Source: Eledone cirrhosa (taxonomy: Eukaryota). Taken from it: a stretch of DNA of 64,000 bases. The position numbers and the translations under genes are program-made. Numbering within the stretch: the stretch's first letter is position 1; each line of letters begins with the position of its first letter. Positions 1 to 64,000 of the stretch are shown here, piece by piece. The stretch covers positions 43,834,001 to 43,898,000 of the forward strand of contig OZ024748.1 of the NCBI GenBank assembly GCA_964016885.1. Reading direction: 5' to 3'. The notes under the pieces are model-generated. The model had not been told where the DNA came from, did no database searches, and saw only the letters and a program-made list of their open reading frames with translations.

Positions 1-197
1 CAACCTTTCAATCGCAAGCCCAATGCTCTAACCACTAAGCCATGCACCTTCACCAGCAATACATATATACATATATACAGTGGAACCTTGGTTTCGGATG
101 CCTCTCGTTATGAACAAATTGGTTCACGATCAGTTATTTTAAATATAAAGCATCTTGGGTGACAAACGTATCTCAAGTAATGACCAGGCAAGCTGGC

Positions 198-233
<36 letters not shown>

Positions 234-237
<4 letters not shown>

Positions 238-529
238 CTAAAACAGAGAATGTCTGTTTGTCTGCCTGTACAATAACTAAAACTCGAGAACCACCCAACC
301 GATTGTCTTCAAACTTTACACATGTAATACTTATGGTCCTATTGAGTGTTCTGAGCAAACAAAATTTCAAATTTTCAATGCCCTAGGGACCGCATTAGGC
401 TATTTAGCGATCTCTTTCTCTCTCTCTTAGTCTTTCTCTTTTTAGATAGATACATAGATACGACGTCGCGCCCTTATAATATCTGTCTGTATGCCTGGCT
501 GTCTGCATTACGTCATTATGACACAATCA

Positions 530-560
<31 letters not shown>

Positions 561-930
561 GTGTGTGTGTGTATATATATATTCTTATGCCAGGAACATC
601 TTCACGAACCAAAGTATTGTCTTCCTGTTTTCCTTCGGTTGCAACGTTTTTCGAAATATTTACATCTGCGTTCACAGATTGATTTTTTTATCTTAGTTTC
701 AGAAGATCCCGTTAAGGGTGAAAGCAGCAATTCTTTGCTTAAACTTTAATCTGTTATTTTAATATATATATATATATATATATAATTATATATCCGTGTA
801 CAGATATTTTTGCATACACAATAACAAAATATAAACAAACATATTTCACGAGGCTCGATAAGCATAAATATATATCAAATATATAAGAACCCTAGAGAAA
901 ATCCCGAGCAACGCCAGGCCATTCTGCTAG
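234..930 (+). mobile_element. Non-autonomous Helitron-like element
   Basis: GTCTGT-type microsatellite near the 5' end; GC-rich subterminal CCCGAGCAACGCCAGGC and CTAG|T 3' end at 927-931. Confidence 0.6.
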
Positions 931-942
931 TATATACTAAAT

Positions 943-1768
943 TCAGAAATGAATTCAAAAATGGCTAAGAACTATTACGTGGCTAGCGGTTAAGGCAGAA
1001 CATTTTTGAATTCATTTCTGGCGGGGATCACAATAGAAATTTTAGTCCAGACTCGAGGTGTCTCTTGATAAGTTCCAAGCCTCGTGGATAGATCCAGGAT
1101 TGGATATATCCGCAGAAAAGGAACGAAACTGCTGGCATCGAGACTAGAGGAATTTTTTCTTCTTACTTCTATTTTATACCTAACTCCGTGTAGTTGATTA
1201 TTTGTCTAGTCAATTTCTACAGGCTAAAAGAAATGACTAGATAAATTTTATTTGGCTGTCCCTCGCAGAAGATAGTCTGTATCATTTGTCTATTATTTCT
1301 TCATAGTTACATTTTAAACTGATAGCCTCGTTTAAATGATTATGTGGTTGATTTCTACGGACTAGGGAGGGGAAATACTGTATATATTTTATCTAACAAT
1401 TCTTCAAACTTGCAATTTCATATATAGCTCTGATTAATAATTATTTGCTTAATTCTTTATTGAGCCACACTGAAAGGTAGCCACACTCATATATGTATCT
1501 GTGACTATGTCTAATTATATACATATATCCCTTTGAATTTAATATATACTCCCGTAAGGTAGAGTAAAACTTTAGGCAGTATCTGGCTGTGCTTTCTAGC
1601 AATCAGCCTACTCACCGCCTGGCAACCAATCACAATTTTCTGCCTTGACCGCTAGCCACGTGGTAGTTCTTAGCCATTTTTGAATTCATTTCTGGCGAGG
1701 ATCACGGGTAGAAATTTTAGTCCAGACTCGAGGTGTCTCTTGATAAGTTCCAAACCTCGTGGATAGAT
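943..1768. mobile_element. Unclassified element with overlapping direct (1001-1093 / 1676-1768) and inverted (943-999 / 1638-1694) terminal repeats, resembling a Penelope pseudo-LTR
   Basis: Repeats directly visible; flanked by TA-rich sequence. Confidence 0.5.
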
Positions 1769-1797
1769 TCAGATATATATATATATATATATATATA

Positions 1798-2127
1798 TAG
1801 TGGAACCTCAATTCACGAACACCTCTCGTTATGAACAAATTGGTTCATGACCAGTTTTTCTGAACATAAAACGTCTCAGTTCACAAACCATGTCTCAAGT
1901 AACAAACACACAAGCTGGCAACAATGGTTGGTGACAAGCTGGGAGTACTGGTGGGAAAGTATCACTTGCTGTGTAGTTAGTTACTGTGGTGATATCTATC
2001 TGTTTTTCACACACAATCTCTCTTTCTCTCTCAACATTTCGTATAGGAAAAAGTTTCGGTTTACAGACATTTCGAGTGATGAACAGCCTTCAGGAACAAT
2101 TTATGTTCGTGAACCAAGGTTTCACTG
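1798..2127. mobile_element. Tc1/mariner (pogo-like) MITE; left-end fragment also at 78-200
   Basis: Terminal inverted repeats AGTGGAACCT..TTCACGAACA / TGTTCGTGAACCAAGGTTTCACTG in TA context. Confidence 0.72.
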
Positions 2128-3270
2128 TAAGTGATGTAGCACCATTACATTAAAACGCAATCTTCAAATCCAGCAAACTGTAACCCTTTTGAAACCAGCT
2201 TGGGTTCCATGAAACAAACCCACTTATTTTAAAGGGCTTCTATTTAAATAAAAATCTTACATTTCATATAAGAATCATGTTAAATTACTTTCTTTATAAT
2301 GAAATAATTGACGATTTTAATAAATCCCCCAAAACACTTCATATCAAATTTAAGCTGACACAAATATAAGTCGACCCCACTATTTTATGTCTGAGAAATG
2401 GGCAAAAATCCAAACCTTAATTACATAGAATTTGAAGTTGGTGAAAATCATCAAAATCTCCACCATCAATATTAGCTGACCCCCACCCCCTACACTTTTA
2501 TTATTGATTCTTTTTGGGGTCATATATTCCTCAGTTTATATTTGAGTATATATGGTAGTTGAAAAACAAATATATTTCATTAGAAATACAATCACAAAAG
2601 GTTTAATCCAGATGATAATACCAGAATAAAAAAAAAAGATTTGGAAAATATAAATAATAAAAATTTAAAAAAATACAACGGTTTGGAAATTGCACTTTTA
2701 TTTGGAGATTTGTCAATAAATGAAGACTTCCAGATCCATTCAGAGCACAAAGAGGAGATGGAAATAATGAAAATGGGAACATGCTTGGTTTCATAGAAAG
2801 CTATGAGCAAATTGTGAAAACATTACCAAGCTAATTGGTGCTTCTCATTCTAACAAACAAAAATTACTGGTTGCATAGCAACTAGGCCAGTAATTCAAAG
2901 ACAGACAAATATTTTCTTTCCTCCAACTAACAGAAAAATAGACATAAAACTGAAATACTTTAACAAGCTAATAATACAGATTTAACCTTCACATGTTCTC
3001 ATATCTCTCAAGTATAACTGAGTAATGATAAGAAGACAGTTACTGTTTAGGAGAGATATATTAGTATAGTGACTTGATGTAGAGAGAGCACTGTGGTTGG
3101 CACTGACAGGACTCCAGCACACAGTGTTGAGTGTTCCAATTGTTCAAACAAAAGGAGAGGGGAAGACTAAGTACTGTGGGTGGGTCTGAGTCCAAGAGGA
3201 CTAATAAGGAGAGAAATTAAAAACACTAAAATGACAGAGAGAGAGAAAGAAAGAGAAAGAGCGAGAAAGA

Positions 3271-3309
<39 letters not shown>

Positions 3310-3655
3310 GAGAGAGAGAGAGAGCGGAGAGAAGAGAGAAGAGAGCGGAGAGAAGAGAGAAGAGAGCGGAGAGAGAGCGAGAAGAGAGAAGAGAGAAGAG
3401 AGAAGAGAGAAGAGAGAGAGAGAGCGAGAGAGAGGGGGAGGGGGGAAGAGAGGGAGATAGGGGGAGGGGGAGGGAGGGAGGGGGAGAGGAGGGAGAGAGG
3501 AGGGAGAGAGGAGGGAGAGAGGAGGGAGAGAGGAGGGAAAGAGGAGGGAAAGAGGGGGAGTAGTAGCAGGCCATGAGACCAAACAGAGGTGGCACCTTTG
3601 CTAACAGCTAGTGAGAAATTGGTAGAGTTACTTTAAGAAGTAAAACAAGGATTAC

Positions 3656-3889
3656 CTGCAGGACAGTCTTGAAGTTACATGGAGATGAAGAATCTTCATC
3701 TCCACCATCTTCATCTTTAACAATTCCTTCATCGTCAATTGTATGTGAGTCATCACTTTCAACATCTGTATCTGGGGTAGTCATATACTCAATAAGATAC
3801 TCCAGTTCAGAACTTAGACTACTTTCTTCAGTCTCCGTTAAACCATGGTCTAGCGCTTCGAATAATATCAAGCCAAGAATTTGAATCAC
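3656..3889 (-). CDS. SPIRE: Spire-like coding exon 3 (C-terminal part of KIND domain); gene continues left of the window
   Basis: ttttatttcag|GTG acceptor and CAG|GTAATC donor; 234 nt; VIQILGLILFEALDHGLTETEESSLSSELEYLIEYMT...DDEG resembles Spire VIESLG..IYKALDYGL.E.EERELSP.LEQLI..M...DEG. Confidence 0.88.
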
Positions 3890-4469
3890 CTGAAATAAAA
3901 TAAAAATATAACTTTAAAACTAAGTACCAGATTGGTGGCTAGGTCTTGTCCATTTACAGTTGAAGTTCATAAATGCAATCACAAATTGTATTTTTATATG
4001 AATAAACATTGTTGTCTCTGATCGAGACGAAGCAAGATTATATTTGAAATCATATAAAAATGAGAAAACTCATCGCTAGAACAGTGTTAAAACAGCTAAA
4101 GTGTCCATTTATTTTTAAGATTTTAAGATTTGAGGAAGATTTAGTTTCTATTACTAGCAGGTTAAGCAACTACATAAGCTTTCTTATTGGTTCATGTGCA
4201 TATGTAAATGTTTATACTATGCTTACATAAAATGCTGGGGAGATCGCTTTATTTTTTTTTTTTTGGGGGGGGGGGTAATATATGTTCAACAATGTAATGT
4301 CTTAAGTAAATAAAGACATTTGAACTTATACCCATATAAGGACCCCCCCCTCTCTTTCACACTACACACTCACAAACATACATACATACACAGAACACAG
4401 AGGGAAAATTACACAAACAGTGGTTATATCAGTGATAACAATTGCTTAGCTTCAACACTTTATAACTTA

Positions 4470-4735
4470 ACATCCTGTACCACATGAAGCCACATTAAGA
4501 CATTAACATCCTGTACCACATGAAGCCACATTAACAAGACATTAACATCCTGCACCACATGAAGCCACATTAACAAGACATTAACATCCTGCACCACATG
4601 AAGCCACATTAACAAGACAATATCCTGCACCACATGAAGCCACATTAACAAGACATTAACATCCTGTACCACATGAAGCCACATTAACAAGACATTAACA
4701 TCCTGCACCACATGAAGCCACATTAACAAGACATT
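4470..4735. repeat. 39-bp minisatellite, about 7 copies
   Basis: ACATTAACAAGACATTAACATCCTGCACCACATGAAGCC. Confidence 0.95.
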
Positions 4736-4740
4736 CTTAA

Positions 4741-4960
4741 CCCTTTTGTTACCAGCCTGGTCAAAAGCTGCTCTGGTCCTAAGAAATAAAACCACCCATT
4801 TTAAAGGTTTCCAATTTAAATTAAAATCTTCCAACATACTTTTATATAAGAACCTTAGATTAATTTACTATCTTACTAAATGAAATAATTCTAATAAATC
4901 TCAAAATTTTTCATTAATTAATTGAAACAGTATTTCATTAGAAATGTGGTCATGAAAGGG
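4741..4960. mobile_element. Second TTAA-flanked piggyBac-like MITE
   Basis: TTAA-CCCTTT...AAAGGG-TTAA. Confidence 0.6.
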
Positions 4961-6275
4961 TTAAGAAGTACAAAACACTATGTTTATATCAAATTAAAAG
5001 TTAAAGTCTTTACTAATACTACTGTAAATGTTGACTAATCTGTCCACTAGTAAAGTTACTAAATATCTATTAGATATAAATCAGTTGAGAGACAGCAGTA
5101 ATATATCACTATCAAACTCATGACAATATGGAATATACTTATAACAGTGAAAAAGTGTTATGAAATTATGAAAACAATGGATATGTTATGAACAAAGGTA
5201 GATATCACAATCAAGTTTCATTGGGACATGTTGAATCTTATCGAAAAGAAAAATGCGAAATTTTATTTACAATGATTGAAGCCCTTCTGGTCTTTTAACT
5301 GTTGGTAAAGTCAGTTTAATCTTAGGCGTAGTCTAGAAAACATGACTCTATTGAAGTCAGGTCGTGGGAACAAACTGATCTTAACGTTGTTAAACAATAC
5401 TTTCCAAATGTTTGCATTTGGAAAACAAGCACAAAAAGCACAAAAAAGCCATTAACAATACAAACTTCTCTGATTTAATGACAAACCAATAATCATTTCT
5501 TAAAGGTAAATTTAAAAAAGACACAAAGAAGGCTTTTAGAATCAACTGAGACAGTTCATCCCGTTACATTAGACATTCTCTCATACTATTACAAACCAAA
5601 GGAAACCTATTTATTTGTGTAGAAAAGAAAACAGTTCATTGTTTTCCGATGTAGTTTCAGAATAAGATGATTCTCATCTATTTCAAATCAATCAGTTCAC
5701 CTGAGTCAATAAACAATATTACAAGCTGTGACAACAATGGAGTTATTACAGCTCACAGTGGATTGGCAGAATTGATAGAGCGTTGGACAACATGACTTGT
5801 GGCATTTAGTTCCAACTCTTTACATTCTGAGTTCGAATCTCACCGAGGTCAACTTTGCCTTTCATCGTTCCAGGGATGATAAACTATCAGGCATATACTG
5901 GGGTTGATATAAATCAACTTGTCACTTCCCCTAAAACTGCTGGTTTTGTGCCAAAATTAGAAACAGTTATAACAGCCCACATCCATGTAGGTTTAGCTAG
6001 CCATCTTTGAGATTGCTTATCATCATCTTTGAGGGAATATTTTAATGATAGAGGGCCCCAGTCAACAATAGAGTCTCAATATGCTAGAAAAGGCAGCTAA
6101 ATATCTCACAAATCACCCCCAAGCATCTTAAGGAAGAACGCAAATACTGTAGTTCTAGATAAAACTAGAAAGATGGAATGGTTAGGGTAGAGGGACTAAT
6201 TCAATTAATTACAACACTCCTTTACAAAAGAAATCAATAATTAACAATGGCTATAAATTAAGTAAAATAACTTAC

Positions 6276-6310
6276 ATCTTTGTCCTTGACTGTGTTCCCT
6301 TTATAAAAAT
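6276..6310 (-). CDS. SPIRE: Spire-like coding exon 2, 35-nt microexon (DFYKGNTVKDKD)
   Basis: Pyrimidine tract cctcttttattttttcag acceptor and GTAAGT donor; 35 nt converts phase 1 of exon 1 to the phase 0 needed by exon 3 with no stop. Not in the ORF track. Confidence 0.75.
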
Positions 6311-6478
6311 CTGAAAAAATAAAAGAGGAAATGAGAGTTCTTCAGTTGAATCTGGTCATTCCATGAGTATCTTGGTCAGCCTATGAACTTTTCAGCCGAT
6401 ATGTATGTGCCCCTGTGTGCGTGCCCCTGTGTGCGTGCCCCTGTGTGCATGTGTGTGCGTGCCTCTGTGTGCGTGCCT

Positions 6479-6515
<37 letters not shown>

Positions 6516-7315
6516 TTGGTCAGCCTATGTACTCTTCAGCCGGCCCTAGTATCTGCTGTTCTAACAAGCGTACCAATTCCCCGACTATAGTCTTCATCAT
6601 ATATTAATATATAACTACATATCATTGTTATCTCCATCATAATGTAATAAGTATTAATATTTGATGCGTTCAGTAATTGAAAGTTACCACCAGAATATCT
6701 TTCAGGAAATGATTAATAGCAACATTTTGATGGATTTCTGGAAAAACAGAACACATGAGAAGCTACACAAGATTATTTACCAGAAGTCTTTGCAAATTTG
6801 TTGTAGGCTCCAACATTTGGTGTCGTTTTATTCATGGATATATTTTTCAATGCATAACAAGTTTGGAAGTATTAATGTTAAGACTGCATCGTATTGATTA
6901 GGAGTCACAATGATGTCGAGAGTTATGTCAAGCTTAGTGTTATATCAAAAATTATAAAACTGAGTGGAAATATTCATCTTATAATGTAAAAAAAATAATT
7001 GATATATTTAGTGAAATCATCATCATCATCATTTAACCCTTTAGCATTTAAACTGGCCGTATCCAGCCAGAATTCTCTCATCTTTTCTGTTCAAACTGGC
7101 CGTAACTGGCTGCTCATACTTATATTAAGGTATTGATCCCAAAATAAATATCAAAATCTTGTAGATTTGTTATGTGAGATGAACCCTTTACCTTGAAAAT
7201 ACAATAGTAAATATAGAGTAATATAAATGCTAAAGGGTCGAGGAGGTCTATATCTTACTTACTTAGTCATTATCGAGTGCAGAGGAGAAGTTGTGTCTTT
7301 TGACACAAACAAAGA

Positions 7316-8250
7316 TCCTCCTAACCCCTCGTTTCATAAGCTTTCTATGGTTAGATGCCCTTCCTAAACCCTCGTTTCATAAGCTTTCTATGGCTGGATG
7401 CCCTCCCTAACCCCTCATTTCATAAGCTTTCTATGGCTAGATGCCCTCCCTAACCCCTCATTTCATAAGCTTTCTATGGCTGGATGCCCTCCCTAACCCC
7501 TCATTTCATAAGCTTTCTATGGCTGGATGCCCTCCCTAACCCCTCATTTCGCAAGCTTTCTATGGCTGGATGCCCTCCCTAACCCCTCATTTCGCAAGCT
7601 TTCTATGGCTGGATGCCCTCCCTAAACCCTCATTTCGCAAGCTTTCTATGGCTGGATGCCCTCCCTAACCCCTCATTTCGCAAGCTTTCTATGGCTGGAT
7701 GCCCTCCCTAAACCCTCATTTCGCAAGCTTTCTATGGCTGGATGCCCTCCCTAACCCCTCATTTCATAAGCTTTCTATGGCTGGATGCCCTCCCTAACCC
7801 CTCATTTCATAAGCTTTCTATGGCTGGATGCCCTCCCTAACCCCTCATTTCATAAGCTTTCTATGGCTGGATGCCCTCCCTAACCCCTCATTTCATAAGC
7901 TTTCTATGGCTGGATGCCCTCCCTAACCCCTTATTTCATAAGCTTTCTATGGCTGGATGCCCTCCCTAACCCCTCATTTCATAAGCTTTCTATGGCTGGA
8001 TGCCCTCCCTAACCCCTCATTTCATATGCTTTCTATGGCTGGATGCCCTCCCTAACCCCTCATTTCATAAGCTTTCTATGGCTGGATGCCCTCCCTAACC
8101 CCTCATTTCATAAGCTTTCTATGGCTGGATGCCCTCCCTAACCCCTTATTTCATAAGCTTTCTATGGCTGGATGCCCTCCCTAACCCCTCATTTCATATG
8201 CTTTCTATGGCTGGATGCCCTCCCTAACACCAACCACTTTACAGTGTGTA
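7316..8250. repeat. 43-bp minisatellite, about 21 copies, partly derived from the RTE 3' UTR
   Basis: CATAAGCTTTCTATGGCTGGATGCCCTCCCTAACCCCTCATTT; array runs out into CCTAACACCAACCAC.TTTACAGTG as in the RTE UTR. Confidence 0.92.
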
Positions 8251-8491
8251 CTGGAGGAAATGGAGCACCAGTGGGGGAGGGAGACAGGTCAATATTCTAA
8301 TCTTCATACCAGAAGTCAACTCACTCCTCTCTCTCTCTCATCTATCTCCCTCCCCTTCACTGTTTTCACACAACATGCAAGCCTCCTCCTCCTTAATACT
8401 CTCATAAAAACAAAACAATCTCGTCCAGATTTCATTTAAAAAAACTGAAAATAGATCAACTAATAATAACATAAAACAATGACATAAATAA

Positions 8492-8528
<37 letters not shown>

Positions 8529-8899
8529 GTGTATATATATACACACACAAATATATACATACACGCACAAGTTGTGTTAAATTCTAAGAGTATTTTTCTT
8601 TTCTGCTGCGAATAATACAGAAATTGCTTAAATAGTTGGAGAATCTGCTCTGAACTTGAATATGTATCTATAGAAACCTGCTTTTACACCACTTAATGTC
8701 TACTAGTTTACATATAGTAACACTTATTATTGCGTGAGCACCCACCCATCAAGAAACACACGCACACATACATACACACATTTTATATATACATACACAC
8801 ACAACTATATATATATGTAAATCCCGGGTTAAATCGGGGATAACCACAGTAAGTAAGGTACTCAATACATAGCAGAGTAAAAGTAATTTAATATAGAAA

Positions 8900-8952
8900 T
8901 GGCTTCTACAGGACTAGAACTGTTTCATTCGGAGGAAATCATCAGAAAGCCA
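8900..8952 (-). ncRNA. Type I hammerhead ribozyme-like motif on the Spire sense strand
   Basis: Minus strand UGGCUUU-CUGAUGA-U UUC cucc GAA U-GAA-ACAG uucuaguc CUGU-A-GAAGCCA: helix I of 7 bp, helix II, helix III of 4 bp, GUA cleavage triplet. Confidence 0.7.
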
Positions 8953-9347
8953 ACTATATATATAAAGAGAGGTGACAAACAACAGTACTGCTGGTAGAGA
9001 ATGTTTTCAGAACAGTTGTCCCTTTTCCCACCTTTTGTCATACATGTGTGTGCCATGAATTCTAAGTAAAAGACTGTTTTGACAGAGCACAGAGTCCATG
9101 TGACAGATGGACAAAAAGTCTATACGGTTATTAGAATATAAATTATAAACTTTCTTTTAACAGCTTTATCTTGATAAATGCTGTCATCTTAAAGTAGTTT
9201 TTCTGTCAGGAACTTCCAATTCCAATACTAATATACCATTACATCAGAAATAAAAACAGAAAACAGTAAAAAACAAACAAACCTTCCCAAGAGCCATTGC
9301 AACTTGTCATATTCAATTCTCATTAAAACCTAAACTAATTTCATACT

Positions 9348-9535
9348 AGGGTAGGCTGAAAAGTTTATAGGCTGGCTATGAAGGAGTAATACTAGAGCTG
9401 TGAAATCTTGCATGCATTAATTACAACTCTTATTAATAACTGCATTGTTTCTCTCCAGGGAATATGGTGAAAAATAAACATTTGATCATTTAATGAAAGT
9501 GTCATCGTCAGCCTATGAACTTTTCAGCTGGCCCT
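9348..9535. mobile_element. mariner-like MITE; other copies at 43757-43949, 43417-43492 and 6350-6550
   Basis: Terminal inverted repeats AGGGTAGGCTGAAAAGTTTATAGGCTG / CAGCCTATGAACTTTTCAGCTGGCCCT. Confidence 0.75.
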
Positions 9536-9560
9536 TATTTATATATATATATATATATAT

Positions 9561-10277
9561 CATCATCATCATCATCAACGTTTAACGTCCATGTTCCACG
9601 CTTGCATGGGTTTGGACGGGGGTAGTCCCACTTGAGGCAAGAGTGATTGTCTTGCTCGCATAGGACTGTCTGGCAGGTTTTCTACAGTTGGATGCCCTTC
9701 CTAACACCAACCACATTTACAGTGTGGGTCTGGGAGGTTTTTACCGTGTTGCCTACACGGCCACATTACAGCGTGGACTGTGTGTTTTTTTGTCGTGACA
9801 CCTACACGATCTCATTTGTTTCGGCCTGGATGGCGTGGCACCAACATAACTTTACATAGAACGGGGTGGTGGCGGGACGGGGTGTATTTTGTTAGAGATG
9901 CCTACTGGCAAGGCGGGTCTTCTCTGTTACTGAGTACCGCCAAAGGTCTCGGTCCAGTGACATTGTCTTGGAGAGGTGTAAGTGTGTGAGGTCGGAGTTT
10001 ATCAGCTCGTCCCAGGTTTTTCTAGGTCTGCCTATTCCGTGGCTACCGTCTATCTTTATTGCCCTGCACTTTGTTATACAGCTGTCGTCTTTCATGCGCA
10101 TCACGTGTCCATACCAACGTAGCCTTCTCTCGAGTAAACAACATCTGATCCCTCTTATCTCTAATTTTTTCCTTAGTTCGTTTATGCTTTGCCGTTCACG
10201 TATATTACTGTTACACATCCAGCGGAGCATGCAAGCTTCGTTCCTCTCTAGTCTGCGTATATCCTCTGCACACAATG
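9561..10277 (-). mobile_element. RTE LINE 3' fragment, nearly identical to 56317-57089
   Basis: [21 protein letters not shown]...; (CAT)n tail at 9561. Confidence 0.92.
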
Positions 10278-10475
10278 ATATATATATATATAAATGGAAT
10301 AGAATGAAACGAAATTTCATTTCTCACTGCACTTACTTAAATTCTATTCCATTTATCGTTTTCGGTGTGCCCAGCCGACTGAACTCACTCGATATGCAAA
10401 TTAGGCTGCTCAGCCGTTAATATGCACAAGGAAAGTATATACTTTCAGACGTTCAACCATCTGGCAGGAAGGTAT

Positions 10476-10518
10476 ACAATGCTGACGATAGCTAATAAGC
10501 TTGAAACTAGTACATCGT
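10476..10518 (+). ncRNA. Minimal type I hammerhead-like motif
   Basis: ACAAUG-CUGACGA-U AGCU aaua AGCU U-GAA-ACUAGU-A-CAUCGU; palindromic helix III, GUA triplet, one mismatch in helix I. Confidence 0.6.
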
Positions 10519-11226
10519 TCCTGTGTCAGTGTTGAACAAAAAGGCGACGTGGTTGCCTAAACACTGTACGGCGTAATTCGGGCTGTTTGTTTGTTTACAA
10601 ACAAACAAACCGAGCATTATAATAAATGTTCGGTAAACCGATACGTGCATATATATATGTGTGCATGTATATATATATATATACTACTGTACGTCTGTAT
10701 ACATATATGTATGTATGTATACATACATACATACTTATATATATATATATATATATATGTATACATACATACATACTTATATATATATATATATATATAT
10801 AAAATGAAAAATCAATGTTATCTCTGATCAGGATGAAGCAAGAGTTATTTGAATACAACTAAAACTGAGAAAACTCCTCGCCAGAACAGCCATTAAAACA
10901 GCTAAATGCTGTCAAAGACAGCGATGGGCAAACATGGCTCAGAGGACAGAAACCAGTGGTCAACAGAGACAATCAACAAGGTGGGTGACAAGCAGATGAA
11001 ATATTGAAAAGATTAAAAGAGGAAGGGGACTAGGAGAAGTGTGTTGGCACAGAGAAGCGACTGGAGAAGGATATATATATATATATATATCCAGAAATAG
11101 CCGTCGAAACGACTTGAGCTCTGCCATTGGGGCCTTGACTCTTTTCCTATTACCCACTCTACTACCCAAAGTATCGAGTAATCTGGTGCGTTATGGTCCC
11201 TCTGGTTCCTTACCACACTTCCTTCG

Positions 11227-11260
<34 letters not shown>

Positions 11261-11525
11261 ATACGAAAACATAATTGTAGGTGAAGAAGTTATAAAGCTA
11301 AAAAATGAGATTTATTACAATAAACTGTACAAAAGGCTACATACGGTGTGGTTTTGAATGGAATGTTTTGGTTTAGGTATTTATATCTTATTTAATTCTG
11401 AAGATTCCTATAATTGAGTACCCAATATTAAGAATGAAACATATGTAAATTAAAATATATAGTTAGCAGTGTTTGGTTTTATTTTTCAAAGTATGTATGT
11501 ATGTATGTATATATATACACACGAC

Positions 11526-11559
<34 letters not shown>

Positions 11560-11765
11560 GTTGTATATTTACATAGCAATTTGACTGCCATAGGTACATT
11601 TCCTCCTGGCAACCATTAAAATAACCAAATGTGACAAAGGGGATATGAGTAAGAGGACAAAAGATATTTCAAATATGTTTATGTAAACAGTAAACATATC
11701 TTTTATGACTTTGGTTTAAGTTGATCTCATTAACCCTTTCACTACCAAACCACCTGACGTCCCCT

Positions 11766-11796
<31 letters not shown>

Positions 11797-12523
11797 TGAC
11801 TGACTCGGGTTCTATAATCCAAAACTGTTTATTTTAAAGTGTTTATATTCATACCAAACCATAGTGAAGGGCCAAAAACGAAAAAAAAAAACCTAGTGAG
11901 TAACCAGCAAACAAGAAAAGGTTAGTGGTGGTTATTTAGCCAAACATTGACCCCAAACAACCAAATCTGTGGTCAAAAAATATTCCAGCTATGCCATGTA
12001 CATCCTATTCCATCATTTGTTTTCCTTATTACATGTTCCAAAATATTCTATATTTTCTGATGTAATTTGAAATAGATTTAGTTGCTATAGACCAACCATG
12101 TAGAGGCATCCTTAATGGTTTCAAAGCTCATGATAATCTATAGTAACATGGCTGAGATAAGAAATGCACTGTGTAAATGTGTGTATGTTTGTATGTGAGC
12201 AAAAGTTAAACAGAAATAAAGCAAATGACACAGTACAGTGAAGAAATATATTAGTTTTACGTTTAGTAGGAAAAGAGTTAACATTTCAGACGTTAGTCCT
12301 TCATTAGAAAATAGACTGAGGAATTTAAAAAGACATAGAAAGACTGAGGAGACAGGCAGGGGAGGAAAGGAAAAACATTTTTTAAAGAAAAAACATGTCC
12401 ATTCATGTCGCCATCTCTAGGATGGTTTATTACAATAGTTGAAGATTGTAGCAACATGGCTGAGATAGGAACTGCAGAGTATGTATGTGTGTGTGCATGC
12501 CTATGTAAATTTTAAAGAATTAC

Positions 12524-12568
<45 letters not shown>

Positions 12569-12943
12569 AACATACAAGGTATATTATTATGGTTGGTTCA
12601 TTTCTCTCTGATCAAGGAGAAATGGAGAAACCACGAAACTGGTACCCAATAACACCAAACTCAGTGACAGCTCTAACTTTCATAATCTAGGAGACCTGTA
12701 GAATTTTATCTGACACTTCGGATTTCTACAAATCCCTCAAGAGAGAAGATAGTTAATACAAGGTTAACATCTTTGTTGTATTCAATCTCTGCTGTTATTT
12801 TACACTGCCTTAACTAGGACACAAGCTGGTCAGCTTCAGTCTTTGGAAAAGGAAATTGTTTTTATACGGTTTTTCTCAATCTTAGTTTACAAATCAGCTT
12901 TAACCATTTACTTATTAGAAATACATGCCTGTTGTTTATTTAA

Positions 12944-13134
12944 CCCTTAAGCATTTAAACCAGCCATATCCAGCAAGAATTCTCACCTCTTTCAAACTGT
13001 AACCAGCCACACACTGACGTTAAGGTGTTGTTTTCAAAATAATATCAAAATCCCATAGATTCGATATTATGTGAAGTAAAGCCTTTACCATGAACATATA
13101 ATAGTGTATATAGGATAATGTAAATGCTAAAGGG
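12944..13134. mobile_element. piggyBac-like MITE (TTAA TSD, CCCTT..GCATTTA / TAAATGCTAAAGGG termini)
   Basis: TTAA on both sides; family copies at 7037-7237, 13556-14247, 14432-15949 (split), 17367-18060 and 58509-58695. Confidence 0.82.
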
Positions 13135-13555
13135 TTAAGAGAACCACTTCACTCATCTCCCATAAATTAAAACTCTACAACATTTCTTTGGGGCTAGGGA
13201 AAGTTATGCACTTATCTGCCAGTATTGTGCCAGGATAGTTAATTACTTGTGTTAGACAATTAATTGATATCAACAAACAGAGCATTGTGACTTATGAAAA
13301 TATGCTGCAATGTTTGAATAAATTACTGTATTGAGTTGATTGAACTGTAGAAGAGTAAGTATTGCACTATTGACTATTTAAATACCATTGTCAGTACTAG
13401 AGTGGAAGTTATGCTATGAATAGACCAAGCTGAAAGCAAGAAAGTATGGTTTGTTGTGGCCTGTGGCAATTTCATGTTCCTTAACAATAATGTTTTGGGA
13501 AACAGATGAGTGAATAGTGAGAGGGGACAACTTTTTTTTTTTTTTGTAGAGTTAA

Positions 13556-14247
13556 CCTTTTAGCATTTAAACCGGCCATATCCGGCCAAAACTCTCACCT
13601 CTTCCTGTTCAAACCGGCCATAACGAGCCACTCAAACAAACATTAAGGTATTGATCTCAAAATAAATAATTGTTTCTACTTTTGGCACAAGCCCAGCAAT
13701 TATCCCAGTGTATTACTGGTACTTTATTTTATTGACCCCGTAAGGATGAAAGAAAAAGTTAACCTCGGCGGGATTTGAACTCAGATCATAAAGGGACGTA
13801 ACTATGCTGCAAAGCATGGTGTCTGACGCTCTACCGATTCTGCCAGACCACCGCTCTCAAAATAAATAATATCAAAATCTCAGATTCGATATTATGTGAG
13901 GTAAAGCCTTTACCGTGAAAATACATTAGTATATATAGAGTAATGTAAATGTTATGTGAGATATTTTGTGAGGTAAAGCCTTTACTGTGAAAATACAATA
14001 GTAAATATAGAGTAATGTAAATGGTATGCGAGATATTATGTGAGATAAAGCCTTTACCGTGAAAATACAATAGTATATATAGAGTAATGTAAATGGTATG
14101 TGAGATATTATGTGAGATAAAGCCTTTACCGTGAAAATACAATAGTATATATAGAGTAATGTAAATGTTATGCGAGATATTTTGTGAGGTAAAGCCTTTA
14201 CTGTGAAAATACAATAGTAAATATAGAGTAATGTAAATGGTAAAGGG
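13556..14247. mobile_element. piggyBac-like MITE carrying a SINE insertion and about five copies of a 72-bp internal tandem repeat
   Basis: TTAA flanks; period 72 (13901, 13973, 14045...). Confidence 0.8.
13671..13854 (-). mobile_element. Full-length tRNA-derived SINE (Nin/Deu-domain-like core) with 16-bp TSD
   Basis: A box TGGCAGAATCGG, B box GAGTTCAAATCC, core TTTCATCCTTACGGGGTCAATAAAATAAAGTACCAG; TSD TCTCAAAATAAATAAT at 13655-13670 and 13855-13870. Confidence 0.88.
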
Positions 14248-14636
14248 TTAATTTATGGGAGATGAATGAAGTATTTCAACTGATACATCAGGATGAACTA
14301 AGAGGAGCAATATCAATCAATGATCCTATTGGGGAAGTTGCATATTAACTCAATGTTCTATACCACATGAAACTACATTAGTAAGACATTCTTGAAAAGT
14401 ACAAAATAGCACTACAACTGCATCACCTTAACCGCTTAAGCATTTAAACCGGCTGTATCCGGTCAGAACTCTCACCTCTTTCTATTCAAACTGGCTATAA
14501 CAAGTCACTCATACTGATGTTAAGGTATTGATCTCAAATTAAATAATATCAAAAGCTTGTAGATTCAATATTATGTGAAATAATTATGTAAGACAAAACC
14601 TTTACTGTGAAAATACAATAGTATATATAGAGTAAT

Positions 14637-15930
14637 CATCATCATCATCATCATCACCGTTTTACATCCGTTCTTCCACGCTAGCATGGGTTAGACGGGT
14701 TGTCCTGTTGTGGGCAGTGTCTGGTCGGCTGACCATGCCTTGCTCATACAGGAACTGATTTGGCTTGCTTTCTACAGCTGGATGCCCTTCCTAACACCAA
14801 CCTCATTTACAGTGAGTGCTGGGTGCTTTTTCGTGGCGCCTACACGTCCACTTTACAGTGTGGGCTGGGTGCTTTTTTTGCCGTGGCACCTCCACGACCA
14901 CCTTGCAGTAGGGGGGTGTGGGGGCATATTGTCTATATGCTTCAGCTTGTACCCATGGGAGGTCGGGTAGTCTGTATTACTGCTTGACGCGAGAGGTCAC
15001 GGTCGTGTGTCATCACCTTTGAGAGGTGTAATTGGGTAAGGTCGGCTTTTATCACCTCATCCCAGGTCATCTTGGGTCTCCCCACTCCGCGGTTTCCATC
15101 GACTTCTAGTGCTCTGCACCTTTTTATGCAGCTGTCATCCTTCATACGCATCACATGTCCATACCAGCGCAACCACCTCTCCTGCACACAGCATTTGATT
15201 CCTCTTATGCTCAGTCTCTCTCTCAATTCATTTATGCTTTGTCGTTCGCGTATATTACTGTTACACATCGATCGGAGCATGCAGGCTTCGTTTCTCTCTA
15301 ATCTACGTAAGTCTTCCACCTTCAGCGCAGGTCTCACTACCATGCAACATCGCTGTTCGGATACACACATCATACAGTCTGCCTTTCATTTTGAGGGAGA
15401 AGCCTTTTGCAGCTAGCAGTGGTAGTAGTTCCCTAAACTTCTTCCATCCCGTTCTTACCCTAGTTATTGTACTTTCTGAACACCCACCTCCGCTGCTAAT
15501 TCGGTCACCTAGGTAGCAGAAGCTGTCTTACTGTTTCTACAGGGCCCTCCCAGAGATTGGTGGTACTTGTTTCCTGTGGCTGTTTGCTGCTTGCTGTCCC
15601 AGCACAGCTGCTGCATGTGAAGCCTACATTCTTAATTAAGCTTCCTGAGATCCCGCTACATCTCTTGTGTACCCATTGTTTGCATTTGGGGCAGAGAATG
15701 GAGTTCCTACCTACACCTTTCCTACATACTGAGCAAGGCCATTTCCCTGAGGGGATCTGGGTTCTGTTTTCTCGTCTACTTACAAGGGCCTTAGTCTTTG
15801 TCATGTTGACTTTGAGACCCTTTCTTTCTAGTCCCTGCTTCCAAGTTTGGAATTTATTCTCTAGTTCTACCATAGATTCAGCTACAAGTGCGAGGTCATC
15901 AGCATACAGGAGTTGCCATGGGCATCCGTT
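14637..15930 (-). mobile_element. RTE LINE fragment (sister subfamily, frameshifted) inserted inside a piggyBac-like MITE
   Basis: GCPWQLLYADDL..., [17 protein letters not shown]..., RWYGHVMRM; (CAT)n tail at 14637. Confidence 0.9.
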
Positions 15931-16484
15931 AAATGTGTATGCTAAAGGGTTAAATAGGAAAATCTTTAGTCTAATACTGTAAATGTTTACAATTAACTGT
16001 AGTAAAGCTACTATAAACATTTGAATTAACAAAGCTGTTCTCAGATATTTTCTGTTAAATCATTACAGGATGATAAGAGTTATTTTCCTGGTTTTACAGA
16101 AGAAAATATTTATTTTTGATGGACAGCCACTGGAATCTGAGCAATTGATGGAGCAAACTGAGTGGATTTATTTATGATGAGAAGATAGGAGTCTAAATCA
16201 ATATATGGAATATTATAGAACTGTGTCTTACTAGACAAGTTGCTAGACTTGATTACTATATTGTTGTGTGGGTGGGTGTGTGAGCCTGAGAGAATGTGTG
16301 TATGTAAGCAGGAGAGAGAGAAAGAGAGAGAGAGAAAGATAAAGAGAAAGAGTGAGTGAGTGAGTGAGTGAGTGAGTGAGTGAGTGAGTGAGTGTGAGTG
16401 TGCGTATTAGCACTTTCCTATAAAAGACTGTCACCCTACTCATGCGCTATGTCATCAGCCAGATGGTCCCACTCGATAGGATGG

Positions 16485-16942
16485 AGAGACACTGACAGAG
16501 GGAGACACACTGGAACAGCCACCCTACCTCACACCTGTGGGTGGCCACAGGGTGGTGAAGAAGACGCACTGGAACAGCCACTACCTCACACCTCTGGGTG
16601 GCCAGAGGATGGTGAGGGAGACACACTGGAACAGCCACCCTACCTCACACCTCTGGGTGGCCAGAGGGTGGTGAGGGAGACACACTGGAACAGCCACCCT
16701 ACCTCACACCTCTGGGTGGCCAGAGGGTGGTGAAGGAGACACACTGGAACAGCCACTACCTTACACCTGTGGGTGGCCAGAGGGTGGTGAGGGAGACACA
16801 CTGGAACAGCCACTCGACCTCACACCTGTGGGTGGCCAGAGGGTAGTGAGGGAGACACACTGGAACAGCCACTCTACCTCACACCTGTGGGTGGCCAGAG
16901 GGTGGTGAGGGAGACACTGGAACAGCCACTCTACCTCACACC
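16485..16942. repeat. 59-bp GC-rich minisatellite, about 8 copies
   Basis: GGGAGACACACTGGAACAGCCACCCTACCTCACACCTCTGGGTGGCCAGAGGGTGGTGA. Confidence 0.93.
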
Positions 16943-17004
16943 AGTAAGTTGTGACCATTCTCTGTTAGTTTCATACATATATGTCCTAACCAATTTACAC
17001 CTGT

Positions 17005-17270
17005 GGAGGTACATGGCCTAGTGGTAAAGGTGTTGGACTTATGATCGTAATGCTGTGTGTTCAATTCCTGGACTGGGTTGCGTGTTGTGTTCTTGAGCAA
17101 AACACTTCATTTCACATTGCTCCAGTATACTCAGCTGAAACTGAGTACTAGCAGTAGCTGGGGGTTTAACTCTGCGATGAACTGACATCCTATCCAGGGG
17201 GAAGTCTTGTACTCTCAGTTGTTTCACGCCAAGAAAATGGGATAGGCACTGGCCTGACAAGACCCCATAC
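17005..17270 (+). mobile_element. Second tRNA-derived SINE family with CORE-like central domain
   Basis: TGGCCTAGTGG A box, GTTCAATTCC B box, TGTGTTCTTGAGCAAAACACTTCATTTC; other copies at 58728-58975 (-), 51973-52110 (+), 1-55 (-) and about 37936-38060 (-). Confidence 0.78.
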
Positions 17271-17366
17271 TGGCTTTATACTTAGAATTTCCAACATGGT
17301 AAATATAGACAGTTAGGAGCTGGGTTCAATGAGTTGATTGTTGACCAAAGAGGCTTTAAGACTTAA

Positions 17367-18060
17367 CTCTTTACCATTTACATTACTCTATATTTACTAT
17401 TATATTTTCATGGTAAAGGCTTTACCTCACATAACATTCACATTACTCTATATATACTATCATATTTTCATGGTATAGGCTTTACCTCACATAATATCTC
17501 ACATAACATTCACATTACTCTATATATACTATCATATTTTCATGGTATAGGCTTTACCTCACATATCTCACATAACATTCACATTACTCTATATATACTA
17601 TCATATTTTCATGGTATAGGCTTTACCTCACATAACATTCACATTACTCTATATATACTATCATATTTTCATGGTATAGGCTTTACCTCACATAATATCT
17701 CACATAACATACACATTACTCTATATATACTATCATATTTTCATGGTATAGGCTTTACCTCAGATAATATCTCACATAACATTCACATTACTCTATATAT
17801 ACTATCATATTTTCATGGTATAGGCTTTACCTCACATAATATCTCATAACATTCACATTACTCTATATATACTATCATATTTTCATGGTAAATGCTTTAC
17901 CTCACATAATACCTCACATAATATCGAATCTATGAGATTTTGAAAGTATTTATTTTGAGAACAATACCGTCACACCAGTTTGAGTGACCAGTTACAGCCA
18001 GTTTCAACAGAAAAAGGTAGAGAATTCTGGCCGGTTTTGGCTGGTTTGAACATTAAAGGG
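17367..18060. mobile_element. piggyBac-like MITE in opposite orientation with expanded 59-72-bp subterminal repeat
   Basis: TTAA at 17363-17366 and 18061-18064; same subterminal segment amplified. Confidence 0.8.
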
Positions 18061-18227
18061 TTAACATCAGTATGGGCAGCTGATTACAGCTGGTTTGAAC
18101 AAGTGAGAGATTTTTGGACCGAATAGGGTCAGTTTAAATGCTAAAGGGTTAAATACGAAAACATTTGCCAAAAACAAGGAAATAAAATAAAAATGAACCC
18201 AAGCTGATAGTAAAGGAAGATATATAT

Positions 18228-18287
<60 letters not shown>

Positions 18288-18446
18288 TAGTGTATATACT
18301 AGATATATATACTGACAACACAGACAGTTTGTTAGTTTGCAGGGATTTTCTCTGCCAATTTCAATGTAGATCTGTAAAACCTCCAAAACATTATTATTGT
18401 CACTTATTTATTGCCAGTTTTCTACAACAGGTAGTATGTCTGTAGG

Positions 18447-19100
18447 TAGGGGTGTGTGTGTGTATAGGAGTGTGTGTGTGTGTGTGTGTAGGAGTGTGTG
18501 CATGTGTAGGAGTGTGTGTGTGTGTGTGTAGGAGTGTGTGTGTGTGTAGGAGTGTGTGTGTGTATAGGAGTGTGTGTGTGTATAGGAGTGTGTGTGTGTG
18601 TAGGAGTGTGTGTGTGTGTGTGTAGGAGTGTGTGTGTGTGTATGTAGGAGTAGGAGTGTAGGAGTGTGTGTGTGTATGTAGGAGTAGGAGTGTAGAAGTG
18701 TGTGTAGGAGCGTGTGTGTGTGTGTAGGAGTGTGTGTGTGTGTATGTAGGAGTAGGAGTGTAGAAGTGTGTGTAGGAGTTTGTGTGTGTGTGTAGGAGCG
18801 TGTGTGTGTAGGAGTTTGTGTGTGTGTGTAGGAGCGTGTGTGTGTAGGAGCGAGTGTGTGTGTGTAGGAGCGAGTGTGTGTGTGTAGGAGCGAGTGTGTG
18901 TGTGTAGGAGCGAGTGTGTGTGTGTAGGAGCGAGTGTGTGTGTAGGAGCGAGTGTGTGTAGGAGTGGGTGTGTGTAGGAGTGGGTGTGTGTAGGAGTGGG
19001 TGTGTATCTGTAGGAATGGATGTGTAGGTGTGTGTGTGTAAGTATGTAGTAGCATGTGTATATAGGAGTGTGTGCGTGTAGGCATGTGTATGTGTGCGTA
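18447..19100. repeat. Degenerate (GT)n-AGGA microsatellite
   Basis: GTGTGTGTAGGA units. Confidence 0.9.
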
Positions 19101-19133
19101 TGTGTCCAAATTCACTGTCCTAAATCATCGCCG

Positions 19134-19908
19134 CACCCTGCACTGCCCCACCCTGCACCCAACCACTCCATGCTGCCCCACCCTGCACCCAACCCAACCC
19201 CACCACACCACCCCCACCACACCACCCCCACCCAACCCCACCACACCACGCTTCCCCACCCTGCACCCAACCACACCACCCTGCCCCACCCTGCACCCAA
19301 CCACCCCACGCTGCCCCACCCGCACCCAACCACACCACCCTGCACCCAACCCCACCACGCTGCCCCACCCGCACCCAACCACACCACCCTGCACCCAACC
19401 CCACCACGCTGCCCCAAACCCCACCACGCTGTCCCACCTTGCACCCAACCCCACCACGCTGCCCCACCTTGCACCCAACCCCACCACGCTGCCCCACCTT
19501 GCACCCAACCCCACCACGCTGCCCCACCTTGCACCCAACCACCCCACGCTGCCCCACCCTGCACCCAACCCGCACCCAACCACACCACCCTGCACCCAAC
19601 CCCACCACGCTGCCCCACCTTGCACCCAACCCCACCACGCTGCCCCACCCTGCACCCAACCCCACCACGCTGCCCCACCTTGCACCCAACCCCACCACGC
19701 TGCCCCACCTTGCACCCAACCCCACCACGCTGTCCCACCTTGCACCCAACCCCACCACGCTGTCCCACCTTGCACCCAACCACACCACGCTGCCCCACCT
19801 TGCACCCAACCACACCACGCTGTCCCACCTTGCACCCAACCACACCACGCTGCCCCACCTTGCACCCAACCACACCACGCTGCCCCACCCTGCACCCAAC
19901 CCCACCAC
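19134..19908. repeat. 30-bp C-rich minisatellite
   Basis: CCCCACCACGCTGCCCCACCTTGCACCCAA. Confidence 0.95.
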
Positions 19909-20991
19909 AAGCTCTCATGTGAAGGGTTGATACTATAGAACCACTGTGTTGTGTCAAACAACTTCACTCAACCATTCACATGAGCTAATCTTTATATTTC
20001 CTTTCTCCATTCTTAAGGAAACTACAAGTTATTGTCAAAGACTCTCTCTACGAGGTTCTCAAAGTTTTTGGAACCCCCCCCCCTCCCCAATGACTGCATA
20101 ATACCCTCAACACCCCCAACCCTATTTCCAGAGACACCCGTCTACATGCAAATTGTAAATAATATATATAATAAATAAAATCGTTAATTTATATATAATA
20201 AATAATATAATATATACTATATATAAATAATATATTTTTTAAGTTACTATATTTATATATAATATGTATTTGATATTTAATATACTATTATATCATCTCT
20301 ACTGACCCCCCCCCCCCCCACACACACACACTGACCCCCTTAAGTACCAGTGCTCCCAGGACCGTCTCAACGGGTGTCGATATCCCCCACTTTGGGAACC
20401 ACTGACCGAGATTGTACTTTAGTAATTTGTCTCATCAAAAACATGTCCCTCTGGTTACACAGCCTGAAACATATTCAAACACCTATTAAACCAAACTATC
20501 TTACAAACTTCATTATAATAACTACTGCTTTCACTTAATTCATTAACTTGACATCTGACAGGTCAAGCTCCTATCTTATCTTTTTTTAAAGAGGTTAGTG
20601 ATTGTCTCTCATAATTCTTTCTTCCTAGCACTTTCAAATACAACCTAATTAGCTTTATAATTACCATTTCTGGGAATATCTCCTGAAATCTAATATTTTC
20701 AACAATGAAATTTGGTTTTCTCCTGGGCCGAAGCCTATTTCAGCTCTGAGCAGTTTATCATACACAGGATGGTGTGCTGTTTGTCAACAAATCTAATAAT
20801 AGACTTTAAATCTGAAAGTATTCACAACTGAAAACATCAACCACTTAACTTATCCAGGAGAAAGTCTCAAAGTCTAGAGTTATTTGTTTCTTGATTCAAT
20901 TCAATTTAATTTCAACCATTCAATCTTACTTTACTAATGTATTACCCATCTACCTACGTACCTACCTACCTATCTATACAAACACTCACGT

Positions 20992-21037
<46 letters not shown>

Positions 21038-21244
21038 ACACATGCGTGCTCACAAGTCTATCTTTAACATCCTATAATTATTTAGCAGAATATGTCTCAA
21101 AGTGAAGTCTGTTAATTCAAATGTTTATAATATCTTTACTAGTAGACAGATTGTTGTAAAAATTTGCTGTCTTAAAGACTTTAATTTTTAATGTGATGCA
21201 GTCATAATAGTTCTGTTTTGTAATTTTCAACAATGTCCTGTTAA

Positions 21245-24200
21245 CTCAGAGTACCAGTAATTCCTGGCACTGTTCTCCAAGTACCAGTAATTCCTGGAAC
21301 TGTTCTCAGAGTACCAGTAATTCCTGGCAGTGTTCTCCAAGTACCAGTAATTCCTGGCACTGTTGTCCGAGTACCAGTAATTCCTAGCACTGTTCTCCGA
21401 GTACCAGAAATTCCTGGCAGTGTTGTCCGAGTACCAGTAATTCCTGGCAGTGTTGTCCAAGTACCAGTAATTCCTGGCAGTGTTGTCCAAGTACCAGAAA
21501 TTCCTGGCAGTGTTGTCCAAGTACCAGTAATTCCTGGCAGTGTTGTCCAAGTACCAGTAATTCCTGGCAGTGTTGTCCAAGTACCAGAAATTCCTGGCAG
21601 TGTTGTCCAAGTACCAGAAATTCCTGGCAGTGTTGTCCGAGTACCAGTAATTCCTGGCAGTGTTGTCCGAGTACCAGTAATTCCTGGCACTGTTCTCCAA
21701 GTACCAGAAATTCCTGGCAGTGTTCTCCAAGTACCAGTAATTCCTGGCAGTGTTCTCCAAGTACCAGTAATTCCTGGCACTGTCCCGAGTACCAGTAATT
21801 CCTGGCAGTGTCCTGAGTACCAGTAATTCCTGGCAGTGTTGTCCGAGTACCAGTAATTCCTGGCAGTGTTGTCCGAGTACCAGTAATTCCTGGCAGTGTT
21901 GTCCGAGTACCAGTAATTCCTGGCACTGTTCTCCAAGTACCAGTAATTCCTGGCACTGTTCTCCAAGTACCAGTAATTCCTGGCACTGTTCTCCAAGTAC
22001 CAGTAATTCCTGGCACTGTTCTCCAAGTACCAGTAATTCCTGGCACTGTTGTCCAAGTACCAGTAATTCCTGGCAGTGTTGTCCAAGTACCAGTAATTCC
22101 TGGCAGTGTTGTCCAAGTACCAGTAATTCCTGGCAGTGTTGTCCAAGTACCAGTAATTCCTGGCAGTGTTCTCCAAGTACCAGTATTTCCTGGCAGTGTT
22201 GTCCAAGTACCAGTAATTCCTGGCAGTGTTGTCCAAGTACCAGTAATTCCTGGCAGTGTTGTCCAAGTACCAGTAATTCCTGGCAGTGTTCTCCAAGTAC
22301 CAGTAATTCCTGGCACTGTTCTCCAAGTACCAGTAATTCCTGGCAGTGTTCTCCAAGTACCAGTAATTCCTGGCACTGTTCTCCAAGTACCAGTAATTCC
22401 TGGCAGTGTTCTGAGCACCAGTAATTCCTGGCACTGTTCTCCAAGTACCAGTAATTCCTGGCAGTGTTGTCCGAGTACCAGTAATTCCTGGCACTGTCCT
22501 GAGTACCAGTAATTCCTGGCACTGTCCTGAGTACCAGTAATTCCTGGCAGTGTTCTCAGAGTACCAGTAATTCCTGGCAGTGTTCTCCAAGTACCAGTAA
22601 TTCCTGGGACTGTTCTCCAAGTACCAGTAATTCCTGGCACTGTTCGCCAAGTACCAGTAATTCCTGGCAGTGTTCTCCAAGTACCAGTAATTCCTGGCAC
22701 TGTTCTCCAAGTACCAGTAATTCCTGGCAGTGTTGTCCGAGTACCAGTAATTCCTGGCACTGTTCTCCAAGTACCAGTAATTCCTGGCAGTGTTCTCCAA
22801 GTACCAGTAATTCCTGGCAGTGTTCTCAGAGTACCAGTAATTCCTGGCAGTGTTCTCCAAGTACCAGTAATTCCTGGCAGTGTTGTCCAAGTACCAGTAA
22901 TTCCTGGCAGTGTTGTCCAAGTACCAGTAATTCCTGGCAGTGTTGTCCAAGTACCAGTAATTCCTGGCAGTGTTGTCCAAGTACCAGTAATTCCTGGCAG
23001 TGTTGTCCAAGTACCAGTAATTCCTGGCAGTGTTCTCCAAGTACCAGTAATTCCTGGCACTGTCCTGAGTACCAGTAATTCCTGGCAGTGTTCTCCGAGT
23101 ACCAGTAATTCCTGGCAGTGTTCTCCGAGTACCAGTAATTCCTGGCAGTGTTCTCGGAGAACACTGCCAGGAATTACTGGTACTTGGAGTACACTGCCAG
23201 GAATTACTGGTACTTGGACAACACTGCCAGGAATTACTGGTACTTGGACAACAGTGCCAGGAATTACTGGTACTCGGAGAACAGTGCCAGGAATTACTGG
23301 TACTTGGAGAACAGTGCCAGGAATTACTGGTACTTGGAGAACAGTGCCAGGAATTACTGGTACTCTGAGAACACTGCCAGGAATTACTGGTACTCAGGAC
23401 ACTGCCAGGAATTACTGGTACTCGGGACAGTGCCAGGAATTACTGGTACTTGGAGAACACTGCCAGGAATTACTGGTACTTGGAGAACACTGCCAGGAAT
23501 TTCTGGTACTTGGAGAACAGTGCCAGGAATTACTGGTACTTGGAGAACAGTGCCAGGAATTACTGGTACTCTGAGAACACTGCCAGGAATTACTGGTACT
23601 TGGAGAACAGTGCCAGGAATTACTGGTACTCTAAGTACCAGTAATTCCTGGCACTGTTCTCCAAGTACCAGTAATTCCTGGCACTGTTCTCCAAGTACCA
23701 GTAATTCCTGGCACTGTTCTCCAAGTACCAGTAATTCCTGGCACTGTCCTGAGTACCAGTAATTCCTGGCAGTGTTGACCGAGTACCAGTAATTCCTGGC
23801 ACTGTTCTCCGAGTACCAGTAATTCCTGGCACTGTTCTCCAAGTACCAGTAATTCCTGGCACTGTTCTCCAAGTACCAGTAATTCCTGGCACTGTCCTGA
23901 GTACCAGTAATTCCTGGCAGTGTTGACCGAGTACCAGTAATTCCTGGCACTGTTCTCCGAGTACCAGTAATTCCTGGCAGTGTTCTCCAAGTACCAGTAA
24001 TTCCTGGCAGTGTTGTCTGAGTACCAGTAATTCCTGGCACTGTTCTCCAAGTACCAGTAATTCCTGGCAGTGTTGTCCAAGTACCAGTAATTCCTGGCAC
24101 TGTTCTCCAAGTACCAGTAATTCCTGGCAGTGTTGTCCAAGTACCAGTAATTCCTGGCAGTGTTGTCCAAGTACCAGTAATTCCTGGCAGTGTTCTCCAA

Positions 24201-27200
24201 GTACCAGTAATTCCTGGCACTGTCCTGAGTACCAGTAATTCCTGGCAGTGTTCTCCAAGTACCAGTAATTCCTGGCAGTGTTGTCTGAGTACCAGTAATT
24301 CCTGGCAGTGTTGTCTGAGTACCAGTAATTCCTGGCAGTGTTGTCTGAGTACCAGTAATTCCTGGCAGTGTTGTCTGAGTACCAGTAATTCCTGGCAGTG
24401 TTGTCTGAGTACCAGTAATTCCTGGCAGTGTTCTCCAAGTACCAGTAATTCCTGGCAGTGTTGTCTGAGTACCAGTAATTCCTGGCAGTGTTGTCTGAGT
24501 ACCAGTAATTCCTGGCACTGTTCCCCAAGTACCAGTAATTCCTGGCACTGTTCTCCGAGTACCAGTAATTCCTGGCAGTGTTGTCTGAGTACCAGTAATT
24601 CCTGGCAGTGTTGTCTGAGTACCAGTAATTCCTGGCACTGTTCTCCAAGTACCAGTAATTCCTGGCAGTGTTCTCCAAGTACCAGTAATTCCTGGCACTG
24701 TTCTCCAAGTACCAGTAATTCCTGGCACTGTCCTGAGTACCAGTAATTCCTGGCACTGTTCTCCAAGTACCAGTAATTCCTGGCACTGTTCTCCGAGTAC
24801 CAGTAATTCCTGGCAGTGTTCTCCAAGTACCAGTAATTCCTGGCACTGTTCTCCAAGTACCAGTAATTCCTGGCAGTGTTCTCCAAGTACCAGTAATTCC
24901 TGGCAGTGTTCTCCAAGTACCAGTAATTCCTGGCACTGTCCTGAGTACCAGTAATTCCTGGCACTGTTCTCCAAGTACCAGTAATTCCTGGCACTGTTCT
25001 CCAAGTACCAGTAATTCCTGGCAGTGTTCTCCAAGTACCAGAAATTCCTGGCAGTGTTCTCCAAGTACCAGTAATTCCTGGCACTGTTCTCCAAGTACCA
25101 GTAATTCCTGGCACTGTTCTCCAAGTACCAGTAATTCCTGGCACTGTTCTCCAAGTACCAGTAATTCCTGGCACTGTTCTCCAAGTACCAGTAATTCCTG
25201 GCACTGTTCTCCAAGTACCAGTAATTCCTGGCAGTGTTCTCCAAGTACCAGAAATTCCTGGCAGTGTTCTCCAAGTACCAGTAATTCCTGGCACTGTTCT
25301 CCAAGTACCAGTAATTCCTGGCACTGTTCTCCAAGTACCAGTAATTCCTGGCAGTGTTCTCCAAGTACCAGTAATTCCTGGCAGTGTTGTCCGAGTACCA
25401 GTAATTCCTGGCAGTGTTGTCCAAGTACCAGTAATTCCTGGCACTGTTCTCCAAGTACCAGTAATTCCTGGCACTGTTCTCCAAGTACCAGTAATTCCTG
25501 GCACTGTTCTCCAAGTACCAGTAATTCCTGGCAGTGTTCTCCAAGTACCAGTAATTCCTGGCAGTGTTGTCCAAGTACCAGTAATTCCTGGCACTGTTCT
25601 CCAAGTACCAGTAATTCCTGGCACTGTTCTCCAAGTACCAGTAATTCCTGGCACTGTTCTCCAAGTACCAGTAATTCCTGGCAGTGTTGTCCAAGTACCA
25701 GTAATTCCTGGCAGTGTTCTGCAAGTACCAGTAATTCCTGGCACTGTTCTCCAAGTACCAGTAATTCCTGGCACTGTTCTCCAAGTACCAGTAATTCCTG
25801 GCACTGTCCTGAGTACCAGTAATTCCTGGCAGTGTTCTCCAAGTACCAGTAATTCCTGGCAGTGTTGTCGAAGTACCAGTAATTCCTGGCAGTGTTCTCC
25901 AAGTACCAGTAAGTCCTGGCACTGTCCTGAGTACCAGTAATTCCTGGCAGTGTTCTCCAAGTACCAGTAATTCCTAGCAGTGTTGTCCAAGTACCAGTAA
26001 TTCCTGGCAGTGTTCTCCAAGTACCAGTAATTCCTGGCAGTGTTCTCCAAGTACCAGTAAGTCCTGGCACTGTCCTGAGTACCAGTAATTCCTGGCACTG
26101 TCCTGAGTACCAGTAATTCCTGGCAGTGTTCTCCAAGTACCAGTAATTCCTGGCAGTGTTCTCCAAGTACCAGTAATTCCTGGCAGTGTTCTCAGAGTAC
26201 CAGTAATTCCTGGCACTGTTCTCCAAGTACCAGTAATTCCTGGCAGTGTTCTCCAAGTACCAGTAATTCCTGGCACTGTCCTGAGTACCAGTAATTCCTG
26301 GCAGTGTTGTCCAAGTACCAGTAATTCCTGGCACTGTTCTCCAAGTACCAGTAATTCCTGGCACTGTCCTGAGTACCAGTAATTCCTGGCACTGTTCTCC
26401 AAGTACCAGTAATTCCTGGCAGTGTTCTCCAAGTACCAGTAATTCCTGGCACTGTTCTCCAAGTACCAGAATTTCCTGGCAGTGTTCTCCAAGTACAAGT
26501 AATTCCTGGCAGTGTTCTCCAAGTACCAGTATTTCCTGGCAGTGTTGTCCAAGTACCAGTAATTCCTGGCACTGTTCTCCAAGTACCAGTAATTCCTGGC
26601 ACTGTCCTGAGTACCAGTAATTCCTGGCACTGTTCTCCAAGTACCAGTAATTCCTGGCAGTGTTCTCCAAGTACCAGTAATTCCTGGCACTGTTCTCCAA
26701 GTACCAGAATTTCCTGGCAGTGTTCTCCAAGTACAAGTAATTCCTGGCAGTGTTCTCCAAGTACCAGTAATTCCTGGCAGTGTTCTCCAAGTACCAGTAA
26801 TTCCTGGCACTGTCCTGAGTACCAGTAATTCCTGGCACTGTTCTCCAAGTACCAGTAATTCCTGGCAGTGTTCTCCAAGTACCAGTAATTCCTGGCAGTG
26901 TTCTCCAAGTACCAGTAATTCCTGGCAGTGTTCTCCAAGTACCAGTAATTCCTGGCACTGTTCTCCAAGTACCAGAATTTCCTGGCAGTGTTCTCCAAGT
27001 ACAAGTAATTCCTGGCAGTGTTCTCCAAGTACCAGTAATTCCTGGCAGTGTTCTCCAAGTACCAGTAATTCCTGGCACTGTCCTGAGTACCAGTAATTCC
27101 TGGCACTGTTCTCCAAGTACCAGTAATTCCTGGCAGTGTTCTCCAAGTACCAGTAATTCCTGGCAGTGTTCTCCAAGTACCAGTAATTCCTGGCAGTGTT

Positions 27201-30200
27201 CTCCAAGTACCAGTAATTCCTGGCAGTGTTCTCCAAGTACCAGTAATTCCTGGCAGTGTTCTCCAAGTACCAGTAATTCCTGGCACTGTTCTCCGAGTAC
27301 CAGTAATTCCTGGCAGTGTTCTCCAAGTACCAGTAATTCCTGGCAGTGTTCTCCAAGTACCAGTAATTCCTGGCAGTGTTCTCCAAGTACCAGTAATTCC
27401 TGGCAGTGTTGTCCGAGTACCAGAAATTCCTGGCAGTGTTCGAGTACCAGTAATTCCTGGCACTGTTCTCCAAGTACCAGTAATTCCTGGCACTGTTCTC
27501 CAAGTACCAGTAATTCCTGGCACTGTCCTGAGTACCAGTAATTCCTGGCACTGTTCTCCAAGTACCAGTAATTCCTGGCAGTGTTCTCCAAGTACCAGTA
27601 ATTCCTGGCACTGTTCTCCAAGTACCAGAATTTCCTGGCAGTGTTCTCCAAGTACAAGTAATTCCTGGCACTGTTCTCCAAGTACCAGTAATTCCTGGCA
27701 CTGTTCTCCAAGTACCAGTAATTCCTGGCACTGTCCTGAGTACCAGTAATTCCTGGCACTGTTCTCCAAGTACCAGTAATTCCTGGCAGTGTTCTCCAAG
27801 TACCAGTAATTCCTGGCACTGTTCTCCAAGTACCAGAATTTCCTGGCAGTGTTCTCCAAGTACAAGTAATTCCTGGCAGTGTTCTCCAAGTACCAGTAAT
27901 TCCTGGCAGTGTTCTCCAAGTACCAGTAATTCCTGGCACTGTCCTGAGTACCAGTAATTCCTGGCACTGTTCTCCAAGTACCAGTAATTCCTGGCAGTGT
28001 TCTCCAAGTACCAGTAATTCCTGGCAGTGTTGTCCAAGTACCAGTAATTCCTGGCACTGTTCTCCAAGTACCAGTAATTCCTGGCACTGTTCTCCAAGTA
28101 CCAGTAATTCCTGGCACTGTTCTCCAAGTACCAGTAATTCCTGGCAGTGTTGTCCAAGTACCAGTAATTCCTGGCAGTGTTGTCCAAGTACCAGTAATTC
28201 CTGGCAGTGTTCTGCAAGTACCAGTAATTCCTGGCACTGTTCTCCAAGTACCAGTAATTCCTGGCACTGTTCTCCAAGTACCAGTAATTCCTGGCACTGT
28301 CCTGAGTACCAGTAATTCCTGGCAGTGTTCTCCAAGTACCAGTAATTCCTGGCAGTGTTGTCCAAGTACCAGTAAGTCCTGGCACTGTCCTGAGTACCAG
28401 TAATTCCTGGCAGTGTTCTCCAAGTACCAGTAATTCCTAGCAGTGTTGTCCAAGTACCAGTAATTCCTGGCAGTGTTCTCCAAGTACCAGTAATTCCTAG
28501 CAGTGTTGTCCGAGTACCAGTAATTCCTGGCAGTGTTGTCCAAGTACCAGTAATTCCTGGCACTGTTCTCCAAGTACCAGTAATTCCTGGCAGTGTTCTC
28601 CAAGTACCAGTAATTCCTAGCAGTGTTGTCCAAGTACCAGTAATTCCTGGCACTGTTCTCCAAGTACCAGTAAGTCCTGGCACTGTCCTGAGTACCAGTA
28701 ATTCCTGGTAGTGTTCTCCAAGTACCAGTAATTCCTAGCAGTGTTGTCCAAGTACCAGTAATTCCTGGCAGTGTTCTCCAAGTACCAGTAATTCCTGGCA
28801 GTGTTCTCCAAGTACCAGTAAGTCCTGGCACTGTCCTGAGTACCAGTAATTCCTGGCACTGTCCTGAGTACCAGTAATTCCTGGCAGTGTTCTCCAAGTA
28901 CCAGTAATTCCTGGCAGTGTTCTCCAAGTACCAGTAATTCCTGGCACTGTCCTGAGTACCAGTAATTCCTGGCAGTGTTCTCAGAGTACCAGTAATTCCT
29001 GGCACTGTTCTCCAAGTACCAGTAATTCCTGGCACTGTTCTCCAAGTACCAGTAATTCCTGGCAGTGTTGTCTGAGTACCAGTAATTCCTGGCACTGTTC
29101 TCCAAGTACCAGTAATTCCTGGCAGTGTTGTCCGAGTACCAGTAATTCCTGGCACTGTTCTCCAAGTACCAGTAATTCCTGGCAGTGTTGTCTGAGTACC
29201 AGTAATTCCTGGCACTGTTCTCCAAGTACCAGTAATTCCTGGCAGTGTTGTCCAAGTACCAGTAATTCCTGGCACTGTTCTCCAAGTACCAGTAATTCCT
29301 GGCAGTGTTCTCCAAGTACCAGTAATTCCTGGCAGTGTTGTCTGAGTACCAGTAATTCCTGGCAGTGTTGTCTGAGTACCAGTAATTCCTGGCAGTGTTG
29401 TCTGAGTACCAGTAATTCCTGGCACTGTTCTCCAAGTACCAGTAATTCCTGGCACTGTTCTCCGAGTACCAGTAATTCCTGGCAGTGTTGTCTGAGTACC
29501 AGTAATTCCTGGCACTGTTCTCCAAGTACCAGTAATTCCTGGCACTGTTCTCCGAGTACCAGTAATTCCTGGCACTGTTCTCCAAGTACCAGTAATTCCT
29601 GGCACTGTTCTCCGAGTACCAGTAATTCCTGGCACTGTTCTCCGAGTACCAGTAATTCCTGGCAGTGTTCTCCGAGTACCAGTAATTCCTGGCAGTGTTC
29701 TCCGAGTACCAGTAATTCCTGGCAGTGTTCTCCGAGTACCAGTAATTCCTGGCACTGTCCTGAGTACCAGTAATTCCTGGCACTGTTCTCCAAGTACCAG
29801 TAATTCCTGGCAGTGTTCTCCGAGTACCAGTAATTCCTGGCAGTGTTCTCCGAGTACCAGTAATTCCTGGCAGTGTTCTCCGAGTACCAGTAATTCCTGG
29901 CAGTGTTCTCCAAGTACCAGTAATTCCTGGCACTGTCCTGAGTACCAGTAATTCCTGGCACTGTTCTCCAAGTACCAGTAATTCCTGGCAGTGTTCTCCG
30001 AGTACCAGTAATTCCTGGCAGTGTTCTCCGAGTACCAGTAATTCCTGGCAGTGTTCTCCGAGTACCAGTAATTCCTGGCAGTGTTCTCCGAGTACCAGTA
30101 ATTCCTGGCAGTGTTCTCCAAGTACCAGTAATTCCTGGCACTGTCCTGAGTACCAGTAATTCCTGGCACTGTTCTCCAAGTACCAGTAATTCCTGGCAGT

Positions 30201-33200
30201 GTTCTCCGAGTACCAGTAATTCCTGGCAGTGTTCTCCGAGTACCAGTAATTCCTGGCACTGTTCTCCAAGTACCAGTAATTCCTGGCACTGTTCTCCAAG
30301 TACCAGTAAGTCCTGGCACTGTCCTGAGTACCAGTAATTCCTGGCACTGTTCTCCAAGTACCAGTAATTCCTGGCAGTGTTCTCCAAGTACCAGTAATTC
30401 CTGGCAGTGTTCTCCAAGTACCAGTAATTCCTGGCACTGTCCTGAGTACCAGTAATTCCTGGCAGTGTTCTCCAAGTACCAGTAATTCCTGGCAGTGTTC
30501 TCCAAGTACCAGTAATTCCTGGCACTGTCCTGAGTACCAGTAATTCCTGGCAGTGTTCTCCAAGTACCAGTAATTCCTGGCAGTGTTCTCCAAGTACCAG
30601 TAATTCCTGGCACTGTCCTGAGTACCAGTAATTCCTGGCAGTGTTCTCCAAGTACCAGTAAGTCCTGGCACTGTCCTGAGTACCAGTAATTCCTGGCACT
30701 GTTCTCCAAGTACCAGTAATTCCTGGCAGTGTTCTCCAAGTACCAGTAATTCCTGGCAGTGTTCTCCAAGTACCAGTAATTCCTGGCACTGTCCTGAGTA
30801 CCAGTAATTCCTGGCAGTGTTCTCCAAGTACCAGTAATTCCTGGCAGTGTTCTCCAAGTACCAGTAATTCCTGGCACTGTCCTGAGTACCAGTAATTCCT
30901 GGCAGTGTTCTCCAAGTACCAGTAATTCCTGGCACTGTCCTGAGTACCAGTAATTCCTGGCAGTGTTCTCCAAGTACCAGTAATTCCTGGCAGTGTTCTC
31001 CAAGTACCAGTAATTCCTGGCACTGTCCTGAGTACCAGTAATTCCTGGCAGTGTTCTCCAAGTACCAGTAATTCCTGGCAGTGTTCTCCAAGTACCAGTA
31101 ATTCCTGGCACTGTCCTGAGTACCAGTAATTCCTGGCAGTGTTCTCCAAGTACCAGTAATTCCTGGCAGTGTTCTCCAAGTACCAGTAATTCCTGGCACT
31201 GTCCTGAGTACCAGTAATTCCTGGCAGTGTTCTCCAAGTACCAGTAATTCCTGGCAGTGTTCTCCAAGTACCAGTAATTCCTGGCACTGTCCTGAGTACC
31301 AGTAATTCCTGGCAGTGTTCTCCAAGTACCAGTAATTCCTGGCAGTGTTCTCCAAGTACCAGTAATTCCTGGCACTGTCCTGAGTACCAGTAATTCCTGG
31401 CAGTGTTCTCCAAGTACCAGTAATTCCTGGCAGTGTTCTCCAAGTACCAGTAATTCCTGGCAGTGTTCTCCAAGTACCAGTAATTCCTGGCACTGTCCTG
31501 AGTACCAGTAATTCCTGGCAGTGTTCTCCAAGTACCAGTAATTCCTGGCAGTGTTCTCCAAGTACCAGTAATTCCTGGCACTGTCCTGAGTACCAGTAAT
31601 TCCTGGCAGTGTTCTCCAAGTACCAGTAATTCCTGGCAGTGTTCTCCAAGTACCAGTAATTCCTGGCACTGTTCTCCAAGTACCAGTAATTCCTGGCAGT
31701 GTTCTCCAAGTACCAGTAATTCCTGGCAGTGTTCTCCAAGTACCAGTAATTCCTGGCAGTGTTCTCCAAGTACCAGTAATTCCTGGCACTGTCCTGAGTA
31801 CCAGTAATTCCTGGCACTGTTCTCCAAGTACCAGTAATTCCTGGCACTGTCCTGAGTACCAGTAATTCCTGGCAGTGTTCTCCAAGTACCAGTAATTCCT
31901 GGCAGTGTTCTCCAAGTACCAGTAATTCCTGGCACTGTCCTGAGTACCAGTAATTCCTGGCAGTGTTCTCCAAGTACCAGTAATTCCTGGCAGTGTTCTC
32001 CAAGTACCAGTAATTCCTGGCAGTGTTCTCCAAGTACCAGTAATTCCTGGCAGTGTTCTCCAAGTACCAGTAATTCCTGGCACTGTCCTGAGTACCAGTA
32101 ATTCCTGGCAGTGTTCTCCAAGTACCAGTAATTCCTGGCAGTGTTCTCCAAGTACCAGTAATTCCTGGCACTGTCCTGAGTACCAGTAATTCCTGGCAGT
32201 GTTCTCCAAGTACCAGTAATTCCTGGCAGTGTTCTCCAAGTACCAGTAATTCCTGGCACTGTCCTGAGTACCAGTAATTCCTGGCAGTGTTCTCCAAGTA
32301 CCAGTAATTCCTGGCAGTGTTCTCCAAGTACCAGTAATTCCTGGCACTGTCCTGAGTACCAGTAATTCCTGGCAGTGTTCTCCAAGTACCAGTAATTCCT
32401 GGCAGTGTTCTCCAAGTACCAGTAATTCCTGGCACTGTCCTGAGTACCAGTAATTCCTGGCAGTGTTCTCCAAGTACCAGTAAGTCCTGGCACTGTTCTC
32501 CAAGTACCAGTAATTCCTGGCAGTGTTCTCCAAGTACCAGTAATTCCTGGCAGTGTTCTCCAAGTACCAGTAATTCCTGGCACTGTCCTGAGTACCAGTA
32601 ATTCCTGGCAGTGTTCTCCAAGTACCAGTAATTCCTGGCACTGTCCTGAGTACCAGTAATTCCTGGCAGTGTTCTCCAAGTACCAGTAAGTCCTGGCACT
32701 GTCCTGAGTACCAGTAATTCCTGGCACTGTTCTCCAAGTACCAGTAATTCCTGGCAGTGTTCTCCAAGTACCAGTAATTCCTGGCACTGTCCTGAGTACC
32801 AGTAATTCCTGGCAGTGTTCTCCAAGTACCAGTAATTCCTGGCAGTGTTCTCCAAGTACCAGTAATTCCTGGCACTGTCCTGAGTACCAGTAATTCCTGG
32901 CACTGTTCTCCAAGTACCAGTAATTCCTGGCACTGTCCTGAGTACCAGTAATTCCTGGCACTGTTCTCCAAGTACCAGTAATTCCTGGCAGTGTTCTCCA
33001 AGTACCAGTAATTCCTGGCAGTGTTCTCCAAGTACCAGTAATTCCTGGCACTGTCCTGAGTACCAGTAATTCCTGGCAGTGTTCTCCAAGTACCAGTAAT
33101 TCCTGGCAGTGTTCTCCAAGTACCAGTAATTCCTGGCACTGTCCTGAGTACCAGTAATTCCTGGCAGTGTTCTCCAAGTACCAGTAATTCCTGGCAGTGT

Positions 33201-36200
33201 TCTCCAAGTACCAGTAATTCCTGGCACTGTCCTGAGTACCAGTAATTCCTGGCACTGTTCTCCAAGTACCAGTAATTCCTGGCAGTGTTCTCCAAGTACC
33301 AGTAATTCCTGGCACTGTCCTGAGTACCAGTAATTCCTGGCACTGTTCTCCAAGTACCAGTAATTCCTGGCAGTGTTCTCCAAGTACCAGTAATTCCTGG
33401 CAGTGTTCTCCAAGTACCAGTAATTCCTGGCACTGTCCTGAGTACCAGTAATTCCTGGCAGTGTTCTCCAAGTACCAGTAATTCCTGGCAGTGTTCTCCA
33501 AGTACCAGTAATTCCTGGCACTGTCCTGAGTACCAGTAATTCCTGGCACTGTTCTCCAAGTACCAGTAATTCCTGGCAGTGTTCTCCAAGTACCAGTAAT
33601 TCCTGGCACTGTCCTGAGTACCAGTAATTCCTGGCACTGTTCTCCAAGTACCAGTAATTCCTGGCAGTGTTCTCCAAGTACCAGTAAGTCCTGGCACTGT
33701 CCTGAGTACCAGTAATTCCTGGCACTGTTCTCCAAGTACCAGTAATTCCTGGCAGTGTTCTCCAAGTACCAGTAATTCCTGGCACTGTCCTGAGTACCAG
33801 TAATTCCTGGCACTGTTCTCCAAGTACCAGTAATTCCTGGCAGTGTTCTCCAAGTACCAGTAATTCCTGGCAGTGTTCTCCAAGTACCAGTAATTCCTGG
33901 CACTGTCCTGAGTACCAGTAATTCCTGGCAGTGTTCTCCAAGTACCAGTAATTCCTGGCACTGTCCTGAGTACCAGTAATTCCTGGCACTGTTCTCCAAG
34001 TACCAGTAATTCCTGGCAGTGTTCTCCAAGTACCAGTAATTCCTGGCACTGTCCTGAGTACCAGTAATTCCTGGCACTGTTCTCCAAGTACCAGTAATTC
34101 CTGGCAGTGTTCTCCAAGTACCAGTAAGTCCTGGCACTGTCCTGAGTACCAGTAATTCCTGGCACTGTTCTCCAAGTACCAGTAATTCCTGGCAGTGTTC
34201 TCCAAGTACCAGTAATTCCTGGCACTGTCCTGAGTACCAGTAATTCCTGGCAGTGTTCTCCAAGTACCAGTAATTCCTGGCACTGTCCTGAGTACCAGTA
34301 ATTCCTGGCAGTGTTCTCCAAGTACCAGTAATTCCTGGCAGTGTTCTCCAAGTACCAGTAATTCCTGGCAGTGTTCTCCAAGTACCAGTAATTCCTGGCA
34401 CTGTTCTCCAAGTACCAGTAATTCCTGGCAGTGTTCTCCAAGTACCAGTAATTCCTGGCACTGTCCTGAGTACCAGTAATTCCTGGCACTGTTCTCCAAG
34501 TACCAGTAATTCCTGGCAGTGTTCTCCAAGTACCAGAAATTCCTGGCAGTGTTGTCCGAGTACCAGTAATTCCTGGCAGTGTTCTCCAAGTACCAGTAAT
34601 TCCTGGCAGTGTTCTCCAAGTACCAGTAATTCCTGGCAGTGTTCTCCAAGTACCAGTAATTCCTGGCAGTGTTCTCCAAGTACCAGTAATTCCTGGCACT
34701 GTTCTCCAAGTACCAGAAATTCCTGGCAGTGTTGTCCGAGTACCAGTAATTCCTGGCACTGTTCTCCAAGTACCAGTAATTCCTGGCAGTGTTGTCCGAG
34801 TACCAGTAATTCCTGGCAGTGTTGTCCAAGTACCAGTAATTCCTGGCACTGTTCTCCAAGTACCAGTAATTCCTGGCAGTGATCTCCAAGTACCAGTAAT
34901 TCCTGGCAGTGTTGTCCAAGTACCAGTAATTCCTGGCACTGTTCTCCAAGTACCAGTAATTCCTGGCACTGTTCTCCAAGTACCAGTAATTCCTGGCAGT
35001 GTTCTCCAAGTACCAGTAATTCCTGGCAGTGTTCTCCAAGTACCAGTAATTCCTGGCACTGTCCTGAGTACCAGTAATTCCTGGCAGTGTTCTCCAAGTA
35101 CCAGTAATTCCTGGCAGTGTTCTCCAAGTACCAGTAATTCCTGGCAGTGTCCTGAGTACCAGTAATTCCTGGCAGTGTTCTCAGAGTACCAGTAATTCCT
35201 GGCAGTGTTCTCCAAGTACCAGTAATTCCTGGCAGTGTTGTCCGAGTACCAGTAATTCCTGGCACTGTTCTCCAAGTACCAGTAATTCCTGGCAGTGTTC
35301 TCCAAGTACCAGTAATTCCTAGCAGTGTTGTCCAAGTACCAGTAATTCCTGGCAGTGTTCTCCAAGTACCAGTAATTCCTGGCAGTGTTCTCCAAGTACC
35401 AGTAAGTCCTGGCACTGTCCTGAGTACCAGTAATTCCTGGCAGTGTTCTCCAAGTACCAGTAATTCCTGGCAGTGTTCTCCAAGTACCAGTAATTCCTGG
35501 CAGTGTTCTCCAAGTACCAGTAATTCCTGGCACTGTCCTGAGTACCAGTAATTCCTGGCAGTGTTCTCCAAGTACCAGTAATTCCTGGCAGTGTTCTCCA
35601 AGTACCAGTAATTCCTGGCACTGTCCTGAGTACCAGTAATTCCTGGCACTGTTCTCCAAGTACCAGTAATTCCTGGCACTGTCCTGAGTACCAGTAATTC
35701 CTGGCACTGTTCTCCAAGTACCAGTAATTCCTGGCAGTGTTCTCCAAGTACCAGTAATTCCTGGCACTGTTCTCCAAGTACCAGTAATTCCTGGCACTGT
35801 CCTGAGTACCAGTAATTCCTGGCACTGTTCTCCAAGTACCAGTAATTCCTGGCACTGTTCTCCAAGTACCAGTAATTCCTGGCAGTGTTCTCCAAGTACC
35901 AGTAATTCCTGGCAGTGTTCTCCAAGTACCAGTAATTCCTGGCACTGTCCTGAGTACCAGTAATTCCTGGCAGTGTTCTCCAAGTACCAGTAATTCCTGG
36001 CAGTGTTCTCCAAGTACCAGTAATTCCTGGCAGTGTCCTGAGTACCAGTAATTCCTGGCAGTGTTCTCAGAGTACCAGTAATTCCTGGCAGTGTTCTCCA
36101 AGTACCAGTAATTCCTGGCAGTGTTGTCCGAGTACCAGTAATTCCTGGCACTGTTCTCCAAGTACCAGTAATTCCTGGCAGTGTTCTCCAAGTACCAGTA

Positions 36201-36454
36201 ATTCCTAGCAGTGTTGTCCAAGTACCAGTAATTCCTGGCAGTGTTCTCCAAGTACCAGTAATTCCTGGCAGTGTTCTCCAAGTACCAGTAAGTCCTGGCA
36301 CTGTCCTGAGTACCAGTAATTCCTGGCAGTGTTCTCCAAGTACCAGTAATTCCTGGCAGTGTTCTCCAAGTACCAGTAATTCCTGGCACTGTCCTGAGTA
36401 CCAGTAATTCCTGGCAGTGTTCTCCAAATACCAGTAATTCCTGGCACTGTTCTC
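21245..36454. repeat. Large tandem satellite, 30-bp unit GTACCAGTAATTCCTGGCA(G/C)TGTT(C/G)TCCAA with 28-bp variant ...CACTGTCCTGA; roughly 510 units
   Basis: Directly visible periodicity; inverted block at 23157-23630. Confidence 0.98.
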
Positions 36455-36570
36455 TTCCACGATACACATTCACACCATCAATCTAACTCAACTTTCTTTT
36501 GAGACAACGATCATTGAAAGAGAAAAACAAAAAAAAATTAACCAAGAGGTGGAGGGTACAAGTTTGGACA

Positions 36571-36681
<111 letters not shown>

Positions 36682-36863
36682 AAATAAAAAGTACAAATGT
36701 TGCTGAATATAATAACCTTATTGCCATAGGAACTGTTACAAAATGTAGATCTACAAAACAATCATCAAAATACCCTCTGGACAGACAGTAAACTTTGGAC
36801 AGAATATATACAAGATCAATGGCTAGTTTCGACACACACAGATATACGAGGACAAATTCTAGA

Positions 36864-37135
36864 ATCATCATCATCATCATCTTCGTTTAACGTTTATCGT
36901 CCACGCTAGCATGGGTTCGACAGGAGTTGTCCCACTTGAGGCAAGGTTTGTCGGGTGACCGTGACTCGCTCATATAGGACTATCTGGCGGGTTTTCTATG
37001 GCTGGATGCCCTTCCTAACACCAACCACATTTACAGTGTGGAACTGGGAACTTTTTACCGTGTTACCTACACAACCACATTACAGCGTGGACTGTGTGTT
37101 TTTTTTTTTTGTCGTGACACCTACACAATCTCATT
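36864..37135 (-). mobile_element. RTE LINE 3' UTR fragment
   Basis: (CAT)n tail followed by sequence matching the 9561 copy. Confidence 0.8.
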
Positions 37136-37339
37136 ATCTCTTATTTGGACAATTTTACAGAGAGGGTGGTGTTAGTGGGAGGATAGGGTAGGGGTATGCC
37201 TATGTCTCACTGCCATGTAGCATTGCTATTCATGAATATTCATGAAATTATCTTACATGTCTTTAGATTTGTGATTAATAGTATTATATATTTGTTTCAT
37301 CATTATTAAAAATGTGGTCCCCCTGGAGCCATAACAAAG

Positions 37340-37870
37340 GTGCCCAGCCCACATTGTAAAGTGGTCGTGGTGGTGTCATGACAAAAAACACCCAGTCCAC
37401 ACTGTAAAGTGGTCGTGGTGGTGTCATGACAAAAAATACCCAGTCCACACTGTAAAGTGGTTGTGGTGGTGTCATGACAAAAGATACCCAGTCCACACTG
37501 TAGGTGTGGTTGTGGTGGTGTCATGACAAAAAACACCCAGTCCACACTGTAGGTGTGGTTGTGGTGGTGTCATGACAAAAAACACCCAGTCCACACTGTA
37601 GGTGTGGTTGTGGTGGTGTCATGACAAAAAACACCCAGTCCACACTGTAAAGTGGTAGTGTAGGAGTCATGACAAAAAACACCCAGTCCACACTGTAAAG
37701 TGGATGTGCAAGTATCATGACAAAAGCGCCCAGTCCACACTGTAGGTGTGGTTGGCTGTAGAAACCAAGCCAGAAACAGTTCTGTATGAGCAAAAAATGA
37801 TTTCTCACAAAGGGACAGCCTGTCCAACCCATGCTAGCAAGGAAAATGGATGTTAAACGATGATGATGAT
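37340..37870 (+). mobile_element. RTE 3' UTR fragment with tandemly amplified ~48-bp unit
   Basis: Repeats of CACCCAGTCCACACTGTAAAGTGG..GTGGTGGTGTCATGACAAAAAA followed by an RTE 3' end and (GAT)n; similar array at 59450-59895. Confidence 0.8.
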
Positions 37871-38226
37871 AAAAGACTGACCCAAGCCTAAAGAATCTCA
37901 TCAGCTGAGAGATTATTCTAGTTTTACTGGCTATAAGTGACTGTGAGTACGAGAAACTCTTCCATGAATAGGATGCCAGTCCACCACAGGGTTAACTCCC
38001 AACTGCTGCCAATGATACTTTTCAGCTGAGTTGACCAGAACAACATGAAGTGAAGTAAGTATAAAAGGATGATATAATGAAGCACAGATGCTATAGAAAT
38101 AGATTATAAAATAGGGTGGAGACCATTGCAGCCAATGGCAACTTCTTTTCCGTCTTTTAAGGGTCTTCACCCTGAGAAAGAGAGAGAGAGAGACAGAGAA
38201 AGACAGGGAAAGAGACAGAGAGACAC

Positions 38227-38324
<98 letters not shown>

Positions 38325-38325
38325 C

Positions 38326-38370
<45 letters not shown>

Positions 38371-38373
38371 GAC

Positions 38374-38420
<47 letters not shown>

Positions 38421-38426
38421 GACAGA

Positions 38427-38565
<139 letters not shown>

Positions 38566-38637
38566 AGAGAGAGAGAGAGAGACGACAGAGAGAGACAGAG
38601 AGAGAGAGTTTAGACAAAATAATAGTTAATCTTTGAC

Positions 38638-38837
38638 NNNNNNNNNNNNNNNNNNNNNNNNNNNNNNNNNNNNNNNNNNNNNNNNNNNNNNNNNNNNNNN
38701 NNNNNNNNNNNNNNNNNNNNNNNNNNNNNNNNNNNNNNNNNNNNNNNNNNNNNNNNNNNNNNNNNNNNNNNNNNNNNNNNNNNNNNNNNNNNNNNNNNNN
38801 NNNNNNNNNNNNNNNNNNNNNNNNNNNNNNNNNNNNN
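38638..38837. other. Assembly gap (200 N)
   Basis: Run of N. Confidence 1.
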
Positions 38838-39117
38838 AATTCATGAAATGTCCAAATGTCGATAGGGTTTTTTGAGTGGAGGGTGGGGTGTTTAAAAATG
38901 ATATCCCATGAAATTTGTTATAGCTTGTTTTCTAAGTCTTTAAACAGCTTAAGGTATTATTAAAGCTTAACTAGCAAGGGTCACTGTGGTTTTGTTTTTT
39001 TTGTTTGTGTTTTTTTGTTTGTATTTTCTGTCGTTTAGCAACACAGTTGTTTTCTTTGTAGAAAATTTGAACAGACATGTTTCAATTCAGTGTTCTGATC
39101 TGTTGAAGAAAACTAGT

Positions 39118-40127
<1,010 letters not shown>

Positions 40128-40254
40128 AAATAATATGTTTCTACATTTGGCACAAGGCCAGCAATTACCCAGTGTATTACTGGTACTTTATTTTATCGAC
40201 CCGTAAGGATGAAAGGCAAAGTTAACCTCGGCGGGATTTGAACTCAGACTGTAA

Positions 40255-40790
40255 AATAATAATGATGAAATTATTGTGCAAAGTGCTCAGGTGCACTACA
40301 ACTCATCAAAGGTGCATGTATAGTACATAGAATAATGTACAAATGTCAGGGAAGTGAATAGCGTATGAGTCATGATATACATGTGTGTATGTGTATGGAG
40401 GGGGAATATTAGGTGTAGTGTTGGCAAATCTAAGGAAGTATGGAGGTTTTAAAGGACGCAGTGTCTCTACAGCTAACAACTGATGCAGGTAGTTTGTTCC
40501 ATGCTTCAGCAACTTTGAGTATGAAAAAATGTTTCCAAAAAGCCATGGGAGCTGTGCTGTTTTCTGACTTTGTGGGCATGCCCACGTGTGTTAGACACAT
40601 GGAAATCAAAAAGGTACTCAGGGTTGTTGTTGGCAAGATGGTTAATAATTTTGTGGGCGTTTACCAAGTCAGTTCAATATATCCATGCCCAGGGAAGCAA
40701 GGCGTTCAGAGTATGGTAGATGCCTGATGGAGGGTATTCGCTTGTGTTGCATGTCTCTGAACAGTTTCCAGGCGGTCAATGTTTTGAGCA
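40255..40790 (-). mobile_element. 3' fragment of the same CR1-like LINE
   Basis: High similarity to 53111-53662. Confidence 0.9.
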
Positions 40791-41796
40791 ATATGTATGT
40801 ATGTATGTATGTGTGTGTGTAATAACTTTTACTGCAGTATCCAAGGTGTAGGAAGGAGCAAAAAAGTTGCTAACGAGGCAACTCTCTTAGAGACAAAGTC
40901 TATGTGTGTATGTGTATATATATAGAGAGAAATTGATTGACATATATATATATATCTAAAATAAACACATGAAACAATCACAGGGGATAATTTGCTAGGT
41001 AGGTAACTAATTAAAGTTTAACTAGAACTTCAAATATAGATACTTTTTAAAATGATTAATCTTCCTTGTATATATTTCATTAATATGGATATTAATGTAG
41101 ATATGGTGCATGTCTCAGACATGACACCCTTAATTTAATTCTGGATACACACGCACACACACACACAGGAGCATGCTTGTGTAACAATATAAACATTATC
41201 AGGGTTTTTTTATGCGATAGTATTTTCGTTTAAGTTCCGTTTAAAAAACACCGGTTTCTCTTCCCTTGCCAGTCTTACGAACAAAGAAGCCGACATATGA
41301 ATAACTTATGTATCAATGAAAGAGTCGAGTCGGAAATGTCCTTTAATCACCGGAGTGTGACCGAATGATTAATTATTGAACATATAGAGAATTTACTGAC
41401 AGGCCAGATAACATTGAATTATTTTGGATTGGCAGTCATCGGGAGAACGTAGGACAAAGTGCTTTGCAGCATAAAGTTAAGGTCCTTTATGGTCTGAGTT
41501 CAAATTCCATTGAAATTAGCTTTGCCTTTCATCTTTACAGGGGATTGATAAAATAAAGTACCAGTAATGTGTTGGGGTTAATTTAATCAACTTATCCCTT
41601 CCATTCAAATTACCAGCCTTTTGCCAAAAGTAGAAGCGCGCACGCGTGCGTGCGAGAGTGGTATATGTGTAGTACTAATAGTTGCTATTTATTTCCGATT
41701 GTTTTCATATGCATTGTACTATTGTAACCGTATTGAAACAGACGTAGAAATTAAAGAATGGATTTAAGTTGTTAACCTTGGTCTTTTGTAATTTTG

Positions 41797-41834
<38 letters not shown>

Positions 41835-42055
41835 ATGATGATTATATATACATATATATATATATATATAGTATAAATATAAAGCGTGAAATTAATAAGA
41901 CTTTTGTGCCTCTGTTTGTTGTCTCCTTGAATATTACGCCAGCACCAACAGTTTTGCAAGAGATGTCAACATGAATGGACCTGTTATTTTATCTAAAGAC
42001 ATTTTTTCCAATTCCAGCCCGCCTGTCCCCTCAATCTATCTTATTTCTCATTCTT

Positions 42056-42091
42056 TCTTCTGATGAAGGACTAGCATCCGAAACGTTAAGA
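42056..42091 (+). ncRNA. Minimal type I hammerhead-like motif
   Basis: UCUU-CUGAUGA-A GGA cuagca UCC-GAA-ACGU-U-AAGA; palindromic helix III ACGU; degenerate relative on the minus strand at about 12275-12310. Confidence 0.55.
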
Positions 42092-42360
42092 CCTTCCTGC
42101 TATATCAAGGGTTAACCTAATATATACCTTCCATATACTGTACCGATTGTGTTGTTATTTCTGTTTACCTTTTACATACATATATATATTATATATATAT
42201 ATATTATATATATATATATATCATAAAAAAAAAAAATTTCGCTCTACATGACTGAATACAATAAATGTAATCTGAGTTTTTCGAATATTATTAAGTCACT
42301 GTATTTTAATGTCACTCTGTATTTTTGAAAATAGCATATATTTTCACAAGCTCTGACAGT

Positions 42361-42437
42361 TTGGCAGGTGAACAGTGAGCTGTACTGATGAAGGGTGATA
42401 CCCGGAAACAGTGTCTGCAGTTCTGTTCACATGCCAA
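42361..42437 (+). ncRNA. Type I hammerhead-like motif with extended helix I and GUC triplet
   Basis: GAGCUGUA-CUGAUGA-A GGGU gau ACCC G-GAA-ACAGUGU-C-UGCAGUUC; helix I extended by UUGGCA.GUGAACA pairing with UGUUCAC.UGCCAA. Confidence 0.7.
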
Positions 42438-42562
42438 CACAAGAGCAACAATGAAGGGTTCATTCTACTGACATGGCTATAAAATTGAGGCTTGTTTGCA
42501 TAATTGCAAACGAATTGAATGTTGTTAATATTCGAAAAACTCAGATTACATTTATATATATT

Positions 42563-42860
42563 CTAGGGTGGGTAAAATTCCCGAGATCCATGGACGAGTT
42601 CTCTCCAGCGGTCTCTGTCCCTCATTATCGCTGCCATGTCCTGCGTCTCCAACAGACCAGTGTCTGTCCTTGGGGCATCAACATACGTTAACCTTGGTCT
42701 TCCTCTTCCAGTGTGTCCATGTAGGGGCTCTCACAGGAGCACTGAGTGCAATGTCAACTCTGGATGTCGGTGAGCATGTCCAGCTAACCCCAGTCTCTTC
42801 TGTGTCACTTTTGAGAGGCTCCCATACAGCTCTGAGTTTTTCATCCTCAGTTGTTTCATG
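42563..42860 (-). mobile_element. LINE C-terminal fragment (RTE-like, third family); second copy at 60909-61055 (+)
   Basis: GRGRPRLTYVDA...MRDRDRWRELVHGS in translation; two near-identical copies. Confidence 0.7.
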
Positions 42861-42892
<32 letters not shown>

Positions 42893-43260
42893 ACATCAAG
42901 TTTAATATAGAAATGGCTTCTACAAGACTAGAACTGTTTCATTCACCCCGAGACACGGACACACTTTATTTATTTATATATATATCTTGGTTATTTGGAA
43001 CAGTCAAATTTAAACATTGACCTTCTAGTAAATATATATCACAAATTGATACCAACTGATGCTATATAAACGAGGGTGGTGAGGAAATGGTGTCAAGGCT
43101 AAATATATTATGAAATAATTATGCCAGATAAATTAATTGGTCTGATGTCAATCTACAACAGAACATTGTACAAGGTATTTTGACACTATAATTCTTACAT
43201 TGCTAATCGTGTAATTGAAACAAAAATATTTGGTGTAACAACAGAAGATATAGTGATACT

Positions 43261-43326
<66 letters not shown>

Positions 43327-43505
43327 CATCATCGTTTAACGTCCCTGTTCCACGCTTGCATGGGTTTGGACGGGGGCATTACAGCGTGGACTGTGTGTTT
43401 TTTGTCGTGATATAACGATAGGCTGAAAAGTTTAGAGGCTGGGTATAAAGGAGTGATGCTAGAGCTGTGAAATCTTGCATGCATTAACTTCAAGATAGCG
43501 ATACT

Positions 43506-43546
<41 letters not shown>

Positions 43547-43549
<3 letters not shown>

Positions 43550-43745
43550 CGCCACGAAAAAGCACCCAGCACTCACTGTAAATGAGGTTGGTGTTAGGAA
43601 GGGCATCCAGCTGTAGAAATCAAGCCAGATCAGTTCCTGTATGAGCAAGGCATGGTCAGCCGACCAGACACTGCACACAACAGGACAACCCGTCTAACCC
43701 ATGCTAGCGTGGAAGAACGGACGTAAAACGGTGATGATGATGATG
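43547..43745 (+). mobile_element. RTE 3' end, inverted relative to 14637-14840
   Basis: Near-exact reverse complement of the 14637 copy 3' UTR; (GAT)n tail. Confidence 0.85.
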
Positions 43746-44222
43746 ATATATATATAAGGATAGGCTGAAAAGTTTAGAGGCTGGGTATAAAGGAGTGATG
43801 CTAGAGCTGTGAAATCTTGCATGCATTAACTTCAACTCTTAATAACTGCATTGTTTCTTTCCAGAAACTATGTTGAAAAAAAAATAAACCTCATTTGGTC
43901 ATTCCATGAGATTATCTTTGTCAGCTTATAAACTTTTCAGCCGACCCTCTTACAAAATACGGGGCACATTGAAAGTATGTAAAATGGAGATGCGACTTAT
44001 ACACGATGATATTAAAACTAACTACTATTCAAATCAACAGTGATGGTCTGCGTCGTCTAAACCAGTTCAGCGAAAAAGAAAAATATTGAGTAATATTGAT
44101 GAGGGTTTAACCAAATCGATCGCAGTGCAGTAACTTCTCTCTCTCTCATTATACAGTTTATTTCAGGTTCTATGCATTTATCTTATAAACAGATGATAGA
44201 GAAACAGTGGTGTGGATTATAA

Positions 44223-44269
<47 letters not shown>

Positions 44270-44491
44270 CCCCAAAAAATGTATACACACATCAACAGCT
44301 TTCTAATATTGTCTGTACAAATAATCAAAGTGTGTATACATGTTTGTGGGACACCCTGTGTATGTATATATATATATATACACATACACACACACGGTGT
44401 ACCCCAAAAATGTATACATACTTCAACAGAATTCTAATAAATATTGCCTGTACAGGTAATCAAAGTATGTATACATTTTTGGAGGGACATC

Positions 44492-44540
<49 letters not shown>

Positions 44541-44955
44541 CACACACAAGTTATTTTCAATGAAAGTACTTTAAACGTTACATCCATTAAACGTCTAAAA
44601 GTGTTGTAGAAATATTTATCAATAGAGTTATTTTCCGCAGTAAATCAATTTAGGAGATGAAAGGTTTCTGCTACACAGGTGAAGTTTACCGAGGCAGAAA
44701 CTAGATTACAAAAGTTAAACTAGATTACAAAGGTTAACTAAAAATAGTAAATTTCCCCCACCCATGTAACAAACTCCTGTCGTCTGCTTAACACCTGACC
44801 AAAACAACACCTTCACCACGTTTTATTATTTATATATACTTTCATCCTTACGGGGGTCGATAAAATAAAGTACCAGTAATGCACTGGGTTATTGCTGGCC
44901 TGTACCTAAAGTAGAAACAATTATTTATATATACTTGTATTTACCACGTTTTATT

Positions 44956-44988
<33 letters not shown>

Positions 44989-45628
44989 GAGAGAGTGTCT
45001 CCCAAAAATGTATACATACTTCTAATAAATATTGCCAGTACAGATAATCAAAATGTGTATACATTTTTGGGGACACCCTATATATTAATTTTAACCTGTT
45101 GACTAACACTGTTTATATATTTGTGTGTGTGTGTCTGTGTGTGTGTGTGTCTGTGTGTGTGTGTGTCTGTCTGTGTGTCTGTCTGTGTGTGTGTGTGTTC
45201 GTGTATGTGTACTGAATATATGGCTTACTAGTTTTTTAAATCTAAAAATAAACTAAATAATTCTTCAACGTTCAGCATTTGAAATTTCAATTAATTTCAA
45301 AAATAAATAGAAAGAACGAAGGAAAGAGAAAGGGATGAATGGAGATGGAGAGAAGGTTTATTAAGACAATTACTACGTTGATGTTTTGGGGGTCGATATA
45401 TCTAAAGTATTTCTAGTTTGCCACACACATCACAAACTGTGTTTACAAGAACTAAAATAAATCTATAAATAGCTTCTTTGGTTGAAAATATCAGCGCAGC
45501 ATCCGAATAGCATAATATGGTTTCATTGAATGTAAATAAATATAAGTAAATGGTGACAGCCCAGACAGATAGGGACAGAGAGACAGGCAGACATGGACAG
45601 ACAGTGAGACAAGCAGAGGGACAGAGAC

Positions 45629-45696
<68 letters not shown>

Positions 45697-46118
45697 ACAC
45701 AGAGAGAGACTGACAGAGAGAGAGACTGACAGAAAGACAGAGAGAGACAAACCGGTTTGAATTAATAATAACGAAATATAATAATAACCATGTAAGAATA
45801 ATTATAGAGAGAGAAAGGAGAAAAGATGGTGCATTAAGAGAAACAGATATATGCGTGACAATATAATAATAATAGACTCGGAAATCTGTAGTATAGTTGA
45901 TATAATATATATATATATATATATATAAAAAGAATCAAGACCCCGACGGCTGAGCTCCGGCCGTTTCAACGGCTAGATCCAAACAGTTTGGATCTAGCTG
46001 GCGGGGGGTCCTGATTCTTTTCATATTAGCCACTCTACTACCCCAAGTATCGAGTACTGTGGTGGGTTATGGGCCATCTGGTATATACAATATACATAGA
46101 GTATATACAATATAGAAA

Positions 46119-46166
46119 TGGCTCCTACAGGGCTAGAACTGTTTCATTCGAAGGAAATCATCAGGA
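46119..46166 (-). ncRNA. Hammerhead-like motif of the 8900 family; 5' arm of helix I disrupted by a fold-back inversion
   Basis: Minus strand CUGAUGA uuuccuucgaau GAAACAG uucuagcc CUGUA GGAGCC; partial copies at about 42906-42944 and 46644-46671. Confidence 0.55.
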
Positions 46167-46579
46167 TGATTTCCAACAGTTCTAATCCTGTAGAAGTCAT
46201 TTCTATATTTTATATATATATAAAATATAGAAATATATATATATATATATATCCACCCCCACCCACCCCACCCCCATTCTCAAGCGTGAAACTAATAATA
46301 ATTGTTTCTACTTTGGCACAAGGCCAGCACATTATTGGTACTTTATTTTATCGACCCCGTAAGGATGAAAGGTATCGACCCCTAATAGACATTTGTACTG
46401 CCTCTTCGTTTTTCTGTTCTCCGTTTACTTTATATATATATAAGTCCAGAAATAGCCGTCGAAACGGCTTGAGCTCTGCCGTTGGGGTCATACTTTTTCC
46501 TATTTCCCACTCTACCACCCTAAGTATTGAGTACTCTGGTGCGTTATGGTCCATCTGGTTCCTTACCACAATTCCTTTG

Positions 46580-46635
<56 letters not shown>

Positions 46636-46731
46636 ATATAGAGAGAAATGGCTTCTACAAGACTAGAACTGTAATATATTCATTTTATTAAGGTTAAATA
46701 GCGAGTCTTGTTACTCTAAAGTAACAAGTTC

Positions 46732-46779
46732 CTTGCCTGATGACCCTGTGATAAACAGGCGAAACTCCAGAGTAACAAG
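46732..46779 (+). ncRNA. Degenerate type I hammerhead-like motif
   Basis: CUUGC-CUGAUGA-C CCUGU gauaa ACAGG C-GAA-ACUC ca GAGU-A-ACAAG; mismatches at the core-proximal pairs of helices I and II. Confidence 0.5.
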
Positions 46780-46872
46780 ATTCACTACTTCATCTTAATA
46801 AAATGAATATTAAAACTCTACTTTGGTATCGAGTACTCTTTTCCTTCAGCTGCCAACCACATACGTGCGTGC

Positions 46873-46925
<53 letters not shown>

Positions 46926-48014
46926 CATATACATATATATATATACATATACATATATATATATATACATACATACATACATATATATACATACATACAT
47001 ACATACATACATACATACATACACACATATATATATATATACTTCTTCAACAGAAATATAAGAGGACAAACGGTTATGCCAGTCGTAGAATATTTTACAC
47101 CAGCATTTAAACACAAAAATGATTACCAGTGATAGAAAGAATTTTCTTTACTCGATTTCATTGTAACCCGGCAACCCCCACTGTCCCCGTCTTTGTATTG
47201 TCCCCTATATGTTGGCCCTTGTGGCCAATAAAGAAACAGTTATTATCATCCTTCAAATCTCGCCGAAGTCAACTTTACTTTTCATCCTTTCCAGATTAAA
47301 TCAAGTTCCCGTTAAATATTGGAGGATCGATATAATCGACTTTTCTCTTCACCCCACACTCTCAAAAATTGCTGGACCAGCATTTAAATTAAAAATCATT
47401 ATTATTATTATTATTATCATCATTAAATATCCTTTCATCCTTAAGGAGGTCGATAAAACAAGTACTAGTAATGCACTGGCGTTGATTTAATCGACTATCC
47501 CCTCCCGCAAAATTGTTGACCATGTGCCTAAATCAGAAAGCATTATCATAATTCAATATCCTTTCATCCTTACGGGGGTCGATAAAAAATAAAGTACCAG
47601 TAAGGTACTGGAGTCGAGTTACTAACCCACCCCCTCCTTCCTTTCAAATTGCTGACCTTGTGCCAAAAGTAGAAACCATTGTTGTTATGAGATATGTTGA
47701 GTGGACATGGAATAGTTTTAAGTTAAAGCAAAGCAGTGCAGTTATAAAACCTCGCCAAGCTATTCAACTAAAGAAAAACCGTGTTATTTGGAAGTGGAAT
47801 CCCTCAATAGAATTGTTCGTGAATAGGTTTTACAGGGACAATACAATATATAGCTGGTGGTGGTGGTCTTCAGTTCGGATAAAAACAATATTGTTTAGAA
47901 AACGTAAGATAAACACAAATATAAGGACAATTTTCTCTCTCTCTCCTCATATATATATATATATATATATATACTATCCATGTGCAACCTGCAGTATTTT
48001 TCTCCCCATTTTTT

Positions 48015-48080
<66 letters not shown>

Positions 48081-48343
48081 GGAGCTTCCAACAGACATGG
48101 TCGCATTCTTTTAAGGGTATGTCAATATTTGTTTATAAAACTGATCTATATTATATTTTATCTGATGAAAGCGCACCATAGTTTGCTTTGGTGTCCTTGA
48201 AATATATATAATGAAATATGATTTTATAAATATAGTTTCCATTTATTAATATATTGTATTTTTACTCAAATAATTTGTTGAGTGCTTTATATCAGTTATA
48301 AAAATATTTGCTTGTTGTATCCCAACAAATTAAATATAACTTC

Positions 48344-48386
<43 letters not shown>

Positions 48387-48689
48387 TGAAGTTTCCGTTG
48401 AAAATTGAAAAAGTCATAGGAGTGAAGAGTGCTCTATGTAAGTACCAGAGCAAAATTTAATGTATAATAAACAATACAATATAATTACCTCATTACCAGA
48501 GGTTTCCCCAATAAGACGAATACGAAAAAAGCGTCCTCATTCGTTCGTCGGACAAGGTAATATATATATATAATTCTATTATTAATAACTCCAGAAAACT
48601 TCTTTGCTGAGTGCTTTTAATCTATTGTAAAACTATATTCATTGAATAATCAATGAACTTTGTTTAAAATTTGGTCGGTCGGGGACACA

Positions 48690-48764
<75 letters not shown>

Positions 48765-48880
48765 TTTTTTTATATAATAATAAAGCAACAAGTTTTGCTT
48801 TCAGAAATAAAATCAGTTGAGTTTATTGGAAACAAAAGCTCTCATAATTGGAGTGGTGCCAAAATTGGAAGAGAGGAAGG

Positions 48881-49470
48881 GACATACAACTTGTAGTGGT
48901 CATTACAGAAATTCTCCTGACATACAACTTGTAGTGGTCATTACAGAAATTCTCCTGACATACAACTTGTAGTGGTTATTACAGAAATTCTCCTGACATA
49001 CAACTTGTAGTGGTCATTACAGGAATTCTCCTGACATACAACTTGTAGTGGTCATTACAGAAATTCTCCTGACATACAACTTGTAGTGGTCATTACAGGA
49101 ATTCTCCTGTCTGCAGAACAAGGTGAAACAAAATAATAGACAGGTAGACGGGAGGACTTCAGAAGAGCTTCTACCACCCAAAGACAGGTAGATGGGAGAA
49201 CTTCAGTAGAGCTTCTACCACCCAAAGACAGGTAGATGGGAGAACTTCAGTAGAGCTTCTACCACCCAAAGACAGGTAGATGGGAGAACTTCAGTAGAGC
49301 TTCTACCACCCAAAGACAGGTAGATGGGAGAACTTCAGTAGAGCTTCTACCACCCAAAGACAGGTAGATGAGAGGACTTTAGAAGGGCTTCTACCACCCA
49401 AAGACAGGTAGATGAGAGGACTTTAGTAGAGCTTCTTCCAACACTAGACAGGTAGACAAGAGGACTTTAA
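48881..49470. repeat. Two adjacent minisatellites: 38 bp x6 (48881-49108) and 44 bp x about 7 (49138-49470)
   Basis: GACATACAACTTGTAGTGGTCATTACAGAAATTCTCCT and AGACAGGTAGATGGGAGAACTTCAGTAGAGCTTCTACCACCCAA. Confidence 0.95.
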
Positions 49471-50140
49471 TATAGCTTTGTCTACATTATTGTCTGTGTG
49501 TGAGGGTATTCTAAGAGACCATTGCGTTGTCAGTGAGCCAGGAATAAAACCTAGACAATGGTGTCACAAACCAGAGAAATACATATACCACTCTGGGGTC
49601 GATGCAATTAATTTTCTCCTCCCCTAAAATTGTTGGCCTTTTGCTTAAATCAGAAACTATTATTATTATTATTAATATTTTTGACTTCAAAAAGGTTAAC
49701 TTTGCCTTTCATCCCTACGGGGTCGATAAAATAAAATACCAGCAATACACTGGGATCGATTTAATTGACTTGCCCCTCCCCCCAAATTGCTGGCCTTGTG
49801 CCTAAAGTAGAAAATTATTATTCCGGTGGATTGGCAGTATCGGTAGAGTTACGGCCCTTTCCATTCTGAGTTCAAATCCCGCCGAGGTTAACTTTGCCTT
49901 TCATCCTTACGAGGTCGATAAAATAAAGTACCAGTAATACACTGGCTATTTGCTGGCCTTGTGCCAAAAGTAGAAACAATTATTATTCATCCTACCATAA
50001 TAAGATAATTAAACTAATTAGGAAACAAAATTGTTGTTGTTGTTAAGTGTGGATGCCGCGTTAATTTGGCTGAAACCTTTAATGAAAGAATGTCGACAGA
50101 GAAAACAATTATATCAATACAATTTCTCAGTCTCAGCAGC

Positions 50141-50190
<50 letters not shown>

Positions 50191-50215
50191 ATGTATGAGT
50201 GTGTGTATATTAAAT

Positions 50216-50301
<86 letters not shown>

Positions 50302-50334
50302 TAAATCTGTGTGTGGTGTAGTGTGGTGTGGTGC

Positions 50335-50365
<31 letters not shown>

Positions 50366-50385
50366 GCGCAATGACCCTCCCCAAG

Positions 50386-50420
<35 letters not shown>

Positions 50421-50552
50421 CATACATACATACACACGTATATATACACACATACATGTGTATATATATATATACATGCATACATATATATATATATATA
50501 TATATACACATGCATACGTATATATTGCAACACATACAAACAACATAGGAAC

Positions 50553-50610
<58 letters not shown>

Positions 50611-50613
<3 letters not shown>

Positions 50614-50726
50614 GGTGTCCCAAAAAAATGTATAGACACTTTGATCTCCTGTTCAGGCAATATTTATTAGAATGCTGTTGGAGTGTATATATATATTTTT
50701 TTTTGGGGGGGGGGGGGGACACCCTG
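50611..50726. mobile_element. Short Tc1-like MITE (CAGGGTGTCCC...GGGACACCCTG, TA TSD); relatives at about 44266-44490 and 44993-45080
   Basis: Terminal inverted repeats within (TA)n. Confidence 0.72.
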
Positions 50727-50787
50727 TATATATATTATATTTGTTATATAAATATACGCACGCGCATCCATATATATATGTGTGTGT

Positions 50788-50819
<32 letters not shown>

Positions 50820-51142
50820 TGTTTGTATGAATTGCTTGATGTTAGGTTTCATTAACAGTTAAGATGCTGCAGAGAAACTGCAAGTGTGTGTGGTGTGGTG
50901 TGGTGTGGTGTGGTGTGGTGTGGTGTGGTGTGGGTGTGGTGTGGGTGTGTGTGTGAAAACAAAAACACACCTGTGGGTTTTGAGTTTTAACAAATAATAT
51001 CTTTAACAAATAATTATCTTCTATAAATATAAAATATAAGATGTACTAGAGAGAGAAAGGGAGAAAGAGGAGTAATTAAGTTGGAGGAGAAAGACACATA
51101 AATATATGTACAAATAAACATATAAATATATATAAAGATTAC

Positions 51143-51461
51143 CATTTTCTGAGATATGTGTTCGTGTAGTATTAATATCCACTTTTTTTCTCTTAGTCTC
51201 AGGAGTTTTAATTACAACTTCTCCGTCTCTTTGAATGTGAATTCCTTCTAAACGATGTTTTAGCAAAATCCGATAACCGTGCTTCTTTGATTTAACGTTT
51301 AAAAAATATTTCGTACATTGGTGACATATTGCCCAAGCCTGTTCTTCACTGACAGAGCTTGTGAATATTCTTAAAACTCTTGCCAGAGATATATGGTTGT
51401 TTTTATCATTTTTCGAGCTTGGTTCATCGTCGGTGCTGTCGTCGGAACAGTTTGCTGCCAT
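51143..51461 (-). CDS. SPIRE: Spire-like actin nucleation factor, first coding exon (N-terminal half of KIND domain)
   Basis: ATG at 51461 in context GTCATGG; translation ISLARVLRIFTSSVSEEQAWAICHQC...IHIQRDGEV resembles the Spire KIND motif (LSLEEIL...EEQAWAVCYQC...RDG); donor AATG|GTAATC at 51142; 319 nt, phase 1. Confidence 0.88.
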
Positions 51462-52119
51462 GACCACCTTCTCACTACAACTGAGACGCTGACAACAAGG
51501 GGAGATAATCCGCTATAATACTTTCTCTTTCTAACTAGACCCTGCTGCTAATTCTCTTTCTCTCGTTCTCCGCTTCTCTGCCAATTCTTCCTCTCTGCTT
51601 CTTTGTTCATTCCTCTGTTTCTCTGCAAATTCCCCTCTAATTCTCTCATAATTTCTCTTTGTTTCTCTTTCTCTCTGCTAATTCTTCCTCCCTGCTTCTC
51701 TCCTAATTCCTCTTCTCTTCTTCTCTGCTAATTCTGCCTCTCTACCTCTCTCATAATTCCCCTTCTCTGCTCCTCTCCCAATTCTTCCACTCTGCTAATG
51801 CCTCTCTTCTAGACATCAGTTACCGGTGAGAAAGAGGTCTTAATAAAACTTTTGTGTTTATAATTTTTTTTTCAAACCAAGTGAATGTTTTATTTATTGT
51901 ATTTTATATATTAATCAATCTATAAAGTAGAGGTACATATTGAACAGTATCTAAGAAAAAACAACATAAACAGTGGGGGGCACATGGCCTAGTGGTAAGG
52001 GTGTTGGACTTACAATCATAATGTTGTGGATGGGTTCGATTCTTAGACTGGGTTGTGGCTTGGGCGTTGTGTTCTTGTGCAAAACACTTCATTTAATTTC
52101 ATGTTGCTCCACTGAAGCA

Positions 52120-52990
52120 GGTAGAGAAGTTCAAGTATCTCAGGGCTATGTTCATGAGTGGTGGAAGGCAGGAGCTGAATTAAGTGCAAGAATTGCAGGA
52201 GCTAGTGCAGTAAAACACCAGCTTCAGCATTCAATAATCAGAAGAAGGGAGGGAGGCGTAAAAGCCAAACTCGCTATCTTCAATTTGGTATTCGTGCCAA
52301 GCCTTACCTATGGTCATGAATCTTGGGGTAATGACTGAAGGAATACGATCACGAATATGATCAGCCGATATGGGATTCATCTGAGAGGTCTTTGGAGTAA
52401 CCTTACTTGGTAGACTGCATAGCTTGAAGATCAAAGAGTCACTCCAGATAGAGCTGCTACTTCTCTGAATTGAGAGATTACACACATACACACACACTTG
52501 CAGTTTCTCTGCAGCATCTTAACTGTTAAAGAAACGTAACCTCAAGCAATTCATGCAAACAATATATATATATATACACATATATATATATGGATGCGCA
52601 TGCGTATATTTATTTAACAAATATAATATATATATAGGGTGTACCCCCCCCCCACTCAAAAAATATATATTCACACTTCAACAGCATTCTAATAAATATT
52701 GCCTGAACAGGTAATCAAAGTATGTGGTTAGAATATCTCAGGAAAAAATTGCTGGAGATATTTGTAGCTCAGAGATCAGAGAGTCACTCCAGGTAGAGTC
52801 ACTACATCTGTGAATTGAGAGATCACAGCTCTGATACTATGGACATGTGGTTAGAATGTCTCAGGAAAGAGTCACTGGACAGATTTTACAGGCAAAACTA
52901 ATGGACAGGAGACCCAGGGGTAGACCCTGAGCAAGATGATTGGATAACATCCATGAGCTTGGCTGGTCTTGCTGGAGTCCCAGCCGGATC
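52120..52990 (+). mobile_element. Degenerate RTE-clade LINE (different family), interrupted by a local inverted duplication
   Basis: KFKYL, PSLTYGHESW, YYGHVVRM and RPRGRP motifs with stops and frameshifts. Confidence 0.75.
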
Positions 52991-53110
52991 AGTTGGAGAC
53001 AGTTGCTTCTAAATCAACCCCCAGTACATTACTGGTGCTTTATTTCATCAACTCCATAAGGATGATTTGATCTCAGAATGTAAACAGCCACAACTATATG
53101 CCACAAAGCA

Positions 53111-55207
53111 TAATAATAATAACAATGAAATTATTGTGTAAAGTGCTCAGGTGCACTACAACTCGTCAAAGGTGTATGTATAGTACATAGAATAATATAC
53201 AAATGTCAGGGAAGTGAATAGTGTACGAGTCATGATATACATGTGTATGTGTATGGAGAGGGAACATTAGGTGTAGTGTTGGCGAATCTTGGGAAGCATG
53301 GAGGCCTTATTGAATGCAGTGTCTCGACAGCTAACAACTGATGCAGGTAGTTTGTTCCATGCTTCAGCAACTCTGAGCGTGAAAAAATGTTTCCAAAAGT
53401 CATGGGAACTGTGCTGTTTTCTGACTTTGTGGGCATGTCCACGTGTGTTAGACACATGGAAATCAAAAAGGTACTCAGGGTTGTTGTTGGCAAGATGGTT
53501 AACAATTTTGTGGGTGTTTACCAAGTCATTTGCCAGGCGTTGGAGCTTCAATGTATCCATGCCCAGGGAAGCATGGCGTTCAGAGTATGGTAGATACCTG
53601 ATGGAGGGTATTCGCTTGGTTGCACGGTTCTGAACAGTTTCCGGGCAGTCAATGTTCTGAGCAGGATAGAGGTTCCAGACTGGTGATGCAAATTCTAAGT
53701 GTGGCCGCACCATAGCCATGTACAGCCTTAAATAGATAGCTGGAGAGTGGCTGACAAACATCTTGCTGAGTGATGCTAAGACACCCTCAGCCTTCTTGAC
53801 AATTTTAGAGATGTGCTTCGTCCAACGCAAATCGCTGCTGACCGTAATGCCCAGGTCACGTTCACAAGACTTCTTGATATTAGTGCTGTGGAGGGAGTAT
53901 GTGGACACTGGGTTTTTACTCCCAAAATGCATGGTGGTGCACTTGTCCACAGCTAGCTTGAGTTGCCAGTCTGAGATCAATTGTTGCATTGTGTCCAGGT
54001 CAGACTGCAAGCAAGATCTATAGTGTTCAGGATCTGTCCTTTTTATCTCAAGGTACAGCTTGATGTCATCTGCGTACTTTAGTACTGTGGCATTCTTTAA
54101 GTTGGCATCTATATCATTAATATATGCCACAAACAAAAGGGGGCCAAGAACAGATCCCTGTGGTACACCAGATGACATCTCATATGGTGAGGAATGCTGT
54201 CCCAGAACCGTGACTGAGAATGAAGGACTTCAACCAGTTAAAAAGATCATCCTTCACACCCATTGAGAGAGTTTTGCCATAAGCCTTTTGTGTGGCACAG
54301 AATTGAAGGCTTTTGCAAAGTCAAGGTAAACACCATCCACCCATGAGCCGCCATCAGTGATCTGGGTGATGTCTTCAAGAAACTCGATAAGTTGATCACA
54401 GCAGCTGGAGTTGGAGATAAATCCAAACTGCGAGGGCCGGATAAGACTGTGAGAGTTCTAGAAGTTCCAAAGTGTTTCTCTGACACAGGATTCCATCAGT
54501 TTGGCAATGCAACTAGTAAGACTGACTGGACGATAATTCACAGGTGATGCGCGGTCACCCTTTTTGAACAGAGGAATGACACTGGCAGTTTTCCACTGTT
54601 CTGGAGTAGCACCATTGTTCAGACAGAATTGGAAGAAGCGTGATAGCTGGTGCAGAAGGAAGTACCCACCACGTTTAAGAAGCAGGTATGTAACACCATC
54701 AAGACCAGGAGAGGCATGGTTGCGTTTATTTTTTAGGTGACATCGCAGCATTGCAGGTGTAAATTCCTTGGTTGTAATAGAGTCCGGTGTCATATGTGGT
54801 GGAAACGGTACACTCTGGTCTTCAATAGTGAAAATGCCTGCATAACATTCAGCAATGAGCTCTGCGCATTCCTTGGGGTCGTCAGTAACCTGGCTTGTGT
54901 GGGGATTGTGAACAGGACCAACTGGAGAGTGAGGCCTCTGCTTTGAGTGAACATACTTCCAGAACACCTTACTGCCAGGGCTGGTTGCTATGCGCTGTTC
55001 AAATTGAAGCACTGCCTTTTTTGTCACCTGTTTGAGGTGGTTGGACGATTTATTTCGCCTCTTCCTATTAATGTCTGATTTGTGCAGTTTGTACGTTCAG
55101 CATTGCGACATTCTTTTCTGGCAAGACGGACTGCTGCAGTCTCCCAAATTGCATTTTTGGGATGTTTTTTCCGCTTACGTGGCACCGATGCTGCACATGC
55201 TGTCCAT
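53111..55207 (-). mobile_element. CR1-like LINE, frameshifted reverse transcriptase with (ATT)n tail
   Basis: SPGLDG, KTASVIPLFKKG, NYRPVSLTSC, GVPQGSVLGPLLF, YADDIKLY, RPHLEFASPVW, FFTLRVAEAWNKLP motifs. Confidence 0.92.
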
Positions 55208-55559
55208 ATTAAATAATTGTTTCTACTTTAGGCACAAGGCCAGCAATTACCCAGTGCATTACTAGTACTTTATTTTATCGACCCCGTAAGGATGAAAGGC
55301 AAAGTCAACCTCGGCGGGATTTGAACTCATTATTTGAATATTAAATAATGATATATATGTGTGTGAATATATATATATATACATACATATATGTGTGTGA
55401 ATATATACATATATACATACATATATGTGTGTGAATATATACATATATACATACATATATGTGTATATATATACATACATATATGTGTATATATATACAT
55501 ATATACATACATATATGTGTATATATATACATATATATATATGGATACATATATGAATG

Positions 55560-55590
<31 letters not shown>

Positions 55591-55669
55591 ACATATATAT
55601 ATATATATATGTATACATATATATATATGTATACATATATATATTATTATATGTATACATATATACATT

Positions 55670-57089
55670 ATTATTATTGCCCTTCAGGCTATAACAGAGG
55701 AGTTCAAGACAGGCTGCCCATGGGAACTCCTATACGCAGACGACCTGACACTCATAGCGGAATCAATGGCCGAGCTAGAGAAGAAATTCCAAACATGGAA
55801 GCACGGCCTAGAGTCAAAAGGACTTAAAATTAACCTGGCTAAGACCAAAGTTCTAGTTTGTAGGAAAGAAAATAAGGCGGCGATCCCTTCTGGGAAATGG
55901 TCGTGCTCGGTGTGTAGGAAAGGCGTAGGTAGAAACTCCATTTTATGTCCTAAATGCAAAGTATGGGTGCATAAAAGATGTAGTGGGATCACAGGTAAGC
56001 TAACTAAAAACATAGATTTTACATGTGGCCGGTGTTCTGGTGCAATAAGTAGCAGCAAGTGCCCACAAAATACTAGCTCTTTCAATTGCGCAGAGGGTTC
56101 TATAGAAATAGTGGACAGCTTCCGTTACCTGGGCGATAAAATCAGCAGTGGGGGAGGGTGCTCTGAAAGTACTGTAGCTAGAGTCAGAACTGGTTGGAAA
56201 AAGTTCAGAGAGCTTATACCACTATTAGCTGCTAAAGGGTTCTCCCTAAAAATGAAAGGCAGGTTGTACGATGCCTGCATACGAACAGCAATGCTGCATG
56301 GCAGTGAGACCTGGGCATTGTGTGCAGAGGATATACGCAGACTAGAGAGGAACGAAGCTTGCATGCTCCGCTGGATGTGTAACAGTAATATACGTGAACG
56401 GCAAAGCATAAACGAACTAAGGAAAAAATTAGAGATAAGAGGGATCAGATGTTGTTTACTCGAGAGAAGGCTACGTTGGTATGGACACGTGATGCGCATG
56501 AAAGTCGATAGCTGTATAACAAAGTGCAGGGCAATAAAGATAGACGGTAGTCACGGAATAGGCAGACCTAGAAAAACCTGGGACGAGCTGATAAACTCCG
56601 ACATCACACACTTACACCTCTCCAAGACAATGTCACTGGACCGAGACCTTTGGCGGTACTCAGTAACAGAGAAGACCCGCCTTACCTAAATATATAGTAA
56701 AACCTACTCCAGCCAGTAGGCATCTCTAACAAAATACACCCCGTCCCACCACCACCACCCCCACTCCATCCACACCACCCCGTTCTATGTAAAGTTATGT
56801 TGGTGCCGCGCCATCGAGGCCGAAACAAATGAGATCGTGTAGGTGTCACGACAAAAAAACACACAGTCCACGCTGTAATGTGGCCGTGTAGGCAACACGG
56901 TAAAAACCTCCCAGACCCACACTGTAAATGTGGTTGGTGTTAGGAAGGGCATCCAACTGTAGAAAACCTGCCAGACAGTCCTATGCGAGCAAGATAATCA
57001 CTCTTGCCTCAAGTGGGACTACCCCCGTCCAAACCCATGCAAGTGTGGAACACGGACGTTAAACGTTGATGATGATGATGATGATGATG
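55670..57089 (+). mobile_element. 5'-truncated RTE-clade LINE: RT C-terminus (YADD), PHD-like Cys/His finger, C-terminal domain, 3' UTR and (GAT)n tail
   Basis: Open frame [12 protein letters not shown]...FRYLG...YGHVMRM...GRPRKTW to stop at 56689; tail GATGATGAT. Confidence 0.92.
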
Positions 57090-57131
57090 TATACATATAT
57101 ATATATATACATACATATATATATGTGTATG

Positions 57132-57167
<36 letters not shown>

Positions 57168-57422
57168 AGAGAGAGATCAACTGTTTCCTATATGTGGGTA
57201 CCAAAATATATTAGCAAGATTTGGAGGGTTGCCAAAGCAGACCATAGAACATAATATGCCAAAAGAGGTTTGATTTGCTACACAAATTAATCAATGGAGC
57301 AGCATTTTTGGGTCTTCACAGGCAACTAACCAGTCATGCAGTAATTAAAAACATTGCTATGTATAAGTTGACTGCCAAACATACACTTTTCCTACACTCA
57401 ACATATTTTATTGTATTATTTT

Positions 57423-58450
57423 ATGGCAGTATTGGTAGGGGGTTGGACGCCATGCTTTGCAGCAAAGAGTTACAGCCCTTTAGGGTCTGAGTTCAAATCC
57501 CGCCGAGGTTAACTTTGCCTTTCATCCTTACGGGGGTTTATAAAATAAAGTACCAGTAATACACTGGAATAATTGCTGGCCTTGTGCCAAAAGTAGAAAT
57601 AATTATTTTATGTGGGATAAGGGCAGTGGATTGGTAGAATTGGTAGAGCATCATACACCCTGCTTCGTGGCTTTTAGCTATTGGCCATTTATGATTTGAG
57701 TTCAAATCCTGCTGAGGTTAGCGTTGCCTTTCATCCTTACAGGGTGGTTAAAATAAAGTACCGGTAATGCACTGAGGTCGATTTAATCAACTTTCCCTCA
57801 CTCTTCAAAATTACTGGCCTTGTGCCTATAGTAGAAACAATTATTATTATCATCATCAGGGTGGTGGATTGGCAGAATCGTTAGAGCGTCGGACACCCTG
57901 CTTTGTAGCATAAAGTTAAGGCCCTTTACATTCTGATTTCAAATCCCGCTAAAGTTAGCTTCACCTTTCATCCTTACGGGGTCGATAAAATAAAGTACCA
58001 GTAATGCACTGGGATCAATTTAATTGACTTTCCCCTCTCCTTCAAATTGCTGTGGGGGATAACGCAGTGGATTAGCAGAATCAGTAGAGCATCGGATGAA
58101 ATATATTGCAGTATTTTGTTACAACCTTCTATGTTCTGGTTTCAAATCTTGCCATGGTCAAGTTTGTCTCTCTTTTTCAGGATGGTGGATGTCGATAAAA
58201 TAAAGGACCAGTAAAGTACTGGGGGGGGGGGGGGGGGGGTCAGTGTAATCAACGTTTCCCTTCCCCACAAAATTGTAGGCTTTGTGCCTAAAATAACAAC
58301 CATTTAATTACATCTCTTTACCTTTTAAGTTCAAATCCTACCTTGGTCAACTTAGCAGCTTATCTTTCCAGGGTCGATAAAATAAACCCTTCATTTACAG
58401 GGTCAATTTAATCAATTTTCCCCTTCCCTCAAATTGTTGGTCTTCTGCTT
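57423..58450 (+). mobile_element. Head-to-tail chain of about five copies of the same SINE
   Basis: Repeated A/B box head, CTTTCATCCTTACGGGGTCGATAAAATAAAGTACCAG core and ATT tail. Other copies or chains at about 5757-5965, 40131-40254, 41425-41635, 47250-47680, 49594-49985, 55211-55328 and 62058-62242. Confidence 0.85.
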
Positions 58451-59449
58451 AAATTTAACAAACATGGATGAACCATAAAAAATGCTTTGCAGAATGTCTA
58501 AAGTCTAACCCTTTAGTGTTCAAACCGGCCAGAATTCTCTACCTTTTTCTGTTGTAACTGGTCGCTCAAACTGATGTTAAGGTATTGTTCTCAAAATAAA
58601 TACTTTCAAAATCTCATAGATTCGATATTATGTGAGGTAAAGTCTTTACCATGAAAATATAATAGTAAATATAGAGCAATGTGAATGCTAAAGGGCTAAA
58701 GTGTGTTTCAAACTGTGAAGCTCATCAGGCCAGTCCTTACCCCAGTTTCACGACATGAAACGGCTGAGAGTACAACACTTCCCCCTGGACAGGACACCAG
58801 TCCATTGCAGGGTTAAACCCCCAGCTATTGCTGGTATTCATTTTCATCTGAGTTTACTGGAGCAACATGAAATGAAGTGTTTTGGCTCAAGAACACAACA
58901 CACAACTCAGCCCAAAATCGAACCCACATTATGATCATAAGCCAAACACCCTTACCACTCAGCCACGCACCTCCAGCATGTAGTTAAGGCTTTTTATATT
59001 CCGAGTCCATCATTTACTGGTGAAGTCAAGGTAAAGTTTATTTTTATCATATCCAGGAATAAAAATGGTAATAATTGTATAAGGAAGATAATATCTCTTA
59101 AAATATTCATATATTCTGCTCTTATTTCTATTTTCACTTTTTATGTTGAAGTTAAGCAATAAATTGGTTGAGCCGTTAGAACATTTGAGTTTAACCTGTT
59201 AGCATTTAAACCGGCCATAACTGGCCAGAATTCTCTCACCTCTTTCTGTTCAAACTGGCTGTATCTAGCCAGAATTCTCTCACCTCTTTTTGTTCAAACT
59301 AGCTGTATCTTCTTTTTAATTCTTTTAATGGCTAGAATATATGCAGCTCACCACACCCATTGTGTTGTGCCAAATGATCATTTGTGAAGTCACTGATGTT
59401 CAAGGCGCCGATGTCATATAATTAAACTGATCACATCATGAGTTGCTAA

Positions 59450-59895
59450 TTAAAGTGGTTGTGATGGTGACACGGCTAAAAGCACTCAATACACACTGTA
59501 AAGTGATTGTGTAGGTGTCACGACAAAAAACACCCAATACACACTGTAAAGTGGTTGTGGTGGTGTCATAACCAAAAACACCCAATCCACACTGTAAAGT
59601 GATCATGTAGGTGTCACGACAAAATGCACCCAGTCCACACTGTAAAGTGGTCGTGTAGATGTCACAAAAAAAAAACACCCAGTCCACATTGTAAAGTGGT
59701 GTAGGTGTCACGACAAAAAGCACCCAATACTCTTATAAATGTGGTTGGCGTTAGGAAGTGCATCCAGCTTTAGAAACCAAGCCAGAAACAGTTCTGTATG
59801 AGCAAGACACAGTCACCTGACCTGACTTGTCTCACAATGGGACAGTTTGTCTAACCCATGCTGATGTGTAAAATGGACATTAAATGATGATGTTG
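59450..59895 (+). mobile_element. RTE 3' UTR fragment with ~48-bp tandem units
   Basis: Same unit and 3' end as 37340-37870. Confidence 0.78.
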
Positions 59896-61057
59896 ATGTT
59901 TGCCATTAGAACTATAGCAAGGAAAGGTTTTAAGGAAGGTTTTACAAAGCAACAGGAAACCTCTTGAGATTAAATGACAAAAAGAAAGTTATATTTCATA
60001 TATTTACTGTCAGGTGAAACTAAGGATTAATTCTAGAATATTGGATTAGTCATCAGCCAAAATAACGTGTGTGTTGGTGTGTGCATTAGTGTTTATGTAT
60101 GTGTGTCTGTATATGTATATATCTGTGCATAATTCAGTTGTTGTTCAGCCCCAAGTGCTCTCCTGGTTTTGCAGGCCTATGATTAATACTTTCGCTACCG
60201 TATTTCTAATGAAATTATTTTGTAAACTAAACATATACATAGCTGATCTCTTGGACTTTTACGAAGTGCTGAGGGGATTAAGTTAATATAAAGAGTGGTG
60301 TGCTAATGTGCAGAGATACTATAAAACAACCTATAGAGTGAAGCCTCTTGAAGACAGAAAAAGAAGTTATCGACAGCTATGAGGAAATGACCCCATATCT
60401 TATGATGGCAACTTGTTTCTATTGAAGGGTCTTAACTCTATTTTTAAGCTATTTTATAGCAACTCCATGCATGACCACACCACCTTTTATATTAAATGAA
60501 ACCATATTTACACACATCCTCCATTCTGTGTCTTCAAATATCTGTTAAAAACTCTATTGCTGTCTTCTCAAGTATTTGTATCTGTTGATGGTCTCTCTTT
60601 CACTCACTGCCTGTCTCTCTTTCCCTCCCTGCCTCTGTCTCTCTCTTTCACTCACTGCCTCCCTCTCTCTTTCCCTCCGTCTCCGTCTCTCTTTCCCTCC
60701 CTGTCTCCGTCTCTCTCACTCTCCCCATCTCTCTTTCCCTCACTGCCTCTCTCTCTCTCTCTCACTTTCCCCATCCCTCCCTATTACCAGCAACTGGGGT
60801 CCCATGCTCTGGCCACCCCAAGATCCTGGTGGACACAACAGAGAAGAGGTTTCCCCAGAGGATGGTGAAGGAGACATTCCAGCTTACACCTGTGGGTAGC
60901 TAACTCCATGGAAGAGGAAGACCAAGGTTAACGTATGTTGATGCCCTAAGGACAGACACTGGTCTGTTGGAGACGCAGGACATGGCAGCGATAATGAGGG
61001 GCAGAGACCGCTGGAGAGAACTCATCCATGGATCTTGGGAATTTTACCCACCCTAGA

Positions 61058-62050
61058 ATATATAGTGTATATATATAGTGTATATATAGTGCATATATAG
61101 TGTATATACAGTGTATATATAGTGGATATACAGTGGATATATAGCATATATACAGTGGATATATAGTGTATATATACAGTGTACTTATAGCGTATATATA
61201 TATAGTGTATATACAGTGTATATATAGTGATATACAATGGATATATAGTGTATATATAGTGTATATACAGTGGATATATAGCATATATAGTGGATATATA
61301 GTGTACTTATAGTGTATATATATATATATATAGAGTATATACAGTGTATATATAGTGATATACAATGGATATATAGTGTATATGCAGTGTACTTATAGTG
61401 TATATACAGTGTATATATAGTGTATATACAATGTATATATAGTGGAAATACAGTGTATATACAGTTTATATATAGTGTATATACAGTTTATATATAGTGT
61501 AAATACAGTGGATATATAGTGGATATGTAGTGTATATATAGTGTATATACAATGTACATATCGTGTATATATAGTGTACATATAGTGTATATATAGTGTA
61601 TATACAGTGTACATAGTGTATATACAGTGTATATACAGTGGATATATAATGTAAATAGTGTACATATAGTGTATATACAGTGTATATATAGTGTATATAC
61701 AGTGTACATATAGTGTATATATAGTGCATATACAGTGTATATATAGTGGAAATACAGTGTATATACAGTTTATATATAGTGTAAATACAGTGGATATATA
61801 GTGTATATATAGTGAATATACACTATATATACAGTGTATATATAGTGCATATACAGTGGATATATAGTGTATATAGTGCATATACAGTGGATATATAGTG
61901 TATACAGTGTATATATAGTATATATGTAATGCATATACAGTGTATATATAGTATATATACAGTGTATATATAGTGTACATACAGTGGATATATAGTGTAT
62001 ATACAGTGGATATATAGTGTATATACAGTGTACATATAGTGTATATATAT
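61058..62050. repeat. Degenerate AT-rich ~11-bp repeat (TATATA(C/T)AGTG)
   Basis: Directly visible. Confidence 0.9.
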
Positions 62051-62288
62051 ATATATGATTGTTTCTACTTTTGGCACAAGGCCAGCAATTAACCAGTACA
62101 TTACTGGTACTTTATTTTATCGACCCCGTAAGGATGAAAGGTAAAGTTAACCTCGGTGGGATTTGAACTCAGAATGGCAAGGTCCGTAACTCTATGCGTC
62201 AAAGCATGGCGTCCGACCCTCTACTGACACTGCCAATCCACCATACAATGTATATAGTGTATATAGTGTATATATAGTGTATATACAA

Positions 62289-63018
62289 AAGGCTTTTCCC
62301 TCAAAATGAAAGGCAGACTATATGATGCGTGTATACGAACAGCAATGTTACATGGTAGTGAGACCTGGCGCTGACTGTGGAAGTCTTGCGTAGATTAGAA
62401 AGAAACGAAGCCTGCTTACTCTGTGTAATAGTAATATACGCGAACGGCAAAGCATAAATGAAGTGAGAGAGAGACTGAGCATAGGAGGAATCAAATGCTG
62501 TGTGCAGGAGAGGCGGTTGCGTTGGTATGGACATGTGATGCGTATGAAGGATGACACCTGCATAAAAAGGTGCAGAGCAGCAGAAGTCGATGGAAACCGC
62601 GGAGTGGGGAGACCCAAGAAGACCTGGGATGAGGTGATAAAAGCCGACCTTACCCAATTACACCTCTCAAAGGCGATGACACACAACCGTGGCCTCTGGC
62701 GTCACGCAGTAATACAGAAGACCCGACCCCCCACGGGTACAAGCCGAAGCTGAAGCATATAGACAATATGCCCCCACACCCTCCCACTGCAAAAAAAGCA
62801 CCCAGCCCACACTGTAAAGTGGATGTGGAGGTGCCACAGAAAAAAAAAGCACCCAGCACTCACTGTAAATGAGGTTGACGTTAGGAAGGACATCAAGCCA
62901 GAATCAGTTCCTGTATGAGCAAGACAAGGTCAGCCGACCGGACACTGCCTACAACAGGACAACCCGTCTAACCCATACTAGCGTGGAAGAACGGACGTAA
63001 AATGGTGATCATGATGAT
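62289..63018 (+). mobile_element. RTE LINE 3' fragment, same subfamily as 14637-15930
   Basis: [14 protein letters not shown]...GRPKKTWDEVIKADL and a matching 3' UTR. Confidence 0.9.
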
Positions 63019-63333
63019 ATACAGTGTGTATATAGTGCATATAACCCCCCCCCCCCCCCTTTTTTTTTTAAAGACATGAAAATAAAAAATATGAAAAACA
63101 TTTTATTAAAATATAAAAATTAAAAATATTTATTACAAGTGAAAATGTTATTTAAAATGATTTAACTTTCATCAAGTAAACGTTTACGGCGCCGGAGAAA
63201 TCGGCGGAGATACCATTCTTTGTGATGTAACATAGAAGGACCGTTATAGACACACAACACTGACATATCATCATGATAATTTAGGTCTGGTAGTAGCTGC
63301 AACAAAACAAAATAATTATATATTACAAATAAT

Positions 63334-63606
63334 TCTTTCTACTTTTGGCACAAGGTCAGCAATTATTCCAGTACATTACTGGTACTTTTTCTTATCGACC
63401 CTGTAAGGATGAAAGGCAAAGTTAACCTCGGTGGGATTTGAACTTGGAACGTAAAGGGCCATAACTCTATACCGCAAAGCATGGCATCCGACCCTCTACC
63501 GATACTGCCAATCCACCGAACTTTGCTTTTCATCCTTACGGGGTCGATAAAATAAAGTACCAGTAATGCACTTGGGTAATTGCTGGCCTTGTGCCAAAAG
63601 TAGAAC
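63334..63606. mobile_element. Head-to-head SINE composite (full minus copy plus 3' half on plus) within one 20-bp TSD
   Basis: AATTATATATTACAAATAAT at 63314-63333 and 63607-63626. Confidence 0.8.
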
Positions 63607-63702
63607 AATTATATATTACAAATAATAAATGTTATTAAAATTATTTCTAGTATTGGAACAAGGCCAGCAATTTACGTGAAGCAAGGGTGGGGTGGGGGTT
63701 GA

Positions 63703-64000
63703 CTATATCAACCCCAGTACTACAACTGGTACTATATTATATCAACTCCAGTATTACAACTGGTACTATAGTATATCAATTTCAGTATTACAGCTGGTAC
63801 TGTATTATATCCACCCCAGTATTACAACTGGTACTGTATTATATCAACCCCAGTACTACAACTGGTACTGTATTATATCAACTCCAGTATTACAACTGGT
63901 ACTATAGTATATCAACCCAAGTATTACAACTGGTACTGTATTATATCAACACCAGTATAACAACTGGTACTGTACTATATCAACTCCAGTACTACAACTG
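63703..64000. repeat. 34-bp minisatellite grown from a SINE body; runs off the window
   Basis: TATCAACCCCAGTACTACAACTGGTACTGTATTA, continuing a minus-strand SINE 3' end at about 63640-63700. Confidence 0.88.

Follow-up and report, generated by a model that had tools for sequence, protein, structure and literature searches.

A hammerhead-bearing insert in Spire intron 1 of Eledone cirrhosa and its relation to short pLTR copies of Hydra-clade Penelope-like elements

The closest described relatives of the repeat analysed here are the C-terminal EN+ Penelope-like elements (PLEs) of the Hydra clade (Hydra-1_Amil, Hydra-1_Ajap, Hydra-1_Obim and Penelope-1_HM; PMC8557442). The family in Eledone cirrhosa has in common with them a single ORF of about 710 aa that joins a reverse transcriptase (RT) to a C-terminal GIY-YIG domain, the DKT motif, the CxCx5C linker and (TA)n targets, together with a pLTR whose type I hammerhead takes the CUGAUGAU...UGAAAC...GUH form, 5'-short copies in inverted orientation and an optional tail. 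Earlier publications already describe PLE pLTRs with hammerheads, short copies in inverted orientation, tails and (TA)n targets, and what the hammerhead does and how the short inverted copies arise stand as open questions in PMC8557442 and PMC11167929. The latter study describes Poseidon_Ac of Anolis (PAc; Frangieh et al. 2024), which resembles the present family in having two internal RT starts that define the tail, AT-rich targets, priming of both strands, integration of uncut RNA and no ends at the hammerhead cut. The RT starts inferred here lie upstream of the ATG and have a target-matching TATAT, whereas those of PAc lie inside the ORF and are not target-homologous; moreover, the hammerhead here lies wholly in the 5' leader, unlike that of PAc, which is described as needing protein.

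Other relatives are the non-LTR retrozymes of animals (Cervera and de la Pena 2020, PMC7229834; Li et al. 2026 preprint), which share with the insert a non-coding nature, a type I hammerhead and kinship with PLE pLTRs; the axolotl hammerhead HHR_Amex2 has the same U-U at the base of helix II. Retrozymes are, however, described there as head-to-tail tandems of 150-450 bp units, each with a hammerhead, which the insert family is not (1 of 84 copies), and the copies here do not start at the cleavage site as retrozymes do. The CPEB3 HDV-like ribozyme is likewise a sense-strand motif in an intron upstream of an exon, but it is an old conserved single locus, whereas the insert is one young copy among thousands without a sign of selection. 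Amniote intronic hammerheads are host-domesticated, old and conserved single loci.

Here we analyse a stretch of 64,000 nt from E. cirrhosa (GCA_964016885.1, contig OZ024748.1, forward strand positions 43,834,001 to 43,898,000), called the window throughout, in which a hammerhead-bearing insert lies in intron 1 of Spire. We consider it likely that this insert is a young non-coding pLTR copy of a Hydra-clade PLE, that it arose as a run-off of uncut capped RNA at a (TA)n nick, and that it is a neutral passenger of the intron. Craig et al. (PMC8557442) do not list its family, and a recent octopus repeat annotation mentions neither hammerheads nor the Hydra clade in the part available (PMC13282606). 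A search of openly accessible articles found no published account that ties short PLE copies to a TATA-defined capped start.

The insert and its hammerhead

Element positions are counted from +1 at 8950 on the minus strand, which is the Spire sense strand, and the insert (8816-8950, 135 bp) reads from +135 to +1. The original prediction described it as a small non-coding insertion between target-site duplications, and the two 14-mers are indeed identical, at the element 3' end (8802-8815) and at its 5' end (8951-8964), with 135 bp between them. The 14-mer consists of (TA)5 and four unique letters. Since (TA)5 makes up 10 of the 14 letters and the 14-mer recurs a third time at 197-210, the last four letters alone are informative. 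Placing the 5' end at 0/+1, its commonest value in the family, makes the flanks a 14-bp duplication of a (TA)5-containing site, such as would follow if the TA run were nicked at its start and again 14 nt further along; base 8951 also matches element position 0, the putative transcription start. Alternatively, the last five letters of the 5' repeat could be element bases -4 to 0 with one CpG change, as this repeat agrees with the element's own upstream bases at four of five positions. That reading needs a rarer 5' end (2 of 84 copies in -8 to -1) and, in addition, a four-letter coincidence on the 3' side. Among the other copies, 84 with an exact tail were surveyed, 13 were dropped as extending to the end of the reference, and a flanking repeat with non-microsatellite letters was found in just 1 of the 71 tested, a scarcity expected for insertions in microsatellites (PMC8557442). 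Because of this single positive and the match of the 5' repeat to the element at four of five positions, we regard the duplication as a probable rather than a proven target-site duplication. The insert equals the column majority across +6 to +99, and its one departure from typical copies, at +130, leaves it 0.7% from the family type; on these sequence grounds the copy is young.

The minus strand had been predicted to carry a complete type I hammerhead, and CUGAUGA, GAAA, three helices and GUA are all present there (8900-8952). Helix I (8952-8946/8906-8900) has 7 bp including one U-G and is followed by the CUGAUGA box (8945-8939), a U-U (8938/8927) at the base of helix II, helix II itself (8937-8935/8930-8928, 3 bp with a 4-nt loop), the GAAA box (8926-8923), helix III (8923-8920/8911-8908, 3 bp plus A15.1-U16.1, with an 8-nt loop containing a palindromic CUAG) and the GUA triplet, which ends at 8907; the fold predicts cleavage between 8907 and 8906. 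The core positions C3-U4-G5-A6-N7-G8-A9, G12-A13-A14, A15.1-U16.1 and H17 are all found at 8945-8907. In place of a G10.1-C11.1 pair and a stable helix II there are the U-U mismatch and 3 bp; U-U is usual in Hydra-clade hammerheads (PMC8557442 File S2), and the CUGAUGAU...UGAAAC form is that of the Hydra elements in the same file. Loop III, with its 8 nt and CUAG palindrome, compares with 1-3 nt in the listed Hydra families, helix II here is only 3 bp, and the Hydra-1_Obim hammerhead differs from that of the insert in all stems.

The Rfam hammerhead models, proposed at the outset as a test of the motif, gave no match at gathering score and only chance miRNA matches at E<=10; since published Hydra hammerheads share the form, we attribute this absence to the limits of the models and to a weak fold. 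The hammerhead fold lies 0.8 kcal/mol above the minimum free energy (MFE) and hence is not the MFE structure, and unconstrained folding is no better than that of shuffles (z about 0) and lends no support by itself. Computed pairing in the nascent context is highly probable for helix I. Pair probabilities are about 0.1 for helix II and about 0.2 for helix III, also in the nascent context, and lower in the cold. Two copies co-fold to a double hammerhead through the CUAG palindrome at -27.0 kcal/mol, and in such models the ribozyme looks dimer-type. In a sister subfamily (L050, L051 and L052) loop III can be a longer perfect palindrome, ACTAGT, which fits a dimer interface.

A descriptor search of the window returned four complete hammerhead folds, compared with an average of 0.02 over 100 shuffles, and three of the four complete folds in Spire intron 1 are antisense to Spire, too small a number to indicate a strand bias. 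These three (at 11398, 42060 and 48162, all on the plus strand) belong to other repeat families, and near-cores lie at 42385 and 46737 (+) in the same intron.

Whether family members keep the fold was addressed with 20 hand-chosen copies, in which 93.8% of the cells of the three helices are paired. Covariation, another of the proposed checks, was found in helix I, where two pairs show two-sided change across subfamilies (score 0.116, reached in 8 of 500 shuffles); therefore the fold is kept in master elements. Helices II and III are uninformative for covariation because they are nearly invariant, and they were partly set by the search pattern.

The parent element and its copies

In the 3.0-Gb genome, all 40 scored candidates match the 135 bp at 97-100%, and many copies run on upstream through a common non-coding stretch, the 3' UTR. 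Because longer copies extend in this way, the window copy is a 5'-short piece. At one locus (L011) the 135 bp lead straight into the start of an ORF, and at another (L031) a near-whole but frameshifted ORF is present, which gave 44 matches when used as a genome query. The 135 bp stand directly 5' of the ORF at L036 and L040/L246 (96%) and in the sister copies L051, L052 and L054, and 3' of the ORF at L245, L246 and L248, L246 being a complete pLTR-ORF-UTR-pLTR unit. The ATG of the ORF lies 47 nt past +135 in full-length copies. No intact ORF of the insert's exact subfamily was found among 20 loci read; an intact frame of 713 aa occurs in a sister subfamily at 80% DNA identity (L053), where this Hydra-type ORF (L053:1521-3659, G000 C1) has a pLTR before it.

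The ORF encodes DKT (PSDKT), RWR (IRWRSFF), YRDD and TYIGMT motifs, a CxCx5C linker (CNCHDKAAC / CNCPDKTTC) as well as a GIY-YIG domain at the C terminus with CxxC and CxH beside a conserved E/N (CDLC...E...N...CMH); CCHH is absent as judged by eye. The Hydra clade is defined by DKT, RWK, CxCx5C, C-terminal GIY-YIG and CxxC/CxH motifs (PMC8557442 section 11), and RWR is a conservative variant of its RWK. Pfam support for RT and EN is weak, with a GIY-YIG match at E=0.019, below the cut-off, and none on the L053 protein. At least 1,421 homologues of the L053 protein were found at E<=1e-20 among 8,000 scored, nearly all of them unnamed, the best being labelled as from a bivalve. The clade assignment was made by motifs and by by-eye comparison with published Hydra proteins. 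The structure is also that of a PLE, with a partial-tandem pLTR, an inverted arm in 37 of 84 copies and two 3' ends about 70 nt apart, and (TA)>=3 stands at the 3' end of 74 of the 84 exact-tail copies. The units consist of a 2.1-kb ORF and 1.1 to over 4 kb of 3' UTR/pLTR and exceed 3 kb because of the microsatellite-rich 3' UTR, unlike the Hydra clade with its soft limit of generally <3 kb; the tail is about 70 nt here against 30-40 in Hydra families, and RWR replaces RWK. Taking motifs and structure together, the sequence identifies the insert as the pLTR end of a Hydra-clade PLE, a short end-piece. What had been called a tiny ribozyme-bearing retroelement family is thus a retrotransposed hammerhead repeat tied to PLEs, as proposed, but not a family of its own, being the pLTR of an ORF-bearing PLE with variable 5' junctions.

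Two hammerheads in every 3' UTR, as L031 had suggested, were rejected when the upstream one proved absent from the other nine loci read. At L031:4134-4194 (-) and in L104, a short copy of a second subfamily, with its own TATA box and a compensated helix I, lies inside the 3' UTR.

A genome-wide copy-number check, again among those first proposed, showed both catalytic boxes and the helix III pattern at 5,495 places, among which loop II differs between subfamilies. An exact 32-mer from the core has 286 genome matches and an exact 26-mer from the tail has 85 including the window copy, the reversed control giving 0 in each case. The count of 286 is too high, since roughly a third of 30 loci read represent a single short copy within another repeat. 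Nine such loci (L061, L064, L065, L067, L071, L072, L074, L075 and L076) on contig C1 carry one and the same short PLE copy, flanked identically on either side, and by its sequence this recurrent copy is a passenger within another amplified repeat. In 55 ungapped copies, core positions +25-28 and +43 have 6 changes in 275, against 51 in 2,695 after the ribozyme; judged by these rates, core bases drift like the rest after insertion. The core-versus-flank rate over +6 to +12 was set aside as confounded by 5' junctions.

Within the window, family fragments had been placed at about 42906, 46110-46208 and 46644, and they were recovered at 42901-42944 (-, element +64 to +21, without CUGAUGA), 46109-46209 and 46644-46672 (-, element +56 to +28). 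The second belongs to a sister subfamily and is a fold-back pair of short arms, comprising a minus-strand arm at 46109-46164 (+61 to +6), in which both core boxes are present and the helix I 5' strand is absent, and an inverted arm with an internal deletion at 46175-46209. None of these three fragments contains a complete ribozyme.

Ends of the short copies

All 84 other exact-tail copies, picked regardless of the ribozyme, were surveyed for their ends, a few 5' ends being off by some bases where the aligner entered an inverted arm. The 5' ends lie beyond -40 in 22 copies (11 of them running to the end of the reference), in -40 to -9 in 6, in -8 to +20 in 37, in +21 to +44 in 4 and in +51 to +100 in 15. 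The 37 include 15 at 0/+1, the first two bases of helix I, and 2 in -8 to -1, a pile that is sharp and one-sided at the first base of helix I; a small second cluster at -33 to -36 (5/84) falls on a TATA box. At the cleavage site (+45 to +50) there are 0 of 84 5' ends, with 1.2 expected if ends were uniform.

These junctions bear on the possibility that the 135 bp form an independent non-autonomous family or a retrozyme that amplifies through ribozyme-cut or circular RNA. There are hundreds of near-identical short copies (286 with the exact core and 85 with the exact tail), and PLE pLTRs have been proposed as the source of animal retrozymes (bioRxiv 10.64898/2026.07.22.740005). Against this, two direct hammerheads within 600 nt occur in only 1 of 84 copies, no 5' end falls at the cleavage site, junctions vary between copies, and ORF-bearing copies have the identical sequence as their pLTR. 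The junction data largely refute such a family, and we rate it very improbable.

The copies have two fixed 3' ends. An inverted short arm is present in 37 of 84 copies, and 34 of the 37 arms end at +56 to +67; in the insert the corresponding TATAT-containing site (element +56 to +65, minus strand) is at 8886-8895 and is a candidate for the first RT start. The second putative RT start is the element 3' end (+135), which in ORF-linked copies is followed by TATAT (8816-8820, minus strand, in the insert), and both fixed 3' ends are thus at TATAT.

Upstream of the 5' pile, a TATA box, TATAAATA, stands at -30 to -23 relative to G0, and in at least four loop-II subfamilies with differing spacers a TATA-like box stands at a distance of 28-30 nt from helix I, although this spacing is not an unbiased test because the search was restricted to 25-40 nt upstream. 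The D. virilis Penelope promoter, by comparison, is described as internal and TATA-less in PMC2377424. Among 90 copies genome-wide that are exact from G0, position -1 holds the template C in 50 cases, T in 8, G in 25 and A in 7, and the excess of G over A is significant (p=0.002). When G(-1) loci were read individually, 15 of 23 fitted the base of an inverted arm, and at 8 of 23 (7 junctions) the G was explained by neither arm nor target; at three junctions (L187, L191/192 and L195) the extra G is on both arms. In L1 insertions, capped 5' ends are marked by an additional G (PMC11702581). Given the TATA box 30 nt upstream and the extra Gs at junctions, the short copies are likely run-off cDNAs of a capped 5' end, and we infer that G0 is the start of the capped transcript.

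A competing explanation keeps the same short PLE end-piece and ascribes the 5' pile-up to joining by fold-back or microhomology at short palindromes next to the ribozyme, or to an RT pause. It would account for the many head-to-head junctions that are perfect palindromes around helix I bases, for the 15 of 23 G(-1) loci readable as inverted-arm base, and for the cluster at -33 to -36 (5/84) on a TATA box that resembles the (TA)n target. It does not readily account for the one-sided edge at 0 (2 of 84 in -8 to -1 against 15 at 0/+1), nor for copies without an inverted arm that also start at 0 to +9 (L099, L123, L130, L153, L157 and L168), nor for the extra G on both arms at the three junctions named above, nor for the constancy of TATA spacing among subfamilies. 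We consider this explanation improbable.

Under the preferred run-off reading, a TATA promoter would set the transcription start at position 0 (G0), and GIY-YIG nicking of (TA)n followed by TATAT pairing would prime RT at +135 or at +60-65. RT would thereby start in the leader of the uncut RNA and run off at its capped 5' terminus; the duplication would come from a second nick at a distance of 14 nt. With both strands primed, two run-off cDNAs would join head to head, and with one strand primed a solo copy such as the window insert would result. The short copies would not move again, because they are without the TATA box and without the RNA downstream of the RT start. For another PLE, internal RT starts, an uncut RNA substrate and a protein-assisted hammerhead have been shown in vitro (PMC11167929). 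A fuller model, which we offer tentatively and to which we give somewhat less than even weight, is that the TATA box starts a capped RNA at the first hammerhead base and that a dimeric RT-endonuclease primes both strands at the two leader TATAT sites and runs off the cap, which would yield thousands of 60-135-bp single or head-to-head copies; the ribozyme in the first 50 nt would then be a self-decapping off-switch and not a template processor.

The insert in the Spire gene

The window contains Spire coding exon 1 (51143-51461, minus strand), the start of the KIND domain (KIND model 1-71), the 35-nt exon 2 (6276-6310, minus strand, AG/GT, phase 1 to phase 0) and exon 3 (3704-3889, minus strand, part translated, KIND model 82-140). 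Exon 2 is needed for the frame because there are 0 stops with it and 11 without it. Pfam gave no match on one downstream Spire exon. Intron 1 is 44,832 nt long, and the insert, which had been placed about 2.6 kb upstream of the microexon on the Spire sense strand, does lie there, with its predicted cut 2,596 nt before exon 2 (3' splice site). A minisatellite of about 40-bp units occupies about 7340-8230 between the insert and exon 2; elsewhere in the intron there are a 15-kb tandem satellite with a short unit and very long stop-free frames (about 21200-36500) and a run of N (about 38600-38850, X in translation), either an assembly gap or withheld bases. Fragments resembling the RT domains of other non-LTR retrotransposons lie at 15505-16059 (-), 55367-56689 (+) and 53267-55096 (-), which by their motifs we take to be RTE-like and CR1-like.

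The original prediction went on to suggest that the insert could self-cleave the Spire pre-mRNA 2.6 kb before exon 2, and such cleavage might tune splicing or output. In its favour, the sense strand carries an intact core, helix I is highly probable in the nascent context, and the helix I covariation (two two-sided pairs) suggests that masters keep a working fold. From the literature, CPEB3 offers a precedent for an intronic ribozyme timed to the next exon, and Xenopus retrozymes are under-represented in introns (bioRxiv 10.64898/2026.07.22.740005). These points are outweighed by helix II and helix III probabilities of about 0.1 and about 0.2 and by the U-U at the base of helix II, the axolotl analogue of which cleaves 22% as a monomer in an hour (PMC7229834). 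PLE hammerheads are moreover slow and dimer- or protein-dependent according to PMC4209133 and PMC11167929, the former proposing a double hammerhead arrangement for PLE hammerheads that are slow in vitro. A lone hammerhead would cut slowly or never without a second copy or an element protein, and the only other sense-strand core in intron 1 (46164) is without the helix I 5' strand and 37 kb away. Transcription of 2.6 kb takes minutes. The copy, at 0.7% from the family type, bears no sign of adaptation, and given 5,495 copies in the genome, chance alone would place a sense copy in about 4% of introns of such length. We therefore hold a regulatory role in Spire to be highly unlikely, and the insert is most likely neutral at this gene.

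For Spire, then, the insert most likely has no consequence, and it serves as a warning that sense-strand intronic hammerheads arise by chance in large numbers in such genomes. For the element, the young high-copy family gives a base-exact prediction of a start site and of two RT starts, based on 5' ends that stop at a TATA-defined position, on cap-like extra Gs and on a cleavage site at which ends do not pile up.
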